Assembly: GCA_965603825.1 (NCBI GenBank)
Contig: CBFDEM010000060.1
Coordinates: 124,001-188,000, forward strand
DNA from: Blepharisma stoltei ATCC 30299
Lineage: Eukaryota > Protista > Ciliophora
Direction: 5' to 3'
DNA length: 64,000 bases
The notes under the pieces are model-generated. The model saw only the letters and a program-made list of their open reading frames with translations, ran no database searches and had not been told where the DNA came from. This document shows positions 1-64,000 of this stretch, piece by piece (position 1 is the first letter of the stretch; every line of letters begins with the position of its first letter). Made by a program: the position numbers and the translations under genes.

Positions 1-1775
1 AGTATTTAAGGGAGCTGATTTTAGCTTTGGAATATTTGCATTCAAGAGATCCACCAATCATTCATAGAGACATTAAGCCTGAAAACTTGTTGCTAGACAA
101 AGAAGGCAGGGATGGCAGAATTAAAGTCGCTGATTTCGGATGGTCAAATTTTTTCAATGCAGATAGGACAAGAATGACCTATTGTGGGACCTTGGATTAT
201 TTAGCTCCAGAAATGATTAATCAGCAAGGCCATACCACAAGTCTAGATCTGTGAAACTTAGGTGTGCTATTGTTTGAGCTTTTGACAGGAACTGCTCCTT
301 TTCAAGCTCCGACACAAGCGGCGATGTTTGAAAAGATCTTAAAAGTAAGAATCACTTTCCCCAAAAATTTCCCACCTTTGGCGAAAGATCTTATTATGAG
401 GCTTTTGCGTGTGAATCCTGCTGAAAGAATTGCCTTGCAAGATATATTAAATCACCCATGGATGCAAACTCATCAGCCTATCCGCCCTACAATAGTGCAA
501 AATGTCCAAAAAGAAGCTTTACCTTGTCCTTTAGAAGTAAATGATGAAACGACTGCAGATATCCCTAGTGAAGATCCTATAAAACCTTTTGATGAATCTG
601 AATTCAGGGTCTTAAGTAAGCCTAAAAAAGAAGAAGAAAAAAAAGAAGAAAATCCTCCACCAGCTCCTCAAGCTGCAGAAAATCCGACCCCAGCCCCAAC
701 ACCTACAGCATACACTCAACAAGTGTCTACTTTAGAAACTGAATTAAAGCAGACCAGAGAAGAAAATAAAAGATATAGATCTCAGTTAGAAGATAAAGAA
801 GCTGAGCTAGAAAGAGTTAAAAATCGAATTCAAGAGCTAGAAGGGGTTCTAGCAAAGCTAGATAATGATTGTGAAGAAAAAAGAAAAGCAGAAAAAAATT
901 TAAAGGACCAGCTAGCTGAAAAAAGTAATAAAATCGCTGAATTAAAAGCCCTGCAAGAAGATGAAAATAAGTTATATCAAGAATACGAAGCTTTAAGAGG
1001 AAAATGCCTGGAAAAAGAGACAGAACTGTCTTTATTGAAAACTGAAATCGAAAACATGGAAAAGCTAGCAAAAGATAAAGCAGCCCAAGCAGAATCCCTT
1101 GAAAAAGAAATCGAAAGAGTAAAAGGCGAAATTGACCAAACCAAGCAAAAATATTCAAAATCCAAATCAGAAATGCATGACCAGTTCTTAAAGCTATCCA
1201 CAGAAGTCGATGTATTACAAAAAGAGCTGCAAAGTAAAGAAAGAGACAGCTCAGTTGTATCTTTGGAAGCTTTATTAACATTCACCCAAGAAAATTTGGA
1301 AATTTTAAAAAAAAGAAGCAGGCTGGAAAATGAGTTGTTAAAACAATACCAAGATGCTAATGAAAGACTAATCCAATTAGACAATAAACATACTGAAATG
1401 AAGCTGCAGTATGAAAACGATCTAGCAGAACTAAGAAGAAAAGCTGAAAGCGAAATCCGGGAGCTGGAGTCTTCCATTGTAAAACCTGTTGAGCCTAACT
1501 CTGATGCTGATTTAGAAGTCTTGAAACAAAGACTTAAGGATAGCTTGGAGAACCAAAAAAGAAATAAAGCTATGTATGATGAACTGCAGCATTTACAAGC
1601 TATGATACAACATTATGAAAAATCATTAGCTTTTGCACAGAGACAGCTGCAAGATTTGGAATTTTTGAGAGAAAACGACCAAAAACAAATAATCCAGCAA
1701 GATACCCTACTTCAGAACTATAATCAAGAAATTCAAGAATATCGGAAAAAGCTTCAAGAAGCAAGATTAGTTTAA
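1..1775 (+). CDS. Aurora-like Ser/Thr protein kinase with long C-terminal coiled coil (5' truncated by window edge)
   Basis: Kinase motifs [16 protein letters not shown] (Aurora-type), [13 protein letters not shown]. ORFs 27-254 and 264-1775 are in one frame, joined by TGA 252-254 to give DL(W)NLGVLLFE (subdomain IX). A Pro-rich linker precedes about 350 aa of E/K/Q heptad-rich sequence. Ends TAA. Confidence 0.88.
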
Positions 1776-1850
1776 TTTCATTAATAAATTGATTTAAACT
1801 ATTGCGATTAATTATTTTGAACTATTTTAATTATAGCCTATTTATATAAA

Positions 1851-2498
1851 ATGGGAGACCCTAGGTTGAAGATTTTAATTAAAGGATTTTTAGACTTGCT
1901 ATATTTTGCACTCGTTTTTGTGGTGTATTTAACAAGCATATTTAGCTATATGAAAGATTATTATGTAGGGACAACAGAAATCACATATAAGTACGTTGAC
2001 CCTACTTTGGATTTGGATGCAAAAGTCATAGCAACTTATAATCAATTTGATGATAATTTCTGCGATTTGAAAACAACAGTATTAAAAGAAGTTTGTGACC
2101 ACCGAGAAGACTGGGAAACTGCTGGAATTGTATTTATCGTATTTTCATCAGTAGCACATGCAGTAATGGCATATGGAATGCTTAATTTAATGGGAATGCT
2201 ATGTGGCTGCACATTATGGGGTTTTGCCAAATATGAGATTGAGCATTATATATATCCGTGGATATACGCGACAGCAATTTTATTGTGGATTGTCATTTCA
2301 AAAGTCTTTGACACAAGCCCACCAAGCGGCTTTGGAGATAGCTATGATGTTAGCGTCCAAGTTGGGCTTGTTTTTATGTTTTCTGCATTTTTAGTATCCG
2401 TGGTAGGTTCTGTCTACTTTTTTTGGAACAGAAAAGACATGAGAGCGATTTTATTGGTGACTCAGCAAGGCTTCACACCAGCCCCACCTGATAAATAG
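1851..2498 (+). CDS. Four-transmembrane (claudin/tetraspan-like) membrane protein, 215 aa
   Basis: Clean ATG-TAG ORF with four hydrophobic segments and a Cys pair in the first loop. Family assignment is from topology only. Confidence 0.7.
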   Translation: MGDPRLKILIKGFLDLLYFALVFVVYLTSIFSYMKDYYVGTTEITYKYVDPTLDLDAKVIATYNQFDDNFCDLKTTVLKEVCDHREDWETAGIVFIVFSSVAHAVMAYGMLNLMGMLCGCTLWGFAKYEIEHYIYPWIYATAILLWIVISKVFDTSPPSGFGDSYDVSVQVGLVFMFSAFLVSVVGSVYFFWNRKDMRAILLVTQQGFTPAPPDK

Positions 2499-2558
2499 CT
2501 AAAATTAATTAAGATATCTTTGTTTAAACTAAGAAATTAATCTCCCATTTTGTTTAAT

Positions 2559-3713
2559 TTAAAGCCTAGTCACAAGCATTGGCCTAATCGATCGATTCGG
2601 GTTTGAAGGTAAAAGAAGTTTTTGAGCAACAAATCCAGTGAGCTTATCATAGTCAGTTTCGTCCAGGATATCAGTTTTCAGTATATTTTCTATTAAATCT
2701 TCCATTGTGATAATCCCTTCACATATATCGTCTTCTTTCACTATCGCCATATGCATTTTTGAATTTTTAAAATGTCCTAATAAGTCAAGCATTGTTGTGG
2801 TTAACCTCATAAAAAAGGGTTTCCTTAAATTCAAATTTAGTTCTTTTAAGGTTTTTCCTCTTTCAAGACCCAGCATTTCTTTTACCATTAGGATCCCTAT
2901 TATATTATTTCTGTGTTCTCCGTTATAAACTGGAATTCTACTATACCCTTCTTTGATAATTTCTTTAATTTTTGCTTTGTCAATTATTGTGTCATTACTT
3001 AAACAGTAAACTCTGTCGAATTTTGTCATATGATCTTTTACAATTTCTGATTTTAAGTCAATTGCTCCATGAATTATTTTAATTTGTCCCTGCAGAAGCC
3101 CTGATTGTCTTTTCGCATTGTCTTCGGAAAGTGATCGATGAAGTCCTATAAAAGTTTTTAGTTCTTCTGATGCCATTTTTTTGGATACAGACTCGTGACC
3201 GAAAATTTTGTCAAGTAGTTTTGCTATAGGATAGCTAACTGGGAAAAACATTATTGTAATTACCTGGACTAATGGGCATAATTTGTAAGCAATTTTCAAT
3301 TGATTTGGCCCTGTGCAAACAGCTTGAGGAATAATTTCGCCAACAATCATTACAAAAGTGACGCTGATCATTATAGACAAGGCTTTGGCAAACAATGTGT
3401 CAAGAATGATAGGTAAAGCTTCCATAGCAGAGGCATTAGCTACTAGTAAAGTGACCAGTACCAGATGATGCCGATTTATGACATGGAGAACCTTTCTCGC
3501 TTGCTGTTTTTCAGTTGGAGTGCCAGATGCTAGTTTTAATTCCAGATCTAATTCGTCAATTGACATTAATCCAACGGTGAGACCTGACATCAGTCCTCCA
3601 AAGCAAACTAGTCCAAGTGCGATAAATGAATATGTGACCCATATTCCTGCAGGCTCGTCCTCTATTAGAGTCTCGGCACTGACCCCGACTACAAGAAATC
3701 AGAGAAAAATCAT
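2559..3713 (-). CDS. CNNM/DUF21-CBS domain metal (Mg2+) transporter-like protein, 384 aa
   Basis: DUF21 motifs GGLMSGLTVGLMS, HHLVLVTLLVANA and GEIIPQA, plus a CBS pair (GYSRIPVY, HMAIV, GIITMEDLIE). With TGA=Trp the frame extends to ATG 3713 (MIFL(W)FLVVGVSA, signal-peptide-like). Confidence 0.9.
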
Positions 3714-3867
3714 GAATTTTTATTTTTCAACATTTTTGGAGTATCAAATTAAAAGCAAGTACTTTCGGTTGAAATATTTATCAAATAATATTAAATCCTA
3801 AGAGATATTAAGTTATATGATCTTATTTACATAATTATATGAAAATCAATTTCCTTAATAATTATAA

Positions 3868-6800
3868 CTATCCTTGAAACCTTCTCATAACTCCAGCTTG
3901 CTCCGCTTCTCCTTTTTTAGCAAAATCATTAAATATCTGCTCCAGCGAGCTTTGAGCTAGCGCATACTCTGTGATTCTTAGTCTTTCTTTATTTGTCTCT
4001 ACAATAGAAAAAAAATACCCAATTGATTTTTGGGCTTCTTTTGCAACCTTAAACTTATACAATGACGAAAAATGTTCCATTATTTCGACCTTTTTGAATT
4101 CGCTTTTCAGCCAATAATAAATTTTATCACCCATCTCTTCAATGATAGCCCAGGATACTAAAACATCTCTATGTACAGCTTCATCATTTTTTAGCTGCTG
4201 ATATAAAGAAGACCCTGCCCCTTTTTCTTGGATTTCTGCATATAGCGACCTTAGTCCTAACAAGCTTAAACACTCTTCCACTTGGTCTTTCTTTACCAAA
4301 GGAGCACCTTTTAGTACTCTATCTAAAATTTTCCCTTTGTCAGCCATTTCAAAAGTACTTGGCACATGGACTTTTGCTTCAAATTCATAGCGATCCCCAT
4401 ACTTGCTTTTAATCCAAGTAGCTGTTCCTAGACATCTAAGCCTCCCAGCGACCATAATTGCCATACGATCACTTAAAGCTTCGGCTTCTTCCATACTATG
4501 AGTCGTCAAAATGACAGATGAATTTTTACTTTTTATGTTCCCAATCACCTTCCACATTTTTTTTCTGGTTTCTGGGTCCATCCCTGCAGAAGGCTCATCT
4601 AAAAACACAACTGCAGGGTTTCCAATCAGGGCCATAGCGACTGATAATTTTCTTTTATTTCCTCCTGAATAGGTCCCAGACCGCTGGTCTGCATATTGTC
4701 TTAGATCCATTTGGTCTACCATTTCTTCTACTAGTGCTTCTCTTCTATCCCTGGGGATCCCTTTTATATCACAATACAGCCTTAAATGCTCTTTAGAGGT
4801 CAATAAGTCTGATATAGCGTCAAACTGAGGACAATACCCTATTAGCTCTCTAGCACGGTCTAGATCTTTCGTTACACTGTTCCCACATATAAAAGCCTCC
4901 CCTTGGGTAGGTGCAATTTCTCCAGTCAGCATTTTAAAAGTCGTGGTTTTTCCAGCACCATTTACCCCTAAAAATGCAAAACATTCTTGGTGGTTTACGT
5001 TAAAACTGACGTCTTCTACAGCTGCAAAGGCTTCTTTTAGACCAATTCTGAAAATTTTTCGGATCCCTTTGACGTTAACTGGGATATCTTTTGGATTAGC
5101 ACTTATGGCGATTCTGGCTTCTTTTTCGACATCAGCGTCAATTTCAAAGGCACTTGGCTCAACTTCTGGGGATTTCCAGAATCTTTGGAGAATTTTGGGG
5201 TGGGTTTCGAGGTATTCTTGGAGATAGACGAGGAGCATGTAGATTGGGATCATTAAAAAGTACATTAAAATGTCTCCTCCAGCGGAGTTTATGTCAAAAG
5301 CGTCATATTTTGAGGATTTACCGTCTAAGCTTGCATATAAGCTGGAGCTGCCTATGTCCATTAAACCATTCCCAAAACAAAAACTTGGGATAAACCTAAA
5401 AAGCCACCTGAGAAAGTTGCCAAGGCCTCTTGTGGAGTCAAAAATATACAAAACCATCACTACAGCTGGAAAAATCCCTCCAGCCACCACATTGAATAAA
5501 ATAGTCATAATCTGTGCAGTCGGGTAACTTTTAAAGAAAAAACTGGTAAAATAAGTAAATGGCGCTATAGCTATTCCATAAAAAATCATTAAAATTCAAA
5601 TAGCTCCATAATTATTTGAAGGCGACGTATATATTTTTACCTGAAAAAGCTGTACTAATAATGAACAAATAATGGCTGGTATAAAATGTTTTAAAGAGTC
5701 TCAGGTAAAATTGGCACACCAATAAGAAAATCTTGATACCCCACTGATCATATGTTGGTGCTTTACATTAGTTTCTCTTTCCCTTACAATTAATGCTACA
5801 ATTCCTGTAGGAATAAAGCTAAATCCCAGTGAAAAGACTATAGAAGCAATAAACCCGTCCCCAGTATTAGCAAGGTCTTTTACCTTTTTTGTGTATGGTA
5901 GTGGATAATTATAAACAGTCACAGTTACCGAGGTCCCTAAATTTGCAAAGATTTGGTTTGCTATATTGTTATAGTAAACCCCAGTAGCTTGTGGTGCTGA
6001 CTGGTTATGGAAAATTATGGCTTCATATTGGTCGTTAGTTGTGTCCATTTTATTAAAATAAAATGATCCCATTCTATAATTTTCTGGCTCAGCTCTGTGG
6101 TCAAATAGATATTTGTCAAACCATTGAAGGCTGTTTGCTGTATTTTTAAAATCTGAGTCTATAAGACTAGCGAAATTGCCATTAACTGTAGCATTTTCTT
6201 GAAAATAGTATAAAGGGGATTGAGGTTGGTCATAAAGAGAGGTTGATAATAAATGCTTTTCAGGAGTTTTAAAACCACTACTAATCATCATTAAAGCTAG
6301 TCCTACAAAAACCAACACAATGGGAATAAAAATTTCATAGATCAAGCTTTTTTTGTCCCTTTTTGATAGCAAAATTCTCTTCCGCAGCAGTGCTTTTAAA
6401 TGCATCATAAATAGTGATCCTTGTAGCCTATCGCGGGACAGCACAAAATCAATGTCAAGTGAAACCCCTTCATCGATTTGTTTTCTTTTAGATTTTTTTT
6501 TTAATTCTTGATCATCACCTCTGGCGACTCTTAAAAAGACTTCTTCAAGGGTTGTAACAGAGACTCCATATGAACGTAATTTAAGCCTACGGAGGCTAGA
6601 ATCTAATCGTGAAAAAAATGTGGTGAACTTAGAAGAGCTTGACGTAGGAATTTGAAACGTAATTTCAGCATGGACATTGCTCATTAATACTGCATTTGGG
6701 ATGCAAGAATTGATGAATTCTGTGACTTTTCTTGTATGAGATTTACTAGAGACTCCTACCTCTTTGACAATAGTTAAATAGTAGCCGACGCCATATCTTT

Positions 6801-9066
6801 TTTTTAAAAAAAGAGAACTGCCTAGGCATCTGAGCTTTCCTTGCGACATAATTGCGATTCTGTCAGCTAAAACGTCAGCTTCTTCCATATAGTGAGTTGT
6901 GAGAATAATAATTCTGCTACTTTTGTTGTTTTTAAGCATATCCCACATCTGCCTTCTTGCGGTTAAGTCCATACCTGATGTAGGCTCATCTAGTAATACA
7001 ATCGGAGAATCAGCGATTAAAGCAATAGCTAATGAAAGTCGTCTTTTCATTCCTCCAGACAAAAACTTAGATTTTCTGTCTTTTTTACCTATTAAATCGA
7101 CTTCAGACAATTTTTCTTTTATTTGATCACTTATTGCATTTTTATCTTTCATTCCTTTAAATACAGCAAATAAATATAAATGCTCCTCAGGTGTTAAGTC
7201 GTTAAACAATACATTATGCTGAGGGCAAACTCCAAGATACCTTCTTATTTGGCTCAAATCTTTTGATAGAAACAGATTATTGATTCTCATGTCTCCATAA
7301 GTAGTTGGTATAAGCCCACACATCATAGAAATCGTAGTAGTTTTTCCTGCACCATTATGCCCTAATAAAGCAAAAATTTGTCCTTTATAAATATCAAGGC
7401 TAAGATCATCAACGACGGTTTTATTTCCAAAAACTTTTTTAAAATTCCTAATAATCAAAGCCTGGCCATTCTCTTTCTGTTTTTGCATTAAATCAGTTTC
7501 TGGCTCTACATTATCAGGCCACTTAATGTCTTCATTAAAATCTTCTTCATATTTATTATATCGGTTTCTACACCAAAAGGATTTTGTGCATAAAAAATAT
7601 CAAGGCTTTTTTACACCCCACTCAGTAGGTCACACAATGTCAAGATAAATTGCCAAAAGAATAAAAAGAATTGAATCCACTACTAGAAAAGCTAGACAAG
7701 TCCCAAATGAATAATGCTCTACAATAGTTGAGGTATTTGATGACTGGACACCTTCTTGCCCATCTTCTAGCTTAGCTAAAACATTGCAGCCTAGTGTGAG
7801 TGCAACATTTGGGAAAATGGACGCTACGGTTTTTGAGCCTTGATCTCTAGAAGACCCAGTTACTGCGAAACTTATGAAATAGCTTACAAGAAAAGCCATG
7901 AGACCAAGCATAACAGCACTACGGGATTTTGAGAAAAAAGTGCTTATAAAGATGCTAAAAGTTAGACAGCTGATACCATAGAGCCAAAATAGTAAAAGTA
8001 GCATTCCAGCATTACTGTACTTGAAGAGGCTTATTGAAATGAGGCCACCGATTATAGCGATTAAGGTGTAGACTGTGAAATAATAGGTAACTCATGATAG
8101 CCAATATGCCTTATTTGAAAGTCCCATAATCATCATCATCTCTTTGATTTTATATTCTTTTTCTTGTACAATTAGTGACACCATTCTGCATACTGGAACC
8201 AAATAAGAAATAACCACAAAAAATGGCAACATGGTAGAAATCAGAGAAATGAAATCATCAGATACATAGTCGTCATAATACATAGGAACAAAACCAGCTG
8301 CTATATATGGGTTTGTATTATTTGAATACGTTTTTAGTATATAATTGTCAATATAATTCATTATATGTATGAAGTTTGACCCAAAATAATTATACTGGAA
8401 TGAAGGCATTGGCTTCCTCAAATACTTATCAGTAGCTTTTGAGTAGGAGTCAAAATCAAAAATATTTATGTAGTCCCCTAGTCTTTGACTTCCACTCTGG
8501 TAAGACTCTGTTACGTTAAACCTAAAGCTGTACTCTATCTTGTAAGGACTAGAACTATAGAATACTATAGCAAAACATATTTTCGGAGTTCCATTTTCTC
8601 CATAGTCACTGCTTTCTATGTAATCTTCTAAGTCTTGCTCTGATGAATAACTAGTAAATTTATAAGGATTTTCCAAATTCCCAATTTTTTCTTTAAGTGC
8701 TCTGATTATCTCATTTGCAAATGATCCTCGACCTTCATTTACAAATGCAATATTTCAGACGTTTTCTTTAGAGTAGTAATTTCTGTAATAGTTTTCTGAG
8801 AGATCTTTAGGGTTATCTGTGAATTTTACAGGTGGATCGAAAGATGAGCTGAAATAATTTTTATCATCATCGGATACTGTCATAGCTGATGGAGAAATAT
8901 AAGATTTAGCAGAATGCTTACTAAACCCAACTCCATCTCTTATAATTGCTAAAATAATTAAGAGAAACACGGGAAATAAAAACTCACACAGAGATCCACA
9001 AAGCCTTCTCTTCCAAAGTATTCAATTTTTGTACAACAAGGCTCTATAGTGCTGTCATATGGACAT
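3868..9066 (-). CDS. ABCA: ABCA-family full transporter, copy 1 (1732 aa, most divergent paralog)
   Basis: ORF fragments 3868, 5701, 7630, 8092 and 8755 share one frame and are separated only by 8 TGA codons, all aligning to Trp in paralogs. NBD1 GHNGAGKTT/LSGGMKRRL/LLDEPTSGMD; NBD2 GVNGAGKTT/YSGGNKRKL/FLDEPSAGMD; C-terminal SLEQIF. Confidence 0.93.
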
Positions 9067-9842
9067 ATTTTATATAAGCAAGATGGAAAATTGAAATGCT
9101 TAAGCCGAACGTTATAAATTATAAATATATGAGATGGGTGACGCTCAGATGGCTACAGAGTTATTTTTAATTAAGATGATGATAGTGCCAATATGGATTT
9201 TTACATTGGTGGAAAGTTGTCTGGGCATCAGATTTTAAAAAAACCCTTAAGTTGTTAAGGAAATCCAAAGAATTATTTAGATAAATATTAGAACTTTATA
9301 TGGGTTGGAGAATTTAAGTAAATGGAGGATGATTTTTATTAAAACCTTTAACAGCTTCTTTTTAAAATAGAGATATAATCTTCCTGGCTTTTCTTAAAAA
9401 AGCTATTTAACTATAATTAATTCATTAGCATGAATGGAAGGTTCTTTTGATGAATTAAAGGTTAATTTATAAGATTAACCAGCTTTTATAATTGACCCTA
9501 AATGAAAGTATTAACATTATTCATGCCCTTTAGAAAAAAATTAATTTTGATGAGAAGACAAATTGCTGCAAAGAAATAATGGTATTTTTATATACTTATT
9601 ATTATGAATAGCTAGATTTTTAAAAGATTTTGGCTAGCTACAGCTGCCATTATCTTTCATTGGTGCTCATTTCTGAACCAGAAAATTAGGCTATTAAAGG
9701 TAAATTTTAATAGGTTTTTAGGCTAAATAATTATTCCTGAGATTTATACAAATATAGGCTATTTATTTTGAGAAGTTAACTTTTATTTTAATTTAAATTT
9801 TTATATTTGAAAGTCATGGGCTTATCTTTTCGCTGAAAATGC

Positions 9843-10838
9843 TTAATTAAAACTCTTACTCTCTTCCTCATCTTTTATCCACTTTTCCCTCGCCTCAAAT
9901 ATTTTTCTTGCCCCTTCCCTAAAGCATTCAATATTATAGTCGATTAAATGCTGCCTATCGAAATTATCAGCTTTTACTAAACACACAAGTGCCAGCATAT
10001 GTTCAATTTCTCTCAAATACAGCGTAAGTCCACTATCTAATTTAATAATCGCAGTTGATTTTTTGTCAAAAACGCTGTTAATGTTTTCTGATTCTACTAG
10101 CCTATATAAAAATTACCCATAAATACAGGAAACATCAATAACGACGTCAATCATATCGGAACAAAGCTCATAAGAAATTAAATCTACTGGTGTTGAGTCA
10201 GTCGCAATATAAAGCTTGGTGATTACATCAAAGACATAAACTTTGTCAATTCTGCAGTGGTTCATTAGGACATCAAGCATATTTTGCAAGTAGCCTACCT
10301 GTGGGGTAATTTTCTGAACAACTTTACTTAAAGCTTCATAAATACTGAGATCATAAATACTAGTTAAACTATAGCTTGGCTCAGGGATTTCTCTATCACT
10401 AATTTTAAGTCTAACCGAATCAGAAACCTCATTCAGAACTTCTAGCTTTACATCATCATTCATAAACATATCCCCATCAATTTTATGAATAAACATTTCA
10501 AAAAAACATTGAGAATTCATCCCATGGACTTCTCTCAGAATTGAAACAAACGCATCTAAAGAGCGCTCATATGGCTTATCCTGGGCATCTAGGACATATA
10601 TAACTAGTGAACAGTTTTGAAGGTATTTTCGCTCATTTGCGTTCATTTGAGAAATCTGAAAAGTCCCTGGAAAATCAATTATCGTGAACTTTGTGTAAGG
10701 ATTGTTGTAAACGTTGATTTCTTCTATCCTAGAAGTACTTTCTGTGAATAAGGTTTCGTTAGGAGAAATCTTTTGGAAAACTACTTTAAGGATAGAGGTC
10801 TTTCCAGCTCTTTTATTGCCGAGCAGAGCTATGTTCAT
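9843..10838 (-). CDS. RRAGC: Rag GTPase RagC/D (Gtr2), two exons
   Basis: LLGNKRAGKTSI, FIHKIDG, TSIYDLSIYEALSKVVQK, YELCSDMIDVV. Removing the 15-nt intron 10102-10116 continues into the roadblock domain (LYLREIEHMLALVC..HLIDYNI) and ends at TAA 9843-9845. Confidence 0.93.
10102..10116 (-). other. 15-nt spliceosomal intron GTAATTTTTATATAG
   Basis: GT-AG ends, A at -6. Retention gives an in-frame TAA, and removal restores the conserved RagC C-terminus. Confidence 0.9.
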
Positions 10839-10950
10839 AATTTATAATAAAATCGCCATATGGATTCTAATTTCAAGTAAGTTGGTTTTTTTTAAGTTTA
10901 TTATTTAAAAAAATATAGCCAAAGAATATTAAGATTAGTAGTTATATTCT

Positions 10951-13900
10951 TTAGATACCATGCGCGTATCTTCTTATAATTCCTGCTTGAAATTCTTCTC
11001 CTTTTCTTGCGAAATCATTGAAGATTTGCTCCAAGGAACTCTGAGACAGCGCATATTCAGAAATTTTTAGGGCTTCTTTATTCATTTCAACTGTAGAGAA
11101 AAAGTATCCTATTGATTTTTCCTCTTCTTTAGCGATTTTGAATTTATAAAGTGAAGAGAAGTGTTCAATTATTTCGACATTCTTAAACTCTCTTTTAAGC
11201 CATTCGTAAATTGTATCACCCAGCTCTTCAACAATAACCCAGGACACTAAAGAATCTCTTGATATGCATCCATCTACTTTTAATTGTTGATGCAAAGCAG
11301 AGCCTGCACCTCTTTCATGAATTTCCTCATAGAAATTCTTTGCGTCGAGAATTTCTAAACATGGCAAAATTCGATTTTCTGTGATTACTGTTTCTCCCAT
11401 AAGGATACGATCTAAAACCATTCCTCTATCATTTACTTCAAAATGGCTAGGAATTTCAACTTTTGCTTCGAACTCATATCGATCGCCATATTTGCTTTTA
11501 ATCCAGGTAGCAGTTCCAAGACATCTAAGCCTTCCAGCAACCATAATAGCCATACGATCGCTTAAAGCTTCAGCTTCTTCCATTGAATGAGTTGTCAAAA
11601 TGACTGAGGAGTTCTTTTGTTTAAGATTCCCAATGACTTTCCACATTTTTTTTCTAGTTTCTGGGTCCATTCCTGCAGAAGGCTCATCTAAGAAAACTAC
11701 TGTTGGATTTCCAATAAGTGCTATAGCTACTGACAATTTTCTTTTATTTCCTCCTGAATAAGTTCCTGCCAATATATCAGCATATTGCCTTAAATCCATT
11801 TGATCTATCATTTCTTCGACAAGTGCTTCTTTTCTATCTTTAGGAATTCCTTTGATATCTGAATATAGTCTTAAATGCTCTCTTGCTGTAAGCAGCTCAG
11901 ATATAGCATCAAATTGAGGACAGTAGCCAATTAGCTCTCTTGCTCTATCAAGATCATTAATGACATTATGTCCACAAATATAGGCTTCTCCAGTTGTAGG
12001 AGCTGTTTCTCCAGTCAGCATTTTGAAAGTAGTTGTTTTTCCAGCCCCGTTTACTCCTAAGAACGCAAAGCATTCTTGTTGGTTTACATTAAAACTCACA
12101 TCTTCGACTGCTGCAAAAGCTTTATTCATTCCTTGTCTGTAGATTTTTCTAATTCCTCTAACATTGACTTGAACTTCTTGAGGATTAACATTTAATGCAT
12201 TTTCTGCTTCTCTTTCTACATCATCATCAGCTTCATATTCTGATGGAGCTACATGGGGTACTCTACAACAACATTGCAGCAGTGTTTTATATGTTTCTAA
12301 GTATTCTAGGACATAAATAAGGATTAAATAAAACGGAATTGTGATTCCAAGCATTAAAATATCACCTCCAGCTGAGCCAATATCAAATGCATTATATAAT
12401 CCATCTATTTCATCCCAGCTTGAAAAGGATGATATACTTCCTATACTTAATAGCCCATCTCCATAGCAAAAAGCAGGACTTATTCTTAAAATCCACCTAA
12501 GATATCTTGCAACAGGCCTTGTAGATGTAAAAAGATAAAGAACCCAAATAAAGTATGGTAAAACTCCGCCCACAATAACATTGAAAAGAATAGTAGCAAC
12601 TTGTGCAGAAGGATAACTTTTGAAGAAAAAACTACTAAAATATGTAAAAGGCGCTATAGAAACTCCATATAAGAGCATTAGCACCCAAACAGCTCCATAA
12701 GTATCATCAGGGTCTGTAAAAGTTTTTACCTCAAAAGCCTTGACCAGTAAAGCACAAATTATAGCTGGAAATAAATGTTTAACAGAGTCCCAAAAGAAAT
12801 TTGCACACCAATACGAAAGTCTCGAGATTCCGCTGATCATGTGCTGGTGTTTGACATTAGTTTCTCTTTCTTTTACAATTAAAGCTATAATGCCTGCTGG
12901 AATGAAGCTAAAACCTAACGAAAATATAATTGCTGCAGTAACCCCATCTCAGATGCCTTTGATATCTTTAACTTTTTTGGTATAAGGAAGAGGGTAATTA
13001 TAAACCGCTATTTTTTTCCCATATTTTGAAAATATTTCATTAGAAAGCTTGCTATAGTAGACTCCAGTCGCTTGAGGAGCTGATTGATTGTGGAAAATAA
13101 CAGCTTGATACTGATCGTTGGTGGTATCCATATTTGTCAAATAATATGAGCCCATTCTATAATTATCTGGATCTGTTCGGGTATCAAATAAATATTGATC
13201 AAAACCTTCTATAGTATCATTTATAACACTATAGTCAGGGTTTGCATACTTTGAAAAGCTTCCTACATTTGTTCCTGCGGGCCAGTAATAAATTGTATCT
13301 TGAGGTAAAGAATATGAGGATTCAGTAAGCCTCTTTTTATCAGTAGGTGGAAGCTTCCAGCCAGTTTTCATTAAACTGAGCCCAAGGATAACTAATATAA
13401 TTGGGACAAAAATTTCATAGACTAGGCTTCTCAGGTCTCTTTTTGACAAGGAAACTCTCTTTTTTAAAAGCGTCCAAAAATGGCTGTAAAATAAAGGACC
13501 TTTAAGCCTATCTCTGGATAAAATAAAATCATCTTTAAGCTCACTTTCTTCTTTTTCCTGGTCTTTTTTAGCAAATCCTGAGGCATCTTCTCTTGCTACC
13601 CTTAAAAAGACTTCTTCAAGGGTTGTAACAGATATTCCATAAGACGGCAACTGTAAAAAGTTAAGTTGCTTGTCAAGGGCTGCAAAAAACTCAGTAAATT
13701 TACTTGAGCTAGAGTTAGGGATTTGAAAAGTTATTTCTGCATGCACATCACTCATTAAAGAAGCTTCAGGAATGTATTCTCTTATGAAATCCTTAACCGA
13801 TTGTGTATGAGTTTTGCTTGCAACTCCGACTTCTTTGACAATAGTTAAGTAATAGCCGACTCCATATCTTTTTTTCAAGAAAAGAGAGCTGCCAAGGCAT

Positions 13901-16427
13901 CTGAGTTTGCCATGAGACATAATTGCAATTCTATCTGCTAAAACGTCAGCTTCTTCCATATAATGGGTTGTGAGAATGATGATTCTATTATTTTTGTTGT
14001 TTTTGAGCATATCCCACATTTGCCTTCTTGCAGTTAAGTCCATACCTGATGTAGGCTCATCTAGTAGCACAATAGGAGAATCAGCGATCAAAGCCATTGC
14101 AAGGGATAACTTTCGTTTCATACCACCTGATAAAAGCTTACCCTATCCTATAAGTATATAAAAAATGTTAGAAACTACTATTAAATTATTGGCAATTTAT
14201 TTTAATATTATTTGAGCTATCAACGAAATTGGCAAAAATGAGCTAAGATATTTCTCTCAATTTTTTAAAAATGCCTTTATTTAATCTATCTATTATTTAT
14301 TAGGCGTAGCGTATTGCAACCCTTATGATTTGTTTCCTGTTAGTCGTCTGCTTCAAGTTGCCATTATTTAATCATTATTTAATCATTAATTAATCGTGTA
14401 TTATAATTTAATTTAAATGAGAAAGAGTTAGTTTGAGTATCTTTCTTGGATGTCAAATCGACTTCAGATAGTTTTTCTTTAATTTGGTGATATATTTCTT
14501 TCTTGTTATTCATACCTTTGAAGATAGCAAAAAGATATAGGTGTTCTTCAGGGGTTAATTCATTGAATAAGACATTGTGCTGAGGACAAACTCCTAGAGA
14601 TCTTCTTATTTTATTAAGATCTGTAGATAGGTATAGGCCATTTATTGTCATATCTCCATAAGTGGTCGGGATAAGGCCACACATCATTGAAATGGTTGTA
14701 GTTTTTCCTGCACCATTATGACCTAATAATGCAAAAATCTGCCCATTATATATATCTAAGCTTATATCTTCAACAGCTGTTTTGTCTCCAAAAACTTTTT
14801 TAAAGTTCCTTATAAGTAGAGCTTTTCCATTTTCCTTTTGTTTTTCTAAGTCCTCCTCAATTTTTTCTACATTGTCTCCCCAGCTGATTTCTGTATCGAA
14901 TAAATTTTGGTGCACATTTCGCTTGCTTGGCCACCAAAATGATTTTGAGAATAAAAAGTATCAAGGTCTTTTTACTCCTCACTCAGTAGGCCAAACTTGA
15001 TCAAGATAAATAGCTAAAACTGTAAAGATAACTGAATCAATTACAAAAAAAGCAATGCAAGTCCCAAACGTATAGTTATGCACCTCTGAGTCTAAATTAT
15101 CATTTTGCACTCCAGCCTGGCCATTCTCCAAATATGCTAGGACATCAGAACCTAAAGATAAAGCAACATTAGGCAGCAAAGATGCAGCAGTTTTATCTCC
15201 TCTTTCCAAAGTAGGATCATTAACAGCAAAACTTATAAAATAGCTTATTAAAAAAGCCATCAAGCCCAGCATTACAGCACTTCTAGATCTTGAGAAGAAC
15301 ATACTAATAAATATGCTAAAGGCCATACAATTGATTCCATATAGCCAGAAAAATAAAAATATCATTTCTGGAGCACTATATTTAAAAAGCCCTGCAGAAA
15401 TAATTGTCCCAACTATTGCGATAACTGTATATACAGAAAAATAATAGGTAATCCATGAAAGCCAGTAAGCTTTATTAGAAAGTCCCATAATCATCATCAT
15501 TTCTTTGATTTTGTATTCTTTTTCCTGGACTATTAAAGACAGCATTCTGCATACAGGAACAATATAAGAAATGACTAGGAAAAAAGGAAGAAGTCCAGCA
15601 ATCGCTAAAATAAAATCATCTTTGGTATAGTCATCATAATACATTGGAACAAAACCTGCGGCAAAGTAGGCATTTATATTAGAAGATACATCTTGAAGAA
15701 TAATATTGTCGATGTAATTCATCATATGTATAAAGTTTGTGCCTATGTATTGGTACTGGAACTTAGGCATTGGCTCTCGAATGAGCTTGTCAACATTTTT
15801 GTGGTCACGGAAATTAAAGATGTCTATAATATCTCCAAGTCCATATTCTCCTGATCAGTATGCCTCTGTTGTATTGAACCTGAAGCTGTATTCAATATTT
15901 TTAGAGTCTTTACTATAGAAGACGACAGCGAAACAAATTTTCCCACTATCTTCGTAATCACTGTCCTTTATATAGTCCTCTAAGTCCTCTTCGGAATCAT
16001 ACCGCTCAACTATATAAGGCTTTCCAGTATCATTTCCTTCAGTTTTTATTTTATCTATAAGCTTGAGTATAATAGTTTCTGAATATGGATCTTTATACTC
16101 ATTTATTAGCGCTATTTTCCATTTTTTATCTTTCTCAAAGTACTCCCTATAGTAGTTATCGTGGCATTTTGGGAAGTCTGGAAGCTTGGCAACAGGATCA
16201 AAATATTGCCCAAAGTAGTTATTGCCGTCATAAGAGACTGTCATTGCTGATTTCTTCAGATAAGAGGATTGATCATGGTCTGCATAACTAGCAGAACTTT
16301 TTATAGCCAGCAAGAAAAGTAGAAGGGCTATAGGAAAGGCCAATTCACATATTGAGCCACAGAGTATTCGCTTTCAGAGCACTCAGTTCTTGTACAGGAG
16401 TGCTCGATAGTGTTGCCAAAGAGACAT
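10951..16427 (-). CDS. ABCA: ABCA-family full transporter, copy 2 (1728 aa after removing a 290-bp insertion)
   Basis: 5477 bp minus 290 bp gives 1729 codons. All fragments are in frame once 14141-14430 is removed. Contains 6 TGA codons. Both NBDs have canonical motifs. Confidence 0.85.
14141..14430. mobile_element. 290-bp TTA-bounded insertion: putative internally eliminated sequence (IES) or decayed MITE
   Basis: AT-rich segment absent from the six paralogs, flanked by TTA at 14138-14140 and 14428-14430. Excision leaving one TTA restores KKDTQTKLLSGGM (paralogs KKDKRTKFLSGGM). No GT at the 5' boundary on the gene strand. Confidence 0.85.
14362..14394. repeat. 3 x 11-bp tandem repeat CATTA(T/A)TTAAT inside the insertion
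   Basis: cattatttaat cattatttaat cattaattaat, read directly. Confidence 0.8.
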
Positions 16428-17705
16428 TTTTATTATAAGTGTTTAAAAATTTTGGAGAAATTATGAACAACACAATAGAGCCTATCAGAAGAGAAAGTTA
16501 TTGGTTATTAATAAAAGCCACTATGAGATAAATTGAGTTTTAATAACTAAAGTAGCATCAGGCTGCATCAGGACTGTTTTAATATTGTCAAATATTTTTC
16601 ATATTTTCAACAAGCATGGAACTACAATAGATTTAAGTTTAAATGTTTAGCTTATAGGAAATATTTATTATATTATGGAAAAGAAGATCAATATTGCTAA
16701 TTTCGGTCAAGAAGAGCAGTATTAAAGAATATTAAATTTTCTAAAGCGAAATTAAAGCATGAGAAATTATTAGATACTATTGTTTTTAATCGCTTTTTAA
16801 GTGCAAGAGCTAATAGGTCTAATTTTGCGCTTCAAGGCTGGTGATTTTTATATAAGATTTGTTTAATTTGCCATTTATCCTCTATTTGAATTTTCTCACC
16901 ACACTAAAGTTGACCAAAAATATTAAAATTAGCCAGGTAAATTAGGCTGTAAAATTTATAATTGCTAAAAAAGGAAGCATTCTAGTAGTTTTATATAGTT
17001 CTGGCTAAATTAAAAAAATTTATTATTTTTGAAACTCTTAATAAATTATAGTTTTGATAATAATTTTTAAAAATGATAATTTAGGATATTATTGAAGCTA
17101 TCTTATTTGCTTTATTAGCAATTTATTATAAAATCGAATATATTCTGCTAATACTTTCGAAGAAAAGTATGCTCGCAGCGGGCCTGCTAAATTAGAAATT
17201 ATAAGTAACTAACCCAATAAACCTTAGAGCTAGCAAAATTATTGAAAGTTTATATAAATAAGATGGCCGGTTAAGAGCGACCTGCCATCCCCATTGCGGG
17301 CCAATAGTCTTAAAAATGATAATGATTTTTCTTGAACGTTTATAAAGCACTTAAGTTATAAAGAAAATAAATAATCGACTCAATTTGATTTTGGATGCAG
17401 ATTAAAGTTTTATGCTGCAAGGGGAAGCCATGGAGTGCCAGCGATTCCAAGAAGATGCTTGATATGCTTTTTCTTGTTAGCTTATAGCTGCAAATAATTA
17501 CACTGTCAATTATAATGATGTTTAGAATTTTTGTTAATTGATTTTTCAAATTTTTGCTTAATAGAATATGATGAAGAGAAAACTGAAAATCGACTCCAAT
17601 TATTGTGAATTCAATATAGCATCAAATAATAATAAATTAATTGCTTTATTTATAATTAAAAACACTTTTTAATATAAGTTCTTAAATAATAATTATTTAT
17701 GATCT

Positions 17706-20700
17706 CTAGCTACCATGAGTATATCTTCTAACAATTCCTGCTTGAGATTCTTCTCCTTTTCTTGCGAAATCATTGAAGATTTGTTCTAAAGAGCTTTGAG
17801 ACAACGCATATTCAGATATTTTAAGGGCTTCTTTATTCATTTCAACTATAGAGAAAAAGTATCCTATTGACTTTTCCTCTTCTTTAGCAATTTTGAATTT
17901 ATAAAGTGAAGAGAAATGTTCAATAATTTCGACTTTCTTAAATTCACTTTTAAGCCATTCATAAATTTTATCACCCAGCTCTTCGACAATAACCCAGGAC
18001 ACTAAAGAATCTCTTGAAATACATCCATCTACTTTTAATTGTTGATATAAAGCAGAGCCTGCACCTCTTTCATGAATTTCCTCATAGAAATTCTTTGCGT
18101 CGAGAATTTCTAAACATGGTAAAATTTGATTTTCTGTGATTACTGTTTCTCCCATAAGGATACGATCTAAAACCATTCCTCTATCATTTACTTCAAAATG
18201 GCTAGGAATTTCAACTTTTGCTTCGAACTCATATCGATCGCCATATTTGCTTTTAATCCAGGTAGCAGTTCCAAGACATCTAAGCCTTCCAGCAACCATA
18301 ATAGCCATACGATCACTTAAAGCTTCAGCTTCTTCCATTGAATGAGTTGTCAAAATGACTGAGGAGTTCTTTTGTTTAAGATTCCCAATGACTTTCCACA
18401 TTTTTTTTCTAGTTTCTGGATCCATTCCTGCAGAAGGCTCATCTAAAAACACTACTGTCGGATTTCCAATAAGAGCCATTGCAACTGAAAGTTTTCTTTT
18501 ATTTCCTCCTGAATAGGTTCCTGCCAAAATATCAGCATATTGCCTTAAATCCATTTGATCAAGCATTTCTTCAACTAGTTCTTCTCTCCTATCTTTAGGA
18601 ATTCCTTTGATATCTGAGTATAATCTCAAATGCTCTCTTGCTGTAAGCAGTTCAGATATAGCATCAAATTGAGGGCAATACCCTATCAGCTCTCTTGCCT
18701 TATCTAGCTCAGTACTAACATTATGTCCACAAATATAAGCATCACCAGTTGTAGGTGCGATTTCTCCAGTCAGCATCTTAAAAGTTGTAGTTTTTCCAGC
18801 TCCATTTACCCCTAAAAACGCAAAACACTCTTGCTGGCTTACATTAAAGCTCACATCTTCTACCGCCACAAATAATTTGCTCATTCCTTGCCTAAAAATC
18901 TTTCTAACACCTCTTACATTAACCTGGACATCTTTTGGATCCATATTTAAAGCGTTTGCTGCTTCTTTTTCAACGTCATCATCAGCTTCATAATCTGTAG
19001 GCGCAACTACAGGGGTTTTCCAGAACTTTTGCAACACTTTTTGATGGGTTTCTAAGTATTCTTGGACATATACAAAGAATAAATATAATGGAATTGTGAC
19101 CCCGATCATTAAAATGTCAGCCCCAGCTGAGCCCATGTCAAATGCATTATATAAGCCGCTTTTCTCGTCCCATATGGAATAATTAGATATGCTTCCTAGA
19201 TCTAATAGTCCATTTCCAAAACAAAAAGCTGGGCTTAGTCTGAAAAACCACCTGAGACCTCTGCCAATTGGTCTTGTGGACTCAAAGAAATAAAGGACCA
19301 GGATAAATGCTGGGAGAATTCCACCTGCAACTACATTGAAAAGAATAGTAGCAACTTGTGCAGTTGGATAATTTTTGAAGAAAAAGCTAGTAAAATAAGT
19401 GAATGGCGCTATGGAAATTCCATATAAGAGCATTAGCACCCAAACGGCTCCATAGGTATCATCTGGATCAGTAAAGCTTTTTATATCAAAAGCTAAGACC
19501 ATTGCAGCACAAATAACAGCTGGAAAGATATGCTTTATAGAGTCCCAAAAGAAATTTGCGCACCAATAAGAAAATCTTGAAACCCCACTTATCATGTGCT
19601 GGTGTTTGACATTAGTTTCTCGCTCTTTTACAATTAAAGCTATAATACCTGTTGGGATGAAGCTAAATCCTAATGAAAAGACTATTGAAGCTAAAAATCC
19701 ATCCCCTGTTCCCCTTAGATTTTCAATTTTTTGAGTGTAAGGGAGTGGATAATTATAAACTGTCACTTTTACACCATATTTTGATAATATTTCATTAGAG
19801 AGCTTATTGTAGTAGACTCCAGTAGCTTGAGGAGCTGATTGGTTGTGGAAAACAACAGCTTGGTACTGATCATTAGTAGCATCCATATTTGATAAGTAAT
19901 ATGAGCCCATTCTATAATTATTTGGATCTGTGCGGGTATCAAATAAAAATTTATCAAAGCCTTCAATTGTGCCATTAATATTTGCTGTTTTAGAGCTTTG
20001 ATATTGCGCCCATGGTCCAACATTGGCACCAGCTGGCCAGTAATAAACTGTATCTTGAGGTTCTGAATATAAAGATTCTGACAAAAATTTTTTGTTAATT
20101 GGAGGAAAGCCATCACGAATTTTCATTAAGCCAAGTCCAACAATTACTAAGACAATAGGTACAAAAATCTCATAGACTAAGCTTTTTATATCTCTTTTAG
20201 ACCAGAAAACTCTCTTCTTCAGCAAAGTCCAAAAATGACTAAAAAATAGTGAGCCCTTTAGTTTATCTCTTGATAAAACAAAATCATCACTAAGCTGAAC
20301 ATCAATTTCTTTTTCCTTTTCCTGCTCATTTTTAGCAATTTCTGAATCATCTCCTCTTGCAACTCTCAAAAAAACTTCTTCAAGGGTTGTTACAGATACA
20401 CCATAAGACCGTAATTGCAGACTTTTTAGTTGCTGATCAAGAGCTGTAAAAAATTCAGTAAATTTACTTGAGCTAGAGTTAGGGATTTGGAAAGAAATTT
20501 CTGCATGAACGTCGCTCATTATAGATGCTTCAGGGATATAGGCTCTTATAAAATCTGTAACAGATTGAGTATGAGTTTTGCTTGCAACTCCGACTTCTTT
20601 GACAATAGTTAAGTAATAGCCGACTCCATATCTTTTTTTCAAGAAAAGAGAGCTGCCAAGGCATCTTAGTTTTCCATGTGACATGATTGCAACTCTATCA

Positions 20701-22904
20701 GCTAAAACATCTGCTTCCTCCATATAGTGGGTTGTCAGGATAATGATCCTATTATTTTTGTTGTTTTTGAGCATATCCCACATTTGCCTTCTTGCAGTTA
20801 AGTCCATACCTGATGTAGGCTCATCTAGTAGCACAATAGGAGAATCGCCGATCAAAGCCATTGCCAATGACAGTTTTCTTTTCATACCCCCTGACAAGAA
20901 CTTAGTTCTTTTATCTTTTTTATCTGTTAAGTCTACTTCTGATAATTTTTCTTTAATTTTTTTGTAGATTTCCTCTTTATCTTGCATTCCTTTGAAAATA
21001 GCGAAAAGATATAAGTGCTCTTCAGGTGTTAAGTCATTGAATAAGACATTGTGCTGAGGGCAAACTCCAAGAGACCTTCTTATTTTATTAAGATCTGTAG
21101 ATAAGTAATTTCCATTTATTTTCATATCTCCATATGTTGTTGGTATAAGTCCACACATCATTGAAATTGTTGTAGTTTTTCCAGCACCATTATGCCCTAA
21201 TAATGCAAAAATCTGCCCATTATATATATCTAAGCTTATATCCTCAACTGCTACTTTATTGCCAAAAACTTTTCTAAAGTTTCTTATAAGTAAAGCTTTT
21301 CCGTTTTCCTTTTGCTTTTCTAAGTCCCCCTCTACCTTTTCTACGTTATCTCCCCATGAGACTTCGTCATTGAATAAATCCTCATGAGCATTTTTGCTGC
21401 TGGTAACCCAAAATGACTTTGTGAATAAAAAGTACCAAGGTCTTTTGACTCCCCACTCTGTAGGCCAAACCTGATCCAAATAAAGCGCTAAAATAGTAAA
21501 AATGCCAGTATCAATCGCCAAAAATATAATGCAGGTCCCAAATGTATAGTTATTTACAACTGAGTCAGTGTTATCATTTTGAACTCCAACTTGGCCGTTT
21601 TCCAATTGCGCCAAAACATCACAGCCTAGAGTTAAAGCGATATTAGGTAGCAAAGATGCAGCAGTCTTGCTGCTTTCATCTAAAGAAGGATCACTTACTG
21701 CAAAACTCATGAAATAGCTTATAAGAAAAATCATAAGTCCAAGCATTACAGCACTACGTGACTTTGAAAAAAGCATACTGATGAGGATACTGAAGGTCAT
21801 ACAACTTAGTCCATAAAGCCAGAAAAATAAAAACATAATTCCTGGAGCGCTATATTTAAAAAGACTGATTGAAATAAATGAGCCAACAACTGCAATAACT
21901 GTATAGATTGACAAATAGTAAGTAAGCCATGAAAGCCAGTAGGCTTTATTGGAAAGTCCCATAATCATCATCATTTCTTTGATCTTGTATTCTTTTTCCT
22001 GGACTATCAAAGATAGCATTCTGCATACAGGAACTATATATGAAATAACTAGGAAGAATGGAAGAAGGCCAGCAATTGCCAGGACGAAGTCATCTGCAGT
22101 CCAGTCATCATAATACATAGGAACAAAACCTGCCGCGAAGTAGGCATTTTCATTGGAGGAAACATCTTGAAGGATAATGTTATCTATATAGTTCATCATA
22201 TGCATGAAGTTGGTGCCAATATACTGGTATTGAAACTCAGGCATTGGCTCTCTAATAAGCTTATCGACATTATGGTGATCACGGAAGTTAAAAATATCTA
22301 TCCATTCGCCCCTATTTCTTCCATCTGATGACCCATAGGATTCTGTTGTATTGAACCTAAAGCTATACTTAATATTTTTGGAGTCTTTGCTATAAAAGAC
22401 CACTGCAAAACAAATTTTTCCATTATCTCCATAGTCGCTGTCCTTTATATAGTCTTCTAAGTCATCCTCAGAGTCATAGCGCTCAACCACATATGGTCTT
22501 CCTGTGTCGTTTCCTTCAGCTTTTATTTTATCTACAAGCTTGTTTATGATAGTTTCTGAATAGGGCTCTTTATACTCATTGACAAAAACTATTCTCCATT
22601 TTTGGTCCTTATTAAAGTAGCTTCTATAGTAGTTCTTGTGGCCTTTTGGGCTGTCTGGGATTTTGGCAGGTGGGTCGAAATATTGGCCAAAGTAGTTGTT
22701 GCCGTCATAAGAGACGGTCATTGCTGATTTTTGGAGGTAGGAGGCTTGATCATGATCTGTATAGCCGACAGCACTTCTTATCAGCATTAAGACTAGGAGT
22801 AAGGCTATCGGAAAGAGCCATTCACACATAGACCCGCACAGTTTTCTCTTCCAGAGAATCCAGTTTTTGTACAGCAGTGCTCGGTAGTGTTGCCAAATAG
22901 ACAT
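17706..22904 (-). CDS. ABCA: ABCA-family full transporter, copy 3 (1732 aa, no TGA codons)
   Basis: Uninterrupted ORF even under the standard code, with TMD-ECD-NBD twice. Serves as the internal reference for the other copies. Confidence 0.96.
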   Translation of the reverse strand: MSIWQHYRALLYKNWILWKRKLCGSMCEWLFPIALLLVLMLIRSAVGYTDHDQASYLQKSAMTVSYDGNNYFGQYFDPPAKIPDSPKGHKNYYRSYFNKDQKWRIVFVNEYKEPYSETIINKLVDKIKAEGNDTGRPYVVERYDSEDDLEDYIKDSDYGDNGKICFAVVFYSKDSKNIKYSFRFNTTESYGSSDGRNRGEWIDIFNFRDHHNVDKLIREPMPEFQYQYIGTNFMHMMNYIDNIILQDVSSNENAYFAAGFVPMYYDDWTADDFVLAIAGLLPFFLVISYIVPVCRMLSLIVQEKEYKIKEMMMIMGLSNKAYWLSWLTYYLSIYTVIAVVGSFISISLFKYSAPGIMFLFFWLYGLSCMTFSILISMLFSKSRSAVMLGLMIFLISYFMSFAVSDPSLDESSKTAASLLPNIALTLGCDVLAQLENGQVGVQNDNTDSVVNNYTFGTCIIFLAIDTGIFTILALYLDQVWPTEWGVKRPWYFLFTKSFWVTSSKNAHEDLFNDEVSWGDNVEKVEGDLEKQKENGKALLIRNFRKVFGNKVAVEDISLDIYNGQIFALLGHNGAGKTTTISMMCGLIPTTYGDMKINGNYLSTDLNKIRRSLGVCPQHNVLFNDLTPEEHLYLFAIFKGMQDKEEIYKKIKEKLSEVDLTDKKDKRTKFLSGGMKRKLSLAMALIGDSPIVLLDEPTSGMDLTARRQMWDMLKNNKNNRIIILTTHYMEEADVLADRVAIMSHGKLRCLGSSLFLKKRYGVGYYLTIVKEVGVASKTHTQSVTDFIRAYIPEASIMSDVHAEISFQIPNSSSSKFTEFFTALDQQLKSLQLRSYGVSVTTLEEVFLRVARGDDSEIAKNEQEKEKEIDVQLSDDFVLSRDKLKGSLFFSHFWTLLKKRVFWSKRDIKSLVYEIFVPIVLVIVGLGLMKIRDGFPPINKKFLSESLYSEPQDTVYYWPAGANVGPWAQYQSSKTANINGTIEGFDKFLFDTRTDPNNYRMGSYYLSNMDATNDQYQAVVFHNQSAPQATGVYYNKLSNEILSKYGVKVTVYNYPLPYTQKIENLRGTGDGFLASIVFSLGFSFIPTGIIALIVKERETNVKHQHMISGVSRFSYWCANFFWDSIKHIFPAVICAAMVLAFDIKSFTDPDDTYGAVWVLMLLYGISIAPFTYFTSFFFKNYPTAQVATILFNVVAGGILPAFILVLYFFESTRPIGRGLRWFFRLSPAFCFGNGLLDLGSISNYSIWDEKSGLYNAFDMGSAGADILMIGVTIPLYLFFVYVQEYLETHQKVLQKFWKTPVVAPTDYEADDDVEKEAANALNMDPKDVQVNVRGVRKIFRQGMSKLFVAVEDVSFNVSQQECFAFLGVNGAGKTTTFKMLTGEIAPTTGDAYICGHNVSTELDKARELIGYCPQFDAISELLTAREHLRLYSDIKGIPKDRREELVEEMLDQMDLRQYADILAGTYSGGNKRKLSVAMALIGNPTVVFLDEPSAGMDPETRKKMWKVIGNLKQKNSSVILTTHSMEEAEALSDRMAIMVAGRLRCLGTATWIKSKYGDRYEFEAKVEIPSHFEVNDRGMVLDRILMGETVITENQILPCLEILDAKNFYEEIHERGAGSALYQQLKVDGCISRDSLVSWVIVEELGDKIYEWLKSEFKKVEIIEHFSSLYKFKIAKEEEKSIGYFFSIVEMNKEALKISEYALSQSSLEQIFNDFARKGEESQAGIVRRYTHGS

Positions 22905-22926
22905 TTTATTGTAATGACGGGAATTT

Positions 22927-22940
22927 TTGGAGAATTTTTG
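22927..22940 (-). promoter_or_regulatory. Conserved motif about 23-26 nt upstream of ABCA start codons (TTGGAGAA on + strand; TTCTCCAA on the gene strand)
   Basis: Same 8-mer at 16452, 22927, 29677, 36011, 42755 and 49336, at near-constant distance from each ATG while the flanks diverge. Function is inferred. Confidence 0.55.
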
Positions 22941-23043
22941 AGCAAATAAAAAACACGTAGAGTATAGAAACTTATAGTTTACTATATAAATTTGTGTTAT
23001 GATTTATATCAATTAGCTGTTGTATAAGAGTGAGGCCAAGCCA

Positions 23044-23421
23044 GCTTTTGGCTGATTCTGTGGTCAATTTTCATATTTTTATAGGCTTCGAAGCTATGAT
23101 AATTTTACGTTTAACTATTTTACTTGGAAAAGTAGGGAAGCTTTTGCAATGAAAAAGTTTAACTGTCTTAATTTAATGTAAAAATATATAACCTAAAAGG
23201 TAAGGCCTTCCCAAAATTCTTAGTTTACCATTTTTCGTTCTTTCTAATCATTAAATTTAAGCCTAAGGCTTTATAATTTTTAGGATAGGTCCTAAAATCT
23301 CTTAATTTTTCGAAAACTGTAGGTCAGCTAGCTTCGGATTGATTTTATGGTCAATTTTCATATTTTCGCCAACAATTGAAGCAAGAATAATTTTTATCTT
23401 AACTATTTAACTTGGAGAATA
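23044..23421. repeat. Imperfect ~90-bp direct repeat (23044-23135 and 23331-23421) upstream of ABCA copy 3
   Basis: Both units contain tggtcaattttcatatttt..gaagc..ataatttt..ttaactatt..acttgga, offset 287 bp. Confidence 0.75.
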
Positions 23422-24449
23422 GATTTTTATCACTTAAAAAGAAGATATTATCCCCTTAATTTTGACTGTAGGTTTTTATTTCAGAGTTTCATAACTTTTG
23501 TCAAAATTTCAAAAAATTGCTTTTATATAATTTTCAACTAATCTCATGTAAATTCTTTATTTTAGCCAAGATCAGACCAAAAAACTCTTATAAAGCTTTA
23601 ATTTTTCAATTTTTCTGGGCTTTTAAGATGCATTTTCCATTTATGCTGGAATAGGTATTTCATTTGTCTAGGCATATCCAATTGAAATTAGTTTCAAATC
23701 TTATCATATTCTTAAAATATAATTTCAATCAATTTCTCTTTAAATTCACTTAAAACTATGAATTTGGGAAAATCTTAAAGGAATTAAAACGCTTAAATTT
23801 ATAGTTTTTTTTATATCTAAAAGGAAGCAATAAATAATCAAAATTATTTGTGAGGCATTTGAGCTAATCATGATAGGATTTAAAGTTTCTTATTTTAAAT
23901 TGGAATAAGAAACTTTATTTGTTGATGTATGGCGAGATAAGCAAAATTGCAAATGTTAAAGTAATAAAATTCACAGATGAAATTAATTAATCTCTTGATA
24001 GAAAATAAGCTCACAGAAAATTAGATGATAGAGAATAAGGTTTTAGTTCTATTTTTAAAAGGCGGGCAGTCCTTATTCATTAAGAATTTTTCAAAATCTG
24101 CATTCATTTTTATGAGTTTCAAAATTTTCTTAAATGAATTTTCAACAATAATGTAATCTTTCTATATGCAACTATCAATATTATCGGGCAAGCAGTCTAT
24201 AGTTTTAGTGAATCTATCTTGTCAACTATTTTGCTCATATATTAATCTATTTAAATATATTTATATGCTTCATATGGCACAATGAATCATCTGAGAATAA
24301 ACTTTTTTAGAGCATATCTAAAGGAAAGCTTAAAATATTTTAAATGAAAAAGCTAATAAAAATCCTAAATTTTTAAATTATATGCACATAATTTAATATA
24401 ATAGATATATTTAATGAATAATGATACTTAACTAGTAATTATCTATACT

Positions 24450-27400
24450 TTATCCTCCATGAGTGTATCTTCTAACTATTCCTGCTTGAGCTTCTTCTCC
24501 TTTTCTTGCAAAGTCATTGAAAATCTGCTCCAAAGAACTTTGAGACAGGGCATACTCAGAAATTTTCAAAGCTTCTTTATTCATTTCGACTGCTGAGAAA
24601 AAGTATCCAATTGATTTGTCCTCTTCTTTTGCAATCTTGAACTTATAAAGCGATGAGAAATGTTCAATAATTTCGACTTTTTTGAATTCACTTTTAAGCC
24701 ATTCATAAATTTTATCGCCAAGCTCTTCAATAATAACCCAAGCCACTAAAGAGTCTCTTGATATATATCCATCTACCTTTAATTGCTGATGTAAAGCAGA
24801 GCCTGCACCTTTTTCGTGAATTTCTTCATATAAATTTTTTGCATCAAGGGCTTCTAAACATGGTAAAACTTGGTTTTGCTTAATGGTTGGCTCTCCCATA
24901 AGTATACGATCTAGGCTTACTGCTTTATCATTAACCTCGAAATGGCTTGGAATGGCCACTTTTGCTTCAAATTCATAACGGTCTCCATATTTGCTCTTAA
25001 TCCAGGTAGCGGTTCCAAGACATCTAAGTCTTCCAGCAACCATAATAGCCATACGATCGCTTAACGCTTCTGCTTCTTCCATAGAGTGAGTCGTCAAAAT
25101 AACTGAAGAATTCTTTTTCTTGATATTCCCGATAACTTTCCACATTTTTTTTCTAGTTTCTGGGTCCATTCCTGCAGAAGGTTCATCTAAGAAAACTACT
25201 GTTGGATTTCCAATAAGAGCCATCGCAACTGAAAGTTTTCTTTTATTGCCACCAGAATAGGTTCCTGCCAAAATATCAGCATATTGCCTTAAATCCATTT
25301 GATCTATCATTTCTTCGACAAGTGCTTCTCTTCTATCTTTCGGAATTCCTTTGATATCTGAGTATAATCTCAAATGTTCTCTTGCTGTAAGCAGCTCAGA
25401 TATAGCATCAAATTGAGGGCAATAGCCGATTAACTCTCTTGCTCTATCAAGTTCAGTAATGACATTATGTCCACAAATGTAAGCATCACCTGTTGTAGGA
25501 GCAATTTCACCAGTAAGCATTTTGAAAGTAGTTGTTTTTCCAGCTCCATTCACTCCTAAGAATGCAAAACATTCTTGTTGGCTTACATTGAAGCTCACAT
25601 CTTCGACTGCTGCAAAAGCTTTATTCAGTCCTTGTCTGAAGATTTTTCTGATCCCTCTAACATTGACTTGAACATCCTTAGGATCGACACTTAGAGCAGT
25701 TTGTGCTTCTTTTTCGACATCATCGTCAGCTTCATACTCAGAAGGAGCAACATGAGGAGCTTTCCAGAATTTTTGTAAAATTTTTGGATGAGTTTCTAAA
25801 TATTCTTGAACATAAACAAGGAACAAATAAAATGGAACTGTTATTCCAAGCATTAAAATATCAGCCCCAGCTGAGCCTATATCAAATGCTTTATATAAAC
25901 TGCTTTTTTCATCCCAATTTGAGTAAGAAGATATGCTTCCTAAATCCATTAATCCGTTCCCATAGCAAAAAGCTGGACTAAGTCTGAAAATTCATCTAAG
26001 AACTCTACCGAGAGGTCTTGTGGACTCAAAGAAATACAGAACAAGTATAACTGCTGGGAAAATTCCTCCTGCAACAACGTTGAAAAGAATAGTAGCAACT
26101 TGTGCAGTTGGATAATTTTTGAAGAAAAAGCTACTAAAATAAGTGAATGGGGCTATAGAAATCCCATAAAGAAGCATTAGCACCCATATAGCTCCATATG
26201 TTTCATCAGGATCAGTAAAGCTTTTTATGCCAAAGGCTTTAATCATAGCAGCACAAATGACACCTGGGAATATATGCTTAACAGAGTCCCAAAAGAAGTT
26301 AGCGCACCAATAAGAAAACCTTGAAACTCCACTAATCATATGCTGATGCTTGACATTAGTTTCTCGCTCTTTTACAATTAAAGCTATAATACCTGTCGGA
26401 ATAAAGCTAAATCCTAGCGAAAAGACTATTGAAGCCAAAAACCCATCTCCGACTCCTTTTAGATCTTCCACTTTTTTAGTATAAGGAAGAGGGTAGTTAT
26501 AAGCAGTTATTGTTACACCATATTTTGACAAAATTTCGTTAGAAAGCTTGTTGTAGTAGACTCCAGTTGCTTGAGGTGCTGATTGATTGTGGAAAATAAC
26601 AGCTTGATAATGGTCATTAGTAGTATCCATGTTTTTCAAAAAATACGAGCCCATTCTATAATGCTCAGGATCATCACGGGTCTCAAATAAGAAATAATCA
26701 AAACCTTCAATTGTACCATTAATATTTGCAGTTTCAGTACTTTGATATTGTGACCAAGCTCCAACATTAGCGCCAGCTGGTCAATAATACAATGTATCTT
26801 GAGGCTCAGAGTATGACGACTCAGTTAACCGCTTCTTATGAGCAGGAGGGAAACTATCTCCAATCTTCATTAGCCCTAGACCAACTATGACAAGTACAAT
26901 CGGTACAAAAATTTCATAAACTAAGCTTTTTAAATCTCTTTTCGACCAGAAAACTCTCTTTTTAAGCAGAGTGTAAAAATGGCTAAAAAACAATGATCCG
27001 GTCAGCCTATCTCTTGACAAAACAAAGTCATTTTCTAGCTGAGCATCGTTTTCATTTTCTCTTTGTGTTTCGTTTTCTTTTTTAGCGATTTCATTATCAT
27101 CTCCTCTTGCAACCCTCAGAAATACTTCTTCTAGAGTTGTTACAGAGACACCGTAAGATCTTAATTGCAAATTTTTCAGATTTTGGTCAAGAGCAGTGAA
27201 AAAAGTAGTGAATTTGCTTGAACTGGAATTAGGGATTTGAAATGAAATTTCAGCATGAACGTCACTCATAATTGAAGCTTCAGGAATGTATTCTTGTATG
27301 AAATTTGCCACTGACTTGGTATGAGTTTTGCTTGCAACTCCGACTTCTTTAACAATAGTTAAGTAATAGCCTACACCATAGCGTTTTTTCAAGAAAAGAG

Positions 27401-29651
27401 AACTGCCAAGGCATCGGAGTTTTCCATGAGACATAATAGCAATTCTATCTGCTAAAACATCTGCTTCCTCCATATAATGGGTAGTTAGAATAATAATTCT
27501 ATTGTTCTTGTTATTTTTAAGCATATCCCACATTTGCCTTCTTGCAGTTAAATCCATTCCAGAAGTTGGCTCATCCAATAATACAATAGGAGAATCAGCA
27601 ATCAAAGCCATTGCAAGGGATAATTTTCTTTTCATACCCCCTGATAAAAATTTAGACTGTCTATCTTTTTTGGCTGTTAAATCTACTTCTGTAAGTTTTT
27701 CTTTAATTTGTTGGTATATTTCTTTTTTATCCTTCATTCCTTTGAATATAGAGAAAAGGTATAAGTGCTCCTCTGGTGTCAAATCATTAAATAGAACATT
27801 GTGCTGAGGACAGACCCCAAGAGATCTTCTTATTTTGTTAAGATCTGTAGATAAATAATTTCCATTGATTTTCATATCCCCATAAGTTGTTGTAATTAAT
27901 CCACACATCATCGAAATTGTTGTAGTTTTTCCAGCACCATTATGGCCTAGTAAAGCAAAAATTTGTCCGTTATATATATCTAAGCTGATATCTTCAACAG
28001 CTGTTTTTGTACCAAATATTTTTTTGAATTTCCTTATAAGCAAAACTTTACCATTTTCTTTTTGTTTTTCTAAGTCTTCCTCTACTTTTTCAACATTATC
28101 TCCCCAGTCAATTTCTTCATTAAATAAATCTTCATGTGCATTCTTTTTACTTGGACACCAAAATGTTTTTGTGAATAAAAAGTACCAAGGTCTTTTTACG
28201 CCCCACTCAGTAGGCCAAACCTGATCTAAATATAGAGCTAAAATTGAAAAAATTCCTGAGTCAATAACCAAAAATGCAATACAGGTCCCAAATGTATAGT
28301 TATTTACTTCAGAGTCTGTATTGCTATCTTGGACTCCAACTTGACCATTTTCCATTTGTGCGAGAACATCACATCCTAAAGTTAAAGCAATATTAGGTAA
28401 TAATGATGCAGCAGTTTTGCTACCCTCATCTAAAGTAGGATCAGTGACAGCAAAACTTATAAAATAGCTTATCAGAAAAGCCATAAGGCCTAACATTACA
28501 GCACTACGAGACTTGGAAAAGAACATACTGATAAAAATGCTGAAAGTCATACAACTAATCCCATACAGCCAGAAAAGTAAAAACATCATGCCTGGAGCAC
28601 TATATTTGAAAAGCCCGACTGATATTATAGCGCCAACGATTGCGATTATTGTGTATATTGACAAATAATAAGTAATCCACGAAAGCCAGTAAGCTTTATT
28701 AGAAAGTCCCATAATCATCATCATTTCTTTGATTTTGTATTCTTTTTCCTGGACTATTAAAGACAACATTCTGCATACTGGAACTAAATAAGAGATGACT
28801 ACAAAGAATGGGAGAAGCCCTGAAATAGCTGAAATAAACCCATCAGAAGTATAGTCATCATAATACATTGGAACAAAACCAGCTGCGAAATAAGCATTTG
28901 AATTTGAAGAGACATCTTGAAGAATAATGTTATCTATATAGTTCATCATATGCATGAAGTTGGTGCCAATATACTGGTACTGGAATTTAGGCTGTGGCTC
29001 TCTGATGAGTTTATCAACATTTTGATGGTTTAGAAAATCAAAAATATCTATAAAGTCGCCCAAATTCCTTCCTCCTGACCCGTATGATTCTGTTGTATTA
29101 AATCTGAAGCTATATTTAATATTTTTGGAGTCTTTGCTATAAAAGACGACAGCAAAACAAATTTTGTCATCATCTTCATAGTCACTATCGGTAATATAGT
29201 TTTCTAAGTCATCTTCAGAATCAAAGCGGTCAACTAAATAAGGATAGCCTGTGCCATCACCTTCAACTTTGATTTTATCTATCAGTTTAGTAATGATAGT
29301 TTCTGAATATGGGTCTTTATATTCGTTGACAAAAACGATTTTCCATCTGTCATCTTTACGAAAGTAGTCTCTATAGTAATTTTCGTGGTCTTTCGGAAAG
29401 TCTGGAATTTTAATTATTGGGTCGAAATACTGGCCAAAGTAGTTGTTGCCGTCATAGGAGACAGTCATAGCTGATTTATAAAGGTAAGAGTGCTTGTCAT
29501 AATCTGTATAGCTCACTGCACTTCTTATAAGTAGTAAAACAATTAGTAAAGCGATAGGAAAGAGAAATTCACAGATTGAACCACACAGTCTTCTCTTCCA
29601 TAGGATTCAATTCTTGTATAAAAGTGCTCTATAGTGTTGCCAAAGAGACAT
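24450..29651 (-). CDS. ABCA: ABCA-family full transporter, copy 4 (1733 aa)
   Basis: 5202 bp in a single frame, with 3 TGA (25992, 26781, 29607) at paralog Trp positions. Confidence 0.94.
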
Positions 29652-30792
29652 TTTATTATATAAAGGATGAATTTTTTTGGAGAATTTCTGGACATCTAAT
29701 AAAAACGACGGAGAAGAGGAATCTAGTTTTTTGAATGCAATGCCTAAATGCAATTCAATAGCTCTTAATCTTAATAAAACTCTTAGACTAGATCAGACTT
29801 CTTCTAGATTTTATGGTTTAATTTCATATTTTTGGCAACTATGGAACTATCGTAATATTAATCGAAAAAGCTATAGAGAAAATAGAGATTATTTCTTAGA
29901 TAAGAAGATTCAATGTAATTTATCTATTTCAAAGAAAAGCATTTGCAAAATATAGAGTTTATTAAAAAAAATTTTTTAGGGTCTTTATAATTTTAATTCC
30001 ACCTTCGGTCTTGGCTTATTGACTATAAAAACTAGAAGGTGTCTTTTTTCTGGATTTTGATTTATTGATAGTAAAGGTTCAGGTATTTTAAAAAAAAGAT
30101 AAAATTTTTAAGGCTAGATTGAGAATAAATTAATAAAAGTATATGAGCAATAAATCTTTCAGATTTGCTGGATTTAATTTAGGGAACTTATTTAACAATA
30201 CTTCATAATTCTTAGACAGGAGCATTAATTTTCCCATTTTAAGTTTAAATAGAAATTTTGTAACTAACTATTTTTGGATCCAAACTCAATATATTTATAG
30301 CGAAATGCATATAATTTTTTGCAAGCAATTAATTTGTATTATCCAGATTTTAATATATTTTATTTGAAAACTCTTCTTTTAATTTTGAAACAATTTTTTT
30401 TTATAAATTTTTAAACGAAATAATAAGTTAAAATTTGATTTATTTTAAAAATATTAAAGCTTCTCCTGAAATCTGCATTTATAATTAAAATTAAGAATTG
30501 AAAAATCTCAATTTATTATCAAAATCTAAAAATAAATTAATTTCAAAAGACTATGATTTTTTGATTTTAATTTCTTTTTATGCTTTTTATATTTAAAATT
30601 TTAGAATAAATGTGCTATTCGAGATATAATTAAACTATCATGAGCAGGAAATTTATGCTCAAAAAAAGACTGGCAATTATTTTTAATCCGGCAAAGCTAT
30701 ATACAATTCTTAAGATGCTATGAATATTTACTGGACTAAATAATTTCGCTATTTTAATTCTTATAAAATGGTTAGCTAGTTTTATCAAAGTT

Positions 30793-33700
30793 TTATCCGC
30801 CATGAGTATATCTTCTAACAACTCCGGCTTGGGCTTCTTCTCCTTTTCTGGCAAAATCATTGAAAATTTGTTCTAATGAACTTTGAGCCAATGCATATTC
30901 AGAAATTTTAAATGCGTCTTTATTCATCTCCACAGCTGAGAAAAAGTATCCTATCGACTTTTCCTCTTCTTTAGCAACTTTGAACTTAAAGAGAGATGAA
31001 AAATGTTCAATAATTTCAACTTTCTTAAATTCACTCTTAAGCCAATCATAAATTTTGTCACCTAGCTCTTCAACTATAACCCAGGACACTAAGGAGTCTC
31101 TGGATATTACACCATCCACCTTTAATTGCTGATGCAAAGCAGAGCCTGCTCCTTTTTCGTGGATTTCTTCATATAAAGCTTTTGCGTTAAGAATTTCTAG
31201 ACATGGCAAAACTTGATTTGCATTTATAACTGTCTCACCCATAAGGATACGATCTAAGCTTACTCCTCTGTCGTTTACTTCAAAATGGCTTGGGATGCTT
31301 ACTTTGGCTTCGAATTCATAACGATCACCATATTTGCTTTTAATCCAGGTAGCGGTCCCAAGGCATCTCAGTCTGCCAGCTACCATAATTGCCATACGAT
31401 CGCTTAAAGCTTCAGCTTCTTCCATTGAATGGGTTGTTAAAATGACTGAGGAGTTCTTTTGTTTAAGGTTCCCAATGACTTTCCACATTTTCTTTCTGGT
31501 TTCTGGGTCCATTCCTGCAGAAGGTTCATCTAAAAAGACCACTGTTGGGTTTCCAATGAGTGCCATTGCAACTGATAGTTTTCTTTTATTACCACCTGAA
31601 TAGGTTCCTGCCAATATATCAGCATATTGTCTTAAATCCATTTGATCTATCATTTCTTCGACAAGTGCTTCTCTTCTATCTTTAGGAATTCCTTTGATAT
31701 CTGAATATAGTCTTAAATGTTCTCTTGCTGTAAGTAGCTCAGATATAGCATCAAATTGAGGGCAATACCCTATCAAATCTCTTGCTCTATCAAGTTCAGT
31801 ATTCAAGTTATGCCCACAGATATAAGCTTCCCCAGTTGTAGGAGCGATTTCTCCAGTCAACATTTTAAAAGTAGTTGTTTTTCCAGCTCCATTTACCCCT
31901 AAAAACGCAAAACATTCTTGTTGATTTACATTAAAGCTGACATTTTCTACTGCTGCGAAAGCTTTATTCATTCCTTGTCTAAATATTTTTCTGACTCCTC
32001 TAACATTAACTTGGACATCTTGAGGATTTATACTTAGCGCATTTTCTGCTTCTCTTTCGACATCGTCATCAGCTTCATACTCAGATGGAGCTACATGAGG
32101 AGCTTTCCAGAATTTTTGTAAAAGTTTTGGATGAGCTTCTAAATATTCTTGAACGTAAACTAAGAATAGATAAACAGGGATCATAATTCCTATCATTAAA
32201 ATATCAGCACCAGCAGAACCCATATCAAAAGCATCATATAAGCCGTCAACTTCATCCCAATTTGAATAAGATGATATGCTTCCTATGTCCATCAACCCAT
32301 TTCCATAACAAAATGCTGGGGAAAGCCTGAAAATCCACCTAAGTACTTTTCCAATAGGCCGTGTAGACTCAAAGATATAGAGGATCATAATAACAGCAGG
32401 GAAAATTCCACCAGCAACGACATTGAAAAGGATTGTAACAACTTGTGCAGTTGGATAACTTTTGAAGAAAAAGCTACTAAAATACGTAAATGGTGCTATG
32501 GAAATTCCATATAAGAGCATTAAAACCCATAAAGCTCCATAGCTATCATCAGGGTCAGTAAAGCTTTTAATATCAAAAGCCTTGACCATGCCAGCACAAA
32601 CAACGGCAGGGGCGATATGCTTAATAGAGTCCCAAAAGAAATTGGCACACCAATAGGAAAATCTAGAAACCCCACTAATCATATGCTGATGTTTTACATT
32701 AGTTTCTCGCTCTTTTACAATTAAAGCTATAATGCCAGTAGGAATAAAGCTAAATCCTAGCGAAAAGACTATCGATGCTAAAAATCCATCTCCAACTCCT
32801 TTAAGATCTTCTACTTTTTTGGTATAAGGAAGAGGGTAATTATAAACTGTTACAGTTACTCCATACTTTGACAATATTTCATTAGAAAGCTTGTTGTAGT
32901 AGACTCCAGTTGCTTGAGTGGCTGTTTGATTGTGAAAAATGACAGCTTCATACTGATCATTAGTAGTGTCCATATTTGTCAAATAGTATGAACCCATTCT
33001 ATAATGGTCAGGAACTTTGCGAGTATCAAATAAAAATTGATCAAGGCCTTCTATTGTGCCATTAATATTTGCTGTATCAGAGCTTTGATTCTGCGCCCAA
33101 GTCCCAACATTGGCACCTGCTGGCCAGTAATAAATTGTATCTTGAGGTTGAGAATATGAGGACTCAGTTAAGTGTTTTTTATCAGTAGGTGGGAAATTAT
33201 CTCCAATTTTCATCAAGCCAAGTCCAACAATTACAAGGATAATTGGAACAAAAATTTCATAGACCAAGCTTCTCATATCTCTTTTAGACCAAAATACTCT
33301 CTTTTTCAATAATGCCCAAAAATGGCTAAAAAATAATGATCCTTTTAGTCTATCTCTCGATAAAACAAAATCATTTTCAAGCTGAACCTCATTTTCTTTT
33401 TCAGCTTCATGGCTTTTTTTTGCGATTTCATTATCATCTCCTCTTGCAACCCTCAAGAAAACCTCTTCAAGAGTTGTTACAGAGACACCATAAGACCTTA
33501 ATTGCAAAATTTTCAAATTTTGATCAAGAGCAGTAAAAAATGTAGTAAATTTGCTTGAACTAGAATTCGGGATTTGGAATGAAATTTCAGCATGGACGTC
33601 GCTCATTATAGAAGCTTCAGGAATGTAATCTCTAATAAAATCTGTGACTGATTGAGTATGCGATTTGCTTGCTACTCCTACTTCTTTGACAATAGTTAAA

Positions 33701-35988
33701 TAATAGCCAACTCCATACCGTTTTTTCAAGAAAAGAGAGCTGCCAAGACATCTAAGTTTTCCATGAGACATAATAGCAATTCTATCTGCTAAAACGTCAG
33801 CTTCTTCCATATAGTGGGTTGTTAGGATAATGATCCTATTATTTTTGTTGTTTTTGAGCATATCCCACATCTGTCTTCTTGCAGTCAAGTCCATGCCTGA
33901 TGTAGGCTCATCTAGTAGTACAATAGGAGAATCAGCTATTAAAGCCATTGCAAGGGATAATTTTCTTTTCATACCCCCTGACAAAAACTTAGACTGCCTA
34001 TCTTTTTTAGCAGTTAAATCTACTTCTGATAATTTTTCTTTGATTTGCTTGTAGATTTCTTCTTTGTCTTGCATTCCTTTGAAAATAGCGAAAAGATATA
34101 AGTGCTCTTCAGGAGTTAAGTCATTGAATAAAACATTGTGTTGAGGGCAAACTCCAAGAGACCTTCTTATTTTATTAAGATCTGTTGATAAGTAATTTCC
34201 ATTTATTTTCATATCTCCATATGTTGTTGGTATGAGTCCACACATCATAGAAATTGTTGTAGTTTTTCCAGCACCATTGTGACCCAATAATGCAAAAATT
34301 TGTCCATTATATATATCTAAGCTGATATCTTCGACAGCTGTTTTAGTACCAAAAACTTTTTTAAAGTTCCTTATAAGTAAAGCTTTTCCATTCTCTTTCT
34401 GCTTTTCTAAGTCTTCTTCAACCTTTTCAACATTATCTCCCCAATTAATTTCTTCATTAAATAAATCTTCATGGGCATTCTTTTTGCTAGTTACCCAAAA
34501 GGATTTTGTAAATAAAAAGTATCAAGGTCTCTTTACTCCCCACTCAGTAGGCCAAACCTGATCAAGGTAAAATGCAAGAATTGCAAAAATACCTAAATCA
34601 ATAACGAGAAATGCAATAGAAGTCCCAAAAGTGTAGTTATTTATAGTTGAGTCTGTATTATAATTTTGCACTCCTACTTGGCCATTTTCCAGTTGTGCCA
34701 AAACGTCAATGCCTAAAGTCAAAGCAACATTAGGCAATAGTGATGCAGCAGTTTTGCTACCTTCATCTAAAGTTGGATCAGTGACTGCAAAACTTATAAA
34801 ATAGCTTATCAGGAAAACCATAAGCCCTAGCATGACAGCGCTGCGTGATTTGGAAAAGAGCATGCTTATTAAAATACTGAAAGCCATGCAGCTCATCCCA
34901 TATAGCCAGAGGAATAAAAATATCATTGCTGGACTGCTGTATTTGAAAAGGCCAACTGAAATAATAGAGCCTACAATTGCAATGAGTGTATATATTGAAA
35001 AATAATAAGTAATCCATGAAAGCCAATAAGCTTTATTGGAAAGTCCCATAATCATCATCATTTCTTTGATTTTGTATTCCTTTTCTTGTACAATTAAGGA
35101 TAGCATTCTACACACAGGTATCAAGTAAGAAATGACAATAAAAAACGGAAGAAGCGTAGAAATGGATGTAATGAAATCATCTTCTGTATATTTATCATAA
35201 TACATAGGAACGAAGCCTGCTGCAAAATGAGCGTTTGAATTTGAGGAAACGTCTTGGAGTATAATGTTATCTATATAATTCATCATATGAATGAAATTTG
35301 AGCCAATATAGTGGTATTGGAAGCTTGGCTTTGGTTTTCTGATAAGTTTATTAACATTATGATAGTCCAGGAAATCAAAAATGTCAATATAGTTTCCCAT
35401 GGTTCTTCCTCCTGATCCATATGATTCTGTAGTATTGAATCTGAAGCTGTACTTTATATTTTTGGAGTCCTTGCTATAGAAGACTACAGCGAAACAAATT
35501 TTGCTATCATCTCCATAGTCGCTATCCTTTATATAGTCCTCTAAGTCATCCTCAGAGTCATAGCGCTCGACAACATAAGGGTTTCCTGTGTCATTTCCTT
35601 CAACTTTTATTTTATTTATGAGCTTATTTATGATAGTTTCTGAATATGGTTCTTTATGCTCGTTTATGAAAACTATCCTCCATCTTTCATCTTTCTCGAA
35701 GTAATCTCTATAGTAGTTATCATGACCTTTTGGAAAGTCTGGAATCTTGACGGGAGGGTCGAAATAGTGGCCAAAATAGTTATTCCCATCATAGGAGACA
35801 GTCATTGCTGACTTCTGAAGGTAAGAGGATTTCCCATGATCGGTAGTGCTTATTGCGCTTCTTATAAGCATCAAGACAAGGAGTAAGGCTATCGGAAAGA
35901 GCCATTCACAGATAGATCCACATAATCTTCTCTTCCAAAGAATCCAGTTCTTGTATAGTAGTGCTCGGTAGTGTTGCCAGGTTGACAT
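30793..35988 (-). CDS. ABCA: ABCA-family full transporter, copy 5 (1731 aa)
   Basis: 5196 bp in a single frame, with one TGA at 34522 in KRP(W)YF. Confidence 0.94.
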
Positions 35989-37533
35989 TTATTATAAAAG
36001 CCTAAAAACTTTGGAGAATTTCTGAACAACAAAAAAAAATCTGAATAGAAGAGATTTTTAGAGTTTGAAATATAATTTTTAGTGCAAGTAAATATTGCTT
36101 TATTTATATAAAAACTTAACGTAAGGCCTGTCTTTGTTTGGTTTTTATGGACAATCTTCATATTTATGTTGACAAATGGAACTAGAAGAGGCCTTTGAAT
36201 AGTGTTTTTGTTGGAAAATAAAGAATTATTATTTTTAGCTAAGAAGAAGCAAATTTTTAAAGTAATTTTGTTTTGATAAAGTAGAAAAATCTAAAATTAT
36301 CAATATTCAACGTTTTTTTATAAGCATCCTTTGAAGATAATTTTTTTCTCAACAGAAAAGTCATTTTATGTTTAGAAGTGATAAATTCTCTTCAATTGCT
36401 AAGAGCTTGGTTTGCCTAAGAGCCAGAGTTCATCATCACCCGTATTATGATAATGAAAATTTTTTGAATTCCAAAAATTTTAAACCTTGAAAGAGTAGAA
36501 GCAAATAAATTTAGAGTGCGAAAATCTAATAATAACTAAGATTTGTCATCATATACCTAAATTATAAATATTTTGATACGATGTTCGTTGCTTGAGTTTT
36601 GTAACGATTTTCTGTTTTGAAAAATATTAAAAGGAATAAAGTTGAAACTACAGCTTCCAGTCCAAATTTTAATCAACAAATCTACTATAAATATTTTAAA
36701 GTGATAATTTATAACTCTCGATTAAACAGCAAGCCTAGAGAGTTGCATTTCAAGTAGTCTTAACTTTATTATAAATGCAAGCAAAGAAAATATTTGGAAT
36801 GGTTGAAAAATAAAATTTAAAGATTATTCAGCGAAATCTTTACTAATTTTCTATTTTATAAATGCTTCCTCTTATTCTAGGGTATTTAAAAGTTTTTTCT
36901 TATGAAAACAAAAGTCGATGAATAAAATTTTTATGAATATCTCTATATTCTATTTAATTGGAAACAAATATAAACGAGTTCATTAATTATGCTCGAATAA
37001 TTTGAGTAAAATATTTAATTTATACATATTAATAGTGTTTTTAGATATAAAACTCTATAAATACTTTGATTTTATACTAAGTTCATTTATAAAATTTTCT
37101 CCAGAAAACATTTCCGATAAGTATGAATTAATTTTATTAAAATGGAAATTTATTATTAGCTTCAAAATAAAATTATTATTATGAAGCTGAATAAAAAAAT
37201 CAGCCTTTTCTAAATGCAAACATTCTTCAATGCTTATAACTAGTTTCTTGATATAAAAGATGAAGATTTCACTTGAATTGTTGCAAATCAAGTAATGCTG
37301 AAACAAATATATTGAAAATGTTCATAAAAATTCAGTTTTTTGCGTTTTTAGTTTTTTCAATTTAAGATAATTATTAATTATGTAAAAAATTCCTATAAAT
37401 TTGGACTGTTTTGAGGAGATACTTTTCTGTGTAAAATTAATTTTTAATTAATATAATTTATATCATAAACCCTTTTTATCGAGGTTAGGAATTTTAATAA
37501 ATGTTGATATTAACTAGTAATTATCTATTTTTT

Positions 37534-40500
37534 CTATTGACCATGAGTATATCTTCTCACAATTCCTGCTTGAGCTTCTTCTCCTTTCTTGGCAAAATCA
37601 TTGAAAATTTGTTCTAAAGAACTCTGAGACAATGCATATTCAGAAATTTTAAATGCGTCTTTATTCATCTCCACAGCTGAGAAAAAGTATCCTATTGATT
37701 TGCCTTCTTCTTTTGATATCTTGAACTTATATAGTGAAGAGAAATGCTCAATAATTTCCACTCTCTTGAATTCGCTTTTAAGCCACCCATATATTTTATC
37801 ACCAAGTTCTTCCACAATAACCCAGGAAACTAAAGAATCCCTTGATATGTATCCATCTACTTTTAATTGTTGATGCAAAGCAGAGCCTGCCCCTCTCTCA
37901 TGGATTTCTTCATAAAAATCTTTTACGTTGAGGATCTCTAAGCATGGTAAAATCTGATTTGAATCGATAACTGTTTCACCCATAAGGATACGATCTAAAA
38001 CCATTCCTCTATCATTTACTTCAAAATGGCTAGGAACATCAACTTTAGCTTCAAATTCATATCGATCACCAAATTTGCTTTTAATCCAGGTAGCAGTCCC
38101 AAGACATCTAAGTCTTCCTGCGACCATAATTGTCATGCGATCACTTAAAGCTTCAGCTTCTTCCATAGAGTGAGTTGTCAAAATAACTGAAGAATTCTTT
38201 CTCTTAAGGTTTCCTATGACTTTCCACATTTTCTTTCTGGTTTCTGGGTCCATTCCTGCTGAAGGTTCATCTAAGAAAACTACTCTTGGATTCCCAATAA
38301 GCGCTATTGCAACTGACAGTTTTCTTTTATTCCCTCCTGAATAGGTTCCTGCCAAAATATCAGCATATTGCCTTAAATCCATTTGGTCTATCATTTCTTC
38401 GACAAGTGCTTCTCTTCTATCTTTAGGAATTCCTTTGATATCTGAGTATAATCTCAAATGTTCTCTTGCTGTAAGCAGCTCTGAGATTGCATCAAACTGT
38501 GGGCAATAGCCTATTAACTCTCTCGCGTTATCAAGCTCAGTATTCAAATTATGCCCACAAATATAAGCCTCTCCAACTGTTGGAGCAATTTCACCAGTAA
38601 GCATTTTAAAAGTTGTCGTTTTTCCAGCTCCATTTACTCCTAAGAATGCAAAACACTCTTGTTGGCTTACATTGAAGCTCACATCTTCTACTGCAACAAA
38701 AGCTTTATTCATTCCTTGCCTGAATATTTTTCTTATTCCTCTGACATTAACCTGAACATCTTGAGGATTTACATTTAAAGCATTTTCTGCTTCCCTTTCT
38801 ACATCATCATCAGCTTCATATTCTGATGGAGCCACATGAGGAGTTTTCCAGAATTTTTGAAGCAATTTTTGATGAGTTTCTAAGTATTCTTGAATATAGA
38901 CTAAAAAGAGATAAACTGGGACCATAATCCCAATCATTAAAATATCAGAGCCGGCTGAATCCATATCAAAAGCTTCATACAGACCATCTTTTTCATCCCA
39001 GTTCGAATATGCAGTTATACTTCCTAAATCTAATAATCCATTTCCGAAGCAAAATGCTGGGCTTAGCCTAAATATCCATCTAAGCCCTCTTGCAAGAGGT
39101 CTTGCTGACTCGAAGAAATACAAAATCATGATGACTGCTGGAAGGATCCCACCTGCAACGACGTTAAAAAGAATTGTGGCAACTTGGGCAGTTGGATAGC
39201 TCTTGAAGAAAAAGCTGGTAAAATAAGTAAAAGGGGCTATAGAAACACCGTACAGGAGCATGAGCGCTCAAACTGCTTCGTATGTGTCATCAGGATCTGT
39301 GAAAGTTTCTATATCAAATGCTTTGACCATAGCAGCACTTATAACTGCTGGGAATATGTGCTTAATGGAATCCCAAAAGAAATTAGCACACCAATAGGAA
39401 AACCTAGAAACCCCACTAATCATATGCTGGTGTTTTACGTTTGTTTCTCGCTCTTTTACAATCAAAGCAATAATGCCTGTTGGAATAAAGCTAAATCCTA
39501 AAGAAAAAACTATTGATGCTGCAAATCCATCTCCAACTCCTTTCAAATCTTCCACTTTTTTGGTATAAGGAAGAGGATAGTTATAAACTGTTATTTTTAC
39601 TCCATACTTGGCAAAAATTTCATTAGAAAGCTTGTTGTAGTAGACTCCAGTTGCTTGAGGAGCTGATTGGTTATGGAAAATAACTGCTTGATATTGATCA
39701 TTAGTAGTATCCATATTTGTCAAATAATAAGAGCCCATTCTATAGTGATCTGGATCTTTGCGAGTATCAAATAAGTATTGATCAAAGCCTTCTATTGTAT
39801 TATTTATACTGCTAACAGCCTCAGAGTTTTGATATTGTGACCAAGGTCCAACATTGGTTCCAGCTGGCCAGTAATAAATTGTATCTTGAGGATCTGGGTA
39901 TGAGGATTCTGTCAGCTTCTTTTTATCAGTAGGTGGGAAATTATCTCCAATTTTCATCAGGCCAAGTCCAATAATGACTAGCACAATTGGGACAAAAATT
40001 TCATAGACTAAACTTTTCAAGTCTCTTTTCGACCAGAAAACTCTCTTTTTCAATAATGCCCAAAAATGGCTGAAAAAGAGTGAGCCTCGTAGCCTATCTC
40101 TTGATAAAACAAAATCATTTTCAAGCTGAACCTCATTTTCTTTTTCAGCTTCATGCTCTTTTTTAGCGATTTCATTATCATCTCCTCTTGCAACTCTCAA
40201 GAAAACCTCCTCAAGGGTTGTGACAGAGACACCATAAGACCGTAATTGTAAATTTTTCAAATTATTGTCAAGAGCAGTAAAGAATCTAGTAAATTTGTTT
40301 GAGCTTGAATTCGGGATTTGGAATGAAATTTCAGCATGGACGTCACTCATAATAGAAGCTTCAGGAATGTAGCCTCTAATAAAATCTGTGACTGATTGCG
40401 TATGTAATTTGCTTGCAACTCCTACTTCTTTGACAATAGTTAAATAATAGCCAACTCCATAGCGCTTTTTTAAGAAAAGAGAGCTGCCAAGGCATCTTAG

Positions 40501-42731
40501 CTTTCCATGAGACATAATTGCGATTCTATCTGCTAAAACGTCAGCGCTTCTTCCATATAGTGGGTTGTTAGGATGATGATCCTATTATTTTTGTTGTTTT
40601 TGAGCATATCCCACATCTGTCTTCTTGCAGTTAAATCCATTCCAGAAGTAGGCTCGTCTAGTAGCACAATAGGAGAATCAGCTATTAAAGCCATTGCAAG
40701 GGATAATTTTCTTTTCATACCCCCTGACAAAAATTTAGTCCTTTTATCTTTTTTGGCTGTTAAGTCTACTTCTGATAACTTTTCTTTGATTTGCTTGTAG
40801 ATTTCTTCTTTGTCTTGCATTCCTTTGAAAATAGCGAAAAGATATAAATGCTCTTCAGGTGTTAAGTCATTGAATAAAACATTGTGCTGAGGGCAAACTC
40901 CAAGAGACCTTCTTAATTGATTGAGATGAGTTGATAAGTACATATCATTCAGCTTCATATCTCCATATGTTGTTGGTATAAGTCCGCACATCATTGAGAT
41001 CGTTGTAGTTTTTCCTGCACCATTATGCCCTAATAAAGCAAAAATCTGCCCATTATATATATCTAAGCTTATATCCTCAACTGCTACTTTATTGCCAAAA
41101 ACTTTTTTAAAGTTCCTTATAAGTAAAGCTTTTCCGTTTTCCTTTTGCTTTTCTAAGTCTTGGTCGACCTTCTCTACATTATCTCCCCAATTGATTTCCT
41201 GAGAAAATAAGTCTTCATGTGAATTTACTTTATTTTTCACCCAAAATGATTTTGTTAGTAGAAAATACCATGGCCTTTTAACTCCCCATTCAGTAGGCCA
41301 AACCTGATCAAGATAAATCGCCAAAATTGTAAAAATCCCTGAATCAATAAGCATAAAAGCAATAAAGGTGCCAAATGTATAGTGATAAACCTCATCGCTT
41401 AAATTATCACTTTGAACGCCAACTTGGCCAGTTTCCATCTGCACTAGGACATCAATGCCTAATGCAAGCGCAATATTAGGTAATAAAGATGCAGCAGTCT
41501 TGCTACCTTGATCTAAAGTATGGTCTGTAACAGCGAAACTTATAAAATAAGTTATTAGAAAAGTCATAAGGCCTAGCATTACAGCACTGCGCGATTTAGA
41601 AAAGAACATGCTAATAAATATGCTGAAAGTCATGCAGCTTAGCCCGTATAGCCAAAAAAGAAGAAACATCATTCCTGCATTGCTATATTTAAAAAGCCCT
41701 ATTGAAATAATTGCGCCAACTCCTGCTATTACTGTATATATTGAAAAATAATAAGTGATCCATGACAGCCAATATGCCTTATTGGAGAGTCCCATAATCA
41801 TCATCATTTCTTTGATTTTGTACTCTTTTTCTTGTACAATCAAAGACAGCATTCTGCATACAGGGACAATGTAGGAAATCACTAAGAAAAAAGGAAGAAT
41901 ACCTGAAACTGCTGACATGAAATTATCATCTGTATATTTATCGTAATACATTGGAACAAAACCTGCTGCAATATAAGCATTTGAAGAGGAAAGGTCTTGA
42001 AGGATAATGTTGTCAATATAGTTCATCATATGAACAAAGTTTGAGCCAATATACTGATACTGCAGTCCAGGTTTTGGTTCTCTTCTGTATTTATCAATAT
42101 TTTGATGGTTTAGAAAATCAAAAATGTCCATATAGTCCCCTATACTTTTTCCTCCACTCCCATATGACTCTGTTACATTGAACCTGAAGCTATACTTGAT
42201 ATTTTTGGAGTCTTTGCTATAAAAAACCACTGCGAAAACAATTTTGCTATGCTTCCCATAGCCACTTTCCTCGATATAATCTTCTAAGTCATCCTCAGAA
42301 TCGTAACGCTCAACTACATAAGGGAACCCAGTGTCATTTCCTTCAGCTTTTATTCTATCTGTAAGCTTATTTATGATTGTTTCTGAATAAGGGTCTTTAT
42401 GCTCATTTATAAAGACGATCCTCCATCTTTTATCTTTATGATAGTAATCTCTATAGTAATTGTCATGACCTTTTGGGTAGTCTGGAATTTTGACTATAGG
42501 CTCGAAATACTGACCAAAATAATTGTTTCCATCATAGGAGACAGTCATAGCTGACTTGTGGAGGTAAGAGGATTTCCCATGATCTGTATAGCCGACAGCG
42601 GTTCTTATGATCATCAATACAAGGAGCAAGGCTATAGGAAATGCCCATTCACAGATTGACCCGAACAGCTTGCGCTTTCAAAGGATTCAGTTTTTGTACA
42701 ACAGAGCTCGATAGTGCTGCCAAAGAGACAT
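37534..42731 (-). pseudogene. ABCA: ABCA-family transporter, copy 6, frameshifted by a 2-bp duplication (pseudogene/null allele or assembly error)
   Basis: Span 5198 = 5196 + 2. Reads tcagcGCttcttcc at 40541-40554 versus tcagcttcttcc in paralogs, giving HYMEEALTF-TAG instead of HYMEEADVLAD. Otherwise intact, with 3 TGA. Confidence 0.75.
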
Positions 42732-44117
42732 TTAATTATAAGGATCAGACCATTTTGGAGAACTTTTGAATGTTAAAATGAAAGCAAAGAAGTTATCAAT
42801 TATTTAGAATTTAAGCACCAGTACATTTAGTATCTCCTGAATTTAATAAAATTTTTATTTAGATGTGAATCGGTCCGGCATTGTGGATTTTTTTCTACTT
42901 TTTGTCAAGTTTTTACAATTCCGAAATTCAAAACAATTTTTCCCTTTATTTATATTTTTATAAGGAAAATTTATTATTCCTTAGAGAGAGCGGCTTAATC
43001 TTTGTAAATATAATTAGTCCAGTGCAATTTGAGCCTGGAAACTTTCGAAGTAAAATAACATATTTCCCTTCATGCTTTCTAGATTAAATAATTTTAAAAA
43101 TCTTCGGTAATCAGTAAGGTCTTTACAATATTCATGCTAAATAAATATAAGGAAACCCATTAACTGAAGCATAACCTTAAATAGAAAAATGGACAGACAA
43201 GATCAATTTTTAATGCGCATTACTTTATTTTATTGCACAAATAATTTCATTTATCCTGATCATAATTGCTGATAAATAATTATTAATTTGCCATTTCTGC
43301 GTTCCCAAGAAGCCGAATTGAAATGTGATAATAGATTTAATTAAAGAGAAAAATTTAATAAGAAGTGCTTCTAGAGTTAAATTTTTGGGAGTTATATGTT
43401 TTTTATTAAATATAAAACCATTTTTTAAATTTGGAAATATAAATGAAATTAGGGCTTAAGCCTGCTGTGTGAATTTAGTTATCAAAAATGATAGCAGATA
43501 ATTATTATTTAGTGCTGATAAGCAATTAGCCTTTATCTCAATCAATAATTTCGAAGTTTTAATTTTTTAAGCAAAGAAAAAATTTAGCTGATTAAGTAGC
43601 TAATTCTAAAGTAAATTTTTCAATCCGAAATCACATTTGCCAGTTACTTAAATAAAGAAATAAAAATAAATTTGATGACATTTATTTTAACTTGCCTTCC
43701 ATATATATATATTTATATATATATTCATTGCATGGGCTAACTACTCCACTTTCTATCTAATTGAGACATAATTACTGTTTCGGTTTCAGGAGTAATTTTT
43801 CTGTAATTTCCATAGGAAAATTTATTAATTGTTTCTAAATTTTCCAAAATTATTAATGCAAATATAATATTGTTTGAACAGCTTCTAATTTAAAAGAGAG
43901 CTAGATAGCAATACTTCGTTATAAAAAAGTTGCCATATTAACTGCCACTTTAAAATAGGCTTTGGAGAGAAATTATTTTAAACCTGCTTAATTCATTTTT
44001 TTGATTTGGAATGGGATTATCTTAATGTTTGAGCTCGAATATTCTTTTTGGCCTTCGTTTAAGGAATATTAAATAAATCGTGCAAAAAAATAAATTAATA
44101 CTGATTTATAATTATAC

Positions 44118-47100
44118 TTATGCTCCATGGGCATATCTTCTTACAAGTCCCGCTTGTGCTTCTTCTCCTTTCTTTGCAAAATCATTGAAGATTTGCTCCA
44201 AAGAACTTTGAGACAATGCGTATTCATAAATTTTCAAAGCTTCCTTATTTGTTTCCACAGCTGAGAAAAAGTATCCAATTGATTTTCCTTCTTCCCTTGA
44301 GATCTTGAACTTATAAAGCGATGAGAAATGCTCAATAATTTCCACTTTCTTGAATTCGCTTTTAAGCCACTCATAAATCTTATCACCTAATTCTTCAATA
44401 ATAACCCAGGAGACTAAAGAATCCCTTGATATGTATCCATCTACTTTTAATTGTTGATGTAAAGCAGAGCCAGCTCCTCTTTCGTGAATTTCTTCATAAA
44501 AAGCCTTTGCATTGAGAGTTTCTAAACAAGGCAAAATTTGCTGTTCAGAAATTTGGTTTTCACCCATAAGGATACGATCTAAAACCATTCCTCTATCATT
44601 TACTTCAAAATGGCTAGGAACTTCAACTTTGGCTTCAAATTCATAGCGGTCACCAAATTTGCTTTTTATCCATGTAGCTGTGCCTAGGCATCTGAGTCTT
44701 CCTGCAACCATAATTGACATACGATCGCTTAAAGCTTCAGCTTCTTCCATAGAATGAGTTGTCAAAATAACCGAAGAGTTCTTTTTCTTGAGATTTCCTA
44801 TGACTTTCCACATTTTCTTTCTGGTTTCTGGGTCCATTCCTGCTGAAGGTTCATCTAAGAAAACTACTCTTGGATTCCCAATTAGCGCAATCGCAACTGA
44901 TAATTTTCTTTTATTGCCCCCTGAATAGGTCCCTGCTAAAATATCAGCATAAGGTCTTAAATCCATTTGGTCTATCATTTCTTCGACAAGTGCTTCTATT
45001 CTATCTTTAGGAATCCCTTTTATATCTGAATAAAGTCTTAAATGTTCTCGGGTTGTAAGCAATTCAGATATAGCATCAAATTGAGGACAATATCCAATTA
45101 ACTCTCTAGCATGATCCATTTCTGTATTCAAGTTGTGCCCACAGATATAAGCTTCTCCAGTTGTAGGAGCAATTTCTCCAGTCAGCATTTTGAAAGTTGT
45201 AGTTTTTCCAGCTCCATTTACCCCTAAAAATGCAAAACATTCTTGTTGATTAACATTAAAGCTCACATCTTCTACAGCAACAAAAGCTTTATTCATTCCT
45301 TGCCTAAAGATTTTCCTGATGTTTCGTACATTGACTTGAACGTCTTGAGGGTTAACACTCAGAGCGTTTTCTGCTTCCTTTTCTACATCATCATCAGCTT
45401 CATAGTCTGATGGAGCCACATGAGGGGTTTTCCAGAATCTTTGGAGTAATTTTTGATGAGTTTCTACATATTCTTGAACATAAACTAAAAATAGATAAAC
45501 CGGGATCATGATTCCGATCATTAAAATGTCAGCACCAGCCGAATTCAGATCATATATATTGTACACACCATTTTCTCCATCCCAGTTTGAATATGCAGTT
45601 ACACTTCCTATATCTAATAATCCATTTCCATAGCAAAATGCTGGGCTTAGCCTAAATATCCATCTAAGTCCTCGTGCAAGATTTCTAGTAGACTCAAAAT
45701 AATATAGAATCAAAATAATTGCAGGGAGAATTCCTCCAGCAATCACATTGAATAAAATCGTAACCACTTGTGCTGTAGGGTAGGTCTTGAAGAAAAAGCT
45801 TGTAAAATAAGTAAATGGGGCAATAGAAATCCCGTATAAAAGCATTAAAGCCCATAAAGCTGAGTATTCATCATCAGTGTTTGTAAAAGCTGTCACATCA
45901 AAAGCTTTTACCATTAAAGAACAAAACACAGCTGGAAAGATGTGCTTGACTGAATCCCAGAAGAAATTAGCACACCAATAGGATAATCTTGAAACCCCGC
46001 TTATCATGTGCTGGTGTTTAACATTTGTTTCTCGCTCTCTTACAATTAAAGCAATAATACCTGTTGGAATAAAGCTAAATCCCAATGAAAATACAACTGA
46101 AGCTGCAAATCCATCTCCAATGCCTTTCAGGTCTTGAACTTTTTTAGTATATGGAAGAGGGTAGTTATAAACAGTTACTTTCACGCCATATTTGGAAAGA
46201 ATTTGATTTGAAAGGCTGTTGTAATATACTCCAGTTGCTTGAGGAGCTGTTTGGTTGTGGAATATAACAGCTTGATACTGATCATTAGTAGCATCCATAT
46301 TTGTCAAGTAATACGAGCCCATTCTATAATGGTCAGGATCTTCACGAGTGTCAAATAAAAATTGATCAAAACCTTCTAGTGTGCCATTAATATTTAATGT
46401 TTCAGAGCTTTTATATTGTGACCAAGGTCCAACATTGGTTCCAGGTGGCCAATAGTAAATTGTATCTTGAGGATCTGGGTATGAAGATTCTGTTAGCTTC
46501 TTTTTATCAGTAGGCGGAAAGTCACCTCCAATTTTCATAAGTCCAAGTCCAATGATTACCATACAGATAGGCACTAAAATTTCATATACCAAGCTTTTAA
46601 AGTCTCTCTTTGACCAGAAAACTCTCTTTTTCAATAAAGCCCAAAAATGGCGGAATAATAGAGAATCCCTCACCTTATCTCTGGATAAAACAAAATCGAT
46701 TTCAAGCTTAGTTTCATCTATTTTTTCTTTTTCATCGTCTTTTTTAGCGATTTCATTATCGTCTCCTCTTGCAACTCTCAAGAAAACCTCCTCAAGAGTT
46801 GTTACAGACACACCATAAGACCGTAATTGTAAATTTTTCAGATTTTGGTCCAGAGCAGTGAAAAATGCTATAAATTTGTTTGAGCTTGAATTCGGGATTT
46901 GGAATGAAATTTCAGCATGGACGTCACTCATTATAGAAGCTTCAGGAATGTAATCTCTAATAAAATCTGTGACTGATTGCGTATGCGATTTGCTTGCAAC
47001 TCCTACTTCTTTGACGATAGTTAAATAATAGCCAACTCCATATCGTTTTTTTAAGAAAAGAGAGCTGCCAAGACATCTGAGCTTTCCATGTGACATAATT

Positions 47101-49313
47101 GCAATTCTATCAGCTAAAACGTCGGCTTCTTCCATATAGTGGGTTGTTAGGATGATGATCCTATTATTTTTGTTGTTTTTGAGCATATCCCACATCTGTC
47201 TTCTTGCTGTAAGATCCATGCCAGCAGTCGGTTCATCTAATAGTATAATAGGAGAATCAGCTATTAAAGCCATTGCTAAGGATAATTTTCTTTTCATACC
47301 CCCTGATAAAAACTTAGTGCGCTTATCTTTTTTGTCCATTAAATCTACTTCTGATAACTTTTCTTTGATTTGTTTGTAGATTTCTTCCTTATTTTGCATT
47401 CCTTTGAATACGGCGAAAAGATATAAATGCTCTTCAGGAGTTAAGTCATTAAACAGCACATTGTGTTGAGGGCAGACTCCAAGAGATCTTCTCATTTGAT
47501 TGAGATGAGTTGATAAGTACATGTCATTTAGCTTCATATCCCCATATGTAGTTGGTATAAGTCCACACATCATTGAGATCGTTGTTGTTTTTCCTGCACC
47601 ATTATGCCCTAATAATGCAAAAATTTGTCCTTTATAAATATCTAGGCTTATATCTTCAACTGCTACTTTATTGCCGAAAACTTTTTTAAAGTTCCTTATA
47701 AGTAGAGCATTTCCGTTTTCTTTCTGCTTTTCCAAGTCTTCCTCAACTTGCTCTACATTATCTCCCCATTTGATGTCCTGAGTAAATAAATTTTCAAGTG
47801 CGCTCTTTTTGCTTTTAATCCAAAATGACTTAGTAAATAAAAAGTACCAAGGCCTTTTAACTCCCCATTCAGTAGGCCAAACTTGATCAAGATACACTGC
47901 TAAAATTACAAAAATTCCTGAGTCAATTATTAAAAAGTATATACAAGTACCAAAGCTATAGTGGTACACCTCTTCGTCGATATTGTCGCTTTGCACTCCG
48001 ACTTGGCCATTTTCCATCTGCATCAGAACATCACAGCCTAAAGTCATAGCAATATTAGGCAGTAGCGATGAAGCAGTTTTACTTTCTGAATCTAAAGTGT
48101 GATCAGTGACTGCAAAGCTTATGAAGTATGTTATGAGAAAAGCCATAAGACCTAGCATTACAGCGCTTCGGGACTTGGAAAAGAACATACTGATAAAAAT
48201 GCTGAAAGTCATGCAGCTGATCCCATATAGCCAATAAAACAAAAACATGATGCCTGGGTTGCTATATTTAAAAAGGATCATTGAAATAAGGGCTCCAACT
48301 CCTGCTATGATCGTATATACAGAGAAGTAGTAAGTAATCCACGACAGCCAGTAAGCTTTATTGGAAAGCCCCATAATCATCATCATTTCTTTGATTTTAT
48401 ATTCTTTTTCTTGTACTATCATAGACAGCATTCTGCACACAGGCACCAAGTAAGAAATGACAAGGAAAAATGGCAGTGTCCCTGAAATTGCATTGATGAA
48501 GTTGTCTTTAGTGTACTTATCATAGTACATAGGCACAAACCCAGCTGCGAAGTGAGCATTCGAATTGGAGGATAAATCTTGAAGGATGATGTTATCTATA
48601 TAGTTCATCATGTGAATAAAGTTCGAGCCAATATACTGATATTGGAAATCAGGCTTTGGCTCTTTTGTATATTTGTTAATATTTTGATTGTCTAGGAAAT
48701 CAAATATGTCAATTCAATTCCCGAGGCCACTACCATCTGAGCTATATGATTCAGTAGTATTGAACCTGAAGCTATATTTGATATTTTTGGAGTCTTTACT
48801 ATAAAAGACCACTGCGAAACAAATTTTGCTATGCTTTCCGTAGCCACTTTTCTTGATGTAATCTTCTAAGTCATCCTCTGAGTCATAACGATCAACTACA
48901 TAAGGGAATCCTGTGTCGTTTCCTTCAGCTTTTATTCTATCAGTTAGCCTGGTTATGAGAGTTTCTGAATAAGGATCATTGTACTCATTTATAAAGGCTA
49001 TCCTCCATCTTTTATCTTGATCATAGTAATCCCTATAGTAATTTTCATGACCTTTTGGAAAATCTGGAATTTTAACAACAGGGTCGAAATATTGGCCAAA
49101 ATAGTTGTTGCCGTCATAGGAGACCGTCATTGCTGATTTTTCAAGGTAAGAGGATTTTCCATGATCTGTATATTTGATGGCACTTCTTAAAATGGCTAAG
49201 ACCAATAACAAGGCGATCGGAAATAGCCATTCACAAATGGAGCCAAAAATTTTCCGCTTCCATAGGATCCAGTTCTTGTATAGCAGAGCTCGATAGTGTT
49301 GCCAGAGAGACAT
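44118..49313 (-). CDS. ABCA: ABCA-family full transporter, copy 7 (1731 aa)
   Basis: 5196 bp in a single frame, with one TGA at 48714 (GN(W)IDIF; copy 3 has GEWIDIF). Confidence 0.94.
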
Positions 49314-50280
49314 TTATTATGAGGCTATGAGTAGTTTGGAGAATTTTTGAATGTTTTAGGACAAAGATGGATAGATTATTCTTAGAAGTTTTAAGTTTTT
49401 TTTTTTACTTTTAGCTACCTTAAATAAGCAAGCAAAATTTTTTCTATCCTCAACCTTCATAAAATTAACTATTCTTCATTTTAGGACAACATTTGGGTTA
49501 ACTTCTTCAAGACTAAAATCAGGCAAGCTGCATCACAAAAGGCTATTAACCTCGATAATCCATAGACAAGAGCTTTCCTGAGTTTAAGAACATAGATATT
49601 TATTTTTATTCAAAATACCTACTTCATACGTGACTTCTTAATGACAAACTTTTGTATTTCTATCTGCCCTTATATATGCGGCTTTGATGACATTTATGGT
49701 CTTTTGAAAATTCGGCCAGTTTCGAATTTACTGATTATGTTTAGGCTTAGAATTTGCCTTCTTTCAATCGAAACAATATATAGAAGAAGAATAATAAGCA
49801 TTCTATGAAAACAAAAATAACCCTTCTTCAATTTTTAGAGATTGAAGCTAGGGAAAAGCACTTGAATCGGTTACATTTTTAAAGGTCTCTTATGCTTGGT
49901 AAATTTTTCAATATATATTTTTTTAAGGTATATCATATAAAAAACTCTGCTAAGGAGTTTAAACTTTTTTGAAATTCTGCCAAAAAATTATTTTGCAATA
50001 ACTAATATTAATCGAGACTTAATTTAACGGGCCTTACTTTATTTCAATTATTATGATAAGCCAATAAGCAACAACAAAAAAAGAGAAAGCTAGCCCTACT
50101 ACAATTATCTCAATAGGAATTAATATCAATGATATGAGCAAACTAAAATATTAAAATAAAGTTCTACCAATCTCTTTTGAATTTTAACTCTGTTTTTATA
50201 TTAAAATCATCCTAGTTATTCTTAATTAATATATTCTAATCTTTATTTTAAATCTTTCTTGCTCAGCCCTAAAAAAGTTT

Positions 50281-50385
50281 TAAAATCCCAAAAATCAAGT
50301 TTAAGAATATAAGTCTATGACATTAAAGAATTTTTAAAATCCAAAAATTAAGTTTAAGAATATAAGTCTATAAAATTAAAGAATT
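50281..50385. repeat. Two-copy ~53-bp tandem repeat
   Basis: taaaatcc(c)aaaaat(c/t)aagtttaagaatataagtctat(g/a)a(c/a)attaaagaatt occurs twice. Confidence 0.85.
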
Positions 50386-51591
50386 GTAGCTAATATTTTT
50401 GGCTAGGAATTTTGATTAAGTTCAATTTTGCAAATATTTATTAGGATTAAAAGTTTAATGATACTCCCTACATCCTGCAGCTTTAGCTGACGAGCTAAGA
50501 GTACTCATTCCCCCATTTTCTTTGTCAAGGCTCATTATCTATTGGTCCAGATCATATGCAATTGCCAAGATTCTCCGTTTTCAACCAAAGATCGAAATTA
50601 TTCAACCAAGCTTCTTTAGACAGCATCGCCCTTAAATCGGGAGCTTTTAACTAAGGGAATTTCACTCTTGAAATTTACGTCACGGTCTGCCTTCCCCTTT
50701 TTCCATTTCCAATTGAGCAGGCTCTATCAACGGAAATAATACTAGGCACTCTTGCTTCGAGGCTAACTTAAATCTCGGACAGCTCTTTTCACTAAGAATC
50801 CAAATCTGGATGCACACAAAATTTCCCACCAATCGGAGGACGGTTTTCTATTCACCAACTGTTTTATATATATAAAGATTATTTAGAATTGAATACTCTA
50901 TTTATTCAAATAAAAAGGGAAAATGAAAAATTGATAATAATTTTATGACCTGAAAACTAAATACACCTTAGGTTAAGCTTTGCCTAGTATTCCTCTGTGA
51001 GCAAACAAAATATTGCTCTTCCGCAAGCAATAACTATTTAAAATTTAAAAATATCAAAACTAATTTATATAATTTATTCAGGATGAATAGGCCTTAAGCT
51101 GTAAGAATTATCTGAAAATGTAACTATAAAATCATTAATTTATATGCAAATATATAAAAAATTATTTGTGGAGTAAATTTCTGAGAAAATTCTCTTGATG
51201 GGTTTCTTGTTACGGAGAGAGAGTTAATAATCTATTTTTAAAAACTAATATAATTAGGATACTATTAGCTAAATAGCATTATCCAATAGCAGCCCATTAG
51301 TTTGTATTTATTGCTTTCAACTCATTATATACTTCTTTATATAAATTGTTATACCATTATTTATTATCAAATTCAAAATAAATATATCTGAAAAATTCCC
51401 TAAATATCTTTTAATTTATTATCACAATTAATTATAATTCCTTATCACCCTATTATTCCTCAAACTCTTCTAATTTTCTCATCCATCATTCTGATAAGAA
51501 ACTCCAATTTTAAATATCACCTTTTAGTCATTTTTCAGCAAAATTCTTCAATGAATGGTCTACTTTTATCTGAAAAATGGTTATAATTTTT

Positions 51592-53535
51592 ATGCTGAGT
51601 AAGCCTTCTCTTAACGGCGAAGAAATTGAAGAGTTAGAAAAAGAACTCAAGGAAAACCCTAATAATATTGGTGCCTTAAGCGAGCTTGCCCAATGATATG
51701 CGAGTCATGGCGATTACACATCAGCTTGTCAACATTATGAAAAAATTGTCAGGGTTGATGACCAAAATGGTAAAGCCTGGACAGCTTTAGGCCACTGTTA
51801 TTTGCTCAAAGGAGACTACCAGAAATGCTTTACTGTCTATCAGACTGCAATCAGAACTTGTGAAGACAGCAAAGATCCTCAACTTTGGTACGGGATTGGG
51901 CTTCTTTATAGTAAGTTTGATAGTTTTGACCATGCTGAGTCAGCTTTTCAGTCAGTATTGAGATATGACTCGAATTTTGACCAAAAGCATGAAGTTTTGT
52001 ATAGACTTGGGATTATTTATAAGCACAAAAAAGAATATTCGACAGCTATTAATCATTTCAGAAATGCAATATATTGTGAGAAAATTACGTCAGCAAAAAA
52101 AATTGATGCAATGTGCCACATAGGAAGCTGTCTCGAGCATGAAAATAAATTTGATGACGCTGTACAAATTTATAAAGAAGCGTTAGAGTTAGACCAAAAT
52201 AGCTTTAAGACAAGAGAGTATCTTGGATTTGCATTGATGAATCAGAAGTTATATGAAGAAGCGCTAGAAATATTGACACAGGCATTGGAGTTTTCTAAAG
52301 AAAATTGTCTGGAAACTGGAGATATTTATTACCTTATAGGAAGATGCCACTTGGAGATGAAAGATTTTGTTTCTGGCCAAGAAGCATTTCAGAAGGCTAT
52401 ATATAAAAATCCAAGCGTGTATATATATTGGACAAGTATCGGGATTTTATATGCATTAGCAAATCAACCCCAAGATGCTTTCGAATGTTTTGTAAAAGCC
52501 TCAAATATCAATCAAGACAGTGGAGACGTCTGGTTTAATATGGGAATTCTATATGAGCAATGCAAACAAAAGCAAGAAGCGTGCTTAGCTTATCAGCGAT
52601 CCTACACACTAAATGTCGCAAACACACATGCTATGGAAAGAAAATTAAAATTGCAATCAGAAGAGGACTATGAAAATATTCCAAATTTTATTCATTCGAA
52701 TTTTGAAATTTCTGAAGTGCCGTTTTCTGCAAAGAAAAATGATAAATTAACCAAAAATATTAAAACACTGCCGGATATTACGAAATTTGATGCGAAAATT
52801 GACATTGATCCTGGACAGATGAAAAACGAAGAAGTGATTGATGATCAATTATTAAAAAATCAAGGAAGCGAGGACGAAAAAAGAGATCAAGAAAGCATCC
52901 CAAAAATAAATGCGTCAGAATCAATTATTAAGCCCGAACCACAAAATCTTCAACCTTCTCCTCAAAAGTCAGGGTTCTCAATGCTACCAGCCACTAATGG
53001 CATCTCCGAAAATTTTCCAAGAGTTTCAATTTCTCAACCAATTAAAATGCCTCAGCAAACTGAAATAAAGCCATCCTTATTTCAGCCAGCTCCTCCAGAA
53101 GCTCAAACCCCCTTAATGCCTTCAACTCTCCCATTCCAAAACCCTTCAAATTATCAATATCCCGTTTCACATGAAATTCCCTCAGTTCCTCCTCAATACC
53201 CAAGGCCCGCACAAGCATCCCCTATGCTTCAAAATCAAATGAAGATTCCTTATAATCAGCTTAATCAATATCAACTAGCAGCTATACAAAATTTAATGAT
53301 GAACCCAATGCTTGCAGCCCAAATGATGTATGCTATGAACTCCATTTCAGTCATGAACAATATGAAATACATGCCAAATCAACAGCAGAAGCCAAAAACT
53401 GAAGAGCCTCCAAAAGTGAATCAAGAAGAAGAGCTCGCCAAAGCTTTGGCGAATTTAAATGAAGTTGAGGATACAAAAAAACAAAAAAGGAAGCTTTCAT
53501 CTGATGACACAGCAACAAAAAAGAGGAAAAGGTAA
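51592..53535 (+). CDS. Ssn6/Cyc8-like TPR transcriptional co-repressor with P/Q/M-rich tail and basic C-terminal NLS
   Basis: TPRs with DPQLWYGIGLLY..FDHAESAFQSVL..EVLYRLGIIYKH, resembling Ssn6/UTX TPRs. The frame extends upstream through one TGA to ATG 51592 (alternative in-frame ATG at 51577). Ends KKRKR-TAA. Confidence 0.82.
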
Positions 53536-53870
53536 AAAAGTTAATTGAGTTTATTAAAAATCAATTTTTGTAAAAATAATTCGATTGCAAGAGATTTATA
53601 AATCAATTTAGAAAGTAAATTTTAAAATAAATGAAATCGATAAGCATTATGGCTACACTTAATTAACTTTCTAATGTAGGCATCAATAATTTAATAAAGC
53701 ATTTTATGTTGCATTTTCTTAATTTTTAGAGATTTTGGGATCTTATTTGCATGTGCTTAAAGAATTAATAAAAGGCCTTGGCATATTTTATGCAATTGCC
53801 ATACGTTTTCAAGCCTAGTAGACATTTAATAATTTTTATATTATTTTAATATATCATAAATCCACTTGAA

Positions 53871-54447
53871 ATGGGAATTAATGGATCCGTTTGTACATGC
53901 AGTGACCGCCCCAGAAATACCCTTTCAAATAAAGGTTTATCAAAAAATCATTTCACAGATGGCTGTGTAAAGGTCGTGGACTATACTGGAATGTACTCTG
54001 GTGTTCACTCTATTCAAGAACTTAAACAAAAAATGCTTGATTATTTACCATATCATCTCCAATGTATTAAAGACAGCGATATTGACCCTATCCACAGCTT
54101 TGTAAGAGTCATAGGAATTCAAACAAGTTCTGATGCTTGAAGCGAAATTATGATAGAAATTATTTTTGCTTCAATAGGGAGATTTGCAATTGGAATATGG
54201 CCGTCATGAAACACAAGGGAAGGGTCTCCTAAAGTCACAGGAACTATAGAATATCTTTATAAGTTCCCAGAAAATGCTGTAAGAAGTTATATAGAAATAT
54301 CGAGGAGGTTTTCACACTTTTTTAGATTGGCTTGACATGTATAAGTACAACCCATTTGAAGCACTAGATGAAGAAGAAAATAATATAGGAAAAATTGTAT
54401 ATTCAATCTTCAAATCCTTAGAAATAAAAGAAAATGACCCAAATTAA
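53871..54447 (+). CDS. Hypothetical 186-aa protein with N-myristoylation/palmitoylation-like N-terminus, two exons
   Basis: Starts MGINGSVCTC, has two in-frame TGA, and removing the 16-nt intron 54279-54294 keeps the frame open to TAA 54445-54447. Confidence 0.68.
54279..54294 (+). other. 16-nt spliceosomal intron GTAAGAAGTTATATAG
   Basis: GT-AG ends, A at -6, same TATATAG 3' end as two of the 15-mers. Removal extends the ORF. Confidence 0.72.
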
Positions 54448-54477
54448 TTTAAACTAATTAATAATCAAATTTTCCTT

Positions 54478-56973
54478 ATGGCTGAGTTCCAAAGTATAAA
54501 AAACAACCCAAATAAGCTTATTATTGCTATAGAGGACCAAGAAAGAGAAATAGACGCGCTAAATAAAAAAATTGAAAAAATCAAGCAAACTTACAGGATG
54601 AGATCTGAACATCTGGAGAGGCTAGAAAGGAAGACGAACTCTTTAAAAGATGAAAAAAGGCAGCAAGAGGATACAATTTCTGGGCTTTTTCATGATTTAA
54701 ACCTGATTTCTTCAGATTTTAAGCCAGATCATAATATTGAAGTTGAATATGAAAATGCAGTAAACTTAAAATAGACTGAATTTGTGAAAAAAACTCCAAA
54801 AGAAGGCATAAAAATGCTGATTGACGAACTCAATGCTATTGAATCAGCTTTATCCAATGAAAGTTATGTGAAGAGTGTTGAGCTCAAAGAAAAATACACA
54901 TATTCAGTGGAATTCAGAGGAGAAAACTGCATGATCAGGACATCAAATCAAGACTACTCTTTTGATGATTTATGCAAAGATGCAGCTGTTTATTTTAATT
55001 TACAGCCTGGCGACTGTTTATTGAAAGATGAAAGGGGAGTAATCTGACCAAATCATTCAAGAGTTATTGATGAATATGAAGGCTCTAAAACAAAGCTAAT
55101 TTTAGGACTTAAGCATGGAAAAGTGTATAAAAATCCTGAGGTCTCTCAGATAGACTGAGAAAAAGTAGCTGCCCATTCGCTACTGGAAGCTCGCATTAGA
55201 GAAATGTCTAAATGAGTCGCTAATAAAAGCAAATCTGGGACCAAAAGAGGCACAAAACAAGCTAGTGTTATTAGAAGGATTTTTATGTTTTTATTTTATT
55301 TAGCATTTTTATTCCAATTACTCTATATGATTTTCGAATAGTAAATTTTATATAGCTTATCACTCCAAGACACTTATGAGCTGAATACAGGCATCAACGC
55401 AGTTTTCGCCCAAAATAATTTCCCAGTTGATTGCAATTATCAGAATGGCTTAAGCACAACTTATAACTATATAGTAAAACCAGACCAATTTTTTTGCTGG
55501 GTTGACCAAGTGTTTATTCAAGGGCTCGACAAAGGAGATGATAATAATTTGTATGTCATAAAGTATAATCAGGTAGGAGCAATAAGATTTAGACAGCTAA
55601 GAGTGACAACTAAATCATGCTCTTATATTGACTATGATACAAAGAAAATATATGACATTGGAGAGGGGGAATGTATAGGAGACTACTCGTCTAGTCATAA
55701 AAGTACTGATTCTTTTGGTAGAAACTTAGACTCAGCATTTTATCAAAATTGCTCAAATTACCCAACTAGTGAAGACTGCATATTTTCGAAAGCGTTTAAA
55801 TATTCTGATAATATTCCTTATAGCTCCACCTTCCAAGGCAAAATATCAGAATACGACGAAACTGGATACTATATTGATTCTTCTGATTATTGAACTGGCG
55901 CACCTGATATTGACACAATTTCTCATTTAAATAGCTTTCTTAAAGAAAATTTATGGATAGACAACCAAACTAGGGCCATTTTTATTACTTTTACAACTTA
56001 TAATATTAATTATGATTTTTTTACCACTAGCGTGATTTTGATAGAATTTGGGTCCTCTGGGGTCATGGTTCCAAGTTCCTATACAAACTCTATATACGTA
56101 AGCTATTATAAAAATTCCTGGGATGATATGTGGTCATCAGTAGGCTCATTTTTTAAAAAAGTCCCTGAATTATATTGCTATTCATATAATTTTTTTGCAT
56201 TATTGCCTGTTATTATAAAAAAATTTGTTACGAGGAAAACTGAAGTACTCAAAGAAATGTGAATTTATATTGATATTATGCTTTTTCTATTAATTACAGG
56301 AATTATGATTATAAGAATATTGCTGTATTATGCTTGCAGTGATGTAATAACATATGTGATTTCCCATTTCTCCAAAAAAGTGATTGATCTTACCTATTCT
56401 GCAAGATTGATATCAGTCATGTGAGCATTTGAAGGCTTTGCTGCACTATTTGCGTTTATGAAAGTCCTTAATTATTTTAAATTCAATAGTATGACTATGA
56501 TTTGGGATACTCTAGGAAGAGGAGCAAAATCAATTTTTGCCTTCATGATTTACTTTATTGTACTGCAAGTTTCTTTTTCAATGATGGCCTACCAGGTATA
56601 TGGATATGCTCTATACGATTTTTCCAAATATACATTGAGTCAGATTAATATTTTTATGATAGATCTCGGGAATCTTAACCTCTATCCAAATATGTCAGAG
56701 GTTGAATCTATCTTTACGCCATTATTTTTTGTATTTTATTTTTTCTTTGTGTTTTTTGTGACAAACAACATCTTCATAGCAATTTTGAATGAAGCCTTTG
56801 GCGTTATTGTAGAGCGTCAAAGGGAACAAAATGAAAGAGAATTAATAGGAAAATTAAAGACCCGAGTTATAGATGAAATAAAATTTTTCTGTGAAAAATG
56901 CAAGTATTGCTGCACACATTTTAAAAAGAAAAAGAAAATTGAGAAGAGTAAAGCATTTAAAGCATTCACATAA
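54478..56973 (+). CDS. PKD2: Polycystin-2 (PKD2/TRPP)-like cation channel, 821 aa, three exons
   Basis: TOP-domain motifs GAIRFRQLRV and WIDNQTRAIFITFTTYNINYDFF, S6 FFVFFVTNNIFIAILNEAF. All ORF fragments are in frame with 6 TGA and two 15-nt introns. Confidence 0.86.
54760..54774 (+). other. 15-nt spliceosomal intron GTAAACTTAAAATAG
   Basis: GT-AG ends, A at -6. Its TAG is the only stop between two in-frame ORFs. Confidence 0.82.
55341..55355 (+). other. 15-nt spliceosomal intron GTAAATTTTATATAG
   Basis: GT-AG ends, A at -6. Retention gives TAG TAA, and removal gives TA|C (Tyr) with an open frame. Confidence 0.88.
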
Positions 56974-57424
56974 AATTTAACCATTTTTAAGTAAAGTTAG
57001 AATTGCTCTTCGCTCACAATTTAATATAAGCTGAATTATTATTTTTCTTCATTTAATTCCAAAATTTTGTGTATTCTGTTGGTCATTTGGCTTTCATTCT
57101 CTTTAAATTAATTTTGGAAAATCTTGGAAATTTTTATTAACACAAATAGAGTTATTTTGGATAAATATGAAATTTCACATGCAAAATATTTTGTCCAATT
57201 TCTGAACACAGAATTTTAGCATCTCTTACTGTTCGATTAAAAGTGCGTCAATTATAGAAATTAATAAAAAAAATTATTAAGATATAATTTTAATTGGCTA
57301 ACTTAGCTTAGGCGTTTATAATTATCCTATATCATATGTCAACACTTCATTTGCTCTACCATTTTATTTGATATCAGAAAATACTAATAAGTCAATTATC
57401 CTTCTTAATATTCTAAAATCTTAA

Positions 57425-58171
57425 ATGTGTTTAATTTCCGGAAAACCCGAAATTTGCTCTCACCAGCAATGCATCGCGTTTTATCTAGAGCTAGTCCTTA
57501 AAAGTATAAACTCCCAACAATTGCAGCAGTCCCTACAAGAAGCTCGAACAACATCAATTAATGACTACCAAACCTGAATGATCTGTTCAGCATTAGAAAG
57601 CCAGAATCGCACACTTGAACAAATAATTGAAGCGAATAAGAGATGCCACGCATCTCTTGATGAAATGCTCAACTCGTTGCGAGTGTCAGCCCGTCCACAA
57701 GCTACGCCATTATGCCAAGAATTCGTTGCTGAGGCAGATTATGATCCTGATAAAATATTGACTCTTCTTGCTTCCAACAGTACTTTTGAGTATACATTGG
57801 ACCCACAGCATACTTTACCAACCAGTGTGTTCAAAGAAAGAAGATTTTCGTTAACATTAGTTCTAAAAGAGAAGCATGGATATCCAACTTTTTTAAGCTC
57901 ACACCCGAGGTTCAAAGCTTATCTTTTCACTCAAGACGCACCACCAAGATGCTTGAAACTAAATATATTCAGTAAAAAAATATTGAGGGGTACTACAGAG
58001 ACCGAAATTAAGGAAGATGGAATAATTCATTTTGATTCACTAGTTATTAATGAAGTGAGCTCGCACTATACAAATGGATGCTTTAATTTAATTATAGCAA
58101 ATTTGACTTCGAGCTGCGTCAAACCTTTTAGGATTGAAAATCTTTATGTTCGGGCAAGAAAAATTGAATAA
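57425..58171 (+). CDS. Hypothetical 248-aa protein with a C-terminal beta-rich domain, possibly CBP60/CudA-like
   Basis: ATG 57425 is in frame with ORF 57578 via TGA 57575-57577. The domain resemblance is by eye only. Confidence 0.65.
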
Positions 58172-58718
58172 CTAAGGAGATCATCAATCCTGATTGATTA
58201 GTCTATCATCAGAAATCAAAAATATTTTTAATAACATTTAAATATATATTTAGTTTCTAAGAAAAATTTTTAAGCATTAATTTTTATAATAAAAATATAT
58301 TAATTCATAATACTATATAGCAGTAAATTACAGTATCCAGCAAAATTCAGCAGAAAAAATATTTAATTTCAAAGCATTCAAGTTCAAACAGCCAATTTAC
58401 TCACTTTCTATATGATATAAATTAGGAATATATTAAATAGCAAAAATGAACTCATTTTAAAATTATAATAAATGGTATAAAGTACTGCTAGCCACAATTT
58501 ACTTAGAAAAATGGTCAAATTAATTAGTATCGTTTTCGTTTGAATATTTTTGATTGATAAATTTTTATTTCTTAATTTTTCAATATATCAGATAATGCTT
58601 AGTTATTTAGTCAAAATTATTGATACAGATTCTTTATTAAGCTCATCACAAAATTTGGTATTTTATAAGTTTAATATCTATAAATCGACTCACAATATTA
58701 ATTGTGAAAGATAAATTT

Positions 58719-61700
58719 ATGTCAAGCTCAAAAACTGAAAAACAAAGTGGAATCATGTCTTGGATTTTTAGCAATGAGCAAGCAAAAACTGTGGTAAGGA
58801 AATCCAGAAAGAGAATAAAGCTATCAAAACCTCAGATTAAGCTAAATAAATTGATGAATGAAGTTACCAATTATATCATCGACAATGCTGAAAATTCAGT
58901 CACAGCTTCAACCCCAATCAATTCCATTTGTCTGTCGAGTGATGAACCATTTGTATATTTTGCAAGCAGCAAAGGCAGCGTAAGCTGCTTTAACTACGAA
59001 GAATGCAAAATTGTGAATGATAGTATTTTGCACATAAACTCTATTAATACTCTTCTAATAGACCATAACTTAAACCGAGCTGTCATATGTGGGGAAAGTC
59101 CTATAGTTAGGATTTACACAGTCCCAGATTTTGAACTGGAATATGAATTTAAAGAGCATGCTTTAAACATATCAAAAATTTATTTAAACCATGGATTATG
59201 CTACTCTGGAGACGTTGGAGGAGTTGTAAATAGGATAAATTTATTTGAGCTGAAACCAGATAACTTTTCTATACCAAATATAGGGAAAATCACTGATTTA
59301 TTAGTTACTCGGGATAACAATTTTCTTTATGTGAGTGGCGATGCTTTTATTAAAGTTTATGATACAAAAACAAAAAAAGAAATTAGCCAGCTGAATAATC
59401 ATACCGGAATCGTAACTTGTTTAGCTATTGACCCAAAATCTGAATATCTAGCATCAGGAGGAGAAGACTGCAATATTTTCTTATGAAAAATCCCTGATAA
59501 CACTCTTTTTAAAAAAATTGGTCAACATTCTGCAATTTTAAGGTCATTGAGCATCAGTTCTGACGGAATTTTTCTTGCTTCAGGAAGTGATGATTTTTTG
59601 GTTAAAATATGAGACCTAGATTATGAAAGAAGAGAGCAAACTTTAGGAGGACACAAAGGAATCATAAGAGCTGCTGTTTTTTCAGCAAAACGAGATTTTA
59701 TTTTTTCCGGAGGAGATGATACAATGCTTAAAGTCTGAAAATTTCCTGAATTTCAAGAGGATTATTTTTATAAAGCAAACTCTAGCACTGACTATAACTC
59801 AGTCACTTTTATCCCAGACACAAAAGCTCTAATGTCTTGTGGGACAGATAAAATTGTTAGGAGATGAGATAAAAATGGAAATCCTTCAAATGCATTTGCT
59901 ACACAAGGTTCTGGGCTGAAAATATGTATATCCCAAGATGAAAGATATGGAGCTGTTGGTGATGAGCTCGGTATTCTTTATATTTTTAACCCATTTACAT
60001 TTGAAGTCCATCATAAAATACAGGCTCATCGTGGGCTTATTAGAGATTTATGCTTTTCACCTAGAGGTGACTATTTAATTACAGGAGGCGGAGACTCAAT
60101 AGTCTATATATGAAATCTTGAAGGCACTGAAAATTTACAATTAAGAGGCCATAGCCAAAGTATATGATGCCTTTGTATTAGTCATGACGGAAAAAGAATA
60201 TATTCAGGCAGCAGCGATAAAACAGTCATTGAATGGGAGGCCGAAGCGGCTTGTGAGAAAAAGATTTTCCATATTCAAGAGCCAGTGAGCTCTATTGCAA
60301 TATCTCAAGATGATAGCCTGATAATAACAGGAGGGATGGTTGGGATTGTAAAAGTCTGGAATATTGATGAAGCCTGACTTGAGTCGAAATTTACAGTGCA
60401 CGCAGGGGTTGTAACACAGATTGTAGTTCTTCATAGCAATGAAACTATGCTGACAGCAGGGACTGATTTTAAGATTTTTGTGATTTCTTTATTATATCGT
60501 GAAGCAGTCACTTATTTTTCACGCAAATCTCCTATATACTCACTCGTAGTATCATCTGATGAAAGCTATATCGCAACTGGAGAAAAGCAGCATATAATTT
60601 TTCAAGAAAACCCACTTTCTGCTCAAACCATTTCTGTGGCAGGACCTATTGAAAAAATCCAGGAATATTTGTCATATATGAGAGATGTGTTGACCGATAA
60701 GCATCCGACCTATGACAATGCGTATGATAATTTTTTAATTTTGCCTCATTATGTGAATAGTCTGCATATCTATTCATTTTTGAACCTCAAAGAATATATT
60801 TCTGGAGCTCTTAGCCATTCCGCAGCTACAATAAAAACAAGCCAAGGCTTTTATCCTTTATCTATTGCTTTACTTAAAGAATTTAAAGGATTGAGAGATG
60901 AATTCGTCAAATGTTTTTGTGCAGTTGGGAAACACAATCCTTTTATTTTACAAATAGTCGAAAATGACTTAAATTCGATGAACACGCAAGGATTTGGAGC
61001 TTTAAATGACCTTTATGAAGTTTTATACCAAGAAACGCAAAGGAAAAGTCTACCTAAATTTTGTGAATCCAATGTGGTCTTGCCTATAACAAATATTTCT
61101 GATTCTCCACGAATCAAAATTTCTGATTTTTTCAATGAGAATGGCATCAGCAACCAAGGGACTTCTATGATATTTAAAGAGTCCTACATAAAACTAAATT
61201 TTCATATGGGAAGCCGCCAGAGTTTAGATTTCCTTATGAGTTTATCTACATGTAAAAACAACGAAGTGTTTAAAACCCCTTTAATTCTTGACGTAATTCG
61301 GTATAAATGAGAAACTGCTAGATATCCATTAATGTACCAAGGTTTTATGTACTATTCATATTTAGTCACGCTCTCTATCTATACAGCCTGATTTATGAAA
61401 AATCGGTCCTTTCAGATAACTCTTTTTATTATGAATTCTCTCTTAAACATTTTTGAGCTGTTTTTAATGGCTGTCTCAGGGAAATACTACTTCACTTATA
61501 TATGAAATTACGTTGACTGGTTTAGAGGTATCATGCTTTTACTATACGAATACATGGAATGATACAACGTTTTGCCTGAGCTCATGCCTTCAGTTTTCGC
61601 TATAGTCACTTTTCTCAGCTGAGCCAGAGGGATTGCATATTTTCGGCTATTTAAAACTACCCGATATTTTATCAACCTCCTCATAAGTGTGATCAGTGGG

Positions 61701-62276
61701 ATGTCTGGGTACATTATTTTATTAATTTACTCCACTTTTGCATTTTGCTTTATATTTATAGTCCTTGCAAGAGATATGCATATCCCAGATTTAATGCTAA
61801 ACGTTAGAACTTCATATAATTTGGTATTCGGAAATTTTGACTTTGAGAGCGAAATAATTGAGCTTACTGTTGTCACGCTTGGGATTATCATAAACCCTAT
61901 CATAATGATGACTATTTTAATTTCTATTATTACTGATGTGTATGAGCAGGTTCAAAGTGATTGCTTGTCGTCAGATATAAAAGAATTGATTTTTTTGAAT
62001 ATTGAGGTAGAAAATCTAATGTTTTGGAAAAGAAAAAATGTGCATAGACAGTATATACAGGTAGTTAAAGAGTATGAAAGAGAAGATGATTTGTCGTGGG
62101 AAGGAAAACTTACTGTACTTAAGAAGTCATTGGAGAAATCACACCATTCGACACTACAGTTTTATGGGGCATTTACAAAAAGGCTTAAAGATAGAGATGA
62201 GCTTATGAGTCAAAATGCAAAAAAGGCACAAAAGATAATTGAGCTGCTTGATAGAGAAGCAGAAAAAGAAGATTAA
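58719..62276 (+). CDS. WD40-repeat protein fused to a 6-TM TRP-like ion transport domain, 1185 aa
   Basis: Single frame with 12 TGA. Repeats such as H..I..L..S.DG.FLASGSDD.LVKI(W)D. C-terminal Y..YI(W)NYVDW, S4-like (W)ARGIAYFRLFKTTRYFI, S6-like NPIIMMTILISIITDVYEQV. Confidence 0.86.
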
Positions 62277-62519
62277 TAAATTATAATAATTTATTGTTTA
62301 GACACAGCTTTGATAATAATTAATTCCCGCGAAATAAAAATGCTTACAAATTTTCATCAAAAATTTTATTTTATCGTAATTTCCAACCTCATACCTTTAA
62401 ATTGTTTTAAAATGCCTGCCATATTATTTTTAACGTTAAAACTCAAAGGAAATCAAAAATCTTTCCCTAGTAAAAAGTTCTTTATTATCTTAATTATGAT
62501 ATAATAAACTCGCGGCAAT

Positions 62520-64000
62520 ATGGAATCACGGCGGGAAGACGGTAGTGAGTCATCTTCATCAAGAATCCGAACTCAAGGCACCCAAGGGCTTGGGCGACAT
62601 GGAATCTCCAATACTGAAGGCTCTCTCGCCCCTCAATTTGTAAATCGAATGGAAGACGGCACCGATTTTGACCCTGGTGCTCTACGTTCAGTTCTCTGGG
62701 GCACAGACATAAATATCGACGAAATTCAGACAAAATTCAAAGATTTCCTATTAAGATTCACTGACGCAGACGAAATGAGTGATGGGGAAACTCCTTTCTA
62801 CATCAAAAGGCTGATAGATAATACAAACACTGCATTCTTCAACCTCGACGTAGACTGTGATCATATTTTCCAATTTGACAGAGAGCTTTACCAGCAGCTA
62901 GTTAACTACCCTTCAGATATTGTCCCACTTTTCGATTTATCAGCAATGGAGCTCTATAGGAGTCTGCATAACGAAAATTTAGACGAAGACTACAAAATCC
63001 AAGTAAGGACCCACAATTTAAGACATGTGACTGGGATGAGAGAAATGGGCCCAGACAAAATCGATATGCTAATTGCAGTCAGGGGGATTGTGATAAGATG
63101 CTCAGATATAGTCCCTGATATGAGGGTTGCTGACTTCAGATGCGCTCAATGTGGAAGACATGAAAAGGTTACCTTAGAAAGAGGAAAAGTGGAAGAGCCG
63201 AACTCTTGTCCAAGGTGTTTAGCGAAATATTCATTTGAGCTGATTCATAATTTGTCAATATTTTCTGATAAGCAGCATATAAAAATCCAAGAAACACCTG
63301 AAAATATTCCTGAAGGAGAAGTCCCGCATACTGTGCATATTTGCTGCTATGATGATATGATTGATATTATGAGACCTGGGGATAGGATTGAAGTAACTGG
63401 AATTTTTAGAGCTTGCCCGATGAGGGTGTCTAGGCTAAGAAGGACCTTGAAGTCTATATACAGCACTTATGTAGATGTTGTGCATGTAGCAAAAATGCAT
63501 AAGCAGAGATTTACACATGAGGAAGAAGAGGTGACTGAGTTTTCTGACGAAAAAAAGCAGCTTTTCCATCAAATTGCAGAGAGACCTGACCTTTATGATC
63601 TCCTTGTAAAAAGTTTTGCACCAAGTATTTGGGAATGCGATGATATTAAAAAAGGACTTTTGTGTCAGCTTTTTGGAGGATGCAATAAAAATTTCAGCAA
63701 TTCAGGTAGGGGAAGGTTCAGAGGAGAAATTAATATTTTGCTTGTTGGAGACCCATCAACTGCAAAATCTCAGCTTTTGCAGTTTGTCCATAAGCTTTCT
63801 AATAGAGGAATCTATACCTCAGGGAAAGGAAGTTCTGCAGTCGGGCTTACTGTTTATGTAAAAAGAGATCCAGATACCAAAGAAATTTTATTAGAAAGTG
63901 GGGCGCTAGTACTGAGTGACAGAGGTATTTGTTGTATTGATGAATTTGACAAAATGGATGACTCTACTAGAGCTATGCTTCATGAAGCAATGGAGCAGCA
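62520..64000 (+). CDS. MCM4: DNA replication licensing factor MCM4 (3' truncated by window edge)
   Basis: Missing from the ORF track because there is no stop in the window. VLWGTDINI, C4 zinc finger (CAQC..CPRC), DKQHIKIQETPE, Walker A GDPSTAKSQLL, TSGKGSSAVGLT, Walker B CCIDEFDKM, LHEAMEQ. Confidence 0.95.
   Translation, partial: MESRREDGSESSSSRIRTQGTQGLGRHGISNTEGSLAPQFVNRMEDGTDFDPGALRSVLWGTDINIDEIQTKFKDFLLRFTDADEMSDGETPFYIKRLIDNTNTAFFNLDVDCDHIFQFDRELYQQLVNYPSDIVPLFDLSAMELYRSLHNENLDEDYKIQVRTHNLRHVTGMREMGPDKIDMLIAVRGIVIRCSDIVPDMRVADFRCAQCGRHEKVTLERGKVEEPNSCPRCLAKYSFELIHNLSIFSDKQHIKIQETPENIPEGEVPHTVHICCYDDMIDIMRPGDRIEVTGIFRACPMRVSRLRRTLKSIYSTYVDVVHVAKMHKQRFTHEEEEVTEFSDEKKQLFHQIAERPDLYDLLVKSFAPSIWECDDIKKGLLCQLFGGCNKNFSNSGRGRFRGEINILLVGDPSTAKSQLLQFVHKLSNRGIYTSGKGSSAVGLTVYVKRDPDTKEILLESGALVLSDRGICCIDEFDKMDDSTRAMLHEAMEQ

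Follow-up and report, generated by a model that had tools for sequence, protein, structure and literature searches.

An IES-like insertion retained in the macronuclear form of one ABCA transporter gene of Blepharisma stoltei

The ABCA array and its interrupted second copy

In this study, we analysed a window of 64,000 nucleotides, the whole stretch of DNA to which all coordinates below refer, from the macronuclear (MAC) assembly of Blepharisma stoltei ATCC 30299 (41.46 Mb in 64 contigs), in which it spans positions 124001-188000 of contig C60. Long minus-strand ORFs are seen in this window only when TGA is read as sense, and TGA codons are almost confined to positions at which the paralogs have TGG, that is to conserved tryptophans, which confirms that UGA encodes Trp. 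Protein matches carry the name Blepharisma stoltei. The published B. stoltei MAC genome was assembled from HiFi reads of a virtually homozygous strain, uses UGA as Trp and has introns of 15-16 nt (PMC9942806); since both the genetic code and the names of the protein matches fit these properties, we assign the window to this published genome.

The window holds seven ABCA full-transporter paralogs in tandem on the minus strand: c1 (3871-9066), c2 (10954-16427), c3 (17709-22904), c4 (24453-29651), c5 (30796-35988), c6 (37537-42731) and c7 (44121-49313). In public gene models, both copy 2 and copy 6 are annotated as fragments. In copy 6, a 2-nt insertion at 40543-40547 (GCGCT for GCT) throws NBD1 out of frame in its H-loop region, while copy 2 is interrupted by an insert of 290 bp. 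This insert is therefore not the sole interruption in the array, contrary to what had been proposed in a preliminary description of the window.

By its motifs, copy 2 is an ABCA full transporter of the TMD-NBD-TMD-NBD type, and in its MAC form it is split within NBD1. The insert, located at 14138-14430, is made of a 287-bp body (14141-14427, minus strand) and a duplicated TAA (TTA on the plus strand), which gives 290 bp in total. With a GC content of 24.7%, the body lacks any ORF and occurs nowhere else in the MAC genome. In gene orientation, the upstream copy of the TAA duplication lies at 14428-14430 and the downstream copy at 14138-14140, both on the minus strand; the AA of the downstream copy and the G at 14137 re-form a Lys codon upon removal of the insert. 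On the gene strand, the insert begins with CTCTTTCTCATTT and closes with GGATAGGG TAA. It is positioned two codons ahead of the NBD1 signature LSGGM, the gene strand reading ...ACT CAA ACT AA, then the insert, then G CTT TTA TCA GGT GGT ATG, for T Q T K L L S G G M.

At the same site, the paralogs encode D(R/K)(Q/R)(S/T)KFLSGGM and have one cTAAg or cTAAa only. As the paralogs harbour a single TAA, the TAA repeat of the insert is a true target-site duplication (TSD). The insert itself is missing from all six MAC paralogs, so that the alignment of the paralogs confirmed the preliminary description of a 290-bp TTA-bounded insert, placed two codons before LSGGM and absent from the six other copies. 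The claim that its exact removal restores the ORF was also borne out. Indeed, when 290 bp are removed in silico, the two parts of copy 2 (666 + 1062 codons) form 1728 sense codons followed by a stop, with no frameshift and no TAA or TAG. Copy 2 without its insert is colinear with the paralogs, DTQTKLLSGGM being aligned to their signature region.

In the MAC, the 5′ part of copy 2 (14379-16427, minus strand) is an ORF of 682 codons that covers TMD1 and NBD1 until just before the signature; it extends 16 codons into the insert and ends at a TAA stop at 14379-14381. The 3′ part (10954-14121, minus strand) is annotated separately as P0128, a protein of 1056 aa that starts from the Met of LSGGM, and its frame is shut on the upstream side by an in-frame TAG at 14143-14145. 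The Pfam domains ABC2_membrane_3 and ABC_tran are recorded on both halves. We considered the annotation split (682 + 1056 aa) as evidence against junction reads, and we rejected this argument since Intronarrator accepts only gaps of 10-99 nt.

The germline-like record, the nested MITE and the ends of the insert

P0128 is encoded on contig CAJZBQ010000060.1 of GCA_914767885.1, a germline-like record. This record matches the window in blocks of 99.8-100% identity with extra segments between the blocks, and the few mismatches are alignment artefacts at IES boundaries. From the structure of the record and from the “micronuclear genome” project cited in PMC9942856, we infer that Seah et al. (PMC9942856) produced it as their “MAC plus IES” reconstruction of the germline.

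To map the IESs, 66 kb of germline-like sequence were rebuilt from four loci. The map comprises 45 IESs, bounded by TA or TAA, between window positions 2154 and 52297. Many of them possess TAA/TTA repeats and C-rich inverted ends, TAA/TTA being the boundary repeat in 16 of the 45. These local IESs include BogoMITEs of the canonical type, 385-396 bp long, as well as a second family with the TIR core TTTAAATTGGAAC (window junctions 2530, 3799 and 10346). All of the 36 IESs that map within ABCA coding sequences are gone from the MAC. In the germline-like record, no paralog has an IES at the site homologous to that of the insert, so that copy 2 alone carries the insertion in the germline as well. 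Within the ABCA coding sequences, no germline insertion other than the 290-bp insert is retained in the MAC. An IES is present in the germline and absent from the MAC; the insert sits both in the MAC assembly and in the MDS blocks of the germline-like record. Like an IES, it has a TA-containing terminal direct repeat (TDR; TTA at 14138-14140 and 14428-14430), and its exact removal restores the coding sequence, in silico only.

Outside the genes, a decayed Bogo-like relic is also retained in MAC intergenic DNA (50987-51226), which illustrates that such remnants last in the soma where they are harmless.

In the germline-like record, the insert of copy 2 is itself interrupted by one of the 45 IESs, a MITE of 579 bp (L011:3297-3875) that is absent from the MAC. 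Its excision junction, a TTA on the gene strand, is found at 14244-14246 (minus strand). The TIR of this nested MITE is perfect over at least 24 nt (C8-ATCCTTGATCGAACGA), and the element has its own TTA duplication and no ORF. It is germline-limited, its TIR is almost missing from the MAC genome, and it divides the insert into two arms of 184 and 103 bp. Its presence allows three deductions. First, since the MITE duplicated a TTA inside the arms, the arms are real germline DNA; as the record appears, from PMC9942856, to have been made by adding IESs to the MAC reference, this evidence on the arms is not fully independent. Second, as the window lacks the nested MITE, it represents an edited somatic molecule. 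The preliminary description was thus right to take the window for somatic (MAC) sequence, while the germline read-through that it offered as one explanation of the insert is refuted, the germline-like record having an extra MITE inside the insert. Finally, because the MITE is nested in the insert, the outer element is older than the MITE.

We then compared the ends of the insert, whose boundaries were set by the alignment of the paralogs and independently of any motif search, with those of the IES families. Both ends consist of TWA then CYC, a combination present at 1.04% of the TWA sites of the MAC window vs 17 of the 29 TWA-starting IES ends. The gene-5′ end (14399-14430, minus strand), TAA-CTCTTTCTCATTTAAATTAAATT..., resembles both an individual IES and a family. 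It is identical at 22 of 24 nt to the terminus of a 154-bp IES located at window position 41883, in copy 6, with a score of 18 vs 9.75 ± 1.5 for the null, which was equalled by none of 1500 random TWA sites. Its layout is that of the TTTAAATTGGAAC TIR family, with TAA, a C/T run of about 10 nt and TTTAAATT (p about 0.007). The gene-3′ end (14138-14169, plus strand), TTA-CCCTATCCTATAAG..., has the TWA+CYC start and no other recognisable TIR: its similarity to TIRs is not significant (p about 0.22-0.26) and it is unrecognisable past TTA-CCC.

The preliminary description had called for a search of the insert against the genome and the set of IESs. Searched against the whole MAC genome, the insert matches itself only. 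With sensitive blastn and nhmmer, no homology of the body was detected to the window, to MAC loci with Bogo-like TIRs or to the 45 local IESs, for which the matches of the body were weak and AT-rich only, and profiles of two local MITE families retrieved no relative of the body. A MAC TAA...TAA pair with CYC ends, 295 bp apart (36712-37009), has no similarity to the insert. Searches were run with pieces of copy 2 or with its paralogs. To detect near-identical proteins, derived from transcript or read assemblies, that would cross an excised junction, a protein search was performed with positions 12952-14142 (minus strand); the best match had 58% identity, and no Blepharisma protein of that length was retrieved.

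We also examined whether the insert is a member of the BogoMITE family (rnd-1_family-0), and this is not supported. The BogoMITE TIR is of about 30 bp and reads CTC-polyC-CTCCGTGAGCGAACAAAA at both ends (PMC9942856). Its core is absent from both ends of the insert with up to 4 mismatches allowed, the alignment scores of the ends against family A ends (1 and 6) are inside the null range, and an nhmmer profile built from seven local BogoMITE copies found no match in the window, the insert included. Both the TIR core and the body of this family of roughly 389 bp are thus absent, and its TAA/TTA TSD is present. Judging from its sequence, the insert is not a BogoMITE; it belongs to the same broad class of TAA-duplicating elements with C-rich ends. 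The label “MITE” for the insert is a putative one, which rests on the TSD and the termini, the body belonging to no known family.

State of the host gene

We also investigated the evolution of copy 2, its two parts being treated as separate partitions and aligned as separate rows. Rates were obtained from pairwise Nei-Gojobori distances, three-taxon branch estimates and Tajima tests. In pairwise comparisons of c2 to c7, dS ranges from 0.74 to 1.19 and dN/dS from 0.07 to 0.14. Copy 2 has accumulated 157 replacements vs 82 in its sister c3 (p about 1e-6); at fourfold sites the two copies are equal in rate (72 vs 66). On the branch of copy 2, omega is normal upstream of the insert (0.105) and reaches 0.17-0.24 downstream of it, vs 0.07-0.12 in the other copies, the extra replacements being concentrated in the linker and in TMD2/ECD2. 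This faster amino-acid change could reflect functional divergence instead of decay.

On either side of the insert, copy 2 has kept Walker A, signature and Walker B intact, and the conservation of its two NBDs equals that of the paralogs. Two Gly codons are replaced by TGA in copy 2. With the insert excluded, neither stop nor frameshift was found in its 1728 codons. An intact ORF and conserved NBDs imply that the disruption is recent or is partly bypassed. Set against a branch dS of about 0.3-0.6, the disruption of copy 2 thus counts as recent. Altogether, copy 2 does not look like an old pseudogene: either it was under selection until recently, or it is still encoded by part of the MAC copies. 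Under the origin that we propose below, it would effectively be a recent pseudogene within the seven-member array.

Origin of the insert and comparison with known systems

The anatomy of the insert, its TSDs and IES-like ends, its uniqueness and the nested IES that is precisely removed from it are all demonstrated. On this basis, we consider it probable that the insert of copy 2 is the relic of a Bogo-like IES, of which the outer ends are now unused. A Bogo-like non-autonomous element would have inserted at the TAA of copy 2 after the divergence of the paralogs. For a time, this outer element would have been excised precisely as an IES, and hence tolerated like its neighbours. The younger 579-bp MITE would have landed inside it, generating its own TTA duplication. 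In the sequenced strain, the machinery would cut at the intact ends of the MITE and the two arms of 184 and 103 bp would stay somatic, with the result that copy 2 in the MAC would be reduced to the truncated ORF of 682 codons and an orphan 3′ part.

The decayed and asymmetric ends of the insert and its orphan body argue for a long residence, unlike what a freshly transposed MITE would display, and past excision is the sole way to reconcile this long residence with the intact ORF. The outer relic was thus most likely an efficient IES formerly. The loss of use of its outer boundaries was presumably recent, and redundancy probably allows the loss of copy 2 to be tolerated. Among the three options of the preliminary description, an insertion that escaped editing and was tolerated through redundancy is the best fit, and we refine it to a former IES with unused boundaries. 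The broader statement that the insert is transposon- or IES-like, that it is specific to one paralog and that nothing short of excision from the DNA at the TAA repeats would repair the gene is upheld as well.

As to what displaced the boundaries, the nested MITE, the decay of the ends or maternal retention may each have been the cause. It is possible, though we put it forward tentatively, that “boundary capture” took place, in which a young MITE diverts excision to its own strong ends, or that retention of the outer element varies among clones and is inherited from the maternal MAC. If boundary capture is true, the flanks of an old, weakly marked IES became somatic and the host gene was knocked out, and the locus would catch both the death of an IES, or IES-to-MDS conversion, and the cost of a nested MITE insertion.

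The alternative that survives best, while being rather unlikely in our view, is that the insert is a partially excised IES. A minority or variable share of the MAC copies, possibly maternally inherited, would lose the 290 bp at the TAA repeats and some full-length copy 2 protein would be made; in the extreme version, the element would be a heritable on/off switch. This is consistent with the fully intact ORF and the two conserved NBDs of copy 2, and with the IES-like ends and the TAA TDR of the insert. Moreover, IES retention in Blepharisma was described as a continuum (PMC9942856). “Cryptic” excisions of MAC sequence, of low frequency and about 10,000 in number, were reported as well, with TAA/TTA among the common TDRs (PMC9942856 and its SI). 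However, the insert is kept in the consensus of the HiFi assembly, which means that retention is the majority state. As for a switch, nothing points to regulation, and six paralogs leave little need for one.

It is improbable that the insert has disabled copy 2 from the start as a fixed insertion without any past as an IES (for instance filler DNA that was captured, or a defective element inserted once), with copy 2 a pseudogene ever since. While no relatives of the body are found, a TIR is missing from one end and copy 6 is broken too, which indicates that the array tolerates losses, the exact TAA TSD and the TWA+CYC at both independently defined ends are those of the Bogo-like class, and the gene-5′ terminus matches a genuine IES. 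Besides, decayed ends and a nested MITE imply age, yet the 1728 codons contain no stop and no frameshift.

An unusually long or non-canonical intron, removed from the RNA, is very hard to reconcile with the data. Blepharisma introns are GT-AG and rarely GC-AG, GG-AG or GT-GG (PMC9942806); they are nearly all 15-16 nt long, and splicing efficiency drops with length (PMC9942806 and its SI). The insert can be excised in four registers, which begin with TA, AA, AC or CT and finish with GG, GT, TA or AA, and none of the four has an intron boundary (GT, GC or GG at the start, or AG at the end). The exact boundaries thus break the GT/GC/GG-AG rule in every register, in agreement with the preliminary description of the insert as non-spliceable. 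One phase-compatible GT...AG pair does exist on the gene strand (donor 14463, acceptor 14143, about 321 nt), but this splice, about 20 times as long as a normal intron, would cost the protein VDLTSKKDTQT, 11 conserved residues that precede the signature. It is equally implausible that the insert stems from an error of assembly or from micronuclear DNA contaminating the MAC assembly, given that the germline form has the 579-bp MITE in the insert and the window does not, that the TTA TSD of this MITE lies within arm sequence and marks the arms as real germline DNA, and that the assembly is HiFi-based and telomere to telomere, from a virtually homozygous strain (PMC9942806), which also argues against an allelic or indel artefact.

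The interest of the former IES that we propose in copy 2 goes beyond this array. In ciliate models, transposon insertions into genes survive only because genome editing removes them precisely, and the locus documents a failure mode of this editing in the natural reference strain of an early-branching ciliate. It also offers a PCR-sized test case for the marks of IES boundaries in Blepharisma, with intact ends vs decayed ones, and bears on whether nested insertions redirect excision and whether retention varies or is inherited.

TAA/TTA TSDs, C-rich TIRs and nested MITEs were already described in the Blepharisma germline, where TAA/TTA is a probable preference of the excisase (PMC9942856). As in BogoMITE IESs and Bogo (Pogo/Tigger) transposons (Seah et al. 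2023, PMC9942856), the TAA/TTA TSD of the insert doubles as the IES repeat. BogoMITEs also have ends that start with CTC or CCC and are, like the insert, short AT-rich elements that lie within genes and have no coding capacity; degenerate copies measuring about 300 bp were described (PMC9942856). Unlike the germline-limited BogoMITEs, the insert is present in the MAC and lacks the CTCCGTGAGCGAACAAAA core. With the TTTAAATTGGAAC family and the IES at 41883, it shares one end and no body homology, and while those elements are excised, the insert is kept. Like the spliceosomal introns of Blepharisma and Stentor (15-16 nt), it interrupts a coding sequence and needs to be removed for read-through, but it has no canonical boundaries, is about 19 times longer and, in contrast to introns, bears the TAA direct repeat that is a signature of DNA transposition.

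A precedent comes from a mutant of Paramecium tetraurelia whose MAC retains an outer IES although the IES nested in it continues to be removed (Mayer, Mikami and Forney 1998, as cited in Arnaiz et al. 2012, PMC3464196). As this case is presented in the citing paper, the inner element is precisely removed, the outer one is somatic and the gene is interrupted, exactly as in copy 2; in both cases the nested IES is visible solely through the retention of the outer one. According to the same account, the Paramecium case differs in being a laboratory mutant, with a point mutation in an IES end and TA-bounded, PiggyMac-dependent IESs, whereas the situation of copy 2 is the natural state of a heterotrich reference strain and its inner element is a young MITE. 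The insert of copy 2 is thus a natural instance of a known editing failure and not a new mechanism.

An IES site common to two paralogs

In the array of seven tandem minus-strand ABCA paralogs (copies 1 to 7), copies 2 and 6 each carry a germline-only IES, of 166 bp (window 14847-14849) and 272 bp (window 41154-41155) respectively, at a GAC-TTA-GAA site that falls at column 531 of the paralog alignment. The two insertion sites are exactly identical, and comparison of the two IESs revealed no sequence similarity between them. Every other intragenic IES position of the array is confined to one paralog. The column 531 pair reflects either one IES of ancient origin that both copies share, or a single hotspot hit by insertion more than once.

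Coding changes in copies 6 and 2

We also identified a 2-nt insertion in copy 6 (window 40543-40547, minus strand), which reads GCGCT where all paralogs have GCT and which, by comparison with them, shifts the frame in the HYMEEAD region of NBD1, the first nucleotide-binding domain. The public annotation presents copy 6 as two genes, of 532 and 993 aa. The lesion, as called from the HiFi-based assembly, is recent, since copy 6 retains a low branch omega of about 0.07-0.09.

In copy 2, TGA, which encodes Trp in B. stoltei, replaces Gly codons at alignment columns 193 (window 15849 region) and 1076 (window 12949-12951), Gly being invariant among the other paralogs at the latter. The remaining TGA codons across the array all occupy Trp or aromatic positions.

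MITE-like elements and their relics

The 579-bp MITE nested in the retained insert of copy 2 is found only in the germline-like record GCA_914767885.1 (L011:3297-3875). It contains three direct copies of the TIR core CCCCCATCCTTGATCGAACGA, one of which pairs with the right TIR in a tight hairpin closed by a 7-nt loop. The whole MAC genome holds a single, decayed copy of this TIR (C11:615392-615411).

In its intergenic DNA upstream of copy 7, the MAC keeps a decayed BogoMITE-like element (window 50987-51226) that is about 240 bp long and has the ends ...TTCCTCTGTGAGCAAACAAAA on the left and ...TTGTTACGGAGAGAGAG-TTA on the right. In the germline-like record it is contained in a single MDS block and was therefore not called as an IES.

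Finally, a second family of MITE-like IESs, of 537-829 bp, has junctions at window 2530, 3799 and 10346 (germline loci L015/L016). Intergenic DNA of the MAC also contains relic ends of this family, near window 23880-23905. Its members are flanked by TAA or TGA repeats, and their TIR, CT(T/C)CCCCCC-TTTAAATTGGAAC, differs from that of BogoMITE.
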